A stretch of 64,000 nucleotides of DNA from Nemertoderma westbladi (Eukaryota; Animalia; Xenacoelomorpha): the NCBI GenBank assembly GCA_032718475.1, contig JAUCBJ010001029.1, positions 6,208 through 70,207 of the forward strand, read 5' to 3'. The translations under genes and the position numbers were made by a program. Of the stretch, positions 1 to 64,000 are shown piece after piece. The notes beneath the pieces are model-generated. The model saw nothing but the letters and a program-made list of their open reading frames with translations, did not search any database and was not told the DNA's origin. Numbering within the stretch: position 1 is the stretch's first letter; every line of letters begins with the position of its first letter.

Positions 1-728
1 TATATCTCAATATTACTGACACTGGTATGCCTATTGCCTATAATAATATCTTATATCTAAATATTACTGTCACTGGTATGCCTATTGCCTATAATAATAT
101 CAATATATCGCCATATTACTGACACTGGTATGCCTATTGCCTATAATAATATCTTATATCTAAATATTACTGTCACTGGTATGCCTATTGCCTATAATAA
201 TATCTTATATCTCAATATTACTGACACTGGTATGCCTATTGCCTATAATAATACCTTATATCTCAATATTACTGACACTGGTATGCCTATTGCCTATAAT
301 AATATCTTATATCGCTATATTACTGACACTGGTATGCCTATTGCCTATAATAATATCTTATATCGCCATATTACTGACACTGGTATGCCTATTGCCTATA
401 ATAATACCTTATATCTCAATATTACTGACACTGGTATGCCTATTGCCTATAATAATATCTTATAACGCCATATTACTGTCACTGGTATGCCTATTGCCTA
501 TAATAATATCTTATAACGCCATATTACTGTCACTGGTATGCCTATTGCCTATAATAATACCTTATATCTCAATATTACTGACACTGGTATGCCTATTGCC
601 TATAATAATATCTTATATCTCAATATTACTGACACTGGTATGCCTATTGCCTATAATAATATCTTATATCTCAATATTACTGACACTGGTATGCCTATTG
701 CCTATAATAATACCTTATATCGCCATAT
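1..728. repeat. 51-bp minisatellite (TATATCTCAATATTACTGACACTGGTATGCCTATTGCCTATAATAATATCT)n, about 14 copies, runs off the window start
   Basis: Tandem copies are directly visible; the 17-aa periodicity of the spurious ORFs 85..804 reflects the 51-bp unit. Confidence 0.95.
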
Positions 729-1304
729 TTTTTCATTCCATGCTTTTTTATGCGTTAATCGTAAAAATCGTATTTTTTTAGGTTTTGCGTATTTAGTTAT
801 GTAGACCGCGAGGCACTGCAATACAATTTATTATACAAATTTATTGCATAATGATAATTTTCTGCACATAAGTTTTTGTAGAATAGCAGTGCCTGAGGCA
901 ACTAGGACGCCAAATCAACCGCATACCTTACGTTTTCATGCAGTTTATTTTGTTTTTCTGATATAGATTAAATGCGCAATTATTTTAATGCCACCGTGCA
1001 AACTTAAATTTCGGCAATCAATTACTTTTTAACTGTAGTTACTTTTTAAGTTTTGGCAATTTTGTTGCAGGTTTATTTTTAGTATTTAGGTTAAGTTTTC
1101 TCTACAGTTTTGTATAATTGTGTGTTTTTTTTTTCTATAATTTCGGTGTGTCTTGATTTCCAATTTTTCTATTATCTATTTAAATTTATTATTGTACTTA
1201 ATTCTTGAATAAGACAGCTTAAACATTGTTTTACACAATAACAGTCAGGTCATTCATTGTCAACAGAAGAGTCAAGTACGCTGTAATCTTTTCAAATGCT
1301 ATAG

Positions 1305-3510
1305 ATAGAGCGCTCTAGCTAATGTTGTTTACGTGTAGCGCTCTAGGTAATGTTGTTTACTTGTAGCGCTCTAGGTAATGTTGTTTACTTGTAGCGCTCT
1401 ATGTAATGTTGTTTACTTGTAGCGCTCTAGGTAATGTTGTTTACTTGTAGCGCTCTAGGTAATGATGTTTACTTGTAGCGCTCTAGGTAATGTTGTTTAC
1501 TTGTAGCGCTCTAGGTAATGTTGTTTACGTGTAGCGCTCTAGGTAATGTTGTTTACGTATAGCGCTCTAGGTAATGTTGTTTACGTATAGCGCTCTAGAT
1601 AATGTTGTTTACTTGTAGCGCTCTAGGTAATGTTGTTTACTTGTAGCGCTCTAGGTAATGTTGTTTACTTGTAGCGCTCTAGGTAATGTTGTTTACTTGT
1701 AGCGCTCTAGGTAATGTTGTTTACTTGTAGCGCTCTAGGTAATGTTGTTTACTTGTAGCGCTCTATGTAATGTTGTTTACTTGTAGCGCTCTAGGTAATG
1801 TTGTTTACTTGAAGCGCTCTAGGTAATGTTGTTTACTTGTAGCGCTCTATGTAATGTTGTTTACTTGTAGCGCTATATGTAATGTTGTTTACTTGTAGCG
1901 CTCTAGGTAATGTTGTTTACTTGTAGCGCTCTAGGTAATGATGTTTACTTGTAGCGCTATATGTAATGTTGTTTACTTGTAGCGCTCTAGGTAATGTTGT
2001 TTACTTGTAGCGCTCTAGGTAATGTTGTTTACGTGTAGCGCTCTAGGTAATGTTGTTTACGTATAGCGCTCTAGGTAATGTTGTTTACGTATAGCGCTCT
2101 AGCTAATGTTGTTTACTTGTAGCGCTCTAGGTAATGTTGTTTACTTGTAGCGCTCTAGGTAATGTTGTTTACTTGTAGCGCTCTAGGTAATGTTGTTTAC
2201 TTGTAGCGCTCTACGTAATGTTGTTTACTTGTAGCGCTATATGTAATGTTGTTTACTTGTAGCGCTCTAGGTAATGTTGTTTACTTGTAGCGCTCTAGGT
2301 AATGTTGTTTACTTGTAGCGCTCTAGGTAATGTTGTTTACTTGTAGCGCTCTAGGTAATGTTGTTTACTTGTAGCGCTATATGTAATGTTGTTTACTTGT
2401 AGCGCTCTAGGTAATGTTGTTTACTTGTAGCGCTCTAGGTAATGTTGTTTACTTGTAGCGCTATATGTAATGTTGTTTACTTGTAGAGCTCTAGGTAATG
2501 TTGTTTACTTGTAGCGCTCTAGGTAATGTTGTTTACTTGTAGCGCTCTAGGTAATGTTGTTTACTTGTAGCGCTCTAGATAATGTTGTTTACTTGTAGCG
2601 CTCTAGGTAATGTTGTTTACTTGTAGCGCTCTAGGTAATGTTGTTTACTTGTAGCGCTATATGTAATGTTGTTTACTTGTAGCGCTCTAGGTAATGTTGT
2701 TTACTTGTAGCGCTCTAGGTAATGTTGTTTACTTGTAGCGCTATATGTAATGTTGTTTACTTGTAGCGCTATATGTAATGTTGTTTACTTGTAGCGCTCT
2801 AGGTAATGTTGTTTACTTGTAGCGCTATATGTAATGTTGTTTACTTGTAGCGCTCTAGGTAATGTTGTTTACTTGTAGCGCTCTAGGTAATGTTGTTTAC
2901 TTGTAGCGCTCTAGGTAATGTTGTTTACTTGTAGCGCTCTAGGTAATGTTGTTTACTTGTAGCGCTCTAGGTAATGTTGTTTACTTGTAGCGCTCTAGGT
3001 AATGTTGTTTACTTGTAGCGCTCTAGGTAATGTTGTTTACTTGTAGCGCTATATGTAATGTTGTTTACTTGTAGCGCTCTAGGTAATGTTGTTTACTTGT
3101 AGCGCTCTAGGTAATGTTGTTTACTTGTAGCGCTATATGTAATGTTGTTTACTTGTAGAGCTCTAGGTAATGTTGTTTACTTGTAGCGCTCTAGGTAATG
3201 TTGTTTACTTGTAGCGCTCTAGGTAATGTTGTTTACTTGTAGCGCTCTAGATAATGTTGTTTACTTGTAGCGCTCTAGATAATGTTGTTTACTTGTAGCG
3301 CTCTAGGTAATGTTGTTTACTTGAAGCGCTCTAGGTAATGTTGTTTACTTGTAGAGTTCTAGGTAATGTTGTTTACTTGTAGAGTTCTAGGTAATGTTGT
3401 TTACGTGTAGCGCTCTAGGTAATGTTGTTTACTTGAAGCGCTCTAGGTAATGTTGTTTACTTGTAGAGTTCTATGTAATGTTGTTTACTTGTAGCGCTCT
3501 AGATAATGTT
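1305..3510. repeat. 28-bp minisatellite (GTAGCGCTCTAGGTAATGTTGTTTACTT)n, about 78 copies
   Basis: Near-perfect tandem array with a 28-bp period (AATGTTGTTTAC at 1321, 1349, ...). Confidence 0.97.
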
Positions 3511-4374
3511 GGTTGTCTTTTTCTCAATAATCATCCCACTCGTGCTGAATAGCTCCCATATACCGTATTTTATACATCGATTTAATATATTGAATGTGTC
3601 TTGTATTTAATTAATATTCGAGGTCTAGGTACTCCTTTACGGTGCATTTGAATAATAATTATTGAATTAATTAATTGTTGGTTTTTGTATAATTCAGCTT
3701 TGCTTTGGATACTTTTATACGTAATTAAATATGCTGCATTGGTTTAATTAATGATCTTTTATAATTGTTTTAATTTTCGTTTTCGCCTTTACTAATACTA
3801 ATTATTATTTTATTTATATATATTATGGATTTATGGAAGTTACAATATTTATATAGTTTAAATCTATTCCGAAGCCGATTTTATTTCTATTTCCGTAGAT
3901 TATTTCTTTATAAAATAGTTTAATCTGCCTTTCCTTTGTGTTTATTTGTCATGTATTTAGATATGTTTATCGTTATTCAGTCGCTATAGGCATCAACCTC
4001 GGATACATTACAACTGAGACACAAAATAATGTTAATAAAAAATTTATTATTGTTATTATACAATTTTACAATTATTGGTGATGAATTTCCATAATAATAA
4101 CAATTATGTTTATAAAGTATATACATAACATAATCATTGAAGAATAATGTTATTTTGGAAATAATAAACTCTTTATTTCATTGCTTGTAATCTATCGCCT
4201 TATTAGCGTCTGCGAGGATTTTAATAGGGATGAGAACTGAATTGTATAAATTGTAAGATTGCGACTTGGAGTTAGTAATTTTATTCGAAAATGGAAATAT
4301 TTATTTTAAAAAATTAAAAATTTAACGTTAAATTCCACTACTCATCCACTTCCACTACTAAAGGCTGTAGAAAT

Positions 4375-4540
4375 TTCGCACTGTTGTGTCCCTAGGCAAG
4401 ACACTTTAGACATTAGTGCCTACGTCAACCCAGCGGTATAATGGGAACCTGGCTTTGCTGGGGTAATGATAATAAAAGCGCTTTGAGTATGCTGAGCGTA
4501 GAAAAGCGCTATATAAATAACCAATATTATTATTATTATA
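4375..4540 (+). mobile_element. 5'-truncated SINE with a CORE-like body and L2-like 3' tail
   Basis: GTGTCCCTAGGCAAGACACTT...CAACCCAGCGGTATAATGGGAACCTGG body, then AAAGCGCTTTGAG...GAAAAGCGCTATATAAAT and an (ATT)n tail, as in L2-mobilised SINEs. Confidence 0.6.
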
Positions 4541-5365
4541 GTTTATAGTGGTTATTGCTGCTTGTAGCGACAGTATACTAGTGGTTTAGGGCTAGCTAAT
4601 AGTAACGACGTACTGGCAATTAATTTATATTAACCTACTGTTTCGACATGCCGGTAGTGAGACCTACGATCAGCTACGCTATATTGTATGTGGGGGGTGT
4701 AGGCCTAACGTTTGGTATTACTGATAGGATAGTCAGTAAAAATGAAAATAAGTGATGGGCGATCTACCGGGTGTACAGGTAACGTGCCTAACCTATATGC
4801 TGTGGCTTACTTACTGGCTTGATGCCCGCCGTAAAAACGTTTTTCACCCGCCTTATAAAGTCATATAAAAATAATTCATTGTGTCAAGTACAATGCACAC
4901 ATCTCCAACCAGACACTATATAATATTGGGAGACAGGGGGGGGGGGGGGGGGGAACTCGACGCAAAACCCGCCTTGGCGAATTAATATCCCGCCTCAATG
5001 TTAAATCCTCAATTTAGGGAAAGGAGCAGGTTACAGTGACACGATATTTTAACCAAAACAATAAACTAAACACAATAGAACAAGTTAAAGTGTTATTTTT
5101 GAGAGTAATCATCTGTTATTTGCGTCGAATTTCCCCTGGAAAGGGATGAATTTTTATTATTATTATTATTATTATTAGCTGACGTCGTACATGAGACAAT
5201 AGAATTAATTGCACAGTACAAAATACTTAGGAATAATTAAGTAATTAGGTAATGATTAAATTTAAAGCACAAATAAGATATTAATGGTGAATATATGAAT
5301 ATAACAACGATATTATAAGTACAATATAACAATACTATATAATATGATAAAATCGAATATCAGTC

Positions 5366-6321
5366 TTAACTAGTGCACAGGAAATTCAGGATGTCATCCA
5401 GATCAACGGCATTAAAATTAGAAACTTCTAGGTTATTGAATTTGCATTCCAAAATTTCTTTAACAAAATTAACTTTATATAAATCTACAACAACAGGTGT
5501 GTAACGTAGATAGGATACTTGCTTAGTTGAAACTGTTCGTAAATCAAAGTGATTACACGCGTTACCAATAGATCTAAAGTTTCGACCACTTCGAGTTCTA
5601 CAATCAAAAAGTGTCAGTTCTCCTAAGAAACGGATGCAAGGTTTGAACGAATTAAGTAAACTATGAGCAAAAGTGACGAACCTTGATTGTAACATTATAG
5701 AAGGGTGTTTAAATGGCACTAAACCTTCCACTATGTATCTATGTGTATTAAACGGGAGATTAAAAAGTAGTCTGACATTAATATTCCAAAATCCGCATTG
5801 ATATCACCAACAAGTAATATATCAGATAAATCAGATGACGTTATAAGATATTTAATATCATTAATCAATGTAAGTAGCTCGTCGGATACATTGTTACCTC
5901 TGTTGTCCACAGGAAAATAAGAATTAATGATTAATATTTGTTTAGATCCCGGCATATTTATTCGAATAGCCTGTAACCTAGAGTTTGTAACCTTAACATG
6001 GGATATATATTTTTGAATATGCTTTTTAAATATAAAACAAAGGCCGCCGGATGGTCTACCAGCGCGTATAACATTATCTGGATAAGTAGCTGGTTGTAAT
6101 ATGCACTGATAATCTGAGAAAAACTGTTTAAAGCGGTATGAATTATCATGCAAGACAAAATGCTCTTGCAAACATACTATATCACTTCCCATTAATAAAA
6201 CTTTAATAAATTCGACCTTATCTGGTGATAAGCCTGTGCTGTTAAAAGACGTTACAGAAATGATACTTGAGTCTAACGTATCGCAGGGGGTAATAAAAAT
6301 AGAGTTTGTGGGAGTAGCCAT
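5366..6321 (-). pseudogene. LINE ORF2 remnant: AP-endonuclease N-terminus joined to the ORF2 C-terminus
   Basis: EEP motifs SFNSTG, DIVCLQEH, GRPSGGL, NSYFP and GDINADF are present. The RT domain is absent. Confidence 0.8.
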
Positions 6322-6400
6322 TGTAAAAATAATTAGAAATATATAACATAATTATAAAAAAAAAAATAAACAATTGCAGAATATATACATATGTAACAAG

Positions 6401-6925
6401 TTATTTCGCTAAACCATCATCCGGCTCTCGATAATTCCGATTATACCGCGAATACCTCCACGGACGAACACATACTCCGGAAGGCCATGTTTCCGGTGCA
6501 AGCGCCTTCTGATAGTAATCTTGAGGGATCGAAATCTTATAGCTGTTCGACCTGTTGTCATGATGTGATTTTCTCTCAATATCGTCCACCGTAATGGAGA
6601 TTCCGCTATCCGCTAGATCCTCAACAAGGTCTGCTGGGGTAACCGACTTGTGGAGTCGAAAAACAAAGACATGCGCCGGGGCCGCCCGAGTTTTACGTGA
6701 CGAACAGGATTTGGTGGCCATTCCACCTGTACCGACCACATGTCGCCGCGGTTTACGTTCCGGAACCCGAATAAATCCATCCGCGTCTGTCTGTCTGGGT
6801 ACCGGTATATGACGGACGTCTGTGTCTGGTGTACCTGGAACGGGGGTCACAACGCCATTATCTCCAGTAGATCGGTATCTTCGGCGTTTCAAACTTCCTT
6901 GCCCATCGGCTCCAACTCCCGTCAT
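6401..6925 (-). CDS. LINE ORF1 C-terminal part (RRM-like)
   Basis: The HVFVFRL...SYKISIP...WPSGVCVRPW pattern is typical of invertebrate LINE ORF1; it lies directly upstream of the endonuclease ORF. Confidence 0.65.
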   Translation of the reverse strand: MTGVGADGQGSLKRRRYRSTGDNGVVTPVPGTPDTDVRHIPVPRQTDADGFIRVPERKPRRHVVGTGGMATKSCSSRKTRAAPAHVFVFRLHKSVTPADLVEDLADSGISITVDDIERKSHHDNRSNSYKISIPQDYYQKALAPETWPSGVCVRPWRYSRYNRNYREPDDGLAK

Positions 6926-7306
6926 TGGCGGCTTAGAAAGTGGGAAGAGTTTTGGAGTTTATTGCGTCCAGTTTCCCCCCCTATCTGAATATTGGAGGTG
7001 TCTCATTGGTTCCCCCAAGCTTGACACTAGAACAAAGCCGCCTCTGCTTTGCAGGACATTGCTTTCGCCGTGAGGACCAGCCAGTGCATAATCTTGTACT
7101 TTGGCAGCCTCATGGAGTGAATAAGCATGGTGGACAGCCCATGACTTTCTTGAGACGCATCTTAAAGGACACTGGCCTTGAAGATGCGGATGATCTAGCA
7201 AATGTCATGGGTGATAGGGAGTTGTGGCAGTGCAATTTTGTTGACAAGCCGGCACAGCATTCTTAAAAATGCAGCTGCAATGCAGCATGCCGATCCTAGT
7301 AGTAGT

Positions 7307-8788
7307 ACTGAGCCTTCATTATTGTAGATCATTACGCCGTAGCTGTGAATAGCATTGACAGTATGTAACCATTCAGCATTAGCTACCTCAGTAGTTAGTT
7401 CTACCAGTTTCCATAACGTATCCAATGAACCGGGTTCTCCACGCGCTATCCTTATAGATTCATAACCAGGCATTTCACGTATATTCGCGTTTGGTTCGAC
7501 ATATCTCAAATCATCTTCAATGAAAACTACATCCAGGTTCCAGTGAACGAGGCGACGGTAATCCATAAATGTTTCCAAGTTAAAGGGTGGACGCGAACTT
7601 GCTTCATCGTTACTATATTATAAGGTTTTTTGAATGAGTTTAATTTCACCAAATAATCTAAATGTTGATGTAAAGACTCCAATTCCACGAGGTCCAACGG
7701 ATTCACCAATGGTAAAAATCGCATGTCCCATCCAGGGTGTTCAGGTTGTATAACATAGTGTTGCTTGAGCATCACAAACCGAGGATGGTCTTTGATTCCG
7801 TAGAAGGGATAATGCAAGTGGCGACGTGCTACATTTATACCGTGGACCCTTTCTCGAATCACGTCGGCGTGAGTACGGGAGGGGGGAACTAGTTCACCAT
7901 CCACATGTAATGGTTCCAACGTGGGTGTCTTTAAAATAGGAACATCGGCAATAGCGCAAGTAGTTTCAGAAGGTTCGCCAAATATATATGGTTGCTTGGT
8001 ACTGAAAACTTTATGCTGCATGGAAAGGTGTACGTAACGTTTTGGTTGAAAGCCTTCCATTAAAGACTGTACATAAGGTAAACGGTGAGATCAGCATCCT
8101 CCAACGCTATTGCTTCTTCCTTGCGTCGCTCCTTTTCTCTGGCTTCTGCTTGGAGGTTGGAGAGGAATTCCGAGAAGGATTGCAGGTCTCCTTCGGTGAT
8201 ACGAGTTCTCAAGGTATTGATCTCCGGCTGCAACAAAACGTTGTCCATGGCTTCCAACAAGGCGAGTTCCATTAATAATGTACCAGATGGAGTTGTAGAT
8301 AAGTGTGCATGGATACCAGCCAAGCTGGACGACATTATCAAATGAGTAGTTTCCTCGCGGAGGGGTATGACCACACCTGGTCTCAATAAATCACCTGGCG
8401 TCACGGCTCGGGATATCCCGACTCCTCTCCCAAGTCCAGGTGGAACTAGAGGGGCTATCACCGGTTCCTCTCGAGGGATTAACTGTTCAGGTAGAATCAT
8501 ATCTCGGTACTCAGAGTAGTCTTCATCTCGAGGGCCGAAATTCTGGGGAAGGACTGGGGATGGTTAAACCTTCGGTGCCGGGGGTTGTACTGAAAACCGT
8601 AGGACATCAATGGGTAAACACTCAATTTTACGCAACCTCTTCAGAGCTCTTTCATTCACGCCAAATAAATCTAGCTCATATCCTCCATACGTGAAATGCG
8701 TGTAACTATGTTTGGGGCAGCGTTCACGGGGTGATTCCCGGTCGACCCCATTGCACATGGTCATCATGGTTTACTTATGGGTTACTTG
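7307..8788 (-). other. 1.48-kb cassette of tightly packed orphan ORFs (8564..8767, 8060..8500, 7527..8060, about 7307..7566); possible endogenous viral element
   Basis: Intronless same-strand ORFs with a TAATG stop/start overlap at 8058-8062, flanked by 258-bp direct repeats of an RTE 3' end. No recognised homology. Confidence 0.4.
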
Positions 8789-9046
8789 TTGCAGGACATT
8801 GCTTTCGCCGTGAGGACCAGCCAGTGCATAATCTTGTACTTTGGCAGCCTCATGGAGTGAATAAGCATGGTGGACAGCCCATGACTTTCTTGAGACGCAT
8901 CTTAAAGGACACTGGCCTTAAAGATGCGGATGATCTAGCAAATGTCATGGGTGATAGGGAGTTGTGGCGGTGCAATTTTGTTGACAAGCCGGCACAGCAT
9001 TCTTAAAAATGCAGCTGCAATGCAGCATGCCGATCCTAGTAGTAGT
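8789..9046 (+). mobile_element. RTE 3' fragment, near-identical to 7049-7306
   Basis: Only two substitutions seen versus 7049-7306; (TAG)n tail. Confidence 0.85.
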
Positions 9047-10800
9047 GTTGGTTGGGATGAGGACATTCATTACAGTAATACCATAATCTAAAGTCCTGGC
9101 AACTCACATGTGGAGATCGAGAACAATATAATAACCATATTATCATTATCACAAATTGAAATGCAACTTATTATTATTAACACAAAGATTTGATTGTATA
9201 TACTGTATTTCATTGTGGGCGAATACTGTATAAACCGTTGCGTTACTGCAGCAGTACCGCAGCGGAACCACTGCGTTACCGCAATGGCACCACAACGGTA
9301 TCATTGGGTGTGAACGGGCTCCGGGTAGTTTACCGCTGGCTTACCGCTTCAATACCGCAAGACTAACCATTGGGACCAAACTACCTGTCAACAGGTAGTT
9401 TACCGCTCATGCACCGTTGGATGTGAACGGGCCTCAAGATGAAGTAGTAGTAGGGGGATTACTGTAGATGGAGGGCCTAAGTTAGGTTGTTAACTGTTTA
9501 AAGGAGGACCACAACAGAGTAATTAGTTACCAGTATGGTATACCCTAGGGCTAAATATGGCGAGCTGAAAGTCCATGGCGAAGTGGTAGCCGGGGCAGTG
9601 CCAACAATGACGTCATTTAGTAAGTAATATATAAAACTTTTTATTGGTAATTCTAAAAATAGAAATCAATTTATAAATTAAATAAGTAATACAATAAAAT
9701 AAAATAAAAGTAATACAATTAATTAATTTAAAATTAAATACAAATAAATAAATTCCCATTAATAAAAGGGAAGAGGTATCACTAATGACACCCTTTGTAC
9801 TGCTTTGCGAAAGTTAGACAACACTGATGACCCATTGGGTTTCAGGGCGCTAATCAGTCTGATTAATTAGGATAATCAATTAAACCCTAATTAGGAGTCA
9901 TAAGACATCTATTAGGGATTAAATGTGCTAATTAATTGATGACACCTGTCAATTGGGGTCTAATTAGCCTAATTGGGAGGTGTCACCTCCATAGACAGTC
10001 TGGTGCCAATGACACCAAATGACACCCATGGGGTGATAAATGGGTATCATATGACATCCAATGGGTGTCAGTGAGGTCTAACTGTCGCAAAGCCGTGCAA
10101 GACTATACTACTGACACAGCTGTTTTTTGGCGTATGGAAAGTATTTTCGGAAATACAAATAAGATGGTGAAAACCGTGAGTGGCCCTACAGATCGCATGT
10201 CTGTTTCGGCGCCCTGGAAGTTTCCAATTCCAGTCTCCAACAACAAACAACATACGCCCGCGTTTGCTTGAATAGCTAATACATAAAGTTATACTTATAA
10301 CTTATATTGTACGGTATATGAACGCCCGTGTGGTGTGAATAATACCACGTTTTGACTTTTCGGTCCAAATTTTATTTCAATTTTATATTTATGATGGATT
10401 TGTATTTTTTAATTTCTCCTTGCGCGAATTTTGAGCTAACGGGGGGGGGGGGGGGGGGGGGGGGGTGCGCTTTTTTCGGCTGGCGCGGAGCGAATTAATA
10501 AATTTATAACTTCCACCCCGAGCATAGGATAAGTAAGTATTTACAACTACCGGCACCGGAAGAAGGTGGAAGGCCATATAACGCAAGCTGTTTGCTGTTA
10601 TCATTGCCCGCCAATGACTTTTAAAGTATAGCTTTTGGTGTTAAACTTGCTACTTCCAAACTCGCCAAGGGCGTAGGATCGCAGCAGTTGTTTCCGTTAA
10701 TTTCATACAAGAAACAGAGACAGCCGCTGCGTGAAGAACCCTCTGGTCTTGTACCGGTACCGGTAGCGCCAGGTATTACCACTCACGCGGATCTTGCGAG

Positions 10801-11152
10801 ATGAATCTTAAGGATGCGGTTAAATCTCTGGAGGATTTGTTTCCAGTAGCATAGCGGCGGACTGGGATAACGTGGGATTAATTTTTGAACCGAGCCCTCC
10901 CCACACGGTAAAACGAATCCTATTAACCAACGACCTAACGGAGCAGGTTCTTGTGGAGGCGATCACAAAACGGGTAAACCTGGTGTACGCCTATCATCCG
11001 CCCCTTTTTAAACCGATTAAACGTCTAACTCAACAGTCGCCAGCAACGCATTGCTGTAGCGGCTTTGGAGAACCGAATCGCTGTCTACAGCCCTCACACC
11101 AGTCTGGATGCGAGTATTGATGGCGTTAACGACTGGCTCGTTGCCTGTCTCG
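10801..11152 (+). CDS. NIF3L1: NIF3-like protein 1, exon 1 (two apparent frameshifts at about 10845 and 11040)
   Basis: MNLKDAVKSLEDLFP / SIAADWDNVGLIFEPSPP..ILLTNDLTEQVLVEA..YAYHPPLFKPIKRLTQ / QRIAVAALENRIAVYSPHTSLDASIDGVNDWL; donor GTACGT at 11153. Confidence 0.88.
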
Positions 11153-11411
11153 GTACGTAAACAATACTCCACCGGTACGTACGGTAGCCTACCGTGTACC
11201 GTAAGTAACAAAAACTACCGGTAACGGGCACGTCAGCACGTCCCACCGATACCGTACCGTAAGTCATAAGTCTATTATTGTTAATTTAACTATTTACATC
11301 ATGGTGTGAAAAGTAGCACTTTTCAGCTTTATGACATCAGGACATTGTGTATTTGTGCTGAGCGAGCGCAGCGTGGGGGGTTTACATAAATAAATATACT
11401 AGTCAGTCATA

Positions 11412-12046
11412 CTACTACTACTACATCGAGCGAACTCGGACAATGGAAATGAGATCCTTCCAGGCTTCCCGATTCTCCGTAGTCTGATAGTTGTCGCAAT
11501 GTCGTTTCTCCCAAGTTCAGTATCCCTCGGACAATGGAAATGAGATCCTTCCAGGCTTCCCGATTCTCCATAGTCTGATAGTTGTCGCAATGTCGTTTCT
11601 CCCAAGTTCAGTATCCCTTTCAAGTTGATCAATAGGCCTATATGTTATGGCCGGTAGATCTGGTATGACCTCGTCTTTACTTCGCCAGCAGTGCCCACTG
11701 AATCTTAATGATGAATGAATCTTGATACAGGTGGTATTGTACCATAAAGCTCGGCGTTTTGTCATGTGTTGTATCCAGCTGATGTTTATGGCTGCCCTCA
11801 GAAGTCTTGTGTAGCAACCATCAATTCGTTGTTTCAAGTGATTTAGTCAGTGTCCAGGTCTCACCCCCGTATAAAAATACACTTTCCACTGTGGCTCGAA
11901 AGAACTTAGTCTTCAGGTGCCTGGAGAGATCTGATTTCCAGATGGTATCCATTTTTGATAGAGCTACCCAAGCCTTTGCTTTCCTAACTTCTATGTCCTT
12001 TTTGCTACTCTCTATCCATGATCCTAGGTCCTCGAAGTCGTCGACC
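11412..12046 (-). mobile_element. Degenerate RTE LINE 3' fragment in NIF3L1 intron 1
   Basis: Homologous to 60350-60951; (TAG)n tail; 11-bp TSD AGTCAGTCATA (11401-11411 and 12047-12057); internal duplication near the 3' end. Confidence 0.9.
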
Positions 12047-12616
12047 AGTCAGTCATAAAACGATGAATAGCGCCCTTTTCATATCATAAAATGATCGCCC
12101 TTTTCGTAAAATGATATACGTAATTTTATTACATTATGTCAACTTATTTTTGCCTATCCCCGAAACGCAGAAAAGTACAACTTTGCAGCGTTACGTTTTA
12201 TAGGACGGGACGCTGCAAAGTAATAACCAACTTAGGTCTTGAGTATTAATTTTTATTTGTGCGTTTGTTGACTCGTTCTAGTTGAATAATTTCAACCGTG
12301 ACACACTTATATATTCTGTTAGATTCAACTTTTAGATTTTAAACTCATTTTAAAATCTAAATATTTTTTGTCAACTAAATAATTTATTTTAATTAAAGGC
12401 CATATTTGTTACTGTTGGTGCTATAGACGAGATTTTACTAAGAAATTAATGAATTAATAATAATATTTTTTATTTTTTTAAGTTATTTTTTGCAGTCCAC
12501 CAAATCGATCAATGCAATTCGAATGATTCGTAGAGATAATATAATTTTTTTAGTGAAATACTTTATGTAAAAAAAGGTGGCGTATCTTATGTTTAGTATA
12601 TATTATTATATCGCAG

Positions 12617-12799
12617 ATCCGGTGAGCTCTAAACCCTTAGCCCAATTGAAGGATGACTCATATTCCCTGAATATCAGGGTTGAGTCCCTGTTACCAGACG
12701 GACCGTTAGCTGCCGACGGGTTGGCTGATGAACTATCGAAAATGGAATTCGTTGACGATATTTTAATATTTCCAGTTTCAAGTGTTTCAAAAGATTCCG
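12617..12799 (+). CDS. NIF3L1: NIF3L1 exon 2
   Basis: CGCAG acceptor, GTATGT donor, open frame, phase-1 junctions compatible with exons 1 and 3. Confidence 0.75.
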
Positions 12800-13092
12800 G
12801 TATGTAAAGCTAATAGCATATTGATATAAAACCAACTATTTATTTATGGTTATAAAAAAGCGCTTTATTTCCCGTCTAGCCTGAGCTGTTTAATTTGTTG
12901 GCGTTGTTGGCGAGTTAGGCGATTACAATGTCAGGGCCAAGAGGAAGTAAAGCACTTTTGGTTTGTAATTTTATCCATAAATAGCCTTTCCACGTTTTGC
13001 CTGATTTTGCTCGATCTGTTCTGCCTTTATAACTGCTTTTTTTTTTATTTAATGAGTAACTTCACTTCTAATGTTCTCTTATCGTTTCTCAG

Positions 13093-13214
13093 ATGAATGT
13101 GATGGTCTTCTGAAACGCGTTTCTGTGCGAACATCTAGAACGCACAAGGAAGACGTGTTGAGTTCCATGTATAATTACGAGCCGACATCTGTAGAATGTT
13201 ATACATTAGACAAG
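13093..13214 (+). CDS. NIF3L1: NIF3L1 exon 3
   Basis: TTTCTCAG acceptor, AAG|GTATGT donor, open frame, phase-compatible. Confidence 0.7.
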
Positions 13215-13777
13215 GTATGTTGTGTACCTATACATACAGTGTACACTACATACAGACCATGTACAAGTACAGTGTCTATGTGCACCTGTACATTGCCGCC
13301 AATGTACAGGTGCACACAGACGTGTACAGTCTACACGCACACAGTCCATTGTAGATATTGGACTCGAACATCGATATTGTTAAACTCATCCTCGATCAAG
13401 TTCTTGACATTTCGATTGTAATATTTGTTTCTATTGCAAAATTAGACTCATTTTAGACTAATATTATTGGTAACCTTTCGGTTACCAATTGGTAACCATT
13501 CGGTCATTAAGTTGATGTTAACCTTTAATTTGTATAGAATAAACAAGTAAAAGTCTGTGAACGCGGGAAATACGAAACACGAGAGGCAACCCGAAGGCTC
13601 CTCTCTCATGGCTGTTACCTATAAGGCAGGGAGGACACCACACTAACTCCCAGGGTTGAACACTATCCATCCCTTTCTTTAATCCCCGCTCGGTTGTATT
13701 TTCTGTAAATAATGTTATCAAACATCTTTAACTTTATATTATGAATTAATTCGCTACAATAAATGTTCCCTGTTTAG

Positions 13778-13916
13778 CCACTACGTTACGGGTATGGTTG
13801 TGGGCGACTCTGTGTTCTACCAGACAATGTAATTATTGCCGAGATTATTTCCAAAGTAAAACAGCATTTGAAACTGAATTGCGTTCGGCTGGCTCTGGGC
13901 AACGGCTGCACATTGG
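13778..13916 (+). CDS. NIF3L1: NIF3L1 exon 4
   Basis: TTTAG acceptor; PLRYGYGCGRLCVLPDNVIIAEIISKVKQHLKLNCVRLALGNGCTL resembles NIF3L1 GMGRLCTL...IKRHLKLSHIRLALG; GTTAGT donor. Confidence 0.88.
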
Positions 13917-13964
13917 GTTAGTTATTGGATTAATTACCTAATCCAAAGCAATAATGTATTTATT

Positions 13965-13968
<4 letters not shown>

Positions 13969-13996
<28 letters not shown>

Positions 13997-14166
13997 CTTT
14001 CGACACAATCAAAATTCATCCCTCTTTAAGGGAAAATCGACGCAAATAACAACTGATTACTCCCATAAATAAAACTGTATCATGTTCGATTGACTTTAGT
14101 TTATTGTTTTGGTTCGACTAACGTGCCACTATAACCTGCTCCTTCCCCCCCCCCCCCCCCTGTCTC
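13969..14166 (-). mobile_element. Diverged inverted copy of the hAT-like MITE in NIF3L1 intron 4
   Basis: Reverse-complement similarity to 21684-21932; ends in ...CCCCTGTCTC. Confidence 0.7.
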
Positions 14167-14193
14167 ATTTGACATCGTCTTTCTGCTTTGTAG

Positions 14194-14465
14194 ATTCAGC
14201 TGTTGGAACTGTTGCAGCTTGTGCTGGTGCCGGCTCCTCGTTGTTATCTGGTTGCCATGCCGACCTGTATCTCACGGGGGAGATGAGTCATCACGATATA
14301 TTAGACGCCACCTCGCGGGGAATTAGTGTACTGCTTTGCGAGCACAGCAACACGGAGCGTGGATTCTTGGACGTGCTGAAACTTCGATTAGAAACTGAAC
14401 GAATTCTACCAGGTGTAGAAATACTTGTGGCTCAAACCGACAAGGACCCAGTTGATATTGTCTGA
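14194..14465 (+). CDS. NIF3L1: NIF3L1 exon 5 (last coding exon)
   Basis: VAACAGAGSSLL..ADLYLTGEMSHHDILDA...LCEHSNTERGFL...QTDKDPVDIV* carries the hallmark NIF3 C-terminal motifs. Confidence 0.95.
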
Positions 14466-14757
14466 GGTACTTGTGGCTCAAACCGACAAGGATCCAGTTG
14501 ATATTGTCTGAGGTACTTGTGGCTCAAACCGACAAGGACCCAGTTGATATTGTCTGAGATACTTGTGGCTCAAACCGACAAGGACCCAGTTGATATTGTC
14601 TGAGATACTTGTGGCTCAAACCGACAAGGACCCAGTTGATATTGTCTGAGGTAGTTGTGGCTCAAACCGACAAGGATCCAGTTGATATTGTCTGAGGTAC
14701 TTGTGGCTCAAACCGACAAGGACCCAGTTGATATTGTCTGAGGTACTTGATATTGTC
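14420..14757 (+). repeat. 46-bp tandem repeat (7 copies plus a partial one) of the NIF3L1 coding end including the stop codon
   Basis: (GGTACTTGTGGCTCAAACCGACAAGGACCCAGTTGATATTGTCTGA)n. Confidence 0.95.
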
Positions 14758-15639
14758 GGACAATAACATCCGATACAATGCCCATCTCACCTCTCTGTTA
14801 GACAATATGATTTCGGCTCGCCGAAACACCTTAGTATGAATGAACCTTTTATAACCCGATAAGTTTATGGCTATTAGATGAATGTTAGTTAATGATCATG
14901 TATACCATTTCCGTTGCAGTATTAACTTACATAATTCACAGACTATATACTCGATACGGCACAGTTAATAAGGTTTTATCGTATTAGTTGTTTCAGTAAT
15001 GGATACCGTGGCCGATAAACCCATCCATTTGGCCAATATGAACACGAAACAGTTCGACGAACTTTTGACGAACTGGCATATCAGCAGTTTTTGCAAAATT
15101 ATATTTCTGCCATAAATTGCGTTTACAGAAAATTGGTTTTTCATATTTGGCCTTTTGACTCCGTACAGGCACTTGAACACTTAAAAATTGGCACAATGGG
15201 GTAATTTGAAACGCTCTATCTATCTAAAATTATTATAATCACGAATATTTTTGTTATTTCGTCATACTGGTTATACGCCAGTTCGTCAAAATAATAATGA
15301 AAAGTTTTCTAGTAAACACCAGTTTGTCAAAATACAGTTTTATTGTTTCACTCTGAGGCGATATTTATTTCAATATAAACGAAAATTTTAAAATCGTATT
15401 TCGAAAGAAATAATCCCCTTGAATTACAATACCGGTATTGATTCCATTTTCGTAACTTTTGGTATTGTTAAAATTTGGATATTATTAGTATTACTCTTTT
15501 ATTCAACAAAGCTCATTCATTATAGAACATACGGTTATACGGTTGCTAAAATTTAATAGTATATTTTAAAGTTTACAATGTCCTGTCCCTAGACGTGACA
15601 AGGTTGTTCCTTCTTGGTCTGGTCTCTAAGCTTCAAGCT

Positions 15640-18600
15640 TTATTGGTGAGCAAGCTGTCGGTAGAATGAGTCATAAGGCGGACGAATGACTGGTTTGTTG
15701 CCTTCACATAACTTCATGAGATCGTCAAATTTAGCTCTTGCGAGCCTCGGACCACCACCGCCCCCATATGCTTGCACAGGGAATACAATATCGCTGTTCC
15801 TCTTAGTTGGCAGTGTTATGGAATCAAATGTTTCCTGGCTATGGGAGTATTTGAAATATAGTTTTGATGCCTCCTGTTTCTTCAACTCAAACTCTACCAT
15901 GTTCACCCAATTGATGTCATTCCCAGAATCGCTCAACCGTTGCCTCAAAACACCTTGACCAACAGATAACGATTTCCAATCGAAAATGTCTTCTGTTTGT
16001 AATTCTATTACCTTGTAGGGAACCTTTCGACTAAGTCGTATGATAGGCACCAGTTGAGCCGGTACCATTATATCGCAGCTCCGCTCAATAGCACGCTCGA
16101 TACACGCGTGAGCACTATCTCCCTCAGTCTGACCATGATTGGGGACCATTATAATAAGCCGGATCGATTTGATGCAACGGGATTCGGTTAGAAAGCTTCG
16201 AAACATTGTGGGGATGATAGAGTTTTTGTTCTGCCCAGAACATCCATCCGCGAAAAAGACAACAGATTCATATTTATCATTGTCAATCAGCCATAAATAT
16301 AGATTGGTTGCAATCTCATTCGAGCCTCTATTGGCTACACCCTCATGCCACAAAAAACACGAGACCTCCCTGTTTGCGATATTGTAAATAGTGAAGTTAT
16401 AGTTTGAGAGACGACGTTTGTAAAAAATCTCCGATCTTTCTGATTTGGGTGTGTAGATTACCTGCTGAAGGTCAAAACACGCGGCAATTACATTTGACTC
16501 CTCAGTCATCGCTGCCATTTTTGCAGCGTCTTTTAATTCTCGTGTTATTTTCTTCTCTTCCTGGTGATTGTTATACTCAACTTTTAAACTCTCAGTGAGT
16601 TCGTCAGTCTTCGTCGTACGGAATGTCTCGCAAATGCCACACTGGTCCTTTTTTCTTTTATGAATTGCTAACTTTAGTTGGTGAAATACGTCACGATATT
16701 TACTGTATGATGCTATTGCAACACCGCTCGATGATGCCATCTCTTGCTTCTCATTCTTATACATGCTGTACATTATACTGATAGATAGATCAGATGACAA
16801 ATGCTTCCTTTTGTCATCCTTCCTACAATAATGACTTTCTACAGTGGGAAACCTATTCAAATGTTCAACAATACTAGATTCTATATGTGTATCTCTCTCT
16901 CTCAACTTCTGCACTCTTCCTCCCCTCTTTTCACCTTTCAACATACCATGTTCTGTTATATTTTTTAGAGTAGTGTAAACAAATTTCTCATTTATGTTCA
17001 ACGTGTTTATGAAAAACGTCTTACAAACACGTAATTGAATGCTGTCAACCGTCAGTGTATAGTTAATTTTATTTTTCTTCTTCCCAATTGCATTAGGAAT
17101 TGGTGATGAATGTACATGGTACGCAATGAATTGTCGCTGTTTGTCTAAGTTACTAAGATCATAAAATCCATTTAAAATAACTTGTCGGGTCTCATCACTC
17201 ACAGATCGACATTTAAAACCATTTTGATTTTCTGCACTACAGTTACACCTTGGTGTCACTACTCGCTTCGAAACAAATTGCTTCCCAGACTCACTTAAAT
17301 ACGGCATTCCAGAATTGCGATTATTTTTTACAATTAACCTACGGCACTTTGATTGATTATTATCCTTTATTGGACTGCCTTCCTGTGGGGCGCCATCTAC
17401 AGTAAAATCTTCGGGGAGAGAGGCAGCCTGATCTTCAAGAAGAATCTCTTCGTTCTCAATTATTGTCTCCGAATCTGAGGATATAGAATCAGAATCCGAT
17501 GGGGAATAATCAGGATCGCGAACTATGTCGTCTATCCCCGCAATATTAGAACTATCTATTGTTACAAGATTCGAAGTATCAACGTAGTTTTGACAACCTT
17601 CTTGGTCATCACCAGCGGGCCTATCACAGTAAACTGTAGTTAGATCATTCATTGAGGACCACACTGTTGAAATTCTTGGTTGATATTCATTCTCTACAGA
17701 GTTGATATCGTCCATGTTTAAGGTTTCAGAAATAATTGTAGAATTCTCGTTTGAGTATACCGAGTATATGAAACTGTCAAGAGCTTCTTGAATATCTTTT
17801 TCTTTAATGACTGTCACCCTTTCAAACCCTGTTGCTCCCTTATGATTTCCACCCTCTTCTAACCCTGAGCCTCCCAAACCAACTCCAAACTCTTCCAACC
17901 CTGTGGCTCCCAAACCAACCTCTTCCAACCCTGTGGCTCCCAAACCAACTCCACCCTCTTCTAACCCTGAGCCTCCCACTCCAACTCCAACCTCTTCAAA
18001 CCCTGTGGCTCCCAAACCAACTCCACCCTCTTCCAACCCTGAGCCTCCCAAACCAACTCCAAACTCTTCCAACCCTGTGGCTCCCAAACCAACCTCTTCC
18101 AACCCTGTGGCTCCCAAACCAACTCCACCCTCTTCTAACCCTGAGCCTCCCACTCCAACTCCAACCTCTTCCAACCCTGTGGCTCCCAAACCAACTCCAC
18201 CCTCTTCCAACCCTGTGGCTCCCAAACCAACTCCAAACTCTTCCAACCCTGTGGCTCCCAAACCAACCTCTTCCAACCCTGTGGCTCCCAAACCAACTCC
18301 ACCCTCTTCTAACCCTGAGCCTCCCACTCCAACTCCAACCTCTTCAAACCCTGTGGCTCCCAAACCAACTCCACCCTCTTCCAACCCTGTGGCTCCGAAA
18401 CTAACTCCAACCTCTTCAAACCCTGTGGCTCCCAAACCAACTCCACCCTCTTCCAACCCTGTGGCTCCCAAACCAACTCCACCCTCTTCCAACCCTGTGG
18501 CTCCCAAATCAACTCCAACCTCATCCAACCCTGTGGCTCCCAAACCAACTCTAACCTCTTCCAACCCTGTGGCTCCCAAACCAACTCCAACCTCTTCCAA

Positions 18601-19395
18601 CCCTGTGGCTCCGAAACTAACTCCAACCTCTTCAAACCCTGTGGCTCCCAAACCAACTCCACCCTCTTCCAACCCTGTGGCTCCCAAATCAACTCCAACC
18701 TCATCCAACCCTGTGGCTCCCAAACCAACTCCAACCTCTTCCAACCCTGTGGCTCCGAAACTAACTCCAACCTCTTCAAACCCTGTGGCTCCCAAACCAA
18801 CTCCACCCTCTTCCAACCCTGTGGCTCCCAAACCAACTCCAAACTTTTCCAACCCTGTGGCTCCCAAACCAACACCAACCTCTTTCAACCCTGTGGCTCT
18901 CAAACCAACTCCAACCTCTTCCAACCCTGTGGCTCCCAAACCAATTCCAACGTCGGCAAACGCAGCCTCTCCCACATCCATATCAAATTGCCTGGCTAGG
19001 GAGAGCATTGACCTTCCCACAGAAATTTCGGTTGCTACATCTCCTCCGACTTTCACCTCCAGTTCGATAACCTTTTCCTCCTTCCTTGTCCTATTTCTTT
19101 TCGGATATGATTTGAATTGGCCTATTTCGTTTCTTTTTTTTCGTTTTCGAATCTTGCAGTTCTTCTTTTCGGACTCAATGATAAAGCCCATAAAAACATC
19201 ATCTTCGCTAGCGGTATCTTCAGCAACCGTTACATCCATCACTTTAATGTATAGGCCTAGAACATCGATCTGTCTGCAGTCTGAACTGCTTTTTATCTGT
19301 TGTTTAATTAATGTATATTCTATTTTATATGTAGTGCAATGTATGATACTTAAACTTTCAGTATTACATGTACCGGTGTAAGACTGACTGTCCAC
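15640..19395 (-). CDS. DDE transposase (Sola-like) with an internal Gly/Glu-rich tandem repeat
   Basis: Motifs SHYCR, KDQCGIC, FDLQQ, FYKRRL.NYN, WHEG..RGSNEI, DGCSGQNKN, HGQTEGDSAH..IE. The true start codon is uncertain. Confidence 0.85.
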   Translation of the reverse strand: MDSQSYTGTCNTESLSIIHCTTYKIEYTLIKQQIKSSSDCRQIDVLGLYIKVMDVTVAEDTASEDDVFMGFIIESEKKNCKIRKRKKRNEIGQFKSYPKRNRTRKEEKVIELEVKVGGDVATEISVGRSMLSLARQFDMDVGEAAFADVGIGLGATGLEEVGVGLRATGLKEVGVGLGATGLEKFGVGLGATGLEEGGVGLGATGFEEVGVSFGATGLEEVGVGLGATGLDEVGVDLGATGLEEGGVGLGATGFEEVGVSFGATGLEEVGVGLGATGLEEVRVGLGATGLDEVGVDLGATGLEEGGVGLGATGLEEGGVGLGATGFEEVGVSFGATGLEEGGVGLGATGFEEVGVGVGGSGLEEGGVGLGATGLEEVGLGATGLEEFGVGLGATGLEEGGVGLGATGLEEVGVGVGGSGLEEGGVGLGATGLEEVGLGATGLEEFGVGLGGSGLEEGGVGLGATGFEEVGVGVGGSGLEEGGVGLGATGLEEVGLGATGLEEFGVGLGGSGLEEGGNHKGATGFERVTVIKEKDIQEALDSFIYSVYSNENSTIISETLNMDDINSVENEYQPRISTVWSSMNDLTTVYCDRPAGDDQEGCQNYVDTSNLVTIDSSNIAGIDDIVRDPDYSPSDSDSISSDSETIIENEEILLEDQAASLPEDFTVDGAPQEGSPIKDNNQSKCRRLIVKNNRNSGMPYLSESGKQFVSKRVVTPRCNCSAENQNGFKCRSVSDETRQVILNGFYDLSNLDKQRQFIAYHVHSSPIPNAIGKKKNKINYTLTVDSIQLRVCKTFFINTLNINEKFVYTTLKNITEHGMLKGEKRGGRVQKLRERDTHIESSIVEHLNRFPTVESHYCRKDDKRKHLSSDLSISIMYSMYKNEKQEMASSSGVAIASYSKYRDVFHQLKLAIHKRKKDQCGICETFRTTKTDELTESLKVEYNNHQEEKKITRELKDAAKMAAMTEESNVIAACFDLQQVIYTPKSERSEIFYKRRLSNYNFTIYNIANREVSCFLWHEGVANRGSNEIATNLYLWLIDNDKYESVVFFADGCSGQNKNSIIPTMFRSFLTESRCIKSIRLIIMVPNHGQTEGDSAHACIERAIERSCDIMVPAQLVPIIRLSRKVPYKVIELQTEDIFDWKSLSVGQGVLRQRLSDSGNDINWVNMVEFELKKQEASKLYFKYSHSQETFDSITLPTKRNSDIVFPVQAYGGGGGPRLARAKFDDLMKLCEGNKPVIRPPYDSFYRQLAHQ
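17825..18950. repeat. In-frame 30/36-bp repeat inside the transposase (GVGLGATGLEEV on the minus strand; PVAPKPTPTSSN on the plus strand)
   Basis: Tandem CCAACCCTGTGGCTCCCAAACCAACTCCAACCTCTT units. Confidence 0.95.
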
Positions 19396-20585
19396 TTGTC
19401 CTTAACGGTACACTCTAATCTCACTGATATCGTATGGAAATTACCTACGACATAACCTAGAAATATGGCGTACCCTATAGAAATTAAATCTAAAATTTTG
19501 ACGAACTGGCGTACAGTAACAATTTTCTAATACGCCACTTCGTCAAAATATTATTTACTAAAATAGATATACAGCGTATATTTTGTATCGCTGTATCTCT
19601 CGTTCCAATGCACTTATGGAGACGCCACTTCGTCAAAAGTTGGCTTTCACATTTATGACCTTAAATATCCAAAAAAAAAATTTCAGCAAGAAATGGGGAT
19701 ACGCCAGTTCGTCAAAAGTTCGTCGAGTTGTTAGTCGGTGTTTCTCATTCTGCCAACTGCTCGTACTGTTTAGAATAATTATTGTAACACATTTATAATA
19801 ATAATTAGTAATAATTAAATCGCAATAATATTAATATTCGAGGTTGCTAGATTGCACGCAATTATCGGTATTCTTGGTTTGTATTTATATAATATTCGTA
19901 ATAATTTTCTATTGAATTAATATTAAAAAATATTACATGGAAAACAAATATGACTTTTTTCCGAAGGCCCGTACAATATAGGTATAAGGGGAAAATACTA
20001 TTTGTTTTTTATCTTTATTTATGACATGTCATTCCTCAAAATTGACGTTTTCCTAAAAACAAGAAGTACAACCAACGAATTTACGGTAGCTGTTGCTGCG
20101 AACTCCAAAATACTCACACACCTTCCTGTTTCTTCAATTGTAATATATGGGGTCGACTAGAAGACCCTGGGGAACGCAGCTAATATCTTGGTGCCATTTT
20201 TGGAGAAATCTTCTTTTACTTTTGACACGTTGCAATCTATTGTGTACGGAAGCCTGAAACCCGCAAAACTGTCAAGGATAAAACATCAATAAAACTTTGG
20301 TGAAATTAAATAAATTCCATTTTAAAATACCTTCGCACTTGATAGAAAACTGTAGTAGTTTTGGTAATTTTTGTTTTTCTACAGTATAATAGTTAGCTCA
20401 TGTACCCATTGTTGGGTGACAGTTGTTCAACTGCTAAGAAACTGTTTAATTAATAACAGTACCGGTAGGGCCTTTAACAAATATTATCTAATTCATTTTT
20501 GGATATAAATTTTTTGGATATAATCGTGTTGAACTGAACCACGTTTATTAAAAGTATTATTAATTACAACACGTGTTTCATTTAT

Positions 20586-20842
20586 GAATGGGAGAATCTT
20601 TTAGGCTCGTTAAGCCAAGGAATGCCTGTTCACCACCATGGGTGATCTTCCACAGTAAACCCTTCCACTCTGTTTCCCAAGTTGCCTTGGTTCCCATTTA
20701 TCGACCACTGAAGGATGAAAGCCGGTGTTGGGCTAGGCTGCAGCATTTAAAGCACTGTGCCCAAACAGTGCTGCCCCATCTAGGGATCGAACCCGGGCTC
20801 CCTAATCGGAAGCACAGTAATGTCACCACTAGACCAAGCTGC
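20586..20842 (-). mobile_element. tRNA-derived SINE, full length
   Basis: Minus strand has A box TGGTCTAGTGG, B box GGTTCGATCCC and a central CTTTCATCCTTC..GGTCGATAAATG block; 12-bp TSD TGTTTCATTTAT (20574-20585 and 20843-20854). Confidence 0.85.
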
Positions 20843-20920
20843 TGTTTCATTTATAAATAATTACTTAGAATCAACTTAATAAACCTACTGAGGTATTAGT
20901 TCAAAACGTGTGTAAATTAG

Positions 20921-21260
20921 CATTGTGTCAAGTACAATGAACACATCTCCAATCAGACTCAATACAACCTTGGAGGTGTTTCATTAGTCTCACCTAGCTT
21001 GACACCTGAACGGAGCCGCCTCCGCTTTGCAGGACATTGCTTTCGCCGTGAGGCCAGTGCATAATCTTGTGCTTTGGCGGCCTCATGGAGTGAATAAGCA
21101 TGGTGGACAGCCCATGACATTCTTGAGACGCCTCAGAAAGGACACTGGCCTTGAAGATGCGAATGATCTAGCAAATGTCATGGGTGATAGGGATTGGGTG
21201 ATAAGGGATTAGTGGCGGTGCAACTTTGTCGACAAGCCGGCACAGCATCCTTAAAAAAAA
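20921..21260 (+). mobile_element. RTE 3' fragment (same family as 4877-7306)
   Basis: Sequence similarity to 6988-7265 and 4877-4929. Confidence 0.8.
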
Positions 21261-21683
21261 CTACTTCACAACTACAACTATTTCACTTTTCACCCTCGAA
21301 AAATAACGAAAAACCGCCACTTTCTCTAAACATCTAAACTCTTTGAAAGCAAGTTTGGAGAGAGTTTTTGACCGGTTTTATATTTAACAGTCGAAGTCCA
21401 CGCGATATAATGATGTTACCACTTTTGAGTCATCAGGTGGAGATATAATAGCGCATGGAGAACTCATAGCCGGATGCCGGAACCACAGCCAACCCAGATT
21501 CGGCGCAGTATCAGACAGTGTGAAACAGTGAGCAGTGACAGTAATCTCTCTACAGTCTGACAGTAAATGCAACCTAACACCCGCCTATAGACAATTGTTA
21601 TTGTAGGTCCAAGAGCAGACCAGTTTTTAACGATAAAAGTATACTTGTCCCGGATTTATTAAAAACAGGTCTGCTCCTCAACG

Positions 21684-21932
21684 GAGACCTGGGGGGGGGG
21701 GGGGGGGGGTGGAAGAAAATCCCATCTTGGCGAATTAATATCCCGCCTCAATGTTAAATTATCATTTTAGGGAAAGGAGCAGGTTACAGTAGCACGTTAT
21801 TTTAACCACAATAATAAACTAAACACAATAGAACAGGTTACAGTTTTATTTTTGAGAGTAATCAGCTGTTATTTGAGTCGAAATTCCCCTGGATAGGGAT
21901 GAATTTTATTGCGTCCAGTTTCCCCCTATCTG
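21684..21932 (+). mobile_element. Intact hAT-like MITE, 249 bp
   Basis: 8-bp TSD CCTCAACG (21676-21683 and 21933-21940); G-run/C-run termini. Confidence 0.88.
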
Positions 21933-22394
21933 CCTCAACGTCATTTCCCTCTTTAATGTGTAAAATGGCATATTTCCACATTAAAGAGGGAAATTTGAAA
22001 TTGCCAAAGAGCAAATAAAAACTGTTTGTAAAGGACTTGTCTTTAAAAGCTTTGGCTGTTTGGTTAAGTCGGAAAAAGCCGCAGCCAAATAGTTTACCGG
22101 TAGTTATCCAAGTCATTGCATTAAGATTCAGTCGGAGGCGGTATCTGTCAGTCTGTTGTTGAGAAACCATTTCAATTGTTATATGAAATAAACTCTTATG
22201 CTTATCAACCATTTATGGAATATTTTCGCGAATTGTGAAGGGTGATTACATACATACTGACATAGGCCTATACATAGGCTTACGAACTAGCCTACTGAAC
22301 TACTAATTAGACCCTGACAGCTTGAGTCTGAGAGCGGCAGACAACGTACATTATACTGTTAACTGGCACTTTGTTTTAACCCATAATCGGCACA

Positions 22395-23602
22395 ATGATA
22401 ACAGCGGACTGGCACCCTTTGGGGAATGTATACTACCGGAAACACGAGATTTATACGATGGATTGGTTGAACTCCGTGGACCTGGGCCGGGTACGTGTGG
22501 CGGCTGCCGCATACGGGGGCCCCATAGCCACGGTTCGCTACGCCGAGTCCCGGACACCCACCGGCAAACCTTCGCTCGCGATATACTCAGCTTCCGGTTG
22601 CAAGATATCTGCCTTCCCGTGGACGTCCGGTAAACTCTTGGGGGTTTGTTGGACGTCCTCCGAGGAGCTCCTATGTCTGCAGACGGACGGAACTGCCATC
22701 GTTTACGACATATACGGACACTGCGACGCGGATAAAATCTTCTCCTTGGGTTCGGACGTTAAGGAGCAGGGTGTTATCGACTGGTTGTCGTTCCGGACTG
22801 CTGTCGGCACCGGTTTGGTGGTGCTTACCGCTCGCTACCGGTTCTATCTGGTGAGCAGCTACGACCAACCCCGCACGCGCTCGCTGGCCGTGATCCCTGA
22901 TCTTGCGGCGCCCCCTAGCGCTTGGGCAGCCATCAACCACGGCGACGCGGTCCAACTGTTAGTCGCCCAGGACCGCCGACTCTTCATACTGCTGACCAAT
23001 GGGGAGCTCGTGCGAACCGCTCTCCCTGGCGACATGGACGCGGATTTCGCGAGTTTCGTTTCGATCAGCGTTTCGTTCGACCAGAAACTCGTCGCTTTAA
23101 TGACAGACACGGGGTTGTTGTTCGTCGTCTCCAGCGATTTACGGAAGTTGCAATGCGTGCGGTCACTCGGAAGGCCGGACGCCGGCCGGCCGACGCAGAT
23201 GCTCTGGTGCGGCGACGGGGCCGTGTTACTGTGCTGGGAGGATTTACTGCGGTTGGCGGGAACATCCGACGGGACTCTAGCACCGTCGGACGACAACGTC
23301 GTCGAATTCAACACGGAGGGACCGACGTTCGCGTACCCCGAGCCGGACGGCGTGCGGTTACTGAGCAACGAGAGCCACGAGCTGCTGGAGCGAGTGGACC
23401 CAGCGGTGGACTCGGTGTTCCGGATCGGCTCGTTGTCCTCGGCCGCGGCGCTGTTTGAGGCGTCGCGATGCTACGAGCGACAGAGTCCCCGAGTAGACGA
23501 GTACATTAGGTTGGTTGGGGAGGATCTGGAGGCCGCGGTGCTGCAGTGTCTACGGGCGGCCGGGGCCGTCTGGGAGACCAGACTGCAACGACAGTTACTC
23601 AA
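22395..23602 (+). CDS. VPS16: VPS16 (HOPS/CORVET subunit) exon 1
   Basis: MITADWHPLGNVYYRKHEIYTMDW..AAAYGGPIA..IYSASG..EPDGVRLLS..FRIGS..LFEA..VDEYIR matches the Vps16_N region; donor AA|GTGAGT at 23603. Confidence 0.95.
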
Positions 23603-24319
23603 GTGAGTTACATTGAATATTCCAATGGGTGAGTTTTATTGGATTAATATACTCGTGGTGTTTTTATTCTGTGACGTCGATATTATGTCCCGTCAATATT
23701 TTGTACCTTAGATTTTTTTTGCACTCCACTGTCCCTCAATCTCATGGAGTTGGCCATCACCTAACCTTTACTAATTTTGGTAACAATTAGTTTATCTACA
23801 TAACTATCAGACTATTAATTTAATATATATTTTTTAAGTATAGTTACATCCCCAATCGCAATCGGGATAAATTATAATTGATATTATCTAAGTTAATTAT
23901 AACACAATAATTACTACAATAACCATACTGAATTAATACCATATGGACTATTAAAATATGCAAAGATATAAAACACTAATGTTAAATGAAATATTGTTTA
24001 AAATGAAATAGATATAAACATAAAAACATTGTATAGGCATTCAATGTAAATATTAATATTAATTTGTTGCATGGCATGATTGACGAACCTTAAAACCTTT
24101 ATTAATTTAATATTGTGGCGAGTCACCTAGAAAAGCGGGTTAACAGGTCAAAATCACCTTTCGAGAAATACAAAGTAAAGATTTAGAAGTTTAAATGGGG
24201 GTCACTAATTCCTTAAGAACGGTTGATTTTTCATTCGTGGTGCAGATTTTTATGAGGATTTCAAAACTTCCAACCGTTTGTTAACAGCTAATGTAGTTTA
24301 CAAGTTATGAGTGATAATA

Positions 24320-27300
24320 TTATCCTTAATCTATGTAAGTATCCTTACTATGTATCCTTACTCTATGTAAGTATCCTTACTATGTATCCTTACTCTATGT
24401 AAGTATCCTTACTATGTATCCTTACTCTATGTAAGTATCCTTACTATGTATCCTTACTCTATGTAAGTATCCTTACTATGTATCCTTACTCTATGTAAGA
24501 ATCCTTACTCTATTTAAGTATCCTTACTATGTATCCTTACTCTATGTAAGTATCCTTAATCTATGTAAGTATCCTTACTATGTATTCTTACTATGTATCC
24601 TCATTCTATGTAAGTATCCTTACTATGTATCCTCATTTTATGTAAGTATCCTTACTATGTATCCTTACTATGTATCCTTACTCTATGTAAGTATCCTTAC
24701 TATGTATCCTTACTCTATGTAAGTATCCTTACTATGTATCCTTACTCTATGTAAGTATCCTTACTATGTATCCTTACTATGTATCCTTACTAAGTATCCT
24801 TACTATGTATCCTTAATCTATGTAAGTATCCTTACTATGTATCCTTACTCTATGTAAGTATCCTTACTATGTATCCTTACTATGTATCATTACTATGTAT
24901 CCTTACTATGTATCCTTACTCATGTAAGTATCCTTACTATGTATCCTTACTCTATGTAAGTGTCCTTACTATGTATCCTTACTCTATGTAAGTATCCTTA
25001 CTATGTATCCTTACTATGTATCCTTACTCTATGTAAGTATCCTTACTATGTATCCTCATTCTATGTAAGTATCCTTACTATGTATCCTTACTATGTATCC
25101 TTACTCTATGTAAGTATCCTTACTATGTATCCTTACTCTATGTAAGTATCCTTACTATGTATCCTTACTCTATGTAAGTATCCTTACTATGTATCCTTAC
25201 TCTATGTAAGTATCCTTACTATGTATCCTTACTCTATGTAAGTATCCTTACTATGTATCCTTACTCTATGTAAGTATCCTTACTATGTATCCTTACTCTA
25301 TGTATGTATCCTTACTATGTATCCTTACTCTATGTAAGTATCCTTACTATGTATCCTTACTTTATGTATGTATCCTTACTATGTTTCCTTACTCTATGTA
25401 AGTATCCTTACTATGTATCCTTACTATGTATCCTTACTATATATCCTTACTATGTATCCTTACTATGTATCCTTACTATGTATCCTTACCATGTATCCTT
25501 ACTATGTATCCTTACCATGTATCCTTACTATGTATCCTTACTCTATGTAAGTATCCTTACTATGTATCCTTACTCTATGTATGTATCCTTACTATGTATC
25601 CTTACTCTATGTAAGTATCCTTACTATGTATCCTTACTATGTATCCTTACTATGTATCCTTACTATGTATCCTTACTATGTATCCTTACTATGTATCCTT
25701 ACCATGTATCCTTACTATGTATCCTTACTCTATGTAAGTATCCTTACTATGTATCCTTACTATGTATCCTTACTATGTATCCTTACCATGTATCCTTACT
25801 ATGTATCCTTACTCTATGTAAGTATCCTTACTATGTATCCTTACTCTACTGTATGTAAGTATCCTTACTATGTATCCTTACTCTACTGTATGTAAGTATC
25901 CTTACTATGTATCCTTACTATGTATCCTTACTATGTATCCTTACTCTACTGTATGTAAGTATCCTTACTATGTATCCTTGCTATGTATCCTTATTATGTA
26001 TCCTTATTATGTATCCTTACTATGTATCCTTACTATGTATCCTTACTATGTATCCTTACTATGTATCCTTATTATGTATCCTTACTATGTATCCTTACTA
26101 TGTATCCTTACTATGTATCCTTACTATGTATCCTTACTATGTATCCTTACTATGTATCCTTACTCTATGTAAGTATCCATGTAAGTATCCTTACTATGTA
26201 TCCTTACTCTACTGTATGTAAGTATCCTTGCTATGTATCCTTGCTATGTATCCTTACTATGTATCCTTACTATGTATCCTTACTATGTATCCTTACTCTA
26301 TGTAAGTATCCTTACTATGTATCCTTACTCTATGTAAGTATCCTTACTATGTATCCTTACTCTATGTAAGTATCCTTACTATGTATCCTTACTCTATGTA
26401 AGTATCCTTACTATGTATCCTTACTCTATGTAAGTATCCTTACTATGTATCCTTGCTATGTATCATTACTATGTATCCTTACTATGTATCCTTACTATGT
26501 ATTCTTACTATGTGTCCTTACTCTATGTAAGTATCCTTACTATGTATCCTTACTCTATGTAAGTATCCTTACTATGTATCCTTACTCTATGTAAGTATCC
26601 TTACTATGTATCCTTACTCTATGTAAGTATCCTTACTATGTATCCTTGCTATGTATCATTACTATGTATCCTTACTATGTAGTATGTATCCTTACTATGT
26701 ATTCTTACTATGTGTCCTTACTCTATGTAAGTATCCTTACTATGTATCCTTACTCTATGTAAGTATCCTTATTATGTATCCTTATTATGTATCCTTACTA
26801 TGTATCCTTACTATGTATCCTTACTATGTATCCTTACTATGTATCCTTATTATGTATCCTTACTATGTATCCTTACTATGTATCCTTACTATGTATCCTT
26901 ACTATGTATCCTTACTATGTATCCTTACTATGTATCCTTACTCTATGTAAGTATCCATGTAAGTATCCTTACTATGTATCCTTACTCTACTGTATGTAAG
27001 TATCCTTGCTATGTATCCTTGCTATGTATCCTTACTATGTATCCTTACTATGTATCCTTACTATGTATCCTTACTCTATGTAAGTATCCTTACTATGTAT
27101 CCTTACTCTATGTAAGTATCCTTACTATGTATCCTTACTCTATGTAAGTATCCTTACTATGTATCCTTACTCTATGTAAGTATCCTTACTATGTATCCTT
27201 ACTCTATGTAAGTATCCTTACTATGTATCCTTGCTATGTATCATTACTATGTATCCTTACTATGTATCCTTACTATGTATTCTTACTATGTGTCCTTACT

Positions 27301-30300
27301 CTATGTAAGTATCCTTACTATGTATCCTTACTCTATGTAAGTATCCTTACTATGTATCCTTACTCTATGTAAGTATCCTTACTATGTATCCTTACTCTAT
27401 GTAAGTATCCTTACTATGTATCCTTGCTATGTATCATTACTATGTATCCTTACTATGTAGTATGTATCCTTACTATGTATTCTTACTATGTGTCCTTACT
27501 CTATGTAAGTATCCTTACTATGTATCCTTACTCTATGTAAGTATCCTTACTATGTATCCTTACTCTATTAAGTATCCTTACTATGTATCCTTACTATGTA
27601 TCCTTACTCTATGTAAGTATCCTTACTATGTATCCTTATTCTATGTAAGTATCCTTACTATGTATCCTTACTCTATGTAAGTATCCTTACTATGTATCCT
27701 TACTATGTATCCTTACTCTATGTAAGTATCCTTACTATGTATCCTTACTATGTATCCTTACTATGTATCCTTACTCTATGTAAGTATCCTTACTATGTAT
27801 CCTTACTCTATGTAAGTATCCTTACTATGTATCCTTACTCTATGTAAGTATCCTTACTATGTATCCTTACTCTATGTAAGTATCCTTACTATGTATCCTT
27901 ACTCTATGTAAGTATCCTTACTATGTATCCTTACTCTATGTAAGTATCCTTACTATGTATCCTTACTCTATGTAAGTATCCTTACTATGTATCCTTACTC
28001 TATGTATGTATCCTTACTATGTATCCTTACTCTATGTAAGTATCCTTACTATGTATCCTTACTATGTATCCTTACTCTATGTAAGTATCCTTACTATGTA
28101 TCCTTACTCTATGTAAGTATCCTTACTATGTATCCTTACTCTATGTAAGTATCCTTACTATGTATCCTTACTCTATGTAAGTATCCTTACTATGTATCCT
28201 TACTCTATGTAAGTATCCTTACTATGTATCCTTACTCTATGTAAGTATCCTTACTATGTATCCTTACTATGTATCCTTACTCTATGTAAGTATCCTTACT
28301 ATGTATCCTTACTCTATGTAAGTATCCTTACTATGTATCCTTACTCTATGTAAGTATCCTTACTATGTATCCTTACTATGTATCCTTACTCTATGTAAGT
28401 ATCCTTACTATGTATCCTTATCCTTACTCTATGTAAGTATCCTTACTATGTATCCTTACTCTATGTAAGTATCCTTACTATGTGTCCTTACTCTATGTAA
28501 GTATCCTTACTATGTATCCTTACTCTATGTAAGTATCCTTACTATGTATCCTTACTATGTATCCTTACTATGTATCCTTACTCTATGTAAGTATCCTTAC
28601 TATGTATCCTTACTCTATTTAAGTATCCTTACTATGTATCCTTACTATGTATCCTTACTCTATGTAAGTATCCTTACTATGTATCCTTACTCTATGTAAG
28701 TATCCTTACTATGTATCCTTCCTTACTCTATGCAAGTATCCTTACTATGTATCCTTACTCTATGTAAGTATCCTTACCATGTATCCTTACTCTATGCAAG
28801 TATCCTTACTATGTATCCTTGCTATGTATATATCCTTACTATGTATCCTTACTATGTATCCTTGCTATGTATCCTTACTATGTATCCTTTCTATGTATCC
28901 TTACTATGTATCCTTACTCTATGTAAGTATCCTTACTATGTATCCTTACTCTATGTAAGTATCCTTACTATGTATCCTTACTCTATGTAAGTATCCTTAC
29001 TATGTATCCTTACTCTATGTAAGTATCTTTACTATGTATCCTTACTCTATTTAAGTATCCTTACTATGTATCCTTACTCTATTTAAGTATCCTTACTATG
29101 TATCCTTACTCTATGTAAGTATCCTTACTATGTATCCTTACTCTATGTAAGTATCCTTACTATGTATCCTTACTCTATTTAAGTATCCTTACCATGTATC
29201 CTTACTATGTATCCTTACTATGTATCCTTACTATGTATCCTTACTCTATTTAAGTATCCTTACTATGTATCCTTACTCTATTTAAGTATCCTTACTATGT
29301 ATCCTTATTCCTTACTCTATGTAAGTATCCTTACTATGTATCCTTACTATGTATCCTTACTCTATGTAAGTATCCTTACTATGTATCCTTATTCTATGTA
29401 AGTATCCTTACTATGTATCCTTACTATGTATCCTTACTCTATGTAAGTATCCTTACTATGTATCCTTACTATGTATCCTTACTCTATGTAAGTATCCTTA
29501 CTCTATGTAAGTATCCTTACTATGTATCCTTACTATGTATCCTTACTATGTATCCTTACTATGTATCCTTACTCTATGTAAGTATCCTTACTATGTATCC
29601 TTACTCTATGTATGTTTCCTTACTATGTATCCTTACTCTATGTAAGTATCCTTACTATGTATCCTTACTATGTATCCTTACTCTATGTAAGTATCCTTAC
29701 TATGTATCCTTACTCTATGTAAGTATCCTTACTATGTATCCTTACTCTATGTAAGTATCCTTACTATGTATCCTTACTATGTATCCTTACTATGTATCCT
29801 TACTATGTATCCTTACTATGTATCCTTACTATGTATCCTTACTATGTATCCTTACCATGTATCCTTACTATGTATCCTTACTCTATGTAAGTATCCTTAC
29901 TATGTATCCTTACTCTACTGTATGTAAGTATCCTTACTATGTATCCTTACTCTATGTATGTATCCTTACTATGTATCCTTACTCTATGTAAGTATCCTTA
30001 CTATGTATCCTTACTATGTATCCTTACTATGTATCCTTACTATGTATCCTTACCATGTATCCTTACTATGTATCCTTACTCTATGTAAGTATCCTTACTA
30101 TGTATCCTTACTCTACTGTATGTAAGTATCCTTACTATGTATCCTTACTCTATGTAAGTATCCTTACTATGTATCCTTACTCTATGTAAGTATCCTTACT
30201 ATGTATCCTTACTCTATGTAAGTATCCTTACTATGTATCCTTACTATGTATCCTTACTATGTATCCTTACCATGTATCCTTACTATGTATCCTTACTCTA

Positions 30301-33300
30301 TGTAAGTATCCTTACTATGTATCCTTACTCTACTGTATGTAAGTATCCTTACTATGTATCCTTACTCTACTGTATGTAAGTATCCTTACTATGTATCCTT
30401 ACTATGTATCCTTACTCTACTGTATGTAAGTATCCTTACTATGTATCCTTGCTATGTATCCTTACTATGTATCCTTACTATGTATCCTTACTATGTATCC
30501 TTACTATGTATCCTTACTATGTATCCTTACTATGTATCCTTACTATGTATCCTTACTCTATGTAAGTATCCATGTAAGTATCCTTACTATGTATCCTTAC
30601 TCTACTGTATGTAAGTATCCTTGCTATGTATCCTTGCTATGTATCCTTACTATGTATCCTTACTATGTATCCTTACTATGTATCCTTACTCTATGTAAGT
30701 ATCCTTACTATGTATCCTTACTCTATGTAAGTATCCTTACTATGTATCCTTACTCTATGTAAGTATCCTTACTATGTATCCTTACTCTATGTAAGTATCC
30801 TTACTATGTATCCTTGCTATGTATGTATCATTACTATGTATCCTTACTATGTATCCTTACTATGTATCCTTACTATGTATTCTTACTATGTGTCCTTACT
30901 CTATGTAAGTATCCTTACTATGTATCCTTACTCTATGTATGTATCCTTACTATGTTTCCTTACTCTATGTAAGTATCCTTACTATGTATCCTTACTATGT
31001 ATCCTTACTATATATCCTTACTATGTATCCTTACTATGTATCCTTACTATGTATCCTTACCATGTATCCTTACTATGTATCCTTACCATGTATCCTTACT
31101 ATGTATCCTTACTCTATGTAAGTATCCTTACTATGTATCCTTACTCTATGTATGTATCCTTACTATGTATCCTTACTCTATGTAAGTATCCTTACTATGT
31201 ATCCTTACTATGTATCCTTACTATGTATCCTTACTATGTATCCTTACTATGTATCCTTACTATGTATCCTTACCATGTATCCTTACTATGTATCCTTACT
31301 CTATGTAAGTATCCTTACTATGTATCCTTACTCTATGTAAGTATCCTTACTATGTATCCTTACTCTATTTAAGTATCCTTACCATGTATCCTTACTATGT
31401 ATCCTTACTATGTATCCTTACTATGTATCCTTACTCTATTTAAGTATCCTTACTATGTATCCTTACTCTATTTAAGTATCCTTACTATGTATCCTTATTC
31501 CTTACTCTATGTAAGTATCCTTACTATGTATCCTTACTATGTATCCTTACTCTATGTAAGTATCCTTACTATGTATCCTTATTCTATGTAAGTATCCTTA
31601 CTATGTATCCTTACTATGTATCCTTACTCTATGTAAGTATCCTTACTATGTATCCTTACTATGTATCCTTACTCTATGTAAGTATCCTTACTCTATGTAA
31701 GTATCCTTACTATGTATCCTTACTATGTATCCTTACTATGTATCCTTACTATGTATCCTTACTCTATGTAAGTATCCTTACTATGTATCCTTACTCTATG
31801 TATGTTTCCTTACTATGTATCCTTACTCTATGTAAGTATCCTTACTATGTATCCTTACTATGTATCCTTACTCTATGTAAGTATCCTTACTATGTATCCT
31901 TACTCTATGTAAGTATCCTTACTATGTATCCTTACTCTATGTAAGTATCCTTACTATGTATCCTTACTATGTATCCTTACTATGTATCCTTACTATGTAT
32001 CCTTACTATGTATCCTTACTATGTATCCTTACTATGTATCCTTACCATGTATCCTTACTATGTATCCTTACTCTATGTAAGTATCCTTACTATGTATCCT
32101 TACTCTACTGTATGTAAGTATCCTTACTATGTATCCTTACTCTATGTATGTATCCTTACTATGTATCCTTACTCTATGTAAGTATCCTTACTATGTATCC
32201 TTACTATGTATCCTTACTATGTATCCTTACTATGTATCCTTACCATGTATCCTTACTATGTATCCTTACTCTATGTAAGTATCCTTACTATGTATCCTTA
32301 CTCTACTGTATGTAAGTATCCTTACTATGTATCCTTACTCTATGTAAGTATCCTTACTATGTATCCTTACTCTATGTAAGTATCCTTACTATGTATCCTT
32401 ACTCTATGTAAGTATCCTTACTATGTATCCTTACTATGTATCCTTACTATGTATCCTTACCATGTATCCTTACTATGTATCCTTACTCTATGTAAGTATC
32501 CTTACTATGTATCCTTACTCTACTGTATGTAAGTATCCTTACTATGTATCCTTACTCTACTGTATGTAAGTATCCTTACTATGTATCCTTACTATGTATC
32601 CTTACTCTACTGTATGTAAGTATCCTTACTATGTATCCTTAGCTCTATGTATCCTTACTATGTATCCTTACTATGTATCCTTACTATGTATCCTTACTAT
32701 GTATCCTTACTATGTATCCTTACTATGTATCCTTACTCTATGTAAGTATCCATGTAAGTATCCTTACTATGTATCCTTACTCTACTGTATGTAAGTATCC
32801 TTGCTATGTATCCTTGCTATGTATCCTTACTATGTATCCTTACTATGTATCCTTACTATGTATCCTTACTCTATGTAAGTATCCTTACTATGTATCCTTA
32901 CTCTATGTAAGTATCCTTACTATGTATCCTTACTCTATGTAAGTATCCTTACTATGTATCCTTACTCTATGTAAGTATCCTTACTATGTATCCTTGCTAT
33001 GTATGTATCATTACTATGTATCCTTACTATGTATCCTTACTATGTATCCTTACTATGTATTCTTACTATGTGTCCTTACTCTATGTAAGTATCCTTACTA
33101 TGTATCCTTACTCTATGTATGTATCCTTACTATGTTTCCTTACTCTATGTAAGTATCCTTACTATGTATCCTTACTATGTATCCTTACTATATATCCTTA
33201 CTATGTATCCTTACTATGTATCCTTACTATGTATCCTTACCATGTATCCTTACTATGTATCCTTACCATGTATCCTTACTATGTATCCTTACTCTATGTA

Positions 33301-36300
33301 AGTATCCTTACTATGTATCCTTACTCTATGTATGTATCCTTACTATGTATCCTTACTCTATGTAAGTATCCTTACTATGTATCCTTACTATGTATCCTTA
33401 CTATGTATCCTTACTATGTATCCTTACTATGTATCCTTACTATGTATCCTTACCATGTATCCTTACTATGTATCCTTACTCTATGTAAGTATCCTTACTA
33501 TGTATCCTTACTATGTATCCTTACTATGTATCCTTACCATGTATCCTTACTATGTATCCTTACTCTATGTAAGTATCCTTACTATGTATCCTTACTCTAC
33601 TGTATCCTTACTATGTATCCTTACTATGTATCCTTACTATGTATCCTTACTATGTATCCTTACTCTACTGTATGTAAGTATCCTTACTATGTATCCTTGC
33701 TATGTATCCTTATTATGTATCCTTATTATGTATCCTTACTATGTATCCTTACTATGTATCCTTACTATGTATCCTTACTATGTATCCTTATTATGTATCC
33801 TTACTATGTATCCTTACTATGTATCCTTACTATGTATCCTTACTATGTATCCTTACTATGTATCCTTACTATGTATCCTTACTCTATGTAAGTATCCATG
33901 TAAGTATCCTTACTATGTATCCTTACTCTACTGTATGTAAGTATCCTTGCTATGTATCCTTGCTATGTATCCTTACTATGTATCCTTACTATGTATCCTT
34001 ACTATGTATCCTTACTCTATGTAAGTATCCTTACTATGTATCCTTACTCTATGTAAGTATCCTTACTATGTATCCTTACTCTATGTAAGTATCCTTACTA
34101 TGTATCCTTACTCTATGTAAGTATCCTTACTATGTATCCTTACTCTATGTAAGTATCCTTACTATGTATCCTTGCTATGTATCATTACTATGTATCCTTA
34201 CTATGTATCCTTACTATGTATTCTTACTATGTGTCCTTACTCTATGTAAGTATCCTTACTATGTATCCTTACTCTATGTAAGTATCCTTACTATGTATCC
34301 TTACTCTATGTAAGTATCCTTACTATGTATCCTTACTCTATGTAAGTATCCTTACTATGTATCCTTGCTATGTATCATTACTATGTATCCTTACTATGTA
34401 GTATGTATCCTTACTATGTATTCTTACTATGTGTCCTTACTCTATGTAAGTATCCTTACTATGTATCCTTACTCTATGTAAGTATCCTTACTATGTATCC
34501 TTACTATGTATCCTTACTATGTATCCTTACTCTATGTAAGTATCCTTACTATGTATCCTTACTCTATTTAAGTATCCTTACTATGTATCCTTACTATGTA
34601 TCCTTACTCTATGTAAGTATCCTTACTATGTATCCTTATTCTATGTAAGTATCCTTACTATGTATCCTTACTCTATGTAAGTATCCTTACTATGTATCCT
34701 TACTATGTATCCTTACTCTATGTAAGTATCCTTACTATGTATCCTTACTATGTATCCTTACTATGTATCCTTACTCTATGTAAGTATCCTTACTATGTAT
34801 CCTTACTCTATGTAAGTATCCTTACTATGTATCCTTACTCTATGTAAGTATCCTTACTATGTATCCTTACTCTATGTAAGTATCCTTACTATGTATCCTT
34901 ACTCTATGTAAGTATCCTTACTATGTATCCTTACTCTATGTAAGTATCCTTACTATGTATCCTTACTCTATGTAAGTATCCTTACTATGTATCCTTACTC
35001 TATGTATGTATCCTTACTATGTATCCTTACTCTATGTAAGTATCCTTACTATGTATCCTTACTATGTATCCTTACTCTATGTAAGTATCCTTACTATGTA
35101 TCCTTACTCTATGTAAGTATCCTTACTATGTATCCTTACTCTATGTAAGTATCCTTACTATGTATCCTTACTCTATGTAAGTATCCTTACTATGTATCCT
35201 TACTCTATGTAAGTATCCTTACTATGTATCCTTACTCTATGTAAGTATCCTTACTATGTATCCTTACTATGTATCCTTACTCTATGTAAGTATCCTTACT
35301 ATGTATCCTTACTCTATGTAAGTATCCTTACTATGTATCCTTACTCTATGTAAGTATCCTTACTATGTATCCTTACTATGTATCCTTACTCTATGTAAGT
35401 ATCCTTACTATGTATCCTTATCCTTACTCTATGTAAGTATCCTTACTATGTATCCTTACTCTATGTAAGTATCCTTACTATGTGTCCTTACTCTATGTAA
35501 GTATCCTTACTATGTATCCTTACTCTATGTAAGTATCCTTACTATGTATCCTTACTATGTATCCTTACTATGTATCCTTACTCTATGTAAGTATCCTTAC
35601 TATGTATCCTTACTCTATTTAAGTATCCTTACTATGTATCCTTACTATGTATCCTTACTCTATGTAAGTATCCTTACTATGTATCCTTACTCTATGTAAG
35701 TATCCTTACTATGTATCCTTCCTTACTCTATGCAAGTATCCTTACTATGTATCCTTACTCTATGTAAGTATCCTTACCATGTATCCTTACTCTATGCAAG
35801 TATCCTTACTATGTATCCTTGCTATGTATATATCCTTACTATGTATCCTTACTATGTATCCTTGCTATGTATCCTTACTATGTATCCTTTCTATGTATCC
35901 TTACTATGTATCCTTACTCTATGTAAGTATCCTTACTATGTATCCTTACTCTATGTAAGTATCCTTACTATGTATCCTTACTCTATGTAAGTATCCTTAC
36001 TATGTATCCTTACTCTATGTAAGTATCTTTACTATGTATCCTTACTCTATTTAAGTATCCTTACTATGTATCCTTACTCTATTTAAGTATCCTTACTATG
36101 TATCCTTACTCTATGTAAGTATCCTTACTATGTATCCTTACTCTATGTAAGTATCCTTACTATGTATCCTTACTCTATTTAAGTATCCTTACCATGTATC
36201 CTTACTATGTATCCTTACTATGTATCCTTACTATGTATCCTTACTCTATTTAAGTATCCTTACTATGTATCCTTACTCTATTTAAGTATCCTTACTATGT

Positions 36301-39104
36301 ATCCTTATTCCTTACTCTATGTAAGTATCCTTACTATGTATCCTTACTATGTATCCTTACTCTATGTAAGTATCCTTACTATGTATCCTTATTCTATGTA
36401 AGTATCCTTACTATGTATCCTTACTATGTATCCTTACTCTATGTAAGTATCCTTACTATGTATCCTTACTATGTATCCTTACTCTATGTAAGTATCCTTA
36501 CTCTATGTAAGTATCCTTACTATGTATCCTTACTATGTATCCTTACTATGTATCCTTACTATGTATCCTTACTCTATGTAAGTATCCTTACTATGTATCC
36601 TTACTCTATGTATGTTTCCTTACTATGTATCCTTACTCTATGTAAGTATCCTTACTATGTATCCTTACTATGTATCCTTACTCTATGTAAGTATCCTTAC
36701 TATGTATCCTTACTCTATGTAAGTATCCTTACTATGTATCCTTACTCTATGTAAGTATCCTTACTATGTATCCTTACTATGTATCCTTACTATGTATCCT
36801 TACTATGTATCCTTACTATGTATCCTTACTATGTATCCTTACTATGTATCCTTACCATGTATCCTTACTATGTATCCTTACTCTATGTAAGTATCCTTAC
36901 TATGTATCCTTACTCTACTGTATGTAAGTATCCTTACTATGTATCCTTACTCTATGTATGTATCCTTACTATGTATCCTTACTCTATGTAAGTATCCTTA
37001 CTATGTATCCTTACTATGTATCCTTACTATGTATCCTTACTATGTATCCTTACCATGTATCCTTACTATGTATCCTTACTCTATGTAAGTATCCTTACTA
37101 TGTATCCTTACTCTACTGTATGTAAGTATCCTTACTATGTATCCTTACTCTATGTAAGTATCCTTACTATGTATCCTTACTCTATGTAAGTATCCTTACT
37201 ATGTATCCTTACTCTATGTAAGTATCCTTACTATGTATCCTTACTATGTATCCTTACTATGTATCCTTACCATGTATCCTTACTATGTATCCTTACTCTA
37301 TGTAAGTATCCTTACTATGTATCCTTACTCTACTGTATGTAAGTATCCTTACTATGTATCCTTACTCTACTGTATGTAAGTATCCTTACTATGTATCCTT
37401 ACTATGTATCCTTACTCTACTGTATGTAAGTATCCTTACTATGTATCCTTACTATGTATCCTTACTATGTATCCTTACTATGTATCCTTACTCTATGTAA
37501 GTATCCATGTAAGTATCCTTACTATGTATCCTTACTCTACTGTATGTAAGTATCCTTGCTATGTATCCTTGCTATGTATCCTTACTATGTATCCTTACTA
37601 TGTATCCTTACTATGTATCCTTACTCTATGTAAGTATCCTTACTATGTATCCTTACTCTATGTAAGTATCCTTACTATGTATCCTTACTCTATGTAAGTA
37701 TCCTTACTATGTATCCTTACTCTATGTAAGTATCCTTACTATGTATCCTTGCTATGTATGTATCATTACTATGTATCCTTACTATGTATCCTTACTATGT
37801 ATCCTTACTATGTATTCTTACTATGTGTCCTTACTCTATGTAAGTATCCTTACTATGTATCCTTACTCTATGTAAGTATCCTTACTATGTATCCTTACTC
37901 TATTTAAGTATCCTTACTATGTATCCTTACTATGTATCCTTACTATGTATCCTTACTATGTATCCTTATTCCTTACTCTATGTAAGTATCCTTACTATGT
38001 ATCCTTACTATGTATCCTTACTCTATGTAAGTATCCTTACTATGTATCCTTACTCTATGTAAGTATCCTTACTATGTATCCTTACTCTATGTAAGTATCC
38101 TTACTATGTATCCTTGCTATGTATGTATCATTACTATGTATCCTTACTATGTATCCTTACTATGTATCCTTACTATGTATTCTTACTATGTGTCCTTACT
38201 CTATGTAAGTATCCTTACTATGTATCCTTACTCTATGTAAGTATTCTTACTATGTATCCTTACTCTATTTAAGTATCCTTACTATGTATCCTTACTATGT
38301 ATCCTTACTATATATCCTTATTCCTTACTCTATGTAAGTATCCTTACTATGTATCCTTACTATGTATCCTTACTCTATGTAAGTATCCTTACTATGTTTC
38401 CTTATTCTATGTAAGTATCCTTACTATGTATCCTTACTCTATGTAAGTATCCTTACTATGTATCCTTACTCTATGTAAGTATCCTTACTATGTATCCTTA
38501 CTCTATGTAAGTATCCTTACTATGTATCCTTACTCTATGTAAGTATCCTTACTATGTATCCTTACTATGTATCCTTACTCTATGTAAGTATCCTTACTAT
38601 GTATCCTTACTCTATGTAAGTACCCTTACTATGTATCCTTACTCTATGTAAGTATCCTTACTATGTATCCTTGCTATGTATCCTTACTATGTATCCTTAC
38701 TATTTATCCTTACTATGTATCCTTACTATGTATCCTTACTATGTATCCTTACTCTATGCAAGTATCCTTACTCTATGCAAGTATCCTTACTATGTATCCT
38801 TACTCTATGTAAGTATCCTTACTATGTATCCTTACTCTATGTAAGTATCCTTACTATGTATCCTTGCTATGCATCCTTACTATGTATCCTTACTATGTAT
38901 CCTTGCTATGTATCCTTACTATGTATCCTTACTATGTATCCTTACTATGTATCCTTACTATGTATCCTTACTCTATGTAAGTATCCTTACTATGTATCCT
39001 TACTCTATGTATGTATCCTTACTATGTATCCTTACTCTATGTAAGTATCCTTACTATGTATCCTTACTCTATGTAAGTATCCTTACTATGTATCCTTACT
39101 CTAT
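24320..39104. repeat. Satellite of 13-bp (TATCCTTACTATG) and 19-bp (TATCCTTACTCTATGTAAG) units, block 1, with higher-order duplications
   Basis: Directly visible tandem array; identical variant patterns recur at offsets 778, about 2190, 7000 and 7719 bp. Confidence 0.97.
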
Positions 39105-42100
39105 TGTGACGGGATCTACGGATCCCGGTTTATCCGTTTGGGTTTTCTGCCCACGCGTCCCCGCCGTGTGTGAAAGGTAAAAGAGTTCTGATGTCCGGTT
39201 ATATGTATAAGGTATAATAATCTGATATATATGTAATATAGTATGACACAACAGGTACCGGTAATATAGGTATGATGGCGGTAGCGGACGGTGACAGAAG
39301 TCCCCGTTCCACCCTACTGATCCGACTGAGTAAACTGAATAACTGACCGGTATGATTACTGGTAACTGGTTATATTGCACGGTGGCCTTATTGCTACTCA
39401 ATCGATGCCTTTCCCCCCTCTGATTGGTTAATACCCCTGTTGGCACCCTTTGCCCCCCTCTGAAGTGCTTCCCTTCGCCCTTGCTGTTCTCTCTCTTGTC
39501 AGGGGAGTAACCCCTGACCCTTATTGTGTGTGTCTCCTTTGGGGCCTATTGTCCCCGTTTACTGGGCTGACACGAGGTTGATTGGTAATCAACCTCGTGC
39601 TCCCAATATTGCTTTATGGCTCACTCTATGGGTTTGGGTTAGCGGAATTGGATAAGCTAACACTCCCCCCCATGCTATCTTCCCGGTGAGAAGATAGCAT
39701 CCAACTCAAGTGCGCTACAATTCCGCTGGATCCCGATCTAGCATCGGGTGTGGGGTGGGTATATTTTTTCGGAGTCGGCTTTCCAGGCCGCTCCCTATGG
39801 GTATGATGTCACTACCCTCTGGCGTCTCGTGTCGGGCCGATCGTGCGCTTCTCTCACACAATTTTTGTTTCCCCAACACTCTCACCACTCTACTCCAACT
39901 CTCTAACTCAACTCGCTCTCTCCCCACTCTTACACTCTCCCCACACCTGAATCGCACTCTAACTTCTCGCCAACAGCTCTTCTCACTATCTCCTTTCTAC
40001 TCTCTGCCACTCCCTAAGGCCCTAATCTCTAATGCTACCCCTGTGCTATCATACTATCTACCTACTGCTTACTAACTCTAACTATCTAACTAACTCTGCT
40101 AACTACTAACTCTTACTACTCCTAGCTCTAACTGAGAGCCTCTAACTTTCTACTGACTCTAACTCTCTACTAAGTCTAACTAACTCCTACTAGCTCTCTA
40201 CTTCTACTAACTCTACTTGACTCCTCTGAGTCTACCAACTCTGCTAACTAGCTCTACTAACTCTACTCCACTAGCTCTGTTAACTCTACTCCACTAGCTC
40301 TGCTAACTCTACTAACTAGCTCTACCAACTCTACTCCACTCTTCTAACTACGTGGCGCTTGCGGTGCCCACAACCACTCTACTATATGGCACCCTATGTG
40401 CCCTCTCTGCTCTACTCTACTACCTGGCACCCTATGTGCCCTCTCTACTACACTACTACCTCTCTAACTCTACTACCTGGCACCCTATGTGCCCTCTCTA
40501 CTACACTACTACCTCTCTAACTCTACTACCTGGCACCCTATGTGCCCGTCTCTACTATTCTACTCTATCTCTAACTCTACTACTTGGCACCCTATGTGCC
40601 CTCCCTACTACTCTACTCTATCTCTAACTTACTACCTGGCACCCTATGTGCCCGTCTCTACTCTTCTACATCCCCTTTACGTCTCATCGCCTACACGTGA
40701 CGCTCTGAGTGCCGGCAGAGTGGGTACGTTAATTATGTGAACTACTACTGACTCTACTAACTCTACTAACTCTCTTCTAACTCTACTAACTCTTTTTTGT
40801 GCCCGGCACCTCTTGTGCACGGCACCTTCTAACTCTACTAACTCTCTACGTGGCGCTAACGGTGCCCACAACCACAACCGGTACTACGTACCCTCTTACT
40901 AACTCTACCTCTATCTACGTGGCGCTAACGGTGCCCACAACCACAACCGGTACTACTACGTACCCTCTTACTAACCTCTAACTCCCACTAACTCTAATTA
41001 ACATACCCTGCTCTTACATCACACACATCATCACGCCCGTGCCCCACTAAGTTCAGCGCATTCCCTACTAACTCTAACTACGTGGCGCTTACGGTGCCCA
41101 CAACCCTCTACTGCTACTACTTTCTATGTGGCGCTTACGGTGCCCACAACCATTCTACTACTAACTCTACTCTGCTAACTCTCTACTAACGGTACTACGT
41201 ACCCTCTAACTCTTACTCTAACTAGCGGTACTACGTACCCTCTCACTACTCCAACTCCACTAATTGACGGTACTACGTACCCTTTAACTAACTAACTAAC
41301 TAACTAACTCTTACTACCTAACTTCTACCTACTCTATTATTTAATTATTTTCTTATTCTAATTAAATAATTATTTTATATTTTGTGCGTGGGAAGGGCGT
41401 CTCGCCCTCATTCCCACCCCCCTCAGTCCAAAACTTTGGACGACTAAAAACTCTCACGTGCCCCTTCTTCCGGTAGGCACTCTCCTGCTGCCCTCCTATA
41501 CGTCCTCTAACTCTTCGCCACACTCTCTTCGGTGCTACCTTTGCTGGCCTCCCCCTTCGTATGTGCGCTGGCATTAAGGCCCTCGACGACCCCCGCTCGT
41601 CCCTCGGTATACGCGGTGTCTGCCCGTGCAATGCCCCCTCGCACTGTGTCAGCCGTGCGTGTGTATGCAACACGCCTCCTTCTACTTTCCCGACTCCCTT
41701 ATGTTTGCTAATGGGCTTCTCTGCCCCTGGTTTAGTCCTTTCATATCCTTTCCCTTTCCAACACTCTCCGGATCTGTGTCCTTTTACCACACATCGATGA
41801 CATAGTCCGTTTGCGTCTGTGTAGGCTACACGATCTCGTTTGGGCAACGCTTGCCAGTACTTGCAACTCCTGGTCTTATGGGTTCCGTCCCGATGTAATT
41901 GACATTGGAATCCTGGGTTATAGCGTTTCCTGTATAGTCCTTCACGTATCGCGCTTAGGTTTATATGTACCGATTTAATGTTTTGGTTGTCTAGACTCGG
42001 CCTACTGGGTATATTGGGATTGTTTTTATTTACGGTGTTATTTTCTTTCTGTCCCTGCCACGGTGTGGCCCTGCTACCAGCTAATTGTGGACTAGCAGTC

Positions 42101-42532
42101 CCCTGTACGGCCGCGTGTGGTATTGACTGTCCGCACGACCTGCTCTCGTCCAGGGAGTTCGATGTTCTTGCTCCTATCGGGGTACATTGTCGATATTGTG
42201 ATGGGGGAATGTCACCCTGTCCCCTCCCAGCCGGTATGTTTGGTACTGGGGTTGATGTTAATATATTGGGGCCCATACGTCTATCTCCAATAACTCCCCC
42301 CTCCCCTGGATATATGTTATGTCCCTGTGTATTATTATAGTCATGCTGCTGTACCGATATAGGCCTACCTACCTCTCGCCTACCTACCGGTATGTACTCC
42401 GCGACTTCCGGGTTTAATTCCGTCGTTCGCGCTACCCCATCGCCTACTCTATCTCTCCCAGCATGGCCTATAATAGTATGTGCAGTAAGGCCTACAGTAT
42501 GTCCTTCAGTCTGCATGTGCCCTTCCGAACCT
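39105..42532 (-). mobile_element. Truncated LTR-retrotransposon-like insertion with a gag-like ORF and no pol
   Basis: Begins TGTGAC at the satellite junction; ORF 41362..42516 has tandem zinc-knuckle-like motifs; hairpin-rich non-coding part; no paired LTR found. Confidence 0.55.
41362..42516 (-). CDS. gag-like protein fragment (BEL/Pao-like knuckle spacing)
   Basis: CQLHRDGTHKTRSC...RV....GLCHRCVVKGHRSGEC resembles the first two BEL gag knuckles; the N-terminus abuts the satellite. Confidence 0.55.
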   Translation of the reverse strand: MQTEGHTVGLTAHTIIGHAGRDRVGDGVARTTELNPEVAEYIPVGRREVGRPISVQQHDYNNTQGHNIYPGEGGVIGDRRMGPNILTSTPVPNIPAGRGQGDIPPSQYRQCTPIGARTSNSLDESRSCGQSIPHAAVQGTASPQLAGSRATPWQGQKENNTVNKNNPNIPSRPSLDNQNIKSVHINLSAIREGLYRKRYNPGFQCQLHRDGTHKTRSCKYWQALPKRDRVAYTDANGLCHRCVVKGHRSGECWKGKGYERTKPGAEKPISKHKGVGKVEGGVLHTHARLTQCEGALHGQTPRIPRDERGSSRALMPAHIRRGRPAKVAPKRVWRRVRGRIGGQQESAYRKKGHVRVFSRPKFWTEGGGNEGETPFPRTKYKIII

Positions 42533-44201
42533 TATCCTTAGTATCCTTACTATGTATCCTTACTCTATGTAAGTATCCTTACTATGTATCCTTACTCTAT
42601 TTAAGTATCCTTACTATGTATCCTTACTCTATTTAAGTATCCTTACTATGTATCCTTATTCCTTACTCTATGTAAGTATCCTTACTATGTATCCTTACTA
42701 TGTATCCTTACTCTATGTAAGTATCCTTACTATGTATCCTTATTCTATGTAAGTATCCTTACTATGTATACTTACTATGTATCCTTCCTCTATGTAAGTA
42801 TCCTTACTATGTATCCTTACTATGTATCCTTACTTTATGTAAGTATCCTTACTCTATGTAAGTATCCTTACTATGTATCCTTACTATGTATCCTTACTAT
42901 GTATCCTTACTATGTATCCTTACTATGTATCCTTACTCTATGTAAGTATCCTTACTATGTATCCTTACTCTATGTAAGTATCTTTACTATGTATCCTTAC
43001 TCTGTGTAAGTATCCTTACTATGTATCCTTACTCTATGTAAGTATCTTTACTATGTATCCTTACTCTGTGTAAGTATCCTTACTATGTATCCTTGCTATG
43101 TATCCTTACTATGTATCCTTACTATGTATCCTTACTATGTATCCTTACTATGTATCCTTACTCTATGTAAGTATCCTTACTATGTATCCTTACTATGTAT
43201 CCTTACTATGTATCCTTACTCTATTTAAGTATCCTTACTATGTATCCTTACTCTATGTAAGTATCCTTACTATGTATCCTTACTCTATGTAAGTATCCTT
43301 ACTATGTATCCTTACTATGTATCCTTACTCTATGTAAGTATCCTTACTATGTACCCTTACTCTATGTAAGTATCCTTACTATGTATCCTTACTCTATGTA
43401 AGTATCCTTACTATGTATCCTTACTATGTATCCTTACTATGTATCCTTACTATGTATCCTTACTATGTATCCTTACTATGTATCCTTACTCTATGTAAGT
43501 ATCCTTACTATGTATCCTTACTCTATGTAAGTATCCTTACTATGTATCCTTACTCTATTTAAGTATCCTTACTCTATGTGTATCCTTACTATGTATCCTT
43601 ACTCTATGTAAGTATCCTTACTATGTATCCTTACTCTATGTAAGTATCCTTACTATGTATCCTTACTATGTATCCTTACTCTATGTAAGTATCCTTACTA
43701 TGTATCCTTACTATGTATCCTTACTATGTATCCTTACTCTATGTAAGTATCCTTACTATGTATCCTTACTCTATGTAAGTATCCTTACTATGTATCCTTA
43801 CACTGTAAGTATCCTTACTATGTATTCTTACTATGTATCCTTACTATGTATCCTTACTATGTATCCTTACTATGTATCCTTACTATGTATCCTTACTATG
43901 TATCCTTACTCTATGTAAGTATCCTTACTATGTATCCTTACTCTATGTAAGTATCCTTACTATGTATCCTTACTCTATGTAAGTATCCTTACTATGTATC
44001 CTTACTCTATGTAAGTATCCTTACTATGTATCCTTACTCTATGTAAGTATCCTTACTATGTATTCTTACTATGTGTCCTTACTCTATGTAAGTATCCTTA
44101 CTATGTATCCTTACTCTATGTAAGTATCCTTACTATGTATCCTTACTCTATGTAAGTATCCTTACTATGTATCCTTACTCTATGTAAGTATCCTTACTAT
44201 G
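42533..44201. repeat. 13/19-bp satellite, block 2
   Basis: Same units as block 1. Confidence 0.97.
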
Positions 44202-45808
44202 TGTTCGCGGTATTTCAACTTTCCATAACACGAGTTGAATATTTTTGTATTTATTTAAAATTGATTATTCCGATATTACTACTGGGTGCGGGATCATGGG
44301 TTTTGGGCACGTTCAATAAACTGGGGGCGATTTATGGGCGAACTTTGGGGCAACTTACAGGGTACGGGAATAATTTCATAGTTATAAGGGCCAGGGGGGA
44401 TGGAAAATGCAAGCAGTATTCAGGTTAGCCTGAGTACTATTAGGCCCTGGCCAACTTCCTGCTGCCTGTAGGGGTGGATTTGGTAATGCGCCAGGCCTAA
44501 AGGACAAGGACTGCCCTTAGCGGTCCCTGGCCAACGGCAGCTACTACGAGACTGAAAAGAACTCGGAACGCTGACTGCTTGTGTCAGGGATTTGCGACGG
44601 GCACCGACGGCCCCTTAGTAGCCAAGCCGTTCTGGTTCTCGATGATCGAACCCCGGGGTTCGTGAGGGGTGGAGCGGACACGCGAACAGGTGGCCAACTA
44701 ACGACTGCCCCCTGACCTAAGCCGTACTGGTTCTCGATGACCGATCCCTTCGGGGTTCGTGAGGGGTGGGACGGACATGCGAAAGGGCTGGCCACAGGAC
44801 TGGTTTGACAAGGACTGCCCTTAGCGGTCTCGGGTCAACGGCAGCTACTACGAGCCTGAAAAGAACTCGGAACGCTGACTGCTTGACTGGGATTTGCGAC
44901 GGGAACCGACGACAGACCCCTTAGCCAAGCCGTTCTGGTTCTCGATGATCGTTCCCTTCGGGGTTCGTGAGGGGTGGAACGGACACGCGATGGGGTCGAA
45001 AGACAAAGGACTAGACTCGACTAGACTCTACTGGCCTACCGACTGTTCGGAGCAGTTTCTCGGCTGCCGAAGCGACTACGAGCCTGAAACGGACTCGGAA
45101 AGCCTAGGTGGTTGGGTTTCTGTGATGAACTGACGGACCCCTAGCCAAGCCGTTCTGGTTCTCGATGATCGAACCCTTCGGGGTTCGTGAGGGGTGGAAC
45201 GGACACGCGAACGGGTCCACCGACACGACAGACTCCTAGCCAAGCCGTACTGGTTCTCGATGACCGAACCCTTCGGGGTTCGAGAGGGGTGGTACGGATA
45301 CGCGACAGAGTCTACCGACTGGACCGACCCTTAGCCAAGCCGTGCTGGTTCTCGATGATCGTTCCCTTCGGGGTTCGTGAGGGGTGGAACGGACACGCGA
45401 CAGGGTCGACCGACACCGACACTACGGCACTAGGACTAGGACCGAGGGAAAATCTGGGGAACATTAGGTAGGCTAAAATTCTGAGCGAACAGCGGGTTAT
45501 TAAATAATATACCGTAGGGATTTATATTATCGTGTATACTTATTGTGAATATTTGGTGTATATTGATTTGGGGAAGCCCAAAATTATTCTTAATCAAGGT
45601 TCAATATTGTTGAACAAGGTTCAACAGAGTTCAGTTACATTAAAGAGTATATCCAACTAATGCAGCTTTTCTCAACCGCAAACTTGCATCTTAGAAAATA
45701 TTCCCTCCCCACAATCAATATCCGGTGACTGGCCGGGGCTCGGTGGTCTGTTAAGTCACGTCTCCAGCATCGGCGTTTTTCCCCCCTGGTGTAGGAATAA
45801 CGGCAACA
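44202..45808 (+). repeat. 5' LTR
   Basis: TGTTCGCGG...GGCAACA; direct repeat of 56759-58365. Confidence 0.97.
44610..45410 (+). ncRNA. Array of six about 90-nt kink-turn/UUCG stem-loop modules in the 5' LTR (putative cis-acting RNA)
   Basis: Cores start at 44621, 44716, 44924, 45144, 45239 and 45334, with compensatory changes in the stems. Confidence 0.7.
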
Positions 45809-46020
45809 AAATTAAGAATAATTATCGTGGTCAACTTCAACTGGTGGAAGTTGAGAATCCTTCAATACTCTTCAAAAACTCTCTACGTGCTTGCCAGCAC
45901 CCACTACGAGGAAACTCTGGTATTTGAGTTGAGACAAAGTCGTGGTTTAATTAATCAGCAAACTCGATCTAACCAACTCGTAGTCGGCAGATCACATATT
46001 TGGAGAGTTGTTAACAGGGA

Positions 46021-46212
46021 ATGGAAGTATCGATCACACCCATTGATATAATTCAAGTTGAGCCAGGAATCTGGCACGTCGAAGTTGAGGTACAAGGAAC
46101 GAACGTCGGACGATTCAGGATTACTGTTCGGGTGGTTCAAGCTGAGTACAATACCTACGAGGAACTGTTTTACGACATCGCGTATCTCGCCATCGACGAG
46201 GCGTTACAATGA
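46021..46212 (+). CDS. 63-aa upstream ORF overlapping the gag-pol start (ATGA)
   Basis: ATG at 46021; its TGA overlaps the gag ATG at 46209; protein-like composition. Confidence 0.4.
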   Translation: MEVSITPIDIIQVEPGIWHVEVEVQGTNVGRFRITVRVVQAEYNTYEELFYDIAYLAIDEALQ

Positions 46213-49200
46213 CAACAAATAACGTATCCGATACCGACGAGATGGATCACAACACAGACTCGGAAGCCGACGAGGTACCAAACGTCAAAAACATGACCCG
46301 TCGGTTAGGGGCTCTTAAAGGCGGAGTAACCCGAGCGTATCAACGGATGGAGAAACAACTCAAGGGAGTCAAAACCCCCCTCAATGAGGTACAAACTCAG
46401 CTTCAAAGTATCCGAAATATCCTACAGCGGTACGAAAGAATGATACAGGCGTACCAAGAGCTCGTTCCCCCCACCGATCTGGAAAACTACCCCAAGCTGG
46501 AAGAACACGTTGTACATCTAGATGGGTTCCGCAAACAACACCGGAGGACCCTCAGCCTTGTGAGAGGCTATGAGGAACAGTATTACAAGAGGGCTGAAAG
46601 AACAGACGCGGAATCAGTACGATCCTCCAGCATCAGGACAGGAGTACATCGCAAGAGAATGGGGTCCACCAGAAATCAGCACTCCAGCGCTAGGAGCGAG
46701 ATATCCGGCTCAGCGCGCAGTTCTCAAGGGGCGCCGCCACTCCGAGACCAACTGCGAGAGCGGAAGGCATTAGCCCTCAAAGCTCGGATGGAAGATGAGT
46801 ATATTCAACTGCAAGCCGAGCAAGATGTATTAGCTGCAGAAACCCAAAGGCGAGAGGCCGAACAAGCGGCCGAACGGCAGGCCGAACAACGTGAACAGGA
46901 AGCCGAACAACGCAGGCGAGAGGCCGAACAACGCAAACACGAGGACGAACGACAGGCCGAACAGCGCAAACACGAGGCCGAACAACGCAAACAGGAGGCC
47001 GAACAACGCGGACGAGAGGCCGAACGGGAGATCGAACAACGTAAATGGGAAGCAGAAATGCGTAAACAACACGCCGAGGCCCAAGCAATTCTCATCCACA
47101 AAAAGAACGCGGATATTGCAAAACTCGCGGAATACGAAGCCGCACTTATAGAACGAGATATTCAACTCTACGAGGACTGGGAGAGGGATATAGATCAGGA
47201 ATATGAACCAATCCCGGTACCGGAATTAGAAAAGTCATTTATACCGACAGCGGCGAAACTTCCGAAACCCGAAATCCCGCCTACCAAACAGTCTACGCTA
47301 TCGGCACAAGCACCGGTGTTCCATCCACCACCGGCTACGTTAAAGAATGAGGAACCCTATTTCCCATCCAACACCACGACAGCGAGTGTACCCAAGTACG
47401 AGCCTGAAAAGGACTCGGAACGGGACGCCACTCCCCGATCAAACAACCCATTTACATCAACACCACTAACTCGCAGCCGCGTCATTATTAAAACTCCGCC
47501 TATCATTGATCCATCAAGTATGGGAGTGAGTGCCAATAACTATAACCCTCCGAGTCACTCCAGTTCAGACGATGTCAGCATCATCCGGGCGTTGGAGAAC
47601 CGCCTTGCCATGCCGAAGATGGAGATTCGCACCTTCGAAGGAGATCCCGTCGATTACCTCAGATTCAAGAAACGGTTCTTTGCGCAGATTGGATCAACGG
47701 ACATAGCCGACGCACAGAAATTGGTATATTTATCGCAATACCTGGGTGACAAACCCCGCAGAATTGTTGCATGTTTTGAAGGAGGTTCTCATGAGGCATA
47801 CTATGACGCATGGAAAACTCTAGACAAAAGATACGGAAATACCGGAACTATAATTAATAAAACTCTAGAGAGACTGATACAGGATGCGGGATCACTAGGG
47901 GACCCACAGAACATACAGGAATTCTCCGACTCTATGAAAGATGCCTATTATACTCTGAAACCCTTAAATAAGGAGGACCAGGTGAACAACATTCTAAACC
48001 TCCGACAGATCGCCCGGAAGTTCCCCGGATGGCTACAAAGTAAGTGGGCTTATAAATGTGTAGATCTCTGGCGCAGACATCCAGATCGAGATCCTAGCTT
48101 CCTTGAAATGTCGGCATTCCTGGATGATATCTCCGAAGCCATGAATGACTCGATGTTTTCAAAACAAAGTCTCGCAAAGTTGGACGGAATAGAGAGCAAC
48201 TCTAGGAGTAAGATAACCCCTCCGAAACCGAGATTCCGCCCCCCACCGGTAAGTACGATGGCCATTACCATGGCCGAGGATTCCGACGACGAAGACTACG
48301 AGGAACCGACATCCGCTGAGGAATGGGCATGTTATCTCGCGAGTTGGGCACCCGAAAGGGAAGGCATCACAAATTCCCTGCTCTGTCTCTTCTGTGGGGA
48401 GAAACATAAAGTGGAATTCTGCAGGAAGTTTCAGTTCGCCGAACTCGTCCCACGTTTCGAGGCGATAATGAAACACCGAGGATGCTTCCGGTGTCTTGGA
48501 ACAGGTCACTACGTTCGGGATTGCGACCAAAGGTCGTGCTGTGCTGTCTGTAACGACCAATGCCATCACACGCTCCTCCACATCCCCGCGAACTTCGACT
48601 TTACTACCCTCCCCTTTCGGATCGAAGCCAGGCGAAGAGGAGAAACAAACCACGTCTTCAAAGGAACCCGGACAACCCAACGGAGAGAAACCAACCCGTT
48701 TAAAATCTCCACCGATACACCACAAGTAACAAATATTTCGGCCACGATTAATCTTATAAATCGCCGCTACATGGTTTTCGCAAAGGTAATCCCAGTAAGG
48801 ATCCAAGGAGTCGGCAAATCTTTGACGACACTCGCATTCCTCGATAACGGGTCCGACGGAACCATCATTGACCGGGATTTTCTCGAGCAACTCGGCCTAG
48901 AATATGAGCCTTGTAAACGGCCCATACAAACCATCACCGATAACAGAGAGGTAGAGTCCGGGGAGGTGCAACTCCAGATGGAAGGAGTGATGAAGGGCTA
49001 CGAAACGGCTAAGTTAACCATAAAGAACGCCTTGGTACACACAGACCTCCGGGTGCGATTCCGACAATCAGCCGAGTACGCCCCCCTCATACAATTGGAC
49101 CGGGACGATGTAGACCTGAGGTGTCCGCAGTTGGACGTAAACCGTATCACCCTACTGATCGGACTTGATACACCGGAACTACAAATCCCCACCGGAGATA

Positions 49201-51695
49201 TCGCCCGATCTATAAACCAGGATGACGGATTTTATGCTGAACGAACAATAATGGGATGGACACTCTGCGGCATTAAGGAGGAAACCACGGACACCTATAC
49301 CTACCTTCCCAAATGTCAGATTAAAGAGAATGTAACCTCCGTGGGTTACTGCTCAGCTTCGGATCTCGACGAGGATTTGTTTCTGGAAACCGAGAAAACC
49401 CAACGAGAGATGACAAAATATTTTAATTTGGAGACCCAGGAGTTCGCGGAAAAGGACGAAAATCCATCCGAAGAGGACCAATATTGTATGGACGTTCTCG
49501 ACCAGGCCACGTTTAAAGACGGACACTGGAGTTCACCTATGTTATGGAAGGACCCAAACAAACCAATGGCAAACAACGCCAGCATGGCACTTAGGCGACT
49601 TAAAGGGATTCTACGCCGGTTGAATGACCAACCCGAGATAAAGGAGAAGTATAACACCGTAATCCAAGGATATCTCGATGATGGATTAGCAGAAATGGTA
49701 CCACGGAACGAACTGCAAGGTGGTAAAAGAACATATTATCTCCCGACCCACTATGTAGTAGAAGCCCGCAAAGGTGGGAAAATCCGAGTGGTAAATGATG
49801 CTGCCGCTATATACCAGGGCGAATCCCTAAACAGTCAACTTTATACGGGACCCAACATATATAGCACACTCATCGGCGTATTGATCAGGTTCAGGGAAAA
49901 CCGGGTAGCATTCACCTGTGACATCAAGGCCATGTTTCATCAAGTTCGTACATTACCAAGAGACTCGGACTGTCTACGTATCCTATGGACGGATAAAACG
50001 CTCACTCAACAGGAGATTAGCCAACTCACGATAAAGGACGTAGACATAATGCGTATGGTCGTCAGGATCTTCGGCGCTAAGGACTCGCCGGTAGCATGCA
50101 GTGACATGCTAAAGAGGACGGCAACCATGTGCGAAAACGAGTTCCCTCCAACCGTCATAGAAACCATTCGACGATGCTTCTACGCGGACGACGGATGCGC
50201 TGGCGCGGATAATGTAGATGAGGCGTATCAGCTAGCAATGGGGATGGTAGAATGTCTAAAGAAAGGAGGGTTCCCACTCGTGAAGTTCAGATCCCACGAC
50301 AAAACACTTATGGAGAAGTTTCCGGAGGACATCCGGCTGGAAAATAACAAGATGTATTCGGAGGATGTGGAACATCGTGTACTCGGGATTGAATGGGACA
50401 TAGAATCAGATGAATTCATCTTCAAATATAAACCCCTACCCAAGCCTATGACAAAAAGGGGATGTTTGTCGATAAAAAGTGCAATCTTCGACCCACTAAA
50501 TTTCATATCTCCAGTAACCTTGGCCGGAATGAACCTGATTAAGGAAATGTGGATAGAAGGACTGGGATGGGACGAAGAGCTTCCCCCATACCTTAGCGTC
50601 AAATGGAGAAAATGGACGGAGCAACTCGAACATCTACATCTTATGCGGATACCTAGACCGTTCTTCCTCGATAAACTGCCCACCGATATCTTCCAGCTCC
50701 ACACCTTTTCGGATGCTTCAAATACCGGAATCGGCGTAGTAACCTTCTTACGGAGACTAAGTAGCGATGGAAACGGCGATACAAGCTTCTTATTCTCCAA
50801 AGCAAAGACGGTATCCGGGGAATTCGTAGCAACGATTCCGAGACTCGAGCTACAAGCTGCAGTTTGGGCAGTAAGACAGAATCGCATGGCCATGCGGAAC
50901 CTACGGATCCCCATAGAATCTCAACACTTCTGGGTAGATTCGAGTATAGTTCTCTATTATCTCCACTCTCCATCACGGCGTCACACCACGTTTGTTGCAA
51001 ACCGAGCCACAGAGATTAAACAGTGTACCGGCCGAGAACAGTGGCATCACGTAAACGGGAAGGAAAACCCAGCGGACTTATCAAGCCAAGGCGCCACCCC
51101 AAAACAACTCGGTAAAAGTAAACTCTGGCTTACAGGCCCGGAATTCCTACGGCAGCCACAGTTAACATGGAGTACCCGATTCGACCCCGAACTCGATAGC
51201 GGAAAATACTCCGAGGACGATAAAGAGATTCGTAAAATCCATCGAAGCAACGCGGTGGAAATTTATAGTTGCCTGACTGAGCCTGCAAAGGACTCGGGCA
51301 GGCACTATAATGTCGCGACGATCACTCAACTAGCGACGTCTTTACATCGGTTGATCGAGCGAACTTCATCCATGAGACGGCTCGTCCACCACGTTATAAC
51401 CCTTCGCAACTTCCTACGGTGGAAAAACAACAAACCGATAGTTCAACGGAATATACAAGAACTCATTATCGCGGAGAAGTGTATTGTTAGATATGTCCAG
51501 AAAGAAAGTTTCCCCGATGAATGGGAACAACTTAGTGCGGGCAAAACGTTGAAACCGGACAGCCCAGTCTACCAACTAAGACCAATGATGGGAGAGGACG
51601 GACTGATCCGACTGAATACCCGGATGGCAAACGCCCCGGTCGAATATGAGGTTAAATACCCGGCGCTTCTGCCCGCTTCTAGCTTCTTCTTCTAG
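46209..51695 (+). CDS. BEL/Pao gag-pol polyprotein (gag with 3 zinc knuckles, protease, RT, RNase H), terminating before the integrase
   Basis: FEGDPVDY..F...F (DUF1759-like); CLFCGEKH, CFRCLGTGH, CAVCNDQCHHTLLH; FLDNGS protease; YYLPTH..KIRVVNDAA, DIKAMFHQV, FYADD RT; LHTFSDAS, TIPRLELQAA, WVDS, NPADLSSQG RNase H. Confidence 0.96.
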   Translation: MTTNNVSDTDEMDHNTDSEADEVPNVKNMTRRLGALKGGVTRAYQRMEKQLKGVKTPLNEVQTQLQSIRNILQRYERMIQAYQELVPPTDLENYPKLEEHVVHLDGFRKQHRRTLSLVRGYEEQYYKRAERTDAESVRSSSIRTGVHRKRMGSTRNQHSSARSEISGSARSSQGAPPLRDQLRERKALALKARMEDEYIQLQAEQDVLAAETQRREAEQAAERQAEQREQEAEQRRREAEQRKHEDERQAEQRKHEAEQRKQEAEQRGREAEREIEQRKWEAEMRKQHAEAQAILIHKKNADIAKLAEYEAALIERDIQLYEDWERDIDQEYEPIPVPELEKSFIPTAAKLPKPEIPPTKQSTLSAQAPVFHPPPATLKNEEPYFPSNTTTASVPKYEPEKDSERDATPRSNNPFTSTPLTRSRVIIKTPPIIDPSSMGVSANNYNPPSHSSSDDVSIIRALENRLAMPKMEIRTFEGDPVDYLRFKKRFFAQIGSTDIADAQKLVYLSQYLGDKPRRIVACFEGGSHEAYYDAWKTLDKRYGNTGTIINKTLERLIQDAGSLGDPQNIQEFSDSMKDAYYTLKPLNKEDQVNNILNLRQIARKFPGWLQSKWAYKCVDLWRRHPDRDPSFLEMSAFLDDISEAMNDSMFSKQSLAKLDGIESNSRSKITPPKPRFRPPPVSTMAITMAEDSDDEDYEEPTSAEEWACYLASWAPEREGITNSLLCLFCGEKHKVEFCRKFQFAELVPRFEAIMKHRGCFRCLGTGHYVRDCDQRSCCAVCNDQCHHTLLHIPANFDFTTLPFRIEARRRGETNHVFKGTRTTQRRETNPFKISTDTPQVTNISATINLINRRYMVFAKVIPVRIQGVGKSLTTLAFLDNGSDGTIIDRDFLEQLGLEYEPCKRPIQTITDNREVESGEVQLQMEGVMKGYETAKLTIKNALVHTDLRVRFRQSAEYAPLIQLDRDDVDLRCPQLDVNRITLLIGLDTPELQIPTGDIARSINQDDGFYAERTIMGWTLCGIKEETTDTYTYLPKCQIKENVTSVGYCSASDLDEDLFLETEKTQREMTKYFNLETQEFAEKDENPSEEDQYCMDVLDQATFKDGHWSSPMLWKDPNKPMANNASMALRRLKGILRRLNDQPEIKEKYNTVIQGYLDDGLAEMVPRNELQGGKRTYYLPTHYVVEARKGGKIRVVNDAAAIYQGESLNSQLYTGPNIYSTLIGVLIRFRENRVAFTCDIKAMFHQVRTLPRDSDCLRILWTDKTLTQQEISQLTIKDVDIMRMVVRIFGAKDSPVACSDMLKRTATMCENEFPPTVIETIRRCFYADDGCAGADNVDEAYQLAMGMVECLKKGGFPLVKFRSHDKTLMEKFPEDIRLENNKMYSEDVEHRVLGIEWDIESDEFIFKYKPLPKPMTKRGCLSIKSAIFDPLNFISPVTLAGMNLIKEMWIEGLGWDEELPPYLSVKWRKWTEQLEHLHLMRIPRPFFLDKLPTDIFQLHTFSDASNTGIGVVTFLRRLSSDGNGDTSFLFSKAKTVSGEFVATIPRLELQAAVWAVRQNRMAMRNLRIPIESQHFWVDSSIVLYYLHSPSRRHTTFVANRATEIKQCTGREQWHHVNGKENPADLSSQGATPKQLGKSKLWLTGPEFLRQPQLTWSTRFDPELDSGKYSEDDKEIRKIHRSNAVEIYSCLTEPAKDSGRHYNVATITQLATSLHRLIERTSSMRRLVHHVITLRNFLRWKNNKPIVQRNIQELIIAEKCIVRYVQKESFPDEWEQLSAGKTLKPDSPVYQLRPMMGEDGLIRLNTRMANAPVEYEVKYPALLPASSFFF

Positions 51696-51715
51696 CGCCA
51701 CCAATCACTCAAAAG

Positions 51716-52738
51716 ATGGCCGACTTACCAGCCACCCATCTACAAGCGGATTCCCAGCCATTCTACGTCACCGGGGTGGACTGTTTCGGACCGTTCACGG
51801 TTATTGAACGACGATCCAACATCAAATGCTGGGGAGCCATCTTCACCTGCCTGAGGTCTAGGGCAATTTACCTAGATATCGTGGTAAATCTGACACAACA
51901 CGCATTCATCAACGCTCTGCGTCGGTTCGTGGCGAACAACGGGACATGCCGCCACATGTATTCCGATAATGGTACAAACTTTGTGGGAGGAGAAAGGGAA
52001 CTCAGAGAGGCGATCGAGGGATGGTTTACCGATAACACCGCATCCCAAGTCTGGAAGGAACACCAGATACAGTGGCACTTCCAGACCCCCTTAGCCCCCC
52101 ATACGAGCGGGGTATGGGAGAAACTGATCGACCTCGTGAAACGATCCATGCGCGTCGCTCTAGGCGATACCCGGGTAACCCATGACACCCTCCGCACAAC
52201 ATTCTGCGAGATCACGGCTACCCTGAACAACCGACCTATTGTCCCTATCCGCGACGACCCCACAGACCTGGAGCCCCTCACTCCTAACCACCTACTGGGG
52301 AGACCCAAAACCCACGTTCTCCCGGAAACCATGTTCCCGGATCCCAACGAGATCGCGAAGCATACAAACTGGAAAAAGGCCCAAGCGTTGGCAGCGCATT
52401 GGTGGAGAATTTGGGCCCAGGAATATCTCATAACCCTCCGGACCAGGAGAAAATGGAACAACACCTACCGGAACGTCGCAGTTGGCGACATGGTACTAGT
52501 TAAAGAAGATCTCAAAGACCGCGTTCACTGGCCTGTGGCGCGGGTCGTGACCATACACCCAAGTAAAGACGGACTTGCGAGGACTGTGACGATACGAACG
52601 GCAAAGGGCCACTACCAACGCCCTATCCAGAAGCTGTGCCTTCTTGAAGGCAATGATAGTGGTGACTCTACGAGAGGTGATAAGATCCCTACTCAAGATC
52701 CTGCTGTGGACATTGGTGACAATTACAAACCCGTGTAA
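51716..52738 (+). CDS. BEL/Pao integrase core and C-terminus, out of frame with pol and lacking the HHCC zinc finger
   Basis: MADLP..PF..TGVDCFGPF, SDNGTNFVG, GVWEKLI, NNRPI, LTPNHLL, WPVARV..DGLARTV..RPIQKL. Confidence 0.93.
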   Translation: MADLPATHLQADSQPFYVTGVDCFGPFTVIERRSNIKCWGAIFTCLRSRAIYLDIVVNLTQHAFINALRRFVANNGTCRHMYSDNGTNFVGGERELREAIEGWFTDNTASQVWKEHQIQWHFQTPLAPHTSGVWEKLIDLVKRSMRVALGDTRVTHDTLRTTFCEITATLNNRPIVPIRDDPTDLEPLTPNHLLGRPKTHVLPETMFPDPNEIAKHTNWKKAQALAAHWWRIWAQEYLITLRTRRKWNNTYRNVAVGDMVLVKEDLKDRVHWPVARVVTIHPSKDGLARTVTIRTAKGHYQRPIQKLCLLEGNDSGDSTRGDKIPTQDPAVDIGDNYKPV

Positions 52739-53016
52739 CCCTTCTCATCATGTTGACAAACTCCTTTAAACTGTGATTTATCGACAACGAGTTATGGACC
52801 CCCCTTAAACCAACTGTAACCACGCAATGGTATTTGTGTTTCCTCGTGTGTTATGTGGAGTCCAGCGTCACCCTGCAGATGTTTCGACTGACGCAGGGTC
52901 GTTTATGTATTGTTTACCCTGATTTTGGTCATCGGGACCAACGATATTGGATTATTGGAAATGGAAAAGATTTGAAGTGGAATTCATTGTATTCATCGCA
53001 GTATGTTATGTTGTCC

Positions 53017-53427
53017 GTTGCGTGCGCAGTTCGGGGCGTAGGCGGTGTAACGAGTCCAGCTGTAGATCCCGGATTGCCGCGCAACACCCCCTCTATCCCG
53101 TTATTCTGGTGGGTCCATGGTGCATCCACGTGACTTCGACGATAGAGGGTTTTATGTTTCTCAGTCGCGTTATTCTGGTGGGACCGTTACGTGGATTTTG
53201 GGGCGTAGGCGGTGTAACGAGTCCAGCTGTAGATCCCAGAATGTTGCGTAACCCCATCCCACATGACTTCGTCGACTGAGCTTTATGTTGTTGGGAGTGT
53301 TATTCTGGTGGGTCCCTGGTGCATCCACGTGACTTCACTCCTAGCGTCTTCATTGTCCGTTACGTGCGCAGTTTGGGGCGTAGGCGGTGTAACGAGTCCA
53401 GCTGTAGATCCCAGATTGCCGCGTAAC
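53017..53427 (+). ncRNA. Triplicated structured RNA module between the integrase and the extra ORF
   Basis: Invariant core GGGGCGTAGGCGGTGTAACGAGTCCAGCTGTAGATCCC closed by covarying stems at 53017-53085, 53186-53252 and 53359-53427. Confidence 0.6.
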
Positions 53428-53990
53428 ACCCCTTCCACGACAAAGATTAACCAAAGAAAATGATTGAATATAGTTGGAAATGATGAAAAGGATCAGACAA
53501 CTCTGCTATAAACCTGAATGATGATGCGTATGCTGATGAAAATGTAATGATGCGCACCCTGGTGTTGCGCTTATAACCAATGATGATAGCCGGGGGGCTA
53601 TAAACCCAATGATGATGTGGAAATAAATAAATGTGAAATAAATGGTGGAAATAAATGTGTTGAAATATATGTGGAAATAAATGAAATGAAATGAAATAAT
53701 AATGAAATGAAAAAAGACAAAAAAAAAGGTATAAAAGAGGTCAAAGAAAAGAATTGGAAAAAAAAAGGACAAAAAAGTCATAAAAAACTGGTTGGATATT
53801 ATGTATAGCTATAGTAACTGTAAATGCTGAATGTATTAGCAATAAGATGATAGATGCCTATATAGCAATGTTATTTTATAAACTGAATTAAATAAAAACT
53901 GAATTATTCTGCTATCGCTATATGCTATAGTTTCAGACTTTCTGGACTTATAATTAACTGAACTAATTTGTAACGGATATAATCGTAAAT

Positions 53991-56591
53991 ATGGACCCAA
54001 ATCGCCAAATTATCGGCGAATTACGTAACACGGTAGATCTACTGGAATATTCGCAACCCGGATCCCCTGACTTTGATACGAATTGGAGCACCCTACTAAA
54101 TGAGAATGTGCGAGTCATTAAATTCACCGGGCGAGAGGGACCGGATTCTAAGAATCTACGAGCCCTCCGGTTAGCCGATGCTAGTACGAGACTGAAAAGA
54201 ACTCGGAACGCAAAGGCAACCGGAGGGGACGATTCGTCGTTTTGGGAAACGTTCCGACAGAGCGTCTACAGATCCCGATGTTTGATCTACGACAACGAGG
54301 GAAACGCGACGCCCACCTCGAAAGCGATTACGTTGGCGAGATGTCAAAGTTTCGTCGACGACAAGAGTACGTACCTCGCCCACTGGGGAAACCTGTCGGA
54401 GTGTACGGCGACGCTTCGAGAGGAACGCATATCGATTATCCAAAACCGCGACGACTACCAGGAAAAGTACGGGGCGAAAGAATACGGTCGATCCTTAGTC
54501 GTCGTCCTCGGAACCCTGGACGGTTTGGTACTGGTGTGCCGAATATTCCCGACACCCAGACAGGAAGTGCAGGCAGCCGGAGCGATCTGGTTGCTGCCTC
54601 CGGAAATCCAAAAGATCCTCTTCGACTTCGACGTCATTAAAATCGGGTCGGATATCAAGGCGGACGTCCGGAACGACTACGCGAATGCTCCTACAGGAAG
54701 AAACCGACGAGACGACCTCAACGCCCTTAGCCATTGCATCGACACTCAAACGCTACTAGCCTGGTTACGATTCGCCGAGTTCATGCGAGGATTCCAAGAG
54801 GTGAGACCGACGAAATCCGGGATCGGCTACCTCGCTGTGCTCAACGGCGGTATCGACTTCAAACCCCAGAAATTCCGGGACTATAATAAAATATACGGTG
54901 GATACCCGGGATTGGAAATAAAGAGCGAGCGAGAGGGTCGATGGAAGGACGTTGATCGGAAATGGACGATACACCAAAGATGGGAGAATCCCGATCGACG
55001 GAACTACGTTTACGTCGTTATGGAATGCTACACCGTCGCTAAGTTTATCTGTAAAACTCTCGATAACCTTATTACGGCGGTCCCCCTTTCCTTCGTCGAC
55101 TACGACTGGAATGAGGTTATAAACCACGCGTTTAAAGCGGTCGAGAACATTACACCGGGAGAATCGAAAACGCCCGCCGTTATCGATTCCTGGGACGAGA
55201 GCGGACCTTACGACATCCCTACGATTACCGAACTTCTCGGTGCGGAGGAGCCTCTGATCTCCTCGGAAGGGGAAGAGATATGGCTAAACGAGGGTGTTCT
55301 ACTCTCCACCCCGAAGCGACAACTCGAGCCGGAGGCCGCGTACGGACCGGCCGCCAAACGGGTTGCCTCGGCCGAACCGATGAAGAGAGCAGGCGTCTAC
55401 ACCCCACGCGGCTCCGGTAGCCCCGCGAGAGAGGTAGCCACTACAGCCGCATTGAGCGACTTTGGCGACATATGCCAACGGTTATCCCCGTATCCTTTCC
55501 CGGGCGGCGAAGATTGGTCGTCGGAGATTCCGAGTACCAGCCAACAACGGACCCGCTCAGCGATACTGGTCGAGGAAGGCCCCAGCGATGCGCCGACACC
55601 CGACGATCTCCTCGGTATCCCTCCGTCGAAAACCCCGGCACCTCTTCGCCGACCAGCGGTAGCTACTACACCCGCCGTTCCTCAGGACCCTATGCGACTA
55701 ACCCGTTGGTACGCCGAGCAAACTGAATGGATCCACCGCCAGAAACGGTCATCCGAGTTGAGACCAGCGGGACACAAAGAGGGTTATCGAAGCGAGAACA
55801 TACTACGCAAAAGCCTAGCATTCCGCGGGCTACCGACCACCGAGAATATTCCGAAGAGCGACCGACTACTCGAATACTACGCCGGCGTCCCGATTCCGAT
55901 ATTCACCGGTCGAGAGATGCAGTTGGAGGTATGCGGCGACTGCGGTTCGGAGCAGTGCCCACGCAGCAGAAGGAATCGGGTTACCGATTCTTGCCTCCAG
56001 CTCCTCGGGATACTCTATTGCCCATACTGCGCGATATCGGGCCACGACGTTTCGGTCTGTCCGATCCTTTATAACCTCTGCACCACGTGCGGTTTCCGTG
56101 GACATTCCGCTAGCCCCCGCTGCTATATTAAATGTCCAACCAAGGACGTTACCGCTATGGGCAATATGGTCATGTTTGAGACATACGCAAACAGCCATTT
56201 AAAGACCAAGTTTCGGAGAAACGCTCGGAATATCGCGCAGGAGATGGCGTGCGGATATTTCTCCTTCCCGGAACGCCTCCACACGTCGGCCTCGCTACCC
56301 TTCCATTACGTGGATCTGCTACTGAGCGCCGGATTATTCGGTCCATTCGAAGTTATTAGACGATTATATTCGTATAAAGAGGAGTTCGGTGATGGAGAAT
56401 GGTTCCTAGAGGCACGCAACTCCGAGTTGCAAAGACGAACCGACATGATACCGTTGCCTTCGAAAGGAAGAGCCGCCAGGAGACAAGCCGAAGCGTTACT
56501 CACAATGGATGTTGACGCTCCTCTACCAGCCATAGCGATCGATGAGAGTCGACGGGCGAAGAGACGAAAAGCGTACCAGAAAAAGAAGTAA
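53991..56591 (+). CDS. Extra retrotransposon ORF (866 aa): degenerate DEDDy 3'-5' exonuclease-like domain, Pro/Ser-rich linker, Cys/His clusters, basic C-terminus
   Basis: LPPEIQKILFDFDVIKIGSDIKADV, CIDTQ, SGIGYLA, W......YVYVVMECY parallel WRN/EXD-family motifs; CGDC, CPYCAISGHDVSVC, CTTCGFRGH; intact 2.6-kb ORF inside the LTRs. Confidence 0.8.
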   Translation: MDPNRQIIGELRNTVDLLEYSQPGSPDFDTNWSTLLNENVRVIKFTGREGPDSKNLRALRLADASTRLKRTRNAKATGGDDSSFWETFRQSVYRSRCLIYDNEGNATPTSKAITLARCQSFVDDKSTYLAHWGNLSECTATLREERISIIQNRDDYQEKYGAKEYGRSLVVVLGTLDGLVLVCRIFPTPRQEVQAAGAIWLLPPEIQKILFDFDVIKIGSDIKADVRNDYANAPTGRNRRDDLNALSHCIDTQTLLAWLRFAEFMRGFQEVRPTKSGIGYLAVLNGGIDFKPQKFRDYNKIYGGYPGLEIKSEREGRWKDVDRKWTIHQRWENPDRRNYVYVVMECYTVAKFICKTLDNLITAVPLSFVDYDWNEVINHAFKAVENITPGESKTPAVIDSWDESGPYDIPTITELLGAEEPLISSEGEEIWLNEGVLLSTPKRQLEPEAAYGPAAKRVASAEPMKRAGVYTPRGSGSPAREVATTAALSDFGDICQRLSPYPFPGGEDWSSEIPSTSQQRTRSAILVEEGPSDAPTPDDLLGIPPSKTPAPLRRPAVATTPAVPQDPMRLTRWYAEQTEWIHRQKRSSELRPAGHKEGYRSENILRKSLAFRGLPTTENIPKSDRLLEYYAGVPIPIFTGREMQLEVCGDCGSEQCPRSRRNRVTDSCLQLLGILYCPYCAISGHDVSVCPILYNLCTTCGFRGHSASPRCYIKCPTKDVTAMGNMVMFETYANSHLKTKFRRNARNIAQEMACGYFSFPERLHTSASLPFHYVDLLLSAGLFGPFEVIRRLYSYKEEFGDGEWFLEARNSELQRRTDMIPLPSKGRAARRQAEALLTMDVDAPLPAIAIDESRRAKRRKAYQKKK

Positions 56592-56758
56592 TGGATTGGG
56601 ATATTCCAGGAACATTTATCGAACATTTATTTTTATACAAACTCTAGGCCAAATTAATTAAAAACTATGCAATATTAAATTTGGGATTTTTTATATTGGG
56701 AATGACCTACGCAAACTCAATCGACCGACAGACTTCACGAAGGTCATTGGGGGGGGAC

Positions 56759-58365
56759 TGTTCGCGGTATTTCAACTTTCCATAACGCGAGTTGAATATT
56801 TTTGTATTTATTTAAAATTGATTATTCCGATATTACTACTGGGTGCGGGATCATGGGTTTTGGGCACGTTCAATAAACTGGGGGCGATTTATGGGCGAAC
56901 TTTGGGGCAACTTACAGGGTACGGGAATAATTTCATAGTTATAAGGGCCAGGGGGGATGGAAAATGCAAGCAGTATTCAGGTTAGCCTGAGTACTATTAG
57001 GCCCTGGCCAACTTCCTGCTGCCTGTAGGGGTGGATTTGGTAATGCGCCAGGCCTAAAGGACAAGGACTGCCCTTAGCGGTCCCTGGCCAACGGCAGCTA
57101 CTACGAGACTGAAAAGAACTCGGAACGCTGACTGCTTGTGTCAGGGATTTGCGACGGGCACCGACGGCCCCTTAGTAGCCAAGCCGTTCTGGTTCTCGAT
57201 GATCGAACCCCGGGGTTCGTGAGGGGTGGAGCGGACACGCGAACAGGTGGCCAACTAACGACTGCCCCCTGACCTAAGCCGTACTGGTTCTCGATGACCG
57301 ATCCCTTCGGGGTTCGTGAGGGGTGGGACGGACATGCGAAAGGGCTGGCCACAGGACTGGTTTGACAAGGACTGCCCTTAGCGGTCTCGGGTCAACGGCA
57401 GCTACTACGAGCCTGAAAAGAACTCGGAACGCTGACTGCTTGACTGGGATTTGCGACGGGAACCGACGACAGACCCCTTAGCCAAGCCGTTCTGGTTCTC
57501 GATGATCGTTCCCTTCGGGGTTCGTGAGGGGTGGAACGGACACGCGATGGGGTCAAAAGACAAAGGACTAGACTCGACTAGACTCTACTGGCCTACCGAC
57601 TGTTCGGAGCAGTTTCTCGGCTGCCGAAGCGACTACGAGCCTGAAACGGACTCGGAAAGCCTAGGTGGTTGGGTTTCTGTGATGAACTGACGGACCCCTA
57701 GCCAAGCCGTTCTGGTTCTCGATGATCGAACCCTTCGGGGTTCGTGAGGGGTGGAACGGACACGCGAACGGGTCCACCGACACGACAGACTCCTAGCCAA
57801 GCCGTACTGGTTCTCGATGACCGAACCCTTCGGGGTTCGAGAGGGGTGGTACGGATACGCGACAGAGTCTACCGACTGGACCGACCCTTAGCCAAGCCGT
57901 GCTGGTTCTCGATGATCGTTCCCTTCGGGGTTCATGAGGGGTGGAACGGACACGCGACAGGGTCGACCGACACCGACACTACGGCACTAGGACTAGGACC
58001 GAGGGAAAATCTGGGGAACATTAGGTAGGCTAAAATTCTGAGCGAACAGCGGGTTATTAAATAATATACCGTAGGGATTTATATTATCGTGTATACTTAT
58101 TGTGAATATTTGGTGTATATTGATTTGGGGAAGCCCAAAATTATTCTTAATCAAGGTTCAATATTGTTGAACAAGGTTCAACAGAGTTCAGTTACATTAA
58201 AGAGTATATCCAACTAATGCAGCTTTTCTCAACCGCAAACTTGCATCTTAGAAAATATTCCCTCCCCACAATCAATATCCGGTGACTGGCCGGGGCTCGG
58301 TGGTCTGTTAAGTCACGTCTCCAGCATCGGCGTTTTTCCCCCCTGGTGTAGGAATAACGGCAACA
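56759..58365 (+). repeat. 3' LTR (with a second copy of the structured RNA array, about 57167-57967)
   Basis: Direct repeat of 44202-45808, preceded by the PPT. Confidence 0.97.
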
Positions 58366-58824
58366 CTATGTATCCTTACTATGTATCCTTACTCTATGTA
58401 AGTATCCTTACTATGTATCCTTACTCTATGTAAGTATCCTTACTATGTATCCTTACTCTATGTAAGTATCCTTACTATGTATCCTTACTCTATGTAAGTA
58501 TCCTTACTATGTATCCTTACTATGTATCCTTACTATGTATCCTTACTATGTATCCTTACTCTATGTAAGTATCCTTACTATGTATCCTTACTCTATGTAA
58601 GTATCCTTACTATGTATCGTATCCTTACTCTATGTAAGTATCCTTACTATGTATCCTTACTAAGTATCCTTACTATGTATCCTTACTCTATGTAAGTATC
58701 CTTACTATGTATCCTTACTCTATTTAAGTATCCTTACTATGTATCCTTACTCTATGTAAGTATCCTTACTATGTATCGTATCCTTACTCTATGTAAGTAT
58801 CCTTACTATGTATCCTTACTCTAT
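58366..58824. repeat. 13/19-bp satellite, block 3
   Basis: Same units as block 1. Confidence 0.95.
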
Positions 58825-61173
58825 TAGTCGAGTCAATCTAGCAAAAAACCCATAAGTATTTCGCAATTAATCCGAACCACACATTTTGGATTCTATATTA
58901 CCTTATTAATGACCAAAAAAAAAGTCTATAAGATTTTATTTTGCGGATCATATGTTTATTAATGGAAATTCTGTGTAAATTTGCATAACACAAGCCAAAC
59001 AAAAGGAACATTAGGGAAGAGTAAGTAGCAAATTGGTGATGTTCCAGAATAATTTAATTAATTTCACAATAAGCTGTGATTCAATGTGAAATTAGTAATA
59101 TTTACACTGGCGTGTTACACATTAATTGCTATATCTCGGAAACTAGAAGTCGCATCAAATTTTAAAATATATCAAAAACTTTACGATATATTAAGGAAAC
59201 CGTTGTAAAAAAAAATCATACATTTCCACTGCAAGGAAATTTCATAATTTCCATTAATGTTAGCGAAGATTTTTCACATAATAAAATTGTGATTGCTCTA
59301 TTGATTTTAGGTGTAATTTATTTATTTCTTTTAGTTTGAAAACCACAATAGTTTATCATATAACAAATAAATTTTTTGGGGATAAGGGTATTTGAGGTCG
59401 ATAAATCCGATGGGCGAGGTTACATCCACCGGTTTAGTAGATAAGTTGTGTAAGTAAGGTCCTTATATTGTACCAGCAAAATTGGTATTAAAAATGGTTA
59501 AATTATTAGACAAATTTCCGTTGCTCTGGAAACTAAATTGGTAACCATATATAAGTATCATTAGAGTAAAGTTTGTCTGTATCAAATTTGGACTATTTGA
59601 TATCAATTTGGACTAAAGGTCAACTAAAGCCTCTCCCCAAGAAAGGAGACCTCGGCATACCAACAAACTATCGTGGGATCTGTCTGCTTGTGGTAGCTGC
59701 CAAAATATACAATAAAATGATTTTATATAGGATTAGGCCTCTCATAGAGAAACTACTGCGTAAGAGCCAAAACGGATTTCGACCAAGTAGATCAACAATA
59801 GCTCAGATACTTGCACTACGGAGACTGATTGAAGGAATTAAGTCAAAGAATCTCCCCGCAGTCATGACTTTTGTGGACTTCAAGAAGGCATTCGACTCCA
59901 TCCATAGAGGTAAAATGCTTGAAATCCTAAGAGCTTATGGAATACCAGAAGTAATTGTTGCTGGCATTGGATTGTTATATTGTGACACAGAAGCGCAGGT
60001 ACTCTCACCAGATAGTGAAACTGAGTTTTTCTCAATCCTGGCTGGCGTACTGCAAGGTGACACATTAGCACCATTACTATTTGTAATTGTGCTGGATTAC
60101 GCAATGAGGACGGCCACAAAGGGTGAAGATCTGGGATTCACACTTCAAGAACGCAGAAGTAGTAGATATCCGGCAACTACAGTCACAGACACCGACTTTG
60201 CGGATGACATCGCCCTGCTCTCTAATACGCTAGCAGATGCACAGCTTCTACTAAATAAAGTGGAGAGGGCTGCTAAGGAGGTTGGATTGTATATAAATGC
60301 TACCAAGACCGAATTCATGACCTTTAATGTTGATGGAAACTTGACAACCATTGATAATAATCAACTAAGGAAGGTCGATGACTTCCAGTACCTTGGATCA
60401 TGGATAGAGAGTAGCAAAAAGGACATAGAAGTTAGGAAAGCAAAGGCTTGGGTAGCTCTATCAAAAATGGATACCATCTGGAAATCAGATCTCTCCAGGC
60501 ACCTGAAGACTAAGTTCTTTCGAGCCACAGTGGAAAGTGTATTTTTATACGGGGGTGAGACCTGGACACTGACTAAATCACTTGAACAACGAATTGATGG
60601 TTGCTACACAAGACTACTAAGGGCAGCCCTAAACATCAGCTGGAGACAACACATGACAAACGCCGAGCTTTATGGTACAATACCACCTGTATCAACCACC
60701 CTCCGTGAACGCAGATTAAGATTCAGTGGGCACTGCTGGCGAAGTAAAGACGAGGTCATACCAGATCTACTTCTCTGGCAACCAACTCATGGAAAGCGTA
60801 GTCGTGGACGACCTGCCATAACATATATAGATCAACTTGAAAGTGATACTGAACTTGGGAGAAACGAAATTGCGACAACTATGGAGAATCGGGAAGCCTG
60901 GAAGGATCTCATTTCCACTGTCCGAGTTCGCTCGACCTAGTAGTAGTAGTAGTATCAAATTTGGAGAAAATCCCACCTATAGACCCCTTGTTGCTAAGTA
61001 AAATCAATGTTGCTAAGGAAAGAAACAGGAAATTGAAGGTGATCCGCATAATATATTTTTATAGACTTTATTGGGGGTATTAACAAGGTAATGTAGAATT
61101 AAAAAAATTGGTCTGGATGAATTGCGAATTTGTTATGGGTTGACCCCCTTTTTCGGATAGATTGACTCGCCTA
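58825..61173. mobile_element. Non-autonomous TIR DNA element (about 1 kb) interrupted by an RTE
   Basis: Imperfect TIRs TAGTCGAGTCAATCTA..ACCCATAA..TTCGCAATT / AATTGCGAA..TTATGGGT..TAGATTGACTCGCCTA; possible TAT target duplication. Confidence 0.7.
59593..60951 (+). mobile_element. 5'-truncated RTE-clade LINE with an uninterrupted RT domain
   Basis: PKKGDL..NYRGI, QNGFR, FVDFKKAFDS, GVLQGDTLAP, FADDI, FQYLGS; (TAG)n tail; 14-bp TSD GTATCAAATTTGGA (59579-59592 and 60952-60965). Confidence 0.95.
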
Positions 61174-61928
61174 TATGTAATATCTGTGAAAACTGTTTGT
61201 TTGGGATTGTGTTTCTGACGTCAAAATAAAACAAAAGCATTCATCCTCGCTAAACGTTTTGTTAAGGGGGATTTCCTGGTCGCTGATTTCATTACAAACG
61301 TCAGTTTTCACTTTTAACGAAAACTATTATGTCTGTCTGTCAGTCTGTCTGTCTGTCGGTTAAACGAAATGTCTGTCAAAATATAAGGACATCATACCAA
61401 CTAGCTAAAACTTATTTATTATTTGTTGCGGTTTTCTTGGTCGCTGATTTCATTTCCGACACCAGTCTCCATATTTGACGGCAACCTACTGGTGGTTCTG
61501 TATGTCGGTTGTTCTGTCTATCCAGCGATCTGTCTATCTATAGGCAGACAGACAGACTGTCTGAAGCCCAATCTTTGTTGCCCAAACTTCAGATTCTTTA
61601 TAAACGAATGACAAACCTTTTTGAAACTTTGTTGCAATCATCGGACAGTTATTTACTTAATTCGAATAATAATTAGCATTATTTCACTTGTCACCTTGAA
61701 AAAGGGATAACTATTTTGTGGATTTTAGATGGACATGACGACTTCAATGACTTTTTTCGAATACTTAAAATAATATTCAAGGCAAGTATTATACCTCATT
61801 GCAAAGGTAAATAAATTCTCTATTAACTTTTATTTTGAATAACTCAAAACTCGACCAGATGACCAGTTACCCCTTTTCTAGGTGACAGACATTATTACTT
61901 ATTGTAACTTTTCTTATTTTCTCACCAG

Positions 61929-63249
61929 GGCCGCGTCTTTGGGGAAGTCGTTCGTAGCCAATCACGACCCCGATGTGTACGTGCGTACGTGTCGGTTACT
62001 ACGGGTGATGAACGCGGTACGTCACCACCTTATCGGTATACCGCTAACGGTGACCCAGACGCGACGGCTCACCTTACCGGTGCTGGTGGACCGACTGGTG
62101 CACCGCAGACACTTCCCGCTCGCGTTGGAGATCTGTCGCTGGATGAGGCTGGGCGACGGAGCCGGCAAGGTGCGGGTACTCACTCACTGGGCGGTCTACA
62201 AGATCGGCCAATCGCGACTCAGCGAGTCGGATATATCGGACGCGATCAGCAAGGCCGTGGTCCCGGGGGTTTCCTTCTCGGAGCTCGCGATGGTCGCGTT
62301 GGACCGGGGCCGACGGGACCTGGCCATCCGGTTGGTCGGACGCGAGCGTCGTGCCGCCGACCGGATCCCGCTCCTCGTCCGACTCGAGCAGTACTCGATG
62401 GCGCTGCAATCCGCGTTGGATTCCGGCGACACCGAACTCGTCTACTTCGCGCTGCTCGCAGTGAAGGAGCGACGCAAGCAGGAGGAGTTCCTCCGCGCGT
62501 TGCGTGCGCACCCCGAGGCCGAGCGGTTGTATCTGCGGTGCTGCGGGAACCCCGGACTGGCCCTCGACGTGCACTACCAGAACGACGCCCACCGCGAGAT
62601 GGCGTTGTGCCGACTGGAGGAGGCCGAGAGGGAGACCGGCCATCAGTCTAGGTTGGCGGCGTTGCGCGGCGCTCTGGAGGAGTTCAACCGGGCGTCCCCA
62701 GGGGGCGCTGAGTTCAACTCGAGGTGCACCGAGGCTCACATCAACCTGCTGGGCTGGCAGCGCAGTCTGGAGACGGAACTCCGTAAACCCTTTATGGATC
62801 TAAGTCTTCTCGACACTATCCTTCGACTCCTCGTTCTCGGTGTCACTAAAACCGCGGAGACCACCCGCAAGGAATTCCGAGTCTCCGACCGACATTTCTG
62901 GTGGGTTAAAATTCGCGCGCTTTCCGAGCTCGGTGATTGGACGGAATTGGAGAAGTTTTCCCGCTCCAAGAAACAGCTGCCCATCCCGCTCGCCTCCTTC
63001 ATACACGTTTGTATCGGCCGCGACAACAAACTCGAGGCCGAGAAGTACATAAATCGGTTACCGGGGGAACAGAGGTCCCGGCAGTTGGCGCGTATCGGTC
63101 GCTACTCGCAAGCGATCGCCGTCGCCGTAGAACAGCGCTGTCTGCCCGATCTCGAGTTCATTGGGGTCCGCGCCGGTGTCACTAACGCCGAAGTTAAGGC
63201 GGCTGTGGCCGCAGCGAAGGCTGGGCTCACAGCAGCCCCGCGACGGTAG
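61929..63249 (+). CDS. VPS16: VPS16 exon 2
   Basis: Polypyrimidine tract and CAG acceptor; AASLGKSF..LRVMNAVR..GIPLT..HWA..SGDTELVY..LSLLDTI..EFRVSDRHFWWVKIRAL..DWTELEKFSRSKK matches Vps16_C; TAG stop at 63247-63249. Confidence 0.95.
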
Positions 63250-63584
63250 GGGTTGCTGGGTGCTGGGTGAGCCAAGACTATCTGGGGAACCACTAGTGGG
63301 GGTGTTGGACCCACTCAGTGTGAGGCCCTGTATTGACTGGCGGAAAATTTACCTGCAACATAGGAGATTATGTATTAATTAATTGGATGTTAATAATTTA
63401 TACTATTTATTTATAATTTGTAATTAAAGTATAATATTAGAATACTGATTTCTTTAGAGTTATTAATCTGTTTAATAATTAATTATTATATAAGATAACC
63501 TGAAGGGTCATTGATCTAAATTATGGAAAATGTTAACTCAAACTGATAGTGATATTACTATGCCCGAGCAATCCGAGATCAGTT

Positions 63585-64000
63585 TACTATTACTAGGTCG
63601 AGCGAACTCGGACAGTGGAAATTAGATCCTTCCAGGCTTCCCGATTCTCCATAGTTGTCGCAATTTCATTTCTCCCAAGTTCAGTATCCCTTTCAAGTTG
63701 ATCTATATATGTTATGGCCGGTCGTCCACGACTACGCTTTCCATGAGTTGGTTGCCAGAAAAGTAGATCTGGTATGACCTCGTCTTTACTTCGCCAGCAG
63801 TGCCCACTGAATCTTAATCTGCGTTCACGGAGGGTGGTTGATACAGGTGGTATGGTACCATAGAGCTCGGCGTTCACGGAGGGTGGATGATACAGGTGGT
63901 ATGGTACCATAGAGCTCGGCGTTCACGGAGGGTGGTTGATACAGGTGGTATGGTACCATAGAGCTCGGCGTTCACGGAGGGTGGTTGATACAGGTGGTAT
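63585..64000 (-). mobile_element. RTE 3' fragment turning into a 49-bp tandem repeat (63821 to the window end)
   Basis: Homologous to 60660-60951; unit AGAGCTCGGCGTTCACGGAGGGTGGTTGATACAGGTGGTATGGTACCAT. Confidence 0.9.

Follow-up and report, generated by a model that had tools for sequence, protein, structure and literature searches.

A BEL/Pao retrotransposon with a putative DEDDy-type exonuclease gene in the env position and repeated RNA motifs predicted to fold

The window, the whole 64,000-nucleotide stretch of Nemertoderma westbladi DNA that was analyzed, contains a 14.2-kb BEL/Pao copy with two LTRs of 1,607 bp each that differ at three sites (Table 1). The assignment is based on the LTRs, a polypurine tract, and a target-site duplication, seen as an identical 5-bp flank at both element ends, a 5-mer that the surrounding satellite commonly carries. 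It is also based on the Pao-type PR-RT-RH-IN domain order, with Peptidase_A17, DUF1759, and DUF5641 identified by Pfam. Pfam gave no RVT_1 match in the window pol, but this region aligned with relatives that have the domain. A check for a tRNA primer-binding site found no TGG directly 3' of the 5' LTR, where other copies vary. The gag-pol domain set and order, the LTRs, and the polypurine tract are common to Belpaoviridae, whereas both element length (14.2 kb) and LTR length (1.6 kb) lie above the ranges stated for that family, which are 4.2-10 kb and 0.2-1.2 kb (PMC8742986).

Table 1. Features of the element, in window coordinates
Feature	Position	Strand	Details
5' LTR	44202..45808	+	1,607 bp, TG..CA ends, duplicated internally
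Three GAAA-loop hairpins, 5' LTR	44535-44578, 44839-44882, 45067-45110	+	Bulged-G-like ACUA/GAA flank
Six k-turn rods, 5' LTR, span	44613..45405	+	3-nt bulge, tandem G.A/A.G, U at L3
Individual rods, 5' LTR	44613-44690, 44708-44787, 44916-44995, 45136-45215, 45231-45310, 45326-45405	+	
gag-pol ORF	46209..51695	+	DUF1759, zinc knuckles, protease, RT region, Peptidase_A17, integrase start; early end
Hairpin in gag	47387..47430	+	AGUA/GAA flank, frame 1
Degenerate hairpin in pol	51266..51309	+	Without bulged-G flank; 42 bits versus 52-59 for the others
Integrase core and DUF5641, other frame	51683..52738	+	After break, ~47 residues missing
Three intergenic rods	53011-53093, 53178-53260, 53353-53435	+	Identical 38-nt apex; stem changes preserve pairing
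Candidate splice acceptor	53931..53936	+	~55 nt upstream of ORF3 start, inferred
ORF3, env position	53991..56591	+	866 aa
Hairpin in ORF3	54175..54218	+	AGUA/GAA flank, frame 0, 5' of exonuclease core
DEDDy-type exonuclease domain	54252..55091	+	Residues ~88-367; D101, E103, D225, Y341, E345; ~55-aa insertion after ExoI
Cys-rich domain	55932..56270	+	Residues ~648-760; CxxC, two CCHC-type knuckles, conserved helical tail
Polypurine tract	56749..56757	+	
3' LTR	56759..58365	+	1,607 bp, TG..CA ends; second set of six rods and three hairpins

A sequence-only reading of the window had called the element young, and the three LTR differences in 1,607 bp bear this out; its coding capacity is nevertheless damaged, with a broken integrase and a gag-pol that stops at 51695. 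The ~47 residues absent at the integrase frame change hold, in the relative L004, the integrase H2C2 zinc domain, and because they are missing the window copy is, as judged from its sequence, non-autonomous. The copy is a young, integrase-broken member of a high-copy BEL/Pao family.

In some BEL/Pao members a third gene is described as env-like and as having no known function (PMC8742986, PMC3118150), whereas the third gene of the window element, ORF3, encodes a putative exonuclease. The earlier claim of an intact 866-aa extra ORF in the env position held (53991-56591, no stops). In the relatives L007, L009, and L001, a pyrimidine tract and CAG lie immediately upstream of the ORF3 start; they were not seen in L005. 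An exonuclease fold had also been proposed, and profile homology to the DnaQ-like fold upheld it: the ORF3 family profile matched trypanosome RNase D (E = 3.7e-8), EXD2 (1.2e-7), and Egalitarian (4.6e-4), and the relatives L009 and P0014 scored above the Pfam DNA_pol_A_exo1 cut-off. The window ORF3 alone had no Pfam match, its fold being assigned via the family profile (1.9e-23). The match to RNase D (PDB 7c45/7c42) covered the zinc part as well as the exonuclease part, the CCHC zinc-knuckle domain being a feature that the earlier reading had missed. Single-sequence searches with ORF3 gave no match in a word-indexed protein database, the PDB, or viral contigs, and Foldseek gave none at E<=0.001 (the top row, EXD2 at E = 0.35, was not counted as evidence). 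Both AlphaFold models of ORF3 were unusable (pLDDT 33 and 37), and the ESM Atlas provided leads only, with an exonuclease cluster at 0.93 (161/256 features shared) and the zinc part at 0.86 or less.

Across the aligned ORF3 rows, D-x-E was present at ExoI in 11 of 11 and D at ExoII in 9 of 11. At ExoIII, 8 of the 11 rows have D and the other three have E, among them the window protein (Y341-x3-E345). Several MAFFT runs placed no D/E at ExoI of the window ORF3, and an early reading of the alignments as a catalytically dead protein was dropped after profile and ExoI block scoring. The D101/E103 block scored 14.8 (runner-up, 3.8), a level reached in 9 of 2,000 shuffles, in a placement that needs an insertion of ~55 residues. 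By this scoring, the window ORF3 likely keeps all four acidic residues, and ORF3 would therefore resemble trypanosome RNase D more than Egalitarian. The proposal of a non-catalytic, Egalitarian-like protein thus lost ground, since D101/E103, D225, and Y341/E345 are likely kept and no LOTUS-type family was reported. Dead-looking members do occur in the family, P0005 being without the ExoI E and L001 without the ExoII D.

Homologues of ORF3 sit 3' of BEL pol in L004/L005 and L007/L009, which represent two further deep lineages, and 3' of integrase remnants in L003 and L010, and the pol of ORF3-bearing relatives is ~26% identical to that of the window. At least three deep BEL lineages carry the exonuclease and zinc-knuckle gene, which is under purifying selection between L007 and L009 (dN 0.15-0.23, synonymous sites near saturation). 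On the best reading of these comparisons, ORF3 is an accessory RNase gene of long standing that several BEL lineages share. The ORF3 tree, with 15 rows (leaving out P0002, P0004, P0007, P0009-11, P0013, P0015-17, P0019, and P0020), was dominated by long branches and gave the window protein no resolved position. In L012, visual inspection suggested an SGNH-like stretch, which further analysis did not bear out.

A DEDDy-exonuclease ORF3 has already been described in the Juno/Vesta LTR elements of bdelloid rotifers and in Athena/Terminon (Rodriguez et al. 2017, PMC5408684). As far as the available text of that study goes, Juno and Vesta share with the window element a DEDDy-type ORF 3' of pol that replaces env and largely keeps its catalytic residues; spliced messages are given there as the usual route of ORF3 expression. 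In contrast to the BEL/Pao window element, the rotifer hosts are non-BEL; the window ORF3 family (630-1,180 aa) has a CCHC-knuckle domain, which that study does not describe for ORF3, mentioning only a Cys-His-Cys motif in two families, and the motif variant is DEDE here and DEED in rotifers. Rotifer LTRs of 159-551 bp, for which the same available text does not mention motif arrays, compare with 1,607 bp and arrays in the window. No named rotifer protein was among the matches in the ORF3 homologue searches, and the rotifer likeness is drawn from descriptions.

The RNase D of Trypanosoma brucei (TbRND; PDB 7c42/7c45) is like ORF3 in having CCHC zinc fingers after a DEDD exonuclease domain, and according to the text available its CCHC domain binds RNA and raises cleavage (PMC7797062). 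TbRND, a cellular enzyme that acts on guide-RNA U-tails, has its four fingers side by side. ORF3, by contrast, belongs to a mobile element and combines two knuckles, a CxxC, and a helical tail with a long linker of low complexity. The similarity between them is remote, and the shared architecture may be convergent. The cellular proteins Egalitarian and EXD2 belong to the same DEDDy exonuclease fold family as ORF3.

Each of the six LTR rods has a C stem, a 3-nt bulge, tandem G.A/A.G pairs, and an NC stem, and five of the six have UUCG as the apex loop. A generic k-turn scan of the LTR found six, against 0.1 expected, and all 15 k-turn core columns (25-33, 54-59) were invariant while 26 of the 82 rod columns varied. 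Twelve kink-turn rods had been counted earlier; there are 12 model matches, but these count the LTR twice and represent six distinct copies (six per LTR). In the available text of PMC5579392, box C/D and U4 k-turns have the same 3-nt bulge, G1b.A1n and A2b.G2n pairs, and C and NC stems, and U.U at 3b.3n, found in four of six rods, is as in 15.5K-binding k-turns. The predicted geometry of the rods fits this 15.5K-binding type; unlike box C/D and U4, the window k-turns lie in hairpin rods repeated in an LTR, without guide sequences. Both-sided changes affected 3 of 25 rod pairs, only one of them in the rod body, a level reached by 41 of 500 shuffles. Folding z ranged from -2.6 to +0.7, two of the six rods folding worse than shuffles, and 100-nt windows across the LTR had a mean z of -0.6. 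Position 57934, one of the three sites at which the LTRs differ, disrupts a C-G pair of rod 6 in the 3' LTR. A GAAA tetraloop 11-nt receptor at the rod base was considered and rejected: C:G and AA are present in 6/6 rods, but the handle U and the G:U each occur in 1/6, and there is an extra A. An Rfam search of the motifs returned no family above the gathering threshold (best E = 1.2-1.3), and ribozyme, snoRNA, and tRNA identities were rejected.

The bulged-G (loop E / sarcin-ricin type) pattern consists of AGUA opposite GAA between two helices. Among the six hairpin copies the flank is AGUA in two, ACUA in three, and absent in one. The nine hairpins reported earlier correspond to nine model matches but to six distinct copies (three per LTR and three in ORFs), of which the pol copy is degenerate. 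Hairpins recur in coding frames with differing closing stems that still pair. The claim of frame-independent conservation was borne out by the gag and ORF3 copies, which lie in different frames and have 21 fixed bases in common (chance expectation in the internal region, 5e-9). None of 500 shuffles matched the hairpins for paired cells or covariation score, and 55 of 500 did so for two-sided pair changes. Viral contigs contained 0 matches to the hairpin motif.

The triplicated intergenic module noted earlier was recovered as three matches to a model built from the copies. These rods had 3 of 25 pairs changed on both sides (21/500 shuffles), with all 73 cells paired and z of -2.0 to -3.0. A second short repeated element lies near them, with starts near 53099, 53168, and 53299. 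The plus strand folded better than the minus strand in 3/3 tests. The covariation claimed earlier was good for the hairpins and fair for the intergenic rods but weak for the k-turn rods. From these sequence comparisons we regard the RNA motifs as real, comprising 6 k-turn rods, 6 hairpins, and 3 intergenic rods.

The sequence-only reading had joined ORF3 and the motifs into a matched protein and signal module, and had named beforehand relatives with the gene but without the motifs as evidence against it. Such relatives were found, all of them distant (pol ~26%): in 12/12 ORF3-bearing loci (91,388 bases scanned with filters off; three of the loci have a 3' LTR that looks complete), nothing exceeded 14.6 bits for the three motifs, against 42-111 bits for self matches, with models built from three to six similar copies that could miss diverged versions. 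Generic k-turns were not in excess in 7 regions from relatives, bulged-G hairpins numbered 0 in 9 loci, and dispersed motif-like repeats were seen in none of the 8 loci tested. Because distant relatives carry the gene without the motifs, the enzyme and the RNA structures are likely two separate features, not one matched system. A lineage-specific pairing may exist, all motif-less relatives being distant.

The explanation we favor, at a probability of roughly 55%, is that ORF3 is a likely active 3'-5' RNA exonuclease steered by its zinc knuckles, and that the motifs are family-specific cis signals read by host proteins or Gag, not by ORF3. The ORF3 product would come from a spliced message, and its knuckles would hold single-stranded RNA ends and pass them to the DEDDy site in the manner of trypanosome RNase D, so that short or tailed RNA 3' ends would be trimmed or destroyed; the most likely substrates would be either silencing RNAs of the host or tails of the element RNA itself. 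The motifs may have spread through internal duplication and template switching, and been retained because they fold. The k-turns could bind the host L7Ae-family protein 15.5K/Snu13, with the RNA thereby stabilized or routed, and the hairpins in LTR, gag, pol, and ORF3 could act as multivalent packaging or localization marks. If the rods do recruit 15.5K/Snu13, a retrotransposon would be borrowing a snoRNP core protein. The published main texts searched contained no report of a BEL/Pao element with a DEDDy third ORF or of LTRs with k-turn arrays, and the combination of k-turn arrays with frame-independent hairpins in an LTR element, for which there is no Rfam family, was likewise not found in that literature. 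As a single assayable protein, ORF3 makes the role of DEDDy cargo in retrotransposons directly testable.

An unlikely alternative is that ORF3 is active and that, in this lineage alone, the arrays evolved as its partner, serving as roadblocks or landing sites that shield the element's RNA ends. The 5' LTR has a TATA-like box (44383) and two poly(A)-like hexamers (45499 and 45639) that would place the rod and hairpin array in R, at both RNA ends. This suits such a role, as does the marking of gag, pol, and ORF3 by hairpin copies, and the comparison of joint gain and loss covers distant relatives only. However, relatives with an intact-looking enzyme have LTRs of ~240-650 bp and no rod or hairpin arrays, so protection would not be obligatory. 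Slightly less probable still is a self-encoded RNP for localization or packaging, in which ORF3, as a non-catalytic Egalitarian-like adaptor, binds all three motif families. Egalitarian is among the profile matches, the ExoI placement in the window ORF3 is uncertain, and in the available text of PMC13186709 Egl-BicD recognizes stem-loops that are kinked and bulged, among them a retrotransposon signal, that of the I-factor. Against this stand the four acidic positions likely kept, the better match of RNase D to the architecture in both domains, and the motifs missing in 12/12 ORF3 loci; moreover, Egl as described there requires LOTUS-like domains and BicD, whereas ORF3 has knuckles instead and no Pfam match to LOTUS-like domains.

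It is also improbable that the LTR rods are DNA-level enhancer repeats or neutral duplicates that fold by chance, with only the intergenic rods and hairpins, or none, being selected RNA. The weak rod covariation, the two poorly folding rods, and the mean z of the 100-nt LTR segments agree with this, the six k-turns descend from one ancestor and so amount to about one event (0.1 expected per LTR), and Pao itself is known, from the descriptions available, to have tandem LTR copies. Opposed to it are the invariant k-turn core, the better folding of the plus strand, the coding-frame hairpins whose closing stems differ yet pair, and the intergenic stem changes, which all preserve pairing. Very unlikely, in our estimate, is an anti-silencing nuclease with self-protection, in which ORF3 would destroy host small silencing RNAs while 15.5K-coated rods, with GAAA hairpins docked in receptor-like loops at the rod bases, would block the enzyme and hold genome RNAs for packaging. 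For the docking idea, two critical receptor positions fail in the rods. One hairpin copy lies within ORF3 itself, an observation that we counted against our favored explanation of an active exonuclease with separately read motifs.

The element at 44202-58365 is best read, at a probability of roughly 55%, as carrying two layers that can be told apart: an accessory RNase of old standing, encoded by the 866-aa extra ORF in the env position (ORF3), and cis RNA signals specific to this family. The ORF3 knuckles would feed single-stranded RNA 3' ends into a DEDDy site, with silencing RNAs or tails as the most likely targets, and for the family-specific motifs the readers would be host proteins or Gag.

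The element was 14,164 bp long, with two 1,607-bp LTRs that start with TG, end with CA and differ at 3 sites, confirming that it is real and its LTRs nearly identical. It was assigned to BEL/Pao because the long ORF contained DUF1759, a protease and Peptidase_A17, and the integrase part DUF5641 (Pfam domains). Both its size and its LTRs exceeded the ranges stated for that family (4.2-10 kb, LTRs of 0.2-1.2 kb; PMC8742986). The insertion site was a 13/32-bp satellite flanked by coding parts of a Vps16 gene, the N-terminal part on one side and the C-terminal part on the other; the satellite, the element and other repeats between these parts likely lie in one giant intron. The integrase of the window copy was broken, with the ORF stopping at 51695 and the core resuming in a different frame, and ~47 residues were missing that in L004, a locus with an ORF3 homologue, hold an H2C2 zinc domain. 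Other copies from two sequencing runs skipped ~635 bp in this region (51635-52271), so integrase-deleted sub-families are common. Contigs matching the element occurred in 4/4 runs (15,130, 6,413, 237, and 14 records), one of which may be the window's source; their differences from it were numerous and rich in transitions, which indicates a high-copy family.

Features of the window and of loci carrying ORF3 homologues
Feature	Location	Strand	Remarks
1,253-aa ORF	window 15640-19401	-	31 copies of a 12-aa repeat; no Pfam match
Vps16_N and Vps16_C coding parts	window 22380-23606 and 61930-63249		~38 kb apart
Second insertion in the element's satellite	window 39100-42540		weak zinc-knuckle ORF (41362-42531, -); C/T-rich repeat array
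BEL/Pao element	window 44202-58365
Long ORF	window 46209-51695
Stretch skipped in other copies	window 51635-52271
A-rich spacer ahead of ORF3	window 53470-53900		five TGATGA and five AATAAA hexamers
ORF3	window 53991-56591		866 aa
Insertion after ExoI	window 54330-54425		more hairpins predicted, among them one whose stem spans 12 bp and one that ends in a GAGA loop
RVT_1 ORF, non-LTR type, and partial copy in inverted orientation bearing 49-bp tandem repeats	window 59570-60940 and 63585-64000
ORF3 homologue between 126-nt repeats	L001:8165-11145		repeat copies 76% identical
P0002	L002:79-2022		exonuclease part shortened, zinc domain in two copies
1,177-aa member	L012:250-3780		SGNH/GDSL-like stretch (by eye) ahead of exonuclease
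Regions compared between L007 and L009	L007:3135-10042 and L009:1580-8447

By itself, the window ORF3 protein had no Pfam match. A search of 1.84 billion representatives recovered 8 homologues at E<=0.001, and later profiles added 2 of 7,990 candidates and then 9 of 5,424, none named beyond 'hypothetical protein'. Two domains are common to these homologues: one at the N terminus, and one that is rich in Cys and contains two CCHC-type knuckles. An 11-row family profile matched trypanosome RNase D across the exonuclease and zinc domains alike (E 3.7e-8), as well as EXD2 (E 1.2e-7) and Egalitarian (E 4.6e-4); a profile built from relatives only matched the window protein at 1.9e-23, and L009 and P0014 passed the Pfam DNA_pol_A_exo1 cut-off. 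The consulted part of PMC7797062 describes the CCHC domain of RNase D as the source of RNA binding and as increasing cleavage. Judged by eye, the L012 member resembles a fused rotifer ORF3 in joining an SGNH/GDSL-like stretch to the exonuclease; neither Pfam nor PDB confirmed that stretch, and the contig, found in a bacterial MAG, is probably a contaminant there.

Early alignments showed no acidic pair at ExoI of the window protein. An HMM and a larger alignment placed ExoI at D101/E103, followed by a ~55-residue insertion, and with an ungapped 17-residue profile this block scored 14.8 versus 3.8 for the next best, a result matched by 9/2,000 shuffles. In the 11-row alignment, which leaves out P0002, P0004-P0007 and others, D-x-E was present at ExoI in 11/11 and D at ExoII in 9/11, with D (8 rows) or E (3 rows, the window protein among them) at ExoIII; P0005 lacks the ExoI E. 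On these placements an enzyme is the likelier identity of the protein, ahead of an adaptor of the Egalitarian type, though the structure models were unusable.

The 12 ORF3-bearing loci comprised 10 out of 245 candidate stretches scanned and 2 out of 15. ORF3 lay downstream of BEL pol in four (the near-identical L004/L005, and L007/L009, 88% identical in pol), with ~26% identity to the window's pol, and downstream of an integrase remnant in two more (L003, L010). L001 had no pol within 10 kb upstream and is possibly a non-autonomous unit with ORF3 as its only gene; the remaining five were short or lacked a pol match. Between L007 and L009, dN was 0.23 (exonuclease) and 0.15 (zinc domain) with synonymous sites near saturation, and pS was 0.67-0.76 in ORF3, far above the 0.52 of pol, which hints at an exchange of ORF3 modules between element families. 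A pyrimidine tract and CAG precede the ORF3 start in L007, L009, and L001, as does TTTCAG ~55 nt upstream in the window, suggesting that ORF3 may be made from a spliced message; the many ATGs upstream of ORF3 argue against simple scanning to it.

The 12 k-turn rods and 9 hairpins of the sequence-only reading were present, but they reduce to six distinct copies of each, as each LTR repeats its set: six rods and three hairpins per LTR, plus one hairpin apiece in gag, pol, and ORF3. Every rod combined a C stem, 3-nt bulge, tandem G.A/A.G pairs and NC stem, like the k-turns in the consulted part of PMC5579392. A generic k-turn scan of the LTR found 6 versus 0.1 expected, all from one ancestor, with 15/15 core columns invariant and 26/82 rod columns variable. 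The rod basal loop resembles a GAAA receptor; because two positions, critical according to the part of PMC2275092 consulted, are each missed in 5/6 rods, this likeness is a lead only. Candidate TATA and poly(A) signals, if they hold, would place the LTR array in R. The gag and ORF3 hairpins had 21 fixed bases in common in different frames (5e-9 expected), in agreement with the proposed frame-independent conservation. Hairpin closing stems differed in sequence yet still paired, and 5/6 hairpins had a flank that we take to be bulged-G-like. The three intergenic rods had an identical 38-nt apex, 73/73 paired cells, and 3 double changes. Covariation was good for the hairpins (0/500 shuffles for paired cells and for covariation score; 55/500 when counting pairs with both sides changed), fair for the intergenic rods (21/500) and weak for the k-turn rods (41/500). 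Folding z was -2.0 to -3.0 for intergenic rods and -2.6 to +0.7 for k-turn rods, and Rfam gave nothing above threshold for any motif. LTR repeats acting at the DNA level, or neutral ones, are an unlikely explanation.

Models of the three motifs matched the window's own copies only: over the 12 ORF3 loci (91,388 bases, filters off) the best scores were 10.9, 14.6, and 11.9 bits, versus 42-111 for self. Generic k-turns numbered 0-3 in 7 relative regions (0.2-1.5 expected), 9 relative loci had no bulged-G hairpins, and 8 tested had no dispersed motif-like repeats. L005, L007, and L009 each had an apparently whole 3' LTR of ~240-650 bp (boundaries inferred). ORF3 therefore does not need the motifs, within the limits that the relatives compared are all distant and the motif models narrow. 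A matched protein and RNA-signal system, as first proposed, thus found no support, and with acidic ExoI, ExoII, and ExoIII positions likely kept in the window protein, an Egalitarian-like adaptor forming a self-encoded RNP is improbable, despite the weaker profile match to Egalitarian. A lineage-specific pairing, in which the motifs would act as roadblocks to the nuclease, is doubtful, if slightly less so. We retain the two-layer reading.

The features of the element are real and unusual. DEDDy ORFs in the env position have been described in rotifer Juno/Vesta elements, which the window element resembles in this respect, and in Terminons (consulted parts of PMC5408684, PMC6431247, and PMC6338049), and the title of a Pao paper names tandem LTR repeats. 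Among literature covered mostly as listings, outside Repbase, Dfam, GyDB, and subscription papers, we found neither an exonuclease ORF in BEL/Pao nor a k-turn array in an LTR. Elsewhere in the window, the repeat-bearing 1,253-aa ORF is possibly a transposase-like gene.

What the first reader, a model, noticed from the sequence alone, without database searches (positions are those of the whole stretch)
44610..45410. Six covarying kink-turn + C(UUCG)G rods tandemly arrayed in each LTR
Seen: consensus GACCC-UAGCCAAG-CCGUUC-UGGUUCUC-GAU-GA-U-CGAACCC-UUCG-GGGUUCG-U-GA-GGGGUG-GAACGG-ACACGCGA-GGGUC. C-GAU-GA-U/U-GA-G fits the canonical k-turn (3-nt bulge ending in U, tandem G.A pairs, U.U as in box C/D). 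Stems change in compensatory fashion: CCGUUC/GAACGG becomes CCGUAC/GUACGG and outer GACCC/GGGUC becomes GACUC/GAGUC in copy 5, while the loops stay nearly fixed. Known: k-turns are bound by L7Ae-family proteins (SNU13/15.5K, eL30, SBP2). Inference: a multivalent scaffold recruiting or sponging host L7Ae proteins. LTR repeats are usually read as DNA enhancers, but these look selected as RNA.
Basis: partly seen in the sequence, partly recalled or inferred. Interest (0 to 1): 0.88.

Follow-up and report, generated by a model that had tools for sequence, protein, structure and literature searches.

The report
Modular RNA hairpin scaffold in retrotransposon
A recently inserted jumping gene carries several kinds of repeated hairpin-forming modules, six of them with a textbook kink-turn sequence in each terminal repeat and another kind also written into its protein-coding genes, and these likely act as protein docking sites that help keep its full-length RNA unspliced and get it out of the nucleus.

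Summary
The six rods are real and lie in both 1,607-bp LTRs of a young BEL/Pao retrotransposon (44202-58365). They are not a pure tandem array: three copies of a second module (B: bulged A, GNRA loop, loop-E-like base) are interspersed, and B recurs three times inside gag, pol and ORF3, in two reading frames, on unrelated stems. Two more repeated hairpin types lie between pol and ORF3. Selection on RNA structure is well supported: each rod's outer arms pair best with their own partner (1 of 720 permutations). The k-turn sequence is canonical in 6 of 6 rods and fits SNU13/15.5K better than SBP2 or eL30, but energy models prefer a slipped pairing by 4-6 kcal/mol, so the kink would be protein-induced, if it forms. 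Best model (0.4): multivalent docking sites in a probable LTR intron that hold back splicing and license export of full-length RNA. No close relatives, genome or RNA data were available. No Rfam match; six literature searches listed no such case.

The parts
44202..58365 (+). BEL/Pao (Belpaoviridae-type) LTR retrotransposon, inserted in a 13/19/32-bp satellite
   Evidence: LTR pair, TG..CA ends, 5-bp flanking duplication, domain order
44202..45808 (+). 5' LTR, 1,607 bp
56759..58365 (+). 3' LTR, 3 differences from the 5' LTR; carries all modules at +12557; one change breaks the 4b:4n pair of rod A6
44383..44432 (+). Candidate promoter: TATA-like hexamer 44383, initiator-like CAGT 44414, candidate splice donor 44424 (inferred from consensus only)
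44512..44603 (+). Hairpin B1: long stem, ACUA/GAA loop, 4-bp stem, bulged A, GAAA loop
   Evidence: z -5.0
44609..44695 (+). Rod A1: AGUA/GAA loop at base, receptor-like loop, k-turn pattern 44641-44665, shortened cap
44707..44788 (+). Rod A2: k-turn pattern 44736-44762 (3b:3n C.U), UUCG cap, only rod with the canonical UAA/AU receptor loop
44818..44903 (+). Hairpin B2
   Evidence: z -2.7
44915..44997 (+). Rod A3: k-turn pattern 44944-44970
45059..45116 (+). Hairpin B3 (cap at 45077-45100)
45135..45218 (+). Rod A4: k-turn pattern 45164-45190
   Evidence: z -3.8
45230..45313 (+). Rod A5: two compensatory changes, 3b:3n C.A, k-turn pattern 45259-45285
45325..45408 (+). Rod A6: k-turn pattern 45354-45380
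45499..45794 (+). Candidate poly(A) signals (ATTAAA 45499 with GT-rich tract after it; ATTAAA 45639), alternative initiator TCAGTT 45631, candidate splice acceptor 45794 (inferred)
46209..51695 (+). gag-pol ORF (DUF1759, CCHC knuckle, protease, RT region, Peptidase_A17)
47386..47428 (+). B module inside gag, with AGUA/GAA loop and GAAA cap
   Evidence: z -3.1
51263..51310 (+). B module in the RNase H-integrase linker, GCAA cap, no loop-E part
   Evidence: found de novo at E 0.006; z -5.6
51683..52738 (+). Integrase core and DUF5641 in another frame; about 55-65 residues present in five relatives have no counterpart at the junction, so this copy is broken there
53017..53427 (+). Spacer modules: C hairpin x3 and D internal-loop rod x3 with wholly different outer stems
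53991..56591 (+). ORF3, 866 aa: DEDD/RNase D-like domain lacking the first acidic strand, plus a Cys/His-rich domain
54163..54227 (+). B module inside ORF3 on a 10-bp perfect stem, in a different reading frame from the gag copy
   Evidence: z -6.9

Best explanation
The rods are one of four repeated hairpin-forming module types in a young BEL/Pao retrotransposon, and they likely work as a multivalent protein-docking scaffold on the element's own RNA that would hold back splicing and license export of the full-length genomic transcript. Steps: (1) shown: the modules are on the plus strand of the element, and any LTR sequence must be in the genomic RNA at least once (established retroelement biology). 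(2) Strongly indicated: stems are free to change while loops are kept, i.e. selection on RNA shape. (3) Inferred: transcription starts near 44415, so the array lies in a long R region inside a candidate intron (donor 44424, acceptor 45794) whose removal would clear a 1.8-kb leader holding 12 AUGs. (4) Predicted: free rods sit in a slipped 5-nt-bulge form and host SNU13/15.5K pulls each into a k-turn; six sites give avidity. (5) Inferred: bound SNU13 slows excision of that intron, as reported for 15.5K-bound K-loops in mammalian introns, so that some transcripts keep the R region needed for replication. (6) Most speculative: the B caps, spaced 2.3-3.9 kb along the RNA, bind a second factor, probably the element's ORF3 or Gag zinc fingers, that marks the whole RNA for export or packaging.
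For: Own-arm pairing is the best of 720 permutations for A at three arm lengths, 1 of 120 (20-nt arms) and 2 of 120 (12-nt arms) for B, 1 of 6 for C and for D. The helix under B's internal loop shows A-U, C-G and U-A at one pair and G-C/C-G at the next; 3 of 500 shuffles reach the score. B occurs 6 times per genome-length RNA counting one LTR, all plus strand, 0 minus; expected 0-0.007 per shuffled interior. Coding copies sit on stems at z -3.1, -5.6, -6.9, and the loop change GAAA to GCAA stays within GNRA. K-turn rules of Huang et al. are met in 6 of 6: -1b:-1n C-G, non-Watson-Crick 3b:3n, and both variants have 3b = C, the well-folding class; the one 3n = A occurs only with 3b = C, avoiding a U-A pair that would block folding. 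Snu13 needs only the GA pairs, U at loop position 3, a purine at position 2, a closing pair and prefers U.U. Precedents: 15.5K-bound K-loops suppress intron excision (preprint 10.64898/2026.08.03.742641, abstract and discussion); a leader k-turn that forms only on L7Ae binding (PMC6298567 abstract); an extra ORF with a cysteine-rich loop needed for gRNA export in Cer1 (PMC10309623 passages). A distant relative, L015, has a 1.64-kb LTR with six hairpin starts of a different sequence between a candidate donor and acceptor downstream of its TATA box.
Against: The k-turn register is 4.0-6.0 kcal/mol less stable than the slipped one in 5 of 5 rods evaluated, and its key pair has probability 0.007 or less in 6 of 6; half of the 4-bp C helix is G.U. 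Core covariation is nil (255 of 500); invariance among six young paralogs can reflect recent duplication (A3 and A6 differ at 1 position). Start site, poly(A) site and intron come from simple consensus matches only; an alternative initiator at 45631 would put the array in U3, outside any intron. Neither module is found in 6 of 6 distant BEL/Pao loci, and 4 of 5 control LTRs are short with no array. ORF3 binding to RNA is untested, and both structure predictions failed (pLDDT 32 and 38). The B copy in ORF3 would also be in a spliced ORF3 mRNA, which fits poorly with a pure packaging signal.
Confidence: 0.4

Rival explanations
1. Same RNA-level selection, but the rods keep the slipped fold (5-nt bulge over a G.U-rich stem) and all modules are recognised by element-encoded proteins (Gag nucleocapsid, ORF3) as dispersed packaging or dimerisation signals; no L7Ae protein is involved.
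For: The slipped register is the predicted fold in 6 of 6 rods. B caps are spread along the whole RNA. C and D lie upstream of the presumed ORF3 acceptor and so would be in full-length RNA only (inferred).
Against: Does not explain why the bulge and facing bases spell a complete k-turn (0.0004 over 5,000 shuffles), nor why the A5 change removes the closing pair of the slipped form while fitting k-turn rules.
Confidence: 0.25
2. RNA-only architecture: the internal loop of each rod is a receptor that docks the GNRA loop of a B hairpin, and the k-turn is an architectural bend, so that the RNA compacts or dimerises by itself.
For: The loop can be read as an 11-nt receptor with C2-G10, A4-A5 and A8 in 6 of 6 rods; A2 has the canonical UAA/AU loop through two changes and A5 the canonical G.U. 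All six B caps are GNRA.
Against: 5 of 6 rods have C for the core U3, and changes at that step cost more than 2.5 kcal/mol; the sixth has a C.C mismatch at the first pair, over 2 kcal/mol (bioRxiv 2022.12.15.518780, parts 2-3). One cap is GCAA, and the receptor is highly specific for GAAA.
Confidence: 0.12
3. No function as RNA: either DNA enhancer repeats in U3 or neutral amplification of a palindromic unit by template slippage during reverse transcription.
For: Tandem repeats in U3 with a role in transcription are common (PMC3601003 passage). Core changes break pairs about as often as they keep them. A 95-bp period is evident in A4-A6.
Against: Whole outer stems are replaced yet stay complementary in four module types; plus strand folds better than minus in 4 of 4 rods and in B1, with a gap of 10.5 kcal/mol for A4 as RNA against 1.1 as DNA; copies inside ORFs keep the hairpin in two frames.
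Confidence: 0.1
4. Decoy in trans: an LTR-derived RNA soaks up SNU13 or related host proteins to weaken splicing, snoRNP or silencing pathways.
For: Twelve k-turn patterns per element, 11 passing the strict scan; solo LTRs could make such RNA (inference).
Against: The companion module inside ORFs points to action in cis; no evidence of a separate abundant transcript could be sought.
Confidence: 0.08
5. Self-cleaving ribozyme array, as in Penelope pLTRs or retrozymes (recalled).
For: Repeated structured units in a terminal repeat.
Against: No Rfam family at gathering score in the window and no ribozyme family at E up to 10 in the LTR or spacer.
Confidence: 0.03

Closest known systems
Standard k-turns bound by SNU13/15.5K (U4 snRNA, box C/D), and intronic 15.5K-bound K-loop RNAs (bioRxiv 10.64898/2026.08.03.742641)
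   Same: 3-nt bulge ending in U, tandem GA pairs, U.U next pair, C-G closing pair; proposed effect on intron excision.
   Different: The pair after U.U is C-G rather than the box C/D G-C, so boxes C and D are not spelled; six copies in a retrotransposon LTR, each inside a 85-nt rod with further loops; a competing fold is predicted.
Retroviral and retrotransposon export elements (CTE, RRE, Rex response element; recalled) and Cer1 CERV (PMC10309623)
   Same: Structured cis elements and an extra ORF in the env position proposed to get intron-containing genomic RNA exported.
   Different: No sequence or Rfam match; here four unrelated module types are repeated and dispersed through LTR, ORFs and spacer; ORF3 is a DEDD-like plus Cys-rich protein unrelated to CERV by any search run.
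Bdelloid LTR retrotransposons with DEDDy ORF3 (Juno, Vesta; PMC5408684)
   Same: [quoted passage not shown]
   Different: There the catalytic residues are intact and no BEL/Pao clade is named in the passages read; here the element is BEL/Pao, the first acidic strand is missing and a Cys/His-rich domain follows.
SECIS element
   Same: AUGA/GA core in an untranslated region.
   Different: Upper helix of 7 bp closed by UUCG, no apical AAR, and C-G where SBP2 wants purine-pyrimidine.
Sarcin-ricin / eukaryotic 5S loop E motif and GAAA/11-nt receptor (motif definitions: loop E recalled; receptor)
   Same: AGUA/GAA in A1 and two B copies; receptor-like loop in all rods; GNRA caps.
   Different: LTR B copies have C for the bulged G; five rods lack the receptor's core U.

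Membership tests
BEL/Pao LTR retrotransposon | Two LTRs with TG..CA ends and a 5-bp target duplication | tested here: met
   (the 5 bases also occur in the surrounding satellite unit)
BEL/Pao LTR retrotransposon | Gag (DUF1759, CCHC) - protease - RT - Peptidase_A17 - integrase (rve, DUF5641) order | tested here: met
   RT itself not hit by Pfam at E 0.01, but the region matches BEL/Pao polyproteins at up to 41%
Standard k-turn | 3-nt bulge followed by G.A and A.G | tested here: met
   6 of 6 rods per LTR by sequence (definition)
Standard k-turn | -1b:-1n C-G and non-Watson-Crick 3b:3n | tested here: met
   C-G 6 of 6; U.U x4, C.U, C.A
Standard k-turn | Canonical C helix formed in the k-turn register | tested here: inconclusive
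   4 pairs, two G.U; slipped register favoured by 4.0-6.0 kcal/mol in 5 rods, pair probability at most 0.007 in 6; model ignores sheared GA and protein
Standard k-turn | 50-degree kink and L7Ae-family binding | not testable with these tools
   needs FRET, probing, EMSA
Box C/D snoRNA | Box C RUGAUGA paired with box D CUGA | tested here: not met
   no RUGAUGA in any rod; no family at gathering score
SECIS element | Long helix II with apical AAR; purine-pyrimidine pair after the quartet | tested here: not met
   7-bp helix, UUCG cap, C-G pair
GAAA 11-nt receptor | Core C2-G10 and U3.A8 | tested here: not met
   C2-G10 and A8 in 6 of 6, U3 in 1 of 6
GAAA 11-nt receptor | A4-A5 platform over G6-U7 (or tolerated variant) | tested here: met
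   AA 6 of 6; G-C x5, G.U x1
Sarcin-ricin / loop E motif | AGUA opposite GAA between two helices (definition recalled) | tested here: inconclusive
   exact in A1, gag B and ORF3 B; ACUA in B1-B3; absent in pol B; strict scanner passed only A1 and gag B
Known self-cleaving ribozymes and Rfam cis elements | Match to an Rfam covariance model | tested here: not met
Active DEDDy exonuclease (ORF3) | ExoI D-x-E strand | tested here: not met
   gap in the alignment where P0121, P0123 and P0128 have it; the fold assignment rests on 25 of 30 Atlas hits to PF01612 at 0.91 and weak PDB hits
Nuclear export / intron-retention element | Raises cytoplasmic unspliced RNA in a reporter | not testable with these tools
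   no RNA data available

The most novel reading that the evidence does not exclude
The retrotransposon RNA is a natural self-assembling nanostructure: host SNU13 kinks twelve LTR rods, whose receptor-like loops capture GNRA hairpins planted every 2-4 kb along the genome, folding a 13-kb RNA into a compact particle that escapes splicing and silencing.
Probability: 0.12. Interest if true: 0.92.

Novelty: new variant of a known kind. Interest (0 to 1): 0.7.

Why it matters
How invertebrate LTR retrotransposons keep and export unspliced genomic RNA is largely open, and LTR repeats are usually read as DNA enhancers. Here the same element repeats four RNA modules, with swapped stems and fixed loops, across LTR, ORFs and spacer, which hands over small, directly testable RNA parts and a named candidate host partner (SNU13/15.5K). 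If confirmed it would be, as far as six literature searches show (listings only), the first k-turn array in a retroelement LTR, and a link between transposon biology and 15.5K-dependent intron control.

Tried and rejected
No genome was held for the window and no sequencing-run data could be obtained, so other genomic copies, start site, splicing and expression are unknown. Searches for close relatives failed: rod and B patterns in viral contigs 0 and 0; B pattern in metagenome contigs gave 10 loci, 0 of 10 with a match to pol or ORF3, treated as chance; pol in viral contigs 0 confirmed; best pol homologs are about 41% identical; ORF3 gave none in the word-based search and 8 in the full HMMER search. 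Six distant BEL/Pao loci served as controls: no A or B module at E below 0.26; the strict k-turn scan gave 1 hit in 68 kb, outside an LTR. The short B model also hit a repeat outside the element at E 0.0095 (60915-60942 minus, 63591-63618 plus), with a non-GNRA loop, so E-values near 0.01 are not decisive by themselves. ORF3 folds were low confidence and Foldseek gave nothing; the Atlas gave only leads for the Cys-rich domain. Sliding 100-nt windows were uninformative because they cut the rods. A local fold of the whole array mispairs A2, A3 and A6 with neighbours, a caution on independent folding. Host taxon was not established. Earlier scan findings: nothing relevant. Rejected: snoRNA, SECIS, known ribozyme, tRNA. 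The supplement of the 11-nt receptor preprint, which holds values for each double mutant, was not seen and could change the receptor verdict.

Full report
Setting. The finding lies in the 5' LTR of a retrotransposon at 44202-58365. The LTRs are 1,607 bp, differ at 3 positions, end TG..CA and are flanked by the same five bases, so the insertion is young. Pfam gives DUF1759, a CCHC knuckle, protease and Peptidase_A17 in the long ORF and rve plus DUF5641 in the next frame: BEL/Pao. Nearest polyproteins are about 41% identical, the named ones mostly from marine invertebrates and fish. The integrase junction lacks about 55-65 residues seen in 5 of 5 relatives and changes frame. A third ORF of 866 aa has 8 relatives among 1.84 billion proteins, with an RNase D/DEDD-like N-terminal part (25 of 30 Atlas hits PF01612, score 0.91; weak hits to EXD2 and a CCHC-bearing protein) that lacks the first acidic strand its relatives keep, and a conserved Cys/His-rich part. 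The element sits in a satellite between two Vps16 coding blocks on the same strand, probably an intron.

The observation. Six rods (A1-A6) are present per LTR. Parsing them gives, base to tip: closing helix, UA/GA loop (GA/GA in A2, AGUA/GAA in A1), 2 bp, a purine-rich internal loop, 6-bp helix, G.U-rich segment, C-GAU-GA, 7-bp helix, UUCG (5 of 6), GA-G. The strict k-turn scan finds 11 sites in the window, all in these rods, none on the minus strand; frequency 0.0004 over 5,000 shuffles of rod A4 and none in 500 shuffled LTRs. The pattern was chosen after seeing the sequence, so this overstates significance somewhat.

Three copies of a second module, B, are interleaved (order B A A B A B A A A). 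Its 24-nt cap recurs in gag (47397) and ORF3 (54185) in different frames; expected 0-0.007 per shuffled interior. A model built from these five found a sixth in the RNase H-integrase linker at E 0.006, with GCAA for GAAA and U.G for C-G. The coding copies stand on unrelated stems with z -3.1, -5.6 and -6.9 (minus strands -2.1, -4.8, -5.9). The three pairs under B's internal loop covary (3 of 500 shuffles; related copies can inflate this). Caps are 2,320, 3,878, 2,910 and 2,917 nt apart outside the LTR clusters. Between pol and ORF3 two more modules, C and D, occur three times each with fixed inner loops and different, self-matching outer stems (D1 folds as well on the minus strand). Fixed loops on exchangeable stems in four module types is the main evidence for selection on RNA shape.

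Is it a k-turn? By the rules of Huang et al. (PMC8191799, abstract and introduction read) the sequence is standard: C-G at -1, non-Watson-Crick at 3b:3n, and both variants have C at 3b. By Clery et al. (PMC1874613, abstract and passages) Snu13 needs the GA pairs, U at loop position 3, prefers a purine at position 2 and U.U, and has no further helix II requirement, whereas SBP2 needs purine-pyrimidine at the next pair and L30 prefers protruding C or A; the rods fit Snu13. Against this, ViennaRNA prefers a register slipped by two bases by 4.0-6.0 kcal/mol in the 5 rods evaluated (A1 could not be), with k-turn pair probability at most 0.007. The model does not score sheared GA pairs or protein; L7Ae can bind at 10 pM and fold k-turns that do not fold alone (PMC5061560 passages), and an archaeal leader k-turn forms only on binding (PMC6298567 abstract). 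I put the k-turn at about even odds.

Where in the transcript. Simple scans give a TATA-like hexamer at 44383 with CAGT 31 nt downstream, a donor-like site at 44424, ATTAAA at 45499 and 45639, an acceptor-like site at 45794, an alternative initiator at 45631 and AATAAA at 44315. In both the array is in the 3' end of the RNA. Of six distant BEL/Pao loci, five have a recognisable LTR; four are 316-555 bp without arrays and one, L015, is 1.64 kb with repeated hairpins of another sequence (z -4.4, -4.6) between TATA 1871, donor 2095, acceptor 3116 and AATAAA 3132. That is one parallel case, not a rule.

Mechanism. I favour cis-acting docking sites that keep part of the RNA unspliced and export it (0.4). 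A 2026 preprint reports that 15.5K-bound K-loops suppress excision of their host introns (abstract and discussion read); Cer1 uses an extra ORF with a cysteine-rich loop for gRNA export (PMC10309623 passages); DEDDy ORF3s are known from bdelloid LTR elements (PMC5408684 passages). Rivals are packaging signals read by Gag or ORF3 in the slipped fold (0.25), RNA-only docking of GNRA caps on receptor-like loops (0.12; five rods lack the core U), DNA-level or neutral repeats (0.10; PMC3601003 passage), a decoy in trans (0.08) and a ribozyme (0.03).

Novelty. No Rfam match; six searches of the held library (listings and abstract starts only) showed no k-turn array in an LTR; subscription papers are largely not covered. 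The building blocks and the job proposed are known, the combination and setting are not: new variant of a known kind, interest 0.7. The limits are serious: one element copy, no close relatives, no RNA data.

Noticed in passing
window 53017-53427: Two further repeated hairpin modules (C x3, D x3; the middle D carries a C on top) with fixed inner loops and swapped outer stems in the pol-ORF3 spacer.
   Followed up: partly
window 53480-53616: Four box C-like RUGAUGA motifs with nearby CUGA within 140 nt of the spacer; frequency of 4 or more 0.0065 over 2,000 shuffles; weak Rfam C/D hits below threshold. Could be K-loops or ATG microsatellite decay.
   Followed up: partly
window 53991-56591: ORF3 belongs to an unnamed family (8 relatives) joining a DEDD-like domain to a Cys/His-rich domain; this copy lacks the first acidic strand.
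   Followed up: partly
window 51680-51695: Integrase N-terminal part is missing and the frame changes, although the LTRs differ at only 3 positions; the copy probably moved with help from another.
   Followed up: partly
window 45831-45854: An 8-bp hairpin 22 nt after the 5' LTR where a tRNA primer site is expected; no clear tRNA complement was identified.
   Followed up: no
window 44440-44499: A further hairpin just after the candidate start site that shares its right-hand purine tract with the A rods (z -1.9).
   Followed up: no
window 22380-23606 and 61882-63249: Vps16 N- and C-terminal coding blocks, apparently one gene split by a 38-kb intron filled with a 15-kb satellite, this element and another RT fragment (59570-60940).
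   Followed up: partly
window 15640-19401 (minus): 1,253-codon open frame without Pfam match that spans a 36-bp tandem repeat (17848-18951).
   Followed up: no
L015 1564-3205: Distant BEL/Pao element with a 1.64-kb LTR holding three 87-bp hairpin repeats and further related hairpins inside a candidate intron.
   Followed up: partly
L011-L016: BEL/Pao retrotransposons, a metazoan group, on contigs filed under bacterial MAGs; probably eukaryotic contamination.
   Followed up: no

Follow-up and report, generated by a model that had tools for sequence, protein, structure and literature searches.

A 36-base motif, here called hairpin A, recurs in the long terminal repeats (LTRs) and in three genes of a retrotransposon within a 64,000-nucleotide stretch of Nemertoderma westbladi DNA (the window). 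Two questions are raised by this locus: whether the copies act as a folded RNA signal and, if they do, what reads it.

Copies of hairpin A in a BEL/Pao retrotransposon

The element is inserted in a satellite (Table 1). Its LTR pair has the TG...CA ends and the 5-bp target duplication of BEL/Pao LTRs, and the same assignment follows from the matches to Peptidase_A17 (E = 2e-37), DUF1759 (5e-15), and DUF5641 (5e-30) and from an integrase (rve, 3e-4) placed after RT/RNase H. The element is young. Among the matches listed, PF05380 was present in all of the at least 120 gag-pol relatives, the nearest of which were no more than 41% identical.

Hairpin A occurs in nine copies, three in each LTR and one each in gag, pol, and ORF3. 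All six copies given in the initial annotation were found where it had placed them on the + strand, and the peptides read from the gag copy (KYEPEKDSER) and the ORF3 copy (STRLKRTRN) were correct. The coding copies had been said to lie in different reading frames, which holds for the ORF3 copy, whereas the gag and pol copies share one codon phase; the third phase contains a stop codon in all six copies. The signal is in this sense written within protein linkers in two reading phases. LTR copy 3 (CCU-GAAA-CGG, ending GAAA) falls outside the consensus originally proposed, and the bulged A described as constant is indeed present in 6/6 copies, but the adjoining pair is formed in only three. LTR copies 1 and 2 arose by a recent tandem duplication, with 5' flanks identical at 27 of 30 positions, and the number of independent contexts is therefore about five. 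The ORF3 and LTR1 copies are identical at 26 of 27 positions, a near identity that recent conversion explains as well as selection does.

TABLE 1 Retrotransposon features and RNA modules, in window positions
Feature	Position	Strand	Remarks
Full-length BEL/Pao LTR retrotransposon	44202..58365	+	5-bp target duplication CTATG
5' LTR, 1607 bp	44202..45808	+	3 substitutions, 0 gaps vs 3' LTR
3' LTR	56759..58365	+	
gag-pol ORF (DUF1759, protease, Peptidase_A17)	46209..51695	+	Premature stop
Integrase core and DUF5641	51716..52738	+	Frame differs from upstream ORF in this copy
ORF3, 866 aa	53991..56591	+	DEDDy-exonuclease-like domain without ExoI motif; CCHC zinc knuckles
Hairpin A, LTR copy 1	44538..44573	+	ACUA/GAA loop, A.A mismatch, UGAAAA loop
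Hairpin A, LTR copy 2	44842..44877	+	Tandem duplicate of copy 1
Hairpin A, LTR copy 3	45070..45105	+	U.C below GAAA
Hairpin A in gag	47390..47425	+	aa 396-405, 5' of DUF1759
Hairpin A in pol, apical part	51269..51304	+	GCAA loop, no S-turn; linker past Peptidase_A17 match
Hairpin A in ORF3	54178..54213	+	aa 65-73, ahead of exonuclease-like domain
Hairpin A, three copies in 3' LTR	57095-57130, 57399-57434, 57627-57662	+	Absent from the initial annotation
Module B, six copies, about 89 nt	44609..45410	+	k-turn-like GAU-GA/GA; UUCG loop in five
Module C, three copies, hairpin of about 83 nt	53011..53435	+	pol-ORF3 spacer

Conservation and predicted fold of hairpin A

The prospect that the motif is equally frequent in shuffled controls was addressed with a query made from the LTR copies alone, 2000 synonymous-codon shuffles, and 2000 codon permutations. 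The ORF3 copy differed from this 27-base query at one position and the gag copy at two, and a match with no more than two differences was found in 0/2000 sequences of either kind. By sequence, less can be said for the pol copy (3 differences in a core of 19 bases): matches of that level are expected at rates of 0.185 in each synonymous shuffle and 0.003 in each codon permutation. The pol hairpin was nevertheless the most synonymously stabilized of 249 coding windows (z = -4.3; centered, z = -5.0, 0/1000). For the ORF3 hairpin, z was -4.0 (0/1000), and for the gag hairpin it was only -1.8 (50/1000). A covariance model trained on six copies, which match it by construction, gave exactly nine hairpin A hits in the element (38.7 to 54.3 bits), the next of the 14 hits listed scoring 17.8. 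Weak model hits at positions 60915-60943, 63590-63618, and 11418-11446 were set aside as belonging to a LINE 3' end, which has only the CGAG/CUCG stem in common with hairpin A.

The closing stems vary in sequence between copies yet pair in 88% of 60 cells, and the covariation score of the stems, which is not itself a probability, was reached in 2 of 500 shuffles. The sense strand gave the more stable fold in 14 of the 15 A, B, and C modules. Paired variable closing stems and a sense-strand bias would both be needless in a double-stranded DNA binding site, and this reading was rejected. In a 420-nt context, four hairpins had pair probabilities of 0.95 to 1.0, while those of LTR copy 2 (0.03) and gag (0.15) were minor folds. 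The original proposal that conservation is at the nucleotide level is supported, the constraint acting on RNA, and selection very probably acts on the fold of hairpin A.

The likely fold on the sense RNA has three parts: an S-turn internal loop, then a short stem interrupted by a bulged A, and at the tip a GNRA tetraloop or a T-loop. AGUA opposite GAA is the bulged-G (loop E) motif. The bulged-G assignment made earlier suits the copies in gag and ORF3, where AGUA lies opposite GAA between helices by sequence and by the predicted pairs on either side, the three-dimensional form being putative. The LTR copies are a variant with C in place of the bulged G (ACUA), and the pol copy lacks the motif. 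The tip is GAAA in five of the six copies and GCAA in one. These tips agree with the suggested swap within GNRA, but the base that follows varies, and the loop of a sister contig is GAAC, which is not GNRA. Since the base after GAAA is A, C, or G, a T-loop fits the tip as well as GNRA does. T-loops are described as U...A pentaloops with one to three bulged bases, a closing pair, and an intercalating partner (PMC2615604, PMC6158498). The U of this signature is constant in 6/6 copies, whereas three different bases (A, C, and G) occur after UGNAA, and the fifth position in the sister contig is C. The pair that would close a GNRA loop is U-A in five copies and U.C in one, and other contigs of the family have a G there. 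A search with Rfam covariance models gave two hits (E = 0.94 and 4.4), neither of which lies on module A, B, or C.

The sister contig (29 of 208 bases different) carries ORF3 with the hairpin, which bears out the earlier suggestion that ORF3 was not recently captured: the family has long had this ORF. Where the element's ORF3 copy has an A.A mismatch, the sister contig has a C-G pair, reached through changes at two paired sites, one of which alters an amino acid. Conservation at synonymous sites, proposed as a check, could be followed in this one contig with a divided outcome: the stem is kept, but the motif sequence is no better conserved than its flank, differing at 5 of 25 positions against 16 of 114 (Fisher p = 0.54). 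The contig has itself decayed, its ORF3 frame being interrupted by a stop, and some of its changes may have arisen after insertion.

These observations bear on whether only the LTR copies function, the coding copies being neutral template-switching inserts that have been homogenized and are tolerated in linkers. Near-identical copies with nonhomologous flanks are consistent with this, as are the pace of change of the sister motif, which is that of its flank, and the weakness of the gag hairpin in context. All coding copies also sit in poorly conserved protein linkers, the stretch around the pol copy being the most gap-rich among 120 relatives (identity, 0.13 to 0.16; gaps, 0.35 to 0.41). However, each coding copy has a closing stem of its own that differs from the others and is still paired, the pol hairpin leads all coding windows in synonymous stabilization, and the double change in the sister contig restores a pair, and we regard neutrality of the coding copies as improbable. 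Template switching or duplication may well have spread the copies, which would have been retained where the protein tolerated them; the gap-rich setting of the pol copy also speaks for such a retained signal.

Modules B and C and RNA-RNA docking

Module B is interleaved with hairpin A in the order A B B A B A B B B along the LTR, and six further copies lie in the 3' LTR. Other features of the 5' LTR are a candidate TATA-like box at 44382, an initiator-like sequence at 44413, and ATTAAA at 45499 and 45639. In a standard k-turn, G.A and A.G pairs come after a bulge of 3 nt (PMC3985660), and this signature is found in 6/6 module B copies. Under a strict k-turn scan, two of the six copies in each LTR were recovered, where 300 shuffles gave 0.02 on average; the G.U-rich C-helix competes with the predicted fold. 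On a speculative view, the LTR RNA would be made up of three-dimensional modules of ribozyme style, namely, the S-turn, k-turn, UUCG loop, and receptor-like loop. Readings of modules B and C as ribozymes (hammerhead, HDV-like, and twister) were made by eye against consensus sequences, had no support in Rfam, and were discarded.

The alternation of A and B would suit an RNA-RNA contact in which the hairpin A tips (GAAA or T-loop) dock into internal loops of B (or C) and thereby compact or multimerize the genome RNA with no dedicated protein. LTR variants with fewer modules retain hairpin A copy 1 and B, the k-turn signature is present, and, according to PMC2615604, a T-loop always takes part in a long-range contact or binds a ligand. 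The B loop, with its invariant C-G, A, and AA, resembles the 11-nt GAAA receptor, which consists of C-G, C-G, U.A, an AA platform, and G.U, but of these the second C-G, A, and AA are the only constant parts of B. At the site of the receptor's G.U pair, G-C is found in five of the six B copies, and an extra A is present in all of them, whereas a change from G.U to G-C is reported to cost +4.33 kcal/mol and changes of the top pair at least +1.73 (PMC2275092). Moreover, the receptor selects GAAA, whereas the tip is GCAA in pol and GAAC in the sister contig. Docking of this kind is accordingly an unlikely explanation.

The ORF3 product and candidate readers of the hairpin

The reading that we prefer, at about an even chance, is that hairpin A is a repeated docking tag for a protein encoded by the element, which is predicted to be most likely the ORF3 product. 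For P0121, a relative of ORF3, the fold is that of a DEDDy exonuclease (Foldseek E = 7e-7 to EXD2 and 2.3e-6 to Egalitarian), and it compares with Nibbler at a VIA Z of 14.1 (rmsd, 3.2; 192 aligned). For the element's own ORF3, the structure model is of low quality (pLDDT, 43.8), with a best Foldseek E of 0.09. The ExoI Asp is kept in five of the six relatives that cover the domain and falls in a gap in the element's ORF3 (alignment identity, 20% to 26%), which lacks the ExoI D-x-E of active DEDDy exonucleases. ORF3 belongs to a DEDDy-exonuclease and CCHC family, without the first catalytic motif. Because that motif is missing from a member of a zinc-knuckle exonuclease family, ORF3 is likely an RNA-binding protein and the putative reader of hairpin A, the link between the two being suggested by co-occurrence and analogy. 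As the reader of such a tag, ORF3 is a tentative candidate, somewhat ahead of Gag, which is doubtful. By binding several tags on one RNA, ORF3 would mark the transcripts of the element for export, transport, or particle assembly. A packaging role, as first suggested, may apply, but a signal selective for genomic RNA is disfavored, since a hairpin copy lies within ORF3, which is probably expressed from its own subgenomic RNA. Word-indexed protein searches with ORF3 and with alignment A1 as queries returned nothing, and viral contigs contained no loci related to pol or to two ORF3 relatives.

The analogy is with Egalitarian (Egl), whose exonuclease-homology domain helps to bind bulged stem-loops, two of which are needed per RNA; with BicD, Egl also binds the ILS stem-loop of the I-factor retrotransposon (both as described in PMC13186709). 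K10 TLS, ILS, and hairpin A may be alike in RNA binding by exonuclease homology, a 3'-strand bulge, and several stem-loops per RNA. Egl, however, is a shape-reading host protein, whereas the reader here is a candidate encoded by the element. The I-factor case suggests instead that a host protein may read the tag (an export factor, a factor of translation or decay, or a dynein adaptor, Egalitarian being an example), ORF3 being unrelated. The presence of the tag in every likely transcript suits a role in export or transport, and the k-turn signature of module B may indicate binding by the host L7Ae family (PMC3985660). On the other hand, Egl signals require that the upper helix and the lower helix each have 6 bp or more, with spaced U-A pairs (PMC13186709), whereas hairpin A has a fixed sequence and shorter helices, its upper stem being of 4 bp plus 2 to 3 bp.

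A further point against a host reader is that the motif was absent from all other sequences searched. Hairpin A patterns gave 0 and 0 matches in viral contigs. A loose pattern gave 15 loci in metagenome contigs, but tblastn showed no match to the element's proteins at any of them and all 15 were without the paired tip, and in prokaryote genomes there were two hits, by estimate about the chance number; these 17 pattern-picked loci scored at most 25 bits with the hairpin A model. The module B pattern gave three loci in viral contigs, at no more than 13.1 bits. A single loose, N-terminal match to the peptide trace of the motif among 131 proteins was taken as chance. A host reader seems unlikely.

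In its fullest form, the preferred reading is an evolved signal-adaptor pair in which a disarmed DEDDy ORF3 with zinc knuckles, convergent with Egalitarian, reads an S-turn/T-loop hairpin in both LTRs and in all three genes, ORF3 itself among them, of an element whose LTR RNA is built of ribozyme-style modules; this whole is a speculative proposal. If true, the exonuclease-type ORF3s of retroelements, so far unexplained, would gain a function. The bdelloid LTR elements Juno and Vesta likewise have an exonuclease-type extra ORF 3' of pol, and the role of such ORFs in LTR elements is, according to PMC5408684, still to be determined. Their catalytic residues are described there as intact (DEED), whereas the element studied here is BEL/Pao, and its ORF3 is without ExoI and contains, like Trypanosoma brucei RNase D, a CCHC cluster; RNA hairpins are not mentioned in the accessible text of that paper. 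A literature search over titles and abstract openings, largely outside subscription journals, returned no description of the hairpin A motif, no BEL/Pao cis-acting RNA signals, and no work tying sarcin-ricin motifs to retrotransposon LTR packaging or k-turns to structured retrotransposon LTR RNA. With a short defined hairpin, natural variants, and a candidate reader in one element, the cis-acting signals of BEL/Pao elements and the role of such extra ORFs can both be tested in vitro with a 36-nt RNA.

Mimicry of the sarcin-ricin loop (SRL), which had been proposed, would serve to bind eEF1A/eEF2 or decoy ribotoxins but is highly improbable: although AGUACGAG and GGAAC are common to the gag and ORF3 copies and the SRL string in the initial annotation, with a 5x4 AGUA/GAA internal loop and perhaps a GNRA-type tip, 6 to 7 pairs and a bulged A stand where the SRL has one C-G pair between motif and tetraloop, GAGA occurs at no tip, the bulged-G position holds G in 2/6 copies and C in 3/6 (C in all six copies of the two LTRs), the motif is missing from pol, and Rfam gave no rRNA match.

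Repeated or coding-embedded RNA sites with a virus-encoded reader are known from the dispersed packaging signals of single-stranded RNA viruses and from HIV Rev/RRE. Hairpin A differs from these in having six sites per LTR-plus-body that are long, nearly identical, and marked by three-dimensional motif signatures. The Psi signals of Ty1 and retroviruses are likewise cis-acting RNA structures that can overlap coding sequence, but Psi is described as a single 5' region with palindromes (PMC8396678), whereas hairpin A is dispersed over 13 kb, has a nonpalindromic loop, and lies also within the 3' ORF. Dimerization had been suggested for the element; the GAAA and GCAA loops are not self-complementary, which argues against dimerization of the kissing type.

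Copies of hairpin A and the element that carries them

Hairpin A, a 36-nt hairpin-forming motif, is a real and probably selected feature of a BEL/Pao LTR retrotransposon. The initial annotation reported six copies (LTR1, LTR2, and LTR3 in the 5' LTR and one each in gag, pol, and ORF3, the extra ORF 3' of pol); all were found in place on the + strand, and three further copies lie in the 3' LTR. A covariance model built from the six copies gave 9 matches in the window (38.7 to 54.3 bits), and no other match exceeded 17.8 bits. LTR1 and LTR2 are tandem duplicates, and the motif therefore occupies about five independent contexts.

With an LTR-only query, the ORF3 copy differed at 1 of 27 bases and the gag copy at 2 of 27. 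The presence of the motif in coding sequence also held against shuffled controls, as this closeness was matched in 0 of 2,000 protein-preserving shuffles and 0 of 2,000 codon permutations. With the amino acids fixed, and for sites chosen post hoc, the codons present had a probability of 4e-5 (ORF3), 6e-4 (gag), and 6e-3 (pol core) or 0.04 (all 27 bases of the pol copy). The proposal that the coding copies use different reading frames was borne out for ORF3, which is in a second phase, but not for gag and pol, which share one; the third phase contains a stop in all six copies. All coding copies sit in weakly conserved protein regions: the linker with the most gaps across 120 relatives (pol), a region aligned by only ~19 of 120 relatives (gag), and sequence upstream of the domain common to ORF3 relatives. 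We consider it unlikely that the copies in these regions are neutral template-switch copies.

Coordinates of the retrotransposon and its features
Feature	Coordinates	Size	Setting
Full-length BEL/Pao LTR retrotransposon	44202-58365 (+)		Inserted in satellite
Module B (six per LTR)	44609-45410 and 57166-57967	~89 nt	LTRs
Module C (three copies)	53011-53435	83-nt hairpin	pol-ORF3 spacer, upstream of ORF3
ORF3	Starts at 53991	866 aa	3' of integrase part

The two LTRs (1607 bp) differ at 3 bases and the target duplication is 5 bp, indicating a young insertion. Pfam domains DUF1759, protease, Peptidase_A17, integrase, and DUF5641 were identified. The gag-pol frame ends at a stop (51695) and the integrase part lies downstream, out of frame; thus, this copy is broken there. 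At the break (stop plus frame change before the integrase core; 51693 to 51716), the contig of another copy has extra sequence. The element family is abundant and variable in sequencing runs of organism A. Directly 3' of the 5' LTR (45809 to 45860), a tRNA-type primer site is absent; a TGG-starting stretch ~19 bases past this LTR is hairpin-forming (z, -0.24) and differs between family contigs. A TATA-like box and an initiator-like site (44382 to 44417) lie 5' of all LTR modules and ATTAAA (45499 and 45639) lies 3' of them, a placement that would imply a long R region containing the modules. An AATAAA (44315) is located upstream of the TATA-like box.

A long satellite of 13- and 19-bp units (about 24200 to 44200 and 58366 to 58826) hosts this insertion and a second, partial retroelement-like insert (39107 to 42530) with internal repeats and a minus-strand zinc-knuckle ORF (41362 to 42516), in which hairpin A is absent. 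The window also contains a 28-bp tandem array (near 1170 to 3000), a LINE (59573 to 60955) with an RT ORF and, at its 3' end, a small UUCG stem-loop and (TAG)n tail, LINE fragments (near 11400 to 12050 and 63585 to 64000), and a host Vps16 C-terminal coding region in a single long GC-rich frame (61882 to 63249).

Predicted fold of hairpin A and its state in a sister copy

The base of hairpin A is a closing stem that varies between copies; toward the tip follow a 5x4 internal loop in which GAA faces AGUA (gag and ORF3) or ACUA (LTR copies) and then four pairs (C-G, G-C, A-U, and G-C). The loop E, or bulged-G, motif is known in a 5x4 form. The constant bulged A described initially was confirmed as an A left unpaired in the 3' strand of all six copies; above it are a C-G pair (3 of 6 copies) or a mismatch (3 of 6), a further C-G, and U-GNAA-N. 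In pol, the upper part of the hairpin alone is present, atop a long stem. At the tip, the U beneath GNAA is invariant; its presumed partner is C in one of the six copies and A in the other five. T-loops are described as U...A pentaloops, in this form with one bulged base (PMC2615604 and PMC6158498, in part), and the tip sequence fits a T-loop as well as a GNRA loop. At 47410, which holds this partner base, G accounts for 27% of the depth in the family contigs of sequence set X1, 20% in X3, and all of it in X4, where depth is no copy number and may include reads from other copies.

The closing stems differ in sequence and retain pairing (88% of 60 cells); their covariation score, which is not to be taken as a probability, was matched by 2 of 500 shuffles. 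Five of the six copies folded more stably than dinucleotide shuffles (z, -2.4 to -6.9; LTR3, -1.3). Against 1,000 synonymous variants, the pol and ORF3 hairpins beat all, whereas gag was weak (50 of 1,000). The pol hairpin ranked first of 249 coding windows for synonymous stabilization; the second (54531 to 54602 in ORF3; z, -2.9; fold z, -2.7) is unrelated to hairpin A. The sense strand folds more stably in 14 of 15 modules, the exception being the gag copy. In a 420-nt context, the hairpin is a minor fold for LTR2 (pair probability, 0.03) and gag (0.15), which counts against this evidence.

One diverged X4 contig, the sister, differs from the ORF3 copy region at 29 of 208 bases. Among the 21 changes listed, the motif changes like its flank (5/25 versus 16/114; P = 0.54), and there is thus no special sequence conservation, but the stem is kept. 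Two changes at paired sites convert an A.A mismatch to C-G (one allotted to the contig from summed depth), and a third retains a G.U pair. Two others alter the tip to U-GAAC-C, matching neither GNRA nor an ideal T-loop; AGUA lies too close to the alignment end for judgment. A stop within the ORF3 frame and five CpG-type changes indicate a decayed copy; flank changes fall mainly at third codon positions. This one sequence favors retention of the stem and a long-standing association of ORF3 with the hairpin, and it speaks against a strictly conserved loop.

Modules B and C and the ORF3 protein

The LTR module order is A B B A B A B B B. Within the element, module B is restricted to the LTRs, and hairpin A alone is dispersed. 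Family variants have fewer modules, with varying module B copy number, yet LTR1 is retained. Module B is paired in 92.6% of 162 cells, with two-sided changes at four pairs, a k-turn signature (as defined in PMC3985660, in part) in all six copies, and a UUCG loop in five. One of its internal loops is similar to the 11-nt GAAA receptor, with differences at positions where changes are reported as costly (PMC2275092, in part), and the part of 10.1101/2022.12.15.518780 consulted on this loop held nothing decisive for module B; RNA-RNA docking of hairpin A on this module appears improbable. Module C is paired in 73 of 73 cells, with three two-sided changes, an invariant ~36-nt core (symmetric GUA/GUA loop and 10-nt tip), and a covarying outer stem; it could have a role in ORF3 splicing or translation. 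Neither module nor hairpin A had a match in Rfam.

ORF3 had no match in Pfam. An exhaustive search identified eight relatives with a common N-terminal domain and a Cys/His cluster. The model of one relative, P0121 (mean pLDDT, 48.5; about 70 to 89 across most of residues 31 to 160), resembles DEDDy exonucleases, with Foldseek matches to EXD2, Egalitarian, and T. brucei RNase D and a Z score of 14.1 against Nibbler. For the element's own ORF3 domain, 25 of 30 Atlas matches fell in PF01612 at 0.91; its own model was poor, a weak pointer to EXD2. The ExoI Asp is kept in five of the six relatives covering the domain and is replaced by a gap in the element's ORF3, suggesting that its exonuclease-like domain is likely inactive. 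PMC5408684 (in part) describes exonuclease ORF3s in bdelloid LTR elements without assigning a function to them.

Possible roles of hairpin A

The leading reading, about equally likely to be right or wrong, is that hairpin A is a multicopy tag on the element RNA read by an element protein; we infer every step from fold to binding. The ORF3 protein would be the first candidate reader because its likely dead exonuclease fold and zinc knuckles parallel Egalitarian, a protein that requires two bulged stem-loops per RNA and binds them with the help of its exonuclease-homology domain (PMC13186709, in part). Gag would be the second candidate. The tag within ORF3 would mark ORF3's own, probably subgenomic, message, which would be a poorer fit to selective packaging than to export or transport. 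Ty1 Psi is a single 5' region (PMC8396678, in part). Reading by a host protein instead is given little weight.

Loop E, GNRA loops or T-loops, k-turns, coding-embedded cis signals, and DEDDy ORF3s are already known kinds; neither the hairpin A motif nor such a combination in a BEL/Pao element turned up in Rfam, the sequence collections scanned, or the literature searched. The initially suggested mimicry of the sarcin-ricin loop is very improbable: against the loop string given in the initial annotation, hairpin A departs in three defining features (tip sequence, spacing, and bulged G), and the LTR copies carry at the bulged-G position a C, which is lethal in rRNA (PMC2896532, in part).

Follow-up and report, generated by a model that had tools for sequence, protein, structure and literature searches.

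A nested array of two triplicated RNA modules between pol and an extra reading frame of a BEL/Pao retrotransposon, a candidate docking tag for its full-length RNA

The marking of unspliced RNA for export or packaging is poorly known in the LTR retrotransposons of invertebrates. The closest described systems include the MusD transport element (MTE), the RTE of IAP and the CTE of MPMV, non-coding multi-stem RNAs that vertebrate retroviruses and retrovirus-like elements carry in their 3' part; MTE and RTE sit just after pol. As far as the available parts of two papers describe them, the MTE is a multi-stem RNA of 412 nt, and the CTE is duplicated and binds NXF1 at two internal loops (PMC11379458, PMC4338338). 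HIV RRE/Rev and HERV-K RcRE/Rec combine a structured element on the unspliced RNA with an accessory protein from a spliced message. Another comparison is provided by the bdelloid LTR elements Juno and Vesta, which are Ty3/gypsy-like and not BEL/Pao. Both carry a post-pol ORF3 with an RNase D-like exonuclease domain, in some cases with Cys/His motifs; in the accessible text, ORF3s of LTR elements are typically translated from spliced messages, and what captured DEDDy ORF3s do is called an open question (PMC5408684). Finally, the RSE lies directly behind the stop codon that precedes a very long 3' region, with a minimal form of 155 nt in the part of the report available (PMC2925335).

The locus studied here is an array of repeated hairpins in a BEL/Pao retrotransposon, which most likely works like the known transport and packaging elements of retroelements without belonging to any of them, to judge by analogy. 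Like MTE, RTE and CTE, it does not code for protein, has several stems and occupies the 3' part of an LTR element; it differs from them in being made of two unlike modules, each triplicated and one nested in the other, in a predicted structure. Among the transport elements covered by Rfam, to which the comparison was confined, none is alike in sequence. The array can also be likened to RRE and RcRE, except that here the protein proposed as partner, with putative binding, is the 866-aa product of the extra ORF, which is exonuclease-like and has zinc knuckles. Juno and Vesta have in common with this element an extra ORF after pol with an exonuclease-like domain; their catalytic residues are intact, whereas the second ExoI acid is lost in the present ORF, and the available portion of their description mentions no RNA array (PMC5408684). 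Like the RSE, the array lies behind a stop codon with an unusually long 3' region after it, here 5.6 kb from the pol stop, but the RSE, as described in the accessible text, abuts the stop codon, whereas the array begins 280 nt behind it and is a repeat of hairpins (PMC2925335). In the literature searched, which takes in few of the subscription papers, there was no description of such an array, nor of a BEL/Pao element with a DEDDy ORF3 or a Rev/RRE-like system.

The host element lies in the window, the whole stretch of 64,000 nucleotides that was analysed, and its parts are collected in Table 1. It is a young BEL/Pao LTR retrotransposon: its LTRs begin with TG and end with CA, a 5-bp target duplication flanks it, Pfam recognizes DUF1759, Peptidase_A17, an integrase core and DUF5641, and the two LTRs show 3 mismatches over the 1584 nt compared. 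The family is multi-copy, with 1971, 869 and 88 contigs on 52500-54300 in three DNA runs of one organism. This copy looks defective at the integrase, because the gag-pol ORF stops early, the integrase continues in another frame, and an integrase zinc-binding domain, carried by many of the 120 homologues listed, was not detected here. The break at 51676-51716 falls between two short TTCTAG repeats. At the 5' end (45809-45860), a TGG about 20 nt past the LTR end, possibly the start of a primer-binding site, is followed by a short inverted repeat.

Table 1. Features of the retrotransposon and of its hairpin array; positions are those of the window
Feature	Position	Strand	Description
Whole LTR retrotransposon	44202-58365	+	14.2 kb
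5' LTR	44202..45808	+	1607 nt, TG...CA, CTATG target-site copy before
gag-pol ORF, BEL/Pao type	46209..51695	+	DUF1759, zinc knuckle, aspartyl protease, Peptidase_A17; ends before integrase core
Integrase core and DUF5641	51716..52738	+	Frame differs from preceding ORF
Module A1	53017..53085	+	Long stem, GUA/GUA internal loop, 10-nt apical loop with UGUAA start (predicted)
Module B1	53090..53149	+	Own outer stem, invariant internal-loop core 53100-53137, short apical arm (predicted)
Module B2	53160..53280	+	Core strands 53169-53182 and 53258-53270; apical arm is A2 (predicted)
Module A2	53186..53252	+	Nested in B2
Module B3	53292..53343	+	Core 53299-53336
Module A3	53359..53427	+	A hairpin
A-rich spacer	53436..53990	+	555 nt, 44% A
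Candidate splice acceptor TTTCAG	53931..53936	+	Sole TTTCAG in 52739-53993; putative function
Extra ORF	53991..56591	+	866 aa; DEDDy/EXD-like domain about residues 134-370 (remote likeness); CCHC zinc-knuckle region about 645-785
G-rich polypurine tract	56749..56758	+	Precedes 3' LTR
3' LTR	56759..58365	+	CTATG follows

The array covers 425 nt and consists of three A hairpins and three B stems, with pol and the integrase on its 5' side and the extra ORF on its 3' side. Along the sense strand the modules are ordered A1, B1, B2 with A2 inside, B3 and A3. An earlier note on this DNA, made from the letters alone, had located the A copies and B starts at 53100, 53169 and 53299; its coordinates and sequences all proved correct, and its proposal that A2 is grafted into B2 as the apical arm is reproduced in the predicted fold. 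A 38-nt core, starting at 53033, 53200 and 53375, is identical in A1-A3, and a 26-nt piece of it occurs three times in the window but in none of 100 shuffles. A model built from the three A copies found no fourth in the window, 13 of its 16 matches having E 0.52 or worse. Module A is predicted to fold into a stem of about 20 bp with a symmetric GUA/GUA internal loop, followed by a short stem with a bulge and by a loop of 10 nt beginning with UGUAA. The predicted B fold is a fixed internal-loop core with a free outer stem below and a free apical arm above, and an arm of 7 nt or of 70 nt is accommodated. The linkers between modules (53003-53012, 53150-53159 and 53282-53291) have in common the word UUAUGUU, a possible single-stranded protein site.

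Folding against shuffles distinguishes the two strands. The sense strand of 53005-53440 reaches -171.8 kcal/mol with z -3.43, whereas the antisense strand has z -1.63; under DNA parameters the two strands are equal (-61.4 versus -61.8), which points to structure at the RNA rather than the DNA level. Most 120-nt windows are unremarkable, only that over A3 reaching z -3.3. In module A, all 73 of the 73 cells of 25 pairs over three copies are standard-paired, with three two-sided and two one-sided pair changes. This pairing and these changes are matched by 16 of 500 shuffles, and slid-structure controls are only 36-44% paired; the structure was derived from the same three sequences that scored it, so the score leans in its favour. 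Of the 69 positions, 4 are unlike between A1 and A3, and these make up two compensatory pairs. Four random substitutions yield two compensatory pairs in a fraction of 6.5e-5 of 400,000 trials, and four random changes in A keep all pairs in 10.5% of trials. The covarying stems reported in the earlier note (GUUGCG/CGCAAC versus GUUACG/CGUAAC; UUCGGG/CCCGGA versus UUUGGG/CCCAGA) are both real. The B outer arms are alike between copies at only 2-9 of 12-14 letters, but each 5' arm finds its best partner in its own 3' arm: the three cognate duplexes, all of them, have -14.1 to -15.7 kcal/mol, and all six non-cognate ones only -0.6 to -8.5. Taken with the strand comparison, folding and covariation uphold the earlier suggestion that the arrangement makes sense at the RNA level and support a modular, selected structure of the sense strand; the evidence favours selection on the A/B array as RNA structure.

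Downstream of the array, the extra ORF begins 563 nt past its end and belongs to no family in a Pfam search. An exhaustive search with its first 400 residues found three remote homologues (E 2e-6 to 4e-4), while a word-indexed search yielded none and a search with the homologue alignment returned only P0001 itself. This homologue has both the N-terminal domain and the zinc-knuckle region in common with the extra ORF, and its knuckles match retroviral nucleocapsid in PDB. For a profile of the four N-terminal domains the sole PDB match is EXD2, at E 0.2, and the Atlas gives PF01612 for the extra ORF at 0.91 with 154 shared features; all hits of the C-terminal Atlas search were under 0.9. Two structure predictions are of low confidence (pLDDT 33 and 36), and a fold search with the prediction had no match at E 0.001. 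PDB and Atlas thus agree on a remote, weak likeness to DEDDy exonucleases. The ExoI motif reads D-x-E in the three homologues and D-Y-Q in the extra ORF, and this loss of the second acid suggests that the protein may be a non-cutting RNA binder. In the first 310 nt of the ORF, four of the five family variants listed fall at third codon positions, and the frame looks maintained. Viral and metagenome contigs searched for the modules and the extra ORF held no relative with DNA, the module pattern had no match in public genome contigs, and the genome contigs gave one weak match, L001, with 34% over 59 residues and without the downstream flank.

The tract between array and extra ORF had been noted as a long, A-rich, unstructured spacer. 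Its A-richness (44%) is borne out, but it is not unstructured: it contains small hairpins and, between them, a third repeated unit, UAUAAACC-AAUGAUGAU, present three times. Three of the four RUGAUGA (C-box-like) words at 53480-53617 belong to this unit; 0.17 such words are expected, and none of 3000 shuffles reaches four. The spacer also has 32 AUGs against 12.7 expected, a count that none of 3000 shuffles attains. The putative acceptor TTTCAG lies 55 nt upstream of the extra ORF, and the 54 nt that follow it are AUG-free. The abundance of upstream AUGs, together with the AUG-free stretch past TTTCAG, is what one would expect were the extra ORF translated from a message shortened by splicing or in another way, the usual source of ORF3 products; for splicing, a single hexamer is the evidence. 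No sequencing run was recorded as RNA containing the element, and one presumed RNA run had no coverage over the array, results that are uninformative on expression.

These features suggest a function for the array as a multivalent cis-acting docking tag on the full-length unspliced RNA, serving export, protection or packaging, a proposal to which we give an even chance of being right. In size and place the array agrees with the known elements of this kind. The extra ORF would be translated from a shorter RNA, joined at or begun near the TTTCAG acceptor, so that the array would stay only on the long gag-pol/genomic RNA. The variable outer stems would act as scaffolds that present fixed non-canonical loops, and the loops read would be the GUA/GUA and T-loop-type apical loops of A and the internal loop of B. 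Stems that vary, loops that stay and a free B apical arm suggest the pattern of a recognition site. A protein would do the reading. It could be a factor of the host for export or stability, as for CTE and MusD, or the element's own exonuclease-like zinc-knuckle protein, as in Rev/RRE, and we regard the two as about equally probable. Triplication would raise avidity, and A and B, given their 3:3 occurrence, may in addition dock with one another. A related possibility is that the array shields the RNA from the nonsense-mediated decay to which its place behind the pol stop might expose it (PMC2925335). A compact modular RNA tag would result if the loops prove to be a new motif for protein binding or self-docking. 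The natural duplicates in the element already separate scaffold from recognition loops beside a candidate partner protein.

Other hairpin families have been amplified in the same element. Each LTR (44618-45403 and 57175-57960) contains six copies of a 70-nt hairpin with a GAUGA/UGA loop, which we take to be k-turn-like, and five of the six copies have a UUCG tetraloop. These hairpins are candidate sites for L7Ae-family proteins, judging from the loop; in Rfam they have no match at gathering score, and one weak match falls in an LTR. A further hairpin, motif C, has a GAAA-type loop above an AGUA/GAA or ACUA/GAA (loop-E-like) internal loop and occurs at 44548, 44852, 45080, 47400, 51279, 54188, 57105, 57409 and 57637; each LTR has three copies, gag-pol two and the extra ORF one. 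The reading frames differ between its copies in ORFs, and so do the outer stems. Such repeated amplification of structured modules fits an RNA built as a protein scaffold. In a bolder form of the docking proposal, the exonuclease-derived zinc-knuckle protein would bind the A/B array, motif C and the k-turn-like hairpins as a Rev/RRE-like or Gag-independent packaging system, with the A T-loops docking on B loops to fold or dimerise the genome. We consider this form tentative and on the whole doubtful; if true, it would be a case of 'complex' retroelement RNA control that arose independently of retroviruses.

As an alternative to docking, the array could steer RNA processing at the border of pol and the extra ORF, by suppressing or promoting the use of AAUAAA and TTTCAG or by stalling a 5'-3' exonuclease to leave an extra-ORF RNA. 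The layout is suitable, since the array stands 190 nt ahead of five clustered AAUAAA signals and 500 nt ahead of the acceptor, and exonuclease-resistant RNAs are often duplicated. The spacer has six AAUAAA where 2.3 are expected, a number reached by 2.5% of 3000 shuffles, but this is a slight excess in a tract of 44-56% A. Moreover, an RNA begun at the array would still bear the 32 upstream AUGs, and Rfam finds no match. The sole pseudoknot candidate, a 6-bp pairing between the A loop and a B strand, is at chance level, as 33% of shuffled loops match equally. We judge a processing role unlikely.

Neutral duplication would explain the array without function: slippage and template switching of the reverse transcriptase would have copied two hairpins, and recent homogenisation, together with inverted-repeat repair, would have left cores that seem conserved and stems that seem compensatory. 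The element is young and rich in internal repeats, template switching in an inverted repeat can yield compensatory changes without selection, and the covariation is informed by three paralogous copies and within-family variants, not by independent lineages. Variation within the family bears on this point. The variants listed for B3-A3 (53282-53446) come from four DNA runs on three samples and omit the known A1/A3 differences; none of the seven substitutions breaks a predicted pair, with three keeping a pair as G-U or G-C and one at a bulged C; another hits a linker, and the remaining two fall in the A apical loop, on its 3' half, and spare the UGUAA pentamer. Three of them hit the 38-nt core, so the core, described in the earlier note as invariant, is identical in this copy but not across the family, other members of which vary at 53379, 53394 and 53397; G>T at 53394 amounts to 17%, 17%, 28% and 2% of depth in the four runs. 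Listed places with variants at >=5% (at least 5% of depth) number 85 over 52500-54300 in X1 (about 4.7 per 100 nt) and 4 in B3-A3 (about 2.4 per 100 nt), only a modest drop. The array also holds just 2 of 40 variants listed (binomial 0.002), a figure set aside as evidence because these 40 belong to a longer table and repeats dilute shares. Some contigs join the start of B1 straight to the spacer (3 in X1 and 8 in X2); copies without most of the array thus exist and may be dead copies. A joint skipping 362 nt was discounted as a deletion, A1 and A3 being near-identical. These deleted forms and loop variants agree with a neutral origin. However, the modules do not follow one another as in a tandem (A, B, B(A), B, A), three unrelated outer stems pair with their own partners, and the changes spare the cores (P 0.0015-0.0085 for the unbroken 38-nt run, given 8-10 variable columns). 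Perfect-repeat repair, in addition, does not make one-sided changes that keep G-U pairs. Neutral duplication is, in our estimate, quite unlikely.

The array might instead be a self-cleaving ribozyme, new or similar to twister-sister, with docking of the A loop into the B internal loop and a cut that frees the extra-ORF part; this we hold to be very unlikely. The earlier note had seen a loose resemblance to the twister-sister loop, and there is indeed likeness in the apical loop, a G-U-G-Y-A-A...G-U-C sequence of T-loop type. Compared with the SL4 loop (G29-C37, with a U30-A34 pair and two extruded bases), the first five and last two letters of the A loop are alike except for one C/U, and three bases are extra. 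In the available part of its description, the conserved bases of twister-sister are divided between the SL4 loop and L1, joined through a three- or four-way junction, with L1 strands G5-C6-A7-A8-G9 and G59-C60-U61-C62-A63 (PMC5660989). Neither L1 word occurs on the sense strand of 53000-53450, and the predicted fold contains no three- or four-way junction, A being unbranched and B2(A2) one long irregular helix. Only the loop resembles twister-sister, Rfam yields no ribozyme match at E up to 10, and a shared UGNRA motif of T-loop type accounts for the likeness. In the accessible text of 10.1101/2022.12.26.521914, the T-loops of FMN and cobalamin riboswitches have the consensus UGNRA, placed on the 5' side of the terminal loop, and the UGUAA at the start of the A loop conforms to it. 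In favour of a ribozyme, UGNRA begins only one of the 143 other loops of 7-14 nt predicted for the internal region of the element, twister-sister docks a similar loop into an internal loop, and A and B occur 3:3. The T-loops of the riboswitches have seven bases with two trailing or bulged, whereas the A loop has ten with five trailing. Module B holds UAU and GA, as in a URU/RA receptor, with a stem between them that pairs uncleanly. A different apical hairpin, with a stem closing directly on the pentamer, comes out 8 kcal/mol less stable. For B, inspection by eye spoke against a k-turn or a SECIS element, as there is no bulge with tandem G-A pairs. As for the hammerhead ribozyme, its core words are CUGANGA and GAAA. 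Both are absent from the sense strand of the array, CUGANGA from either strand. Cutting, furthermore, would sever the inter-LTR template three times, and a multi-copy family presumably must keep its template whole.

Another option raised in the earlier note is an internal ribosome entry site, through which the extra ORF would be translated off the full-length RNA; it is highly improbable. A structured, GC-richer block upstream of a second ORF and followed by an A-rich tract would suit this role, but the structure is not next to the start codon, and the 555 nt between them, with their 32 AUGs, are no AUG-free path. The Rfam check proposed in that note gave no match in the window at gathering score; in 52700-54000, with E up to 10, it gave seven weak matches, none at gathering score and none to an IRES or ribozyme. 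Six of the seven are C/D-box families on the spacer and one is a microRNA on the minus strand. A tRNA search found none. Least probable of all is a DNA-level role, in which the exact repeats, lying ahead of an AT-rich tract with four TATAAA (53507, 53599, 53730 and 53877), would bind transcription factors as part of a promoter inside the element that serves the extra ORF; compensatory stems, G-U pairs and the nesting of A in B would stay unexplained.

The element is inserted inside a satellite, and a 389-codon frame in the satellite at 41362-42531 (minus strand) has a Cys/His-rich gag-like stretch and no Pfam match at E 0.01. Further upstream, at 15640-19401 (minus strand), lies a frame of 1253 codons with a long Gly/Leu/Glu-rich repeat, also free of Pfam matches at E 0.01; it is flanked by inverted repeats near 15048-15321 and 19466-19732 and is possibly a DNA transposon. 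Two halves of a Vps16 gene, at 22380-23606 and 61882-63249, flank about 38 kb in which a long satellite with 13/19/32-nt units, LINE fragments and the complete retrotransposon are found, satellite and retrotransposon being in sense orientation, and a GTGAGT donor follows the first Vps16 half.

Follow-up and report, generated by a model that had tools for sequence, protein, structure and literature searches.

Juno and Vesta of bdelloid rotifers are Ty3/Gypsy-like retrotransposons. Behind pol, these elements and Athena/Terminon carry a third open reading frame (ORF3) that is not an env, has no membrane segments and encodes a DEDDy exonuclease (PMC5408684), for which roles in RNA 3' processing and silencing have been suggested (Rodriguez, Kenefick, Arkhipova 2017, PMC5408684), with no clear link between copy number and the presence of such ORFs (Rodriguez et al., PMC5408684). 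In BEL/Pao elements, third ORFs have been described, in the reviews consulted, only as env-like, F-like in Roo and gB-like in mosquito elements, and they occupy the slot from integrase to 3' LTR (PMC8742986, PMC13524379). The word 'exonuclease' does not occur in PMC3118150, PMC13524379 or PMC5348765, the literature that we found on exonuclease ORF3s is limited to the bdelloid paper together with reviews in which it is cited, and in literature outside subscription journals and supplements we found no report of a DEDDy ORF3 in BEL/Pao elements or of one with zinc knuckles. Annotation of the family described below may exist in Repbase, GyDB or Dfam.

Among cellular DEDDy proteins, Nibbler/Mut-7 and EXD1 have roles in piRNA pathways, a point made in part also in the discussion of PMC5408684. 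The trypanosome RNase D, TbRND (PDB 7C42), is a cellular enzyme of a protist with a canonical DEDD site and four CCHC fingers directly after the nuclease; its fingers are reported to increase both the binding and the cleavage of RNA, and its overexpression to deplete guide RNAs (PMC7797062). Here, we analyse an ORF3 of the nemertodermatid Nemertoderma westbladi in a window of 64,000 nucleotides (GCA_032718475.1, contig JAUCBJ010001029.1, positions 6,208 to 70,207), in which all features discussed lie on the + strand.

Results

The ORF is carried by a 14.2-kb BEL/Pao LTR retrotransposon that sits in satellite DNA between two Vps16 coding blocks (37% matches in a Vps16 search). A 5-bp target-site duplication, CTATG, frames the element (44197..44201, within the satellite array, and 58366..58370). 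Both LTRs begin with TG and end with CA; the 5' LTR (44202..45808, 1607 bp), with six copies of a hairpin of ~55 nt, and the 3' LTR (56759..58365), preceded by a polypurine tract (56749..56758), differ by 3 mismatches (99.8% identity), and the element is young. The gag-pol frame (46209..51695, with an early frame end at ~51690) contains DUF1759 (E 5e-15), zf-CCHC, an aspartyl protease (1e-4) and Peptidase_A17 (2e-37), while the integrase core (rve, 4e-4) and DUF5641 (5e-30) lie in a different frame (51683..52738), which gives the Pao-type order of protease, then RT/RNase H, then integrase. Pfam matched RVT_1 in 15 of the 17 homologous pol ORFs but not in this copy, in which the gap between the two frames is ~46-49 codons short compared with 18 homologous loci. 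A spacer of 1252 bp follows (52739..53990), with a long hairpin present three times, an AT-rich stretch and a candidate splice acceptor, TTTCAG, at 53931-53936, from which no ATG occurs up to 53991. A sequencing run, X6, that is only tentatively regarded as RNA covers 14 of 30 bins. An Rfam scan of the element gave no match at gathering level.

ORF3 (53991..56591) reads from the ATG at 53991 to a TAA ending at 56591 and encodes 866 aa, arranged as a DEDDy-type exonuclease domain, a variable linker, a triple zinc-knuckle domain and a basic tail. It sits in the env slot but is not an env, as the original prediction had stated, and all nine motifs that it quoted were recovered in the protein. There is no C-terminal membrane anchor, no 19-aa hydropathy window exceeding 1.3 beyond aa 190; the predicted absence of a transmembrane segment holds in this sense, with the addition that one hydrophobic stretch, aa 165-188, is the only one above 1.6 (19-aa Kyte-Doolittle) and forms, in the model, two strands of the exonuclease core. 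No viral fusogen was among the matches listed in Pfam, PDB and viral fold searches, aa 393-866 lying outside the folded model. Used alone, the protein found no match in Pfam, by phmmer against the PDB or in a word-indexed protein search, and it is extremely diverged from every cellular family. A 32-nt motif 97% identical to a motif repeated in the LTR lies in frame within ORF3 (54180..54211, aa 64-74), in a low-confidence part of the model. The basic C-terminal tail (56547..56588) is a possible nuclear localisation signal, as had been noted, but among 38 complete ORF3 homologs a comparable patch occurs in just 2, and we rejected it as a family trait.

The exonuclease core (54234..55079, aa 82-363) is predicted to adopt an RNase H-like DnaQ/DEDDy-type fold, in agreement with the WRN/EXD-like domain originally proposed. 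A profile of 43 ORF3 exonuclease sequences had EXD2 as its best match (E 5.8e-10), and an AF2 model of the domain (pLDDT 71.5, pTM 0.74, 95 in the ExoI block; a single-sequence fold gave pLDDT 34) matched the Nibbler EXO domain best (Z 13.4, rmsd 3.7, 202 aligned). All 50 matches listed by VIA were DEDD or related exonuclease domains. Since Nibbler, diDNases and NrnC were tied within 1 Z, with RICE-like, WRN, RNase D and Pol I domains close behind, the fold likeness does not single out a function. Foldseek against the PDB gave nothing at E<=0.001 (best 2.4e-3); its top match was Egalitarian, among whose entries is a complex with I-factor RNA.

The active site is better preserved than had been thought. 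The original prediction placed ExoI at TATLREE, lacking its first Asp, and from this misalignment derived a degenerate pseudo-nuclease. A homolog-only HMM, MAFFT with 43 sequences and an ungapped PSSM agree instead on LIYDNEG, with D101-N-E103 (54291..54299): this register scored 14.1, the runner-up window 0.9 and the TATLREE registers -19 to -25, on a background with mean -24.4 and sd 7.1. TATLREE belongs to an insert of ~55 aa after ExoI (54303..54476, aa 105-162; pLDDT 50-74), which resembles the pre-ExoI strand-helix of the ORF3 family and could block the active site. Alignments with only 6-7 homologs had suggested that ExoI was lost or lay at ISIIQNR, which 50 homologs overturned. We also tested whether a hidden frameshift could bring ExoI back from another frame, and rejected this. 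ExoII retains its Asp, D225 (54663..54665), and ExoIII reads Y341-x3-E345 (55011..55025), with Glu replacing Asp, both as predicted. With ExoI at YDNEG, ahead of the insert, the five site positions are D-E-D-Y-E, and the final Asp alone is altered; because ExoIII lacks the Y-x3-D form, the protein is a DEDE variant and not a canonical DEDDy enzyme. Three of the four acids and the Tyr are thus canonical, and the fourth acid, Glu, is common to two distant relatives, P0004 and P0006, which have the same five site residues at 22-23% identity, suggesting constraint. These two group with the window protein at 97/89, although they were recovered by similarity to the query and the grouping unites long branches. 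For RICE1, the part of its report on which we draw describes a Glu at the last acid that is required (PMC5451212), a weak precedent because RICE1 is non-canonical elsewhere and apparently metal-independent.

The Zn-binding clusters of the original prediction are real and form three Cys/His knuckles (55932..56123, aa 648-711). The second is a canonical C-x2-C-x4-H-x4-C and the third a C-x2-C-x4-H-x5-C, while the first has Gln at a position that is His in 85% of homologs; ligands left free by our search pattern are 80-98% conserved in 84 homologs (<90% identity). The best PDB matches of the knuckle profile were trypanosome RNase D, Air2, Lin28 and retroviral nucleocapsids (E 4e-4 and weaker), and in another search trypanosome RNase D was best at E 3e-7. 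By analogy, the knuckles likely bind single-stranded RNA. They are followed by a conserved motif of the pattern F-E-x-x-A..T..R..G (56175..56318; F729, E730, A733, T739, R742, G755, Y773) that has no Pfam match.

The knuckle pattern recovered 133 loci, and a same-strand Pao pol or integrase was present at 29 of the 31 loci with at least 4 kb upstream; all 17 chosen pol ORFs contained Peptidase_A17 and DUF5641. Viral contigs gave no match to the pattern, and an Atlas search with the knuckle domain gave only leads <0.9. Thirteen matches came from contigs of prokaryote genomes, of which six (L124, L125, L128, L129, L131, L133) include the exonuclease, which in two adjoins a Pao pol; we read these six as eukaryotic contamination, and the remaining seven look like chance. 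In trees of the fetched loci only, built without reference clades, 10 of 11 starred exonuclease splits recurred in the integrase tree with 0 conflicts (Mantel rho 0.83, 29 elements), an agreement that marks ORF3 as an old, co-inherited accessory gene.

The site itself varies across the family. A canonical DEDYD is present in 16 of 45 complete rows (the homolog L060 has DEEYD), and a complete catalytic site is retained by about half of the family. Both ExoI acids are absent from 13 of 41 non-redundant domains, which form a dead-site clade, a sister clade within the family, and the predicted pseudo-nuclease does describe this clade. Neutral evolution among copies was not what we found: purifying selection acts on the window's own family (pN/pS about 0.1; 27 synonymous versus 7 non-synonymous among the variants listed, 31 versus 9 in a second count), on the intact-site clade (dN/dS 0.09-0.53 in six pairs) and on the dead-site clade (0.18-0.43 in six pairs). 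Selection on a clade without the ExoI acids means that cutting is not essential to the value of the gene.

Discussion

Like the bdelloid proteins, the ORF3 described here lies behind pol and pairs a DEDDy-type domain with the absence of membrane segments, and in both one acid is a Glu, but the site is DEED there and DEDE here (PMC5408684). The carrier here is BEL/Pao, whereas the main text of PMC5408684 has neither 'BEL' nor 'Pao' as a whole word, and the triple-knuckle domain and the conserved C-terminal motif are not described in that paper. Recent, repeated acquisitions were inferred in bdelloids, in contrast to the long co-inheritance seen here (compared by description), and resequenced bdelloid env and GDSL ORF3s showed near-neutral variation (PMC5408684), in contrast to the purifying selection here. 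The protein takes the same slot as the env of other BEL/Pao elements, yet it has no membrane anchor, and the two domains conserved in it have a nuclease fold and zinc knuckles. With the PF01612 DEDDy group (EXD2, Nibbler/Mut-7, EXD1, WRN-exo, Egalitarian) it has the fold and the ExoI/II/III layout in common, but identity to the group is only 11-17%, the inserts of the ORF3 family are large and specific to it, and the gene resides in a mobile element. The order of exonuclease and tandem CCHC fingers recurs in TbRND (PMC7797062), whose structure matches the ORF3 model at Z 10.7; ORF3 has three knuckles behind a linker of ~280 aa, and the likeness is probably convergent.

We regard ORF3 as an old BEL/Pao accessory that combines a predicted DEDDy-type 3'-to-5' exonuclease with knuckles likely to grip RNA and that most likely weakens the host's small-RNA silencing of its element, a reading to which we give a probability of roughly 40%; the suppressor role put forward originally is plausible. 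As an ORF of its own behind a 1.25-kb spacer, it would be made apart from Gag-Pol. The knuckles would grip an RNA and present its 3' end to the nuclease in the manner of trypanosome RNase D, the targets being small-RNA guides or their untrimmed precursors, and we put the DEDE site at slightly better than even odds of being active. In the dead-site clade the protein may act by binding or as a decoy, without cutting. The broader picture, an undescribed and widespread BEL/Pao lineage that has long carried an anti-piRNA Nibbler/EXD-like exonuclease fused to RNA-binding knuckles, which would destroy small-RNA precursors or trim them wrongly, and whose sister clades are dead decoys, is put forward tentatively.

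Tandem knuckles are equally compatible with binding of the element's own RNA. ORF3 might bind the repeated hairpins of the LTR and the spacer and act on the genomic RNA by trimming, protecting, packaging or transporting it, for instance into germ cells, much as RNA transport is served by the dead exonuclease domain of Egalitarian. The nucleocapsid- and Lin28-like fingers, Egalitarian at the top of the Foldseek matches, the hairpins repeated in LTR and spacer with one LTR hairpin recurring inside ORF3, and the tracking of integrase without sign of exchange, as expected of a cis-acting partner, all fit this possibility, and a binding role would explain selection on the dead-site clade. Folding of the LTR windows, however, is no more than modestly better than that of shuffled sequences (z 0.5 to -2.7), Gag already has knuckles, and the full catalytic site retained in about half of the family would be needless for pure transport. 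We consider this role somewhat less likely than the weakening of silencing. Somewhat less probable still is that the protein of this element can no longer cut, owing to Glu345 and the insert beside the active site, and does nothing but bind RNA or a host partner. Dead members do occur in the family, and most site residues have been lost in P0016, a protein that groups with the window protein; but D101, E103, D225 and Y341 are kept, in the two DEDE relatives as well, no variant falls at codons 225, 341 or 345 among 40 of 61 variants, and the dead clade loses first the ExoI acids, both of which the window protein has.

A nuclease that edits 3' ends during reverse transcription, by proofreading or primer trimming, could suit unusually long elements, and this one measures 14.2 kb against 4.2-10 kb for the BEL/Pao family (PMC8742986); the fold is also common to Pol A proofreading domains. 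This seems improbable, as ORF3 lies outside the polyprotein and its packaging with RT is not assured, the large dead-site clade persists, and the nearest profile match is EXD2 and not a polymerase. The extreme divergence from cellular families and the missing Pfam match of the protein alone might suggest a captured host gene carried as a neutral passenger. Such a passenger is very hard to reconcile with the low pN/pS, the lack of indels inside ORF3 among the variants listed and congruent trees across dozens of elements, and the selection data already largely refute it.

The ORF3 family is large and invisible to Pfam. It exists in natural active-site and dead-site versions and has long shared the history of its element, and its small soluble domains make the role directly assayable. 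Should the element's own RNA be what ORF3 handles, the protein would represent an env-independent aid to element transmission. Few element-encoded candidates have so far been available for resistance of animal LTR retrotransposons to piRNA silencing, and if the anti-piRNA reading is true, the two versions would give these elements naturally paired counter-defences, one that cuts and one that binds.

A predicted exonuclease domain joined to zinc knuckles

The third gene of the element, ORF3 (866 aa; 53991-56591, +), gave no match on its own in Pfam, the PDB or a word-indexed protein search, and the frame and all motifs quoted from it in the original prediction are present in the sequence. The DEDDy exonuclease-like domain proposed there is borne out by profile and structure comparisons. 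An HMM built from 50 homologs, excluding the query, aligned aa 81-379 (76.8 bits), a 43-sequence profile matched EXD2 with an E of 5.8e-10 (WRN, 0.13), and the Atlas placed aa 90-390 with PF01612 clusters at 0.92. An AlphaFold2 model of aa 31-392 (pLDDT 71.5, pTM 0.74) returned Egalitarian, EXD2, RICE, Nibbler and NrnC at the top of the Foldseek list, none at E<=0.001, while VIA-align gave Z scores of 13.4 and 13.1 for the Nibbler EXO domain and at least 8 for 35 chains, all 50 rows listed being exonuclease-type domains.

The active site had to be reassigned. TATLREE, previously the best ExoI candidate, falls in an insert of about 55 aa that follows the true motif, LIYDNEG, on which the HMM and MAFFT agree and to which an ungapped PSSM (24 rows) gives by far the highest score of any register in the protein. 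The site residues are then D101, E103, D225, Y341 and E345, which are predicted from the alignment to cluster together. The ExoI helix and strand are modelled at a pLDDT of 88-95 and the insert at 50-74. Within the insert, aa 139-160 (54405-54470) score best in the protein against the family's profile for the strand and helix preceding ExoI (4.1, compared with 0.8 for the in-place segment and a mean of -21.5, sd 5.8), a hint that the insert may have arisen by internal duplication or displacement.

Three Cys/His knuckles (aa 648-711) are followed by a conserved motif reaching aa 776, and eleven positions not fixed by our knuckle search pattern (C648, C651, C668, C677, Y679, C680, C711, F729, T739, G755 and Y773) are 80-98% conserved in 84 non-redundant homologs. 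The best PDB matches of the knuckle profile were trypanosome RNase D, Air2, Lin28 and retroviral nucleocapsids.

The element carrying ORF3

ORF3 lies inside a complete LTR retrotransposon (44202-58365) whose 1607-bp LTRs differ by 3 mismatches, with a polypurine tract preceding the 3' LTR and a CTATG target-site duplication flanking the element within a satellite array. Pfam identifies DUF1759, zinc-knuckle, aspartyl-protease and Peptidase_A17 domains in its Gag-Pol, with rve and DUF5641 in the frame that follows, a set that identifies it as BEL/Pao. Its length, 14.2 kb, is above the 4.2-10 kb given for that family (PMC8742986). The pol of this copy is broken by a frame change near 51690, where it is about 46-49 codons shorter than in 18 homologous loci, the missing codons lying in the integrase zinc-binding region; ORF3 is intact. 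Contigs of three DNA runs under one organism label cover the region in many variants (in the run X1, 4424 contigs, 504 of them <90% alike), and the element therefore belongs to a multi-copy family, depth not being equal to copy number.

Each LTR contains six copies of a ~55-nt hairpin (in the 5' LTR at 44637, 44732, 44940, 45160, 45255 and 45350), with a 3-nt bulge, a tandem GA pattern that we take to resemble a kink-turn, and an outer stem showing one compensatory swap. An LTR motif recurs in frame within ORF3 (54180-54211); the two copies share one predicted hairpin (z -2.7 and -2.4), and the AGUA/GAA pattern of the ORF3 copy resembles a loop E motif. Rfam gave no match at its gathering threshold; the LTR hairpins are possible protein-binding sites.

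Satellite and element separate the Vps16 N-terminal (22380-23606, +) and C-terminal (61882-63249, +) coding blocks, 38 kb apart, and presumably sit in a Vps16 intron. A non-LTR-type RT fragment (RVT_1, E 2e-34) and a 290-nt inverted repeat that flanks the C-terminal block on both sides are found at 59570-60948 and 63585-63874, and pieces of the RT region are repeated in inverted orientation at 11410-12046. An open frame of 1253 aa (15640-19401, -) contains Gly-rich 10-aa repeats and had no significant Pfam match; its C-terminal part appears similar to DDE transposases of the Sola/CMC type.

Homologs, selection and inheritance

An exhaustive search found 8 relatives with 27-35% identity, all sharing the C-terminal Cys/His domain and 6 of them also the N-terminal one. 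The degenerate knuckle pattern, with one match in the window and 0 in 100 shuffles, retrieved at least 120 metagenome loci (~310 estimated; flanks of 80 fetched) and 13 in prokaryote genome contigs, with no match in viral contigs. Among the matches listed, 119 of 133 loci reached at least 30 bits with the knuckle HMM, and of these a same-strand Pao pol/integrase lay upstream in 29/31 with at least 4 kb of upstream sequence and 35/42 with at least 3 kb. Pfam found Peptidase_A17 and DUF5641 in all 17 neighbouring ORFs chosen as pol, the other two of 19 being unrelated neighbours. Five contigs (L007, L010, L034, L053 and L062) have ORF3 followed by gag, the order expected of LTR elements assembled in collapsed or circular form, and one homolog (P0005) has its knuckle domain in tandem duplicate. 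At another locus (L125:3542-9538, -), a Gag-Pol of the same lineage carries a deoxynucleoside kinase domain upstream of RT (PF01712, E 6e-46), a second accessory enzyme of the lineage.

Selection across copies, which the original prediction had proposed as a check, is evident: among the 40 best-supported of 364 variants, the 34 located in codons of ORF3 comprise 27 synonymous and 7 nonsynonymous changes (expected synonymous share 0.285; p 1e-9), a rough pN/pS of 0.08-0.10 with sites classed one at a time. At 54400-55050, synonymous changes make up 31 of the 40 variants displayed out of 61 (pN/pS 0.11, equally rough). No indel lies in ORF3 among 12 shown of 32, and none is listed for 54400-55050; internal deletions are visible in low-depth contigs. 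Pairwise comparison of homologous elements gave exonuclease dN/dS values of 0.09-0.53 in six pairs with intact sites and 0.18-0.43 in six with dead sites, pairs that are not independent and have dS near saturation (two near-identical pairs were uninformative). ORF3 is real and under selection, and its scope exceeds that first envisaged.

For 28 loci that have an exonuclease domain as well as an unbroken integrase, together with the window, the integrase tree recovers 10 of the 11 starred exonuclease splits, and the exonuclease tree 13 of the 16 starred integrase splits. No conflicts were seen, and patristic distances correlate (rho 0.83; reached by 0/2000 permutations). The knuckle tree is congruent at 5 of 6 starred splits and shows one conflict. 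In all of the trees the window sits on a long branch, and none of them fixes its position. The simplest reading of these trees, which are without outgroups, is that ORF3 was acquired once long ago and then inherited with the element; there may have been more than one capture at the family base.

Possible functions of ORF3

Among 45 rows with all five site columns, 16 are DEDYD, 5 DEDHD and 3 DEDYE, the last comprising the window protein, P0004 and P0006, which cluster with P0016 (97/89, with long branches) once 14 near-duplicate or partial rows are omitted. With rows >90% alike removed, 20/41 homologs keep the full site and 13/41 lack both ExoI acids, most of the latter forming one well-supported clade in both trees. 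RICE1, otherwise an atypical enzyme, has Glu at the last acid and depends on it (PMC5451212), so Glu there need not abolish activity, and we lean slightly towards the window protein being an active nuclease. That it is a pseudo-nuclease appears unlikely.

The architecture matches trypanosome RNase D (TbRND), whose zinc fingers bind single-stranded RNA and strongly enhance cleavage, and which depletes guide RNAs when it is overexpressed (PMC7797062). By analogy, the ORF3 knuckles would grip single-stranded RNA while the nuclease cuts. We tentatively favour (probability about 0.4) a role in countering host small-RNA silencing, because ORF3 is presumably made apart from Gag-Pol, enzymes that trim the 3' ends of small RNAs are among its nearest folds, and the dead version is still of use, as expected of a decoy. 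A close rival, somewhat doubtful, is that ORF3 handles the element's own RNA, to which the repeated hairpins and the likeness to Egalitarian point. Proofreading seems improbable, and a neutral passenger, given the low pN/pS, highly improbable.

DEDDy ORF3s are known from the bdelloid elements Juno and Vesta and from Athena elements (PMC5408684), and two reviews cite them (PMC5718144 and PMC6338049). Third genes of BEL/Pao are described only as env-like in PMC8742986, PMC3118150 and PMC13524379. In the main article texts searched, no account of an ORF3 combining exonuclease and knuckles turned up for BEL/Pao. With its active site now corrected, this ORF3 adds a BEL/Pao case to the known DEDDy ORF3s.
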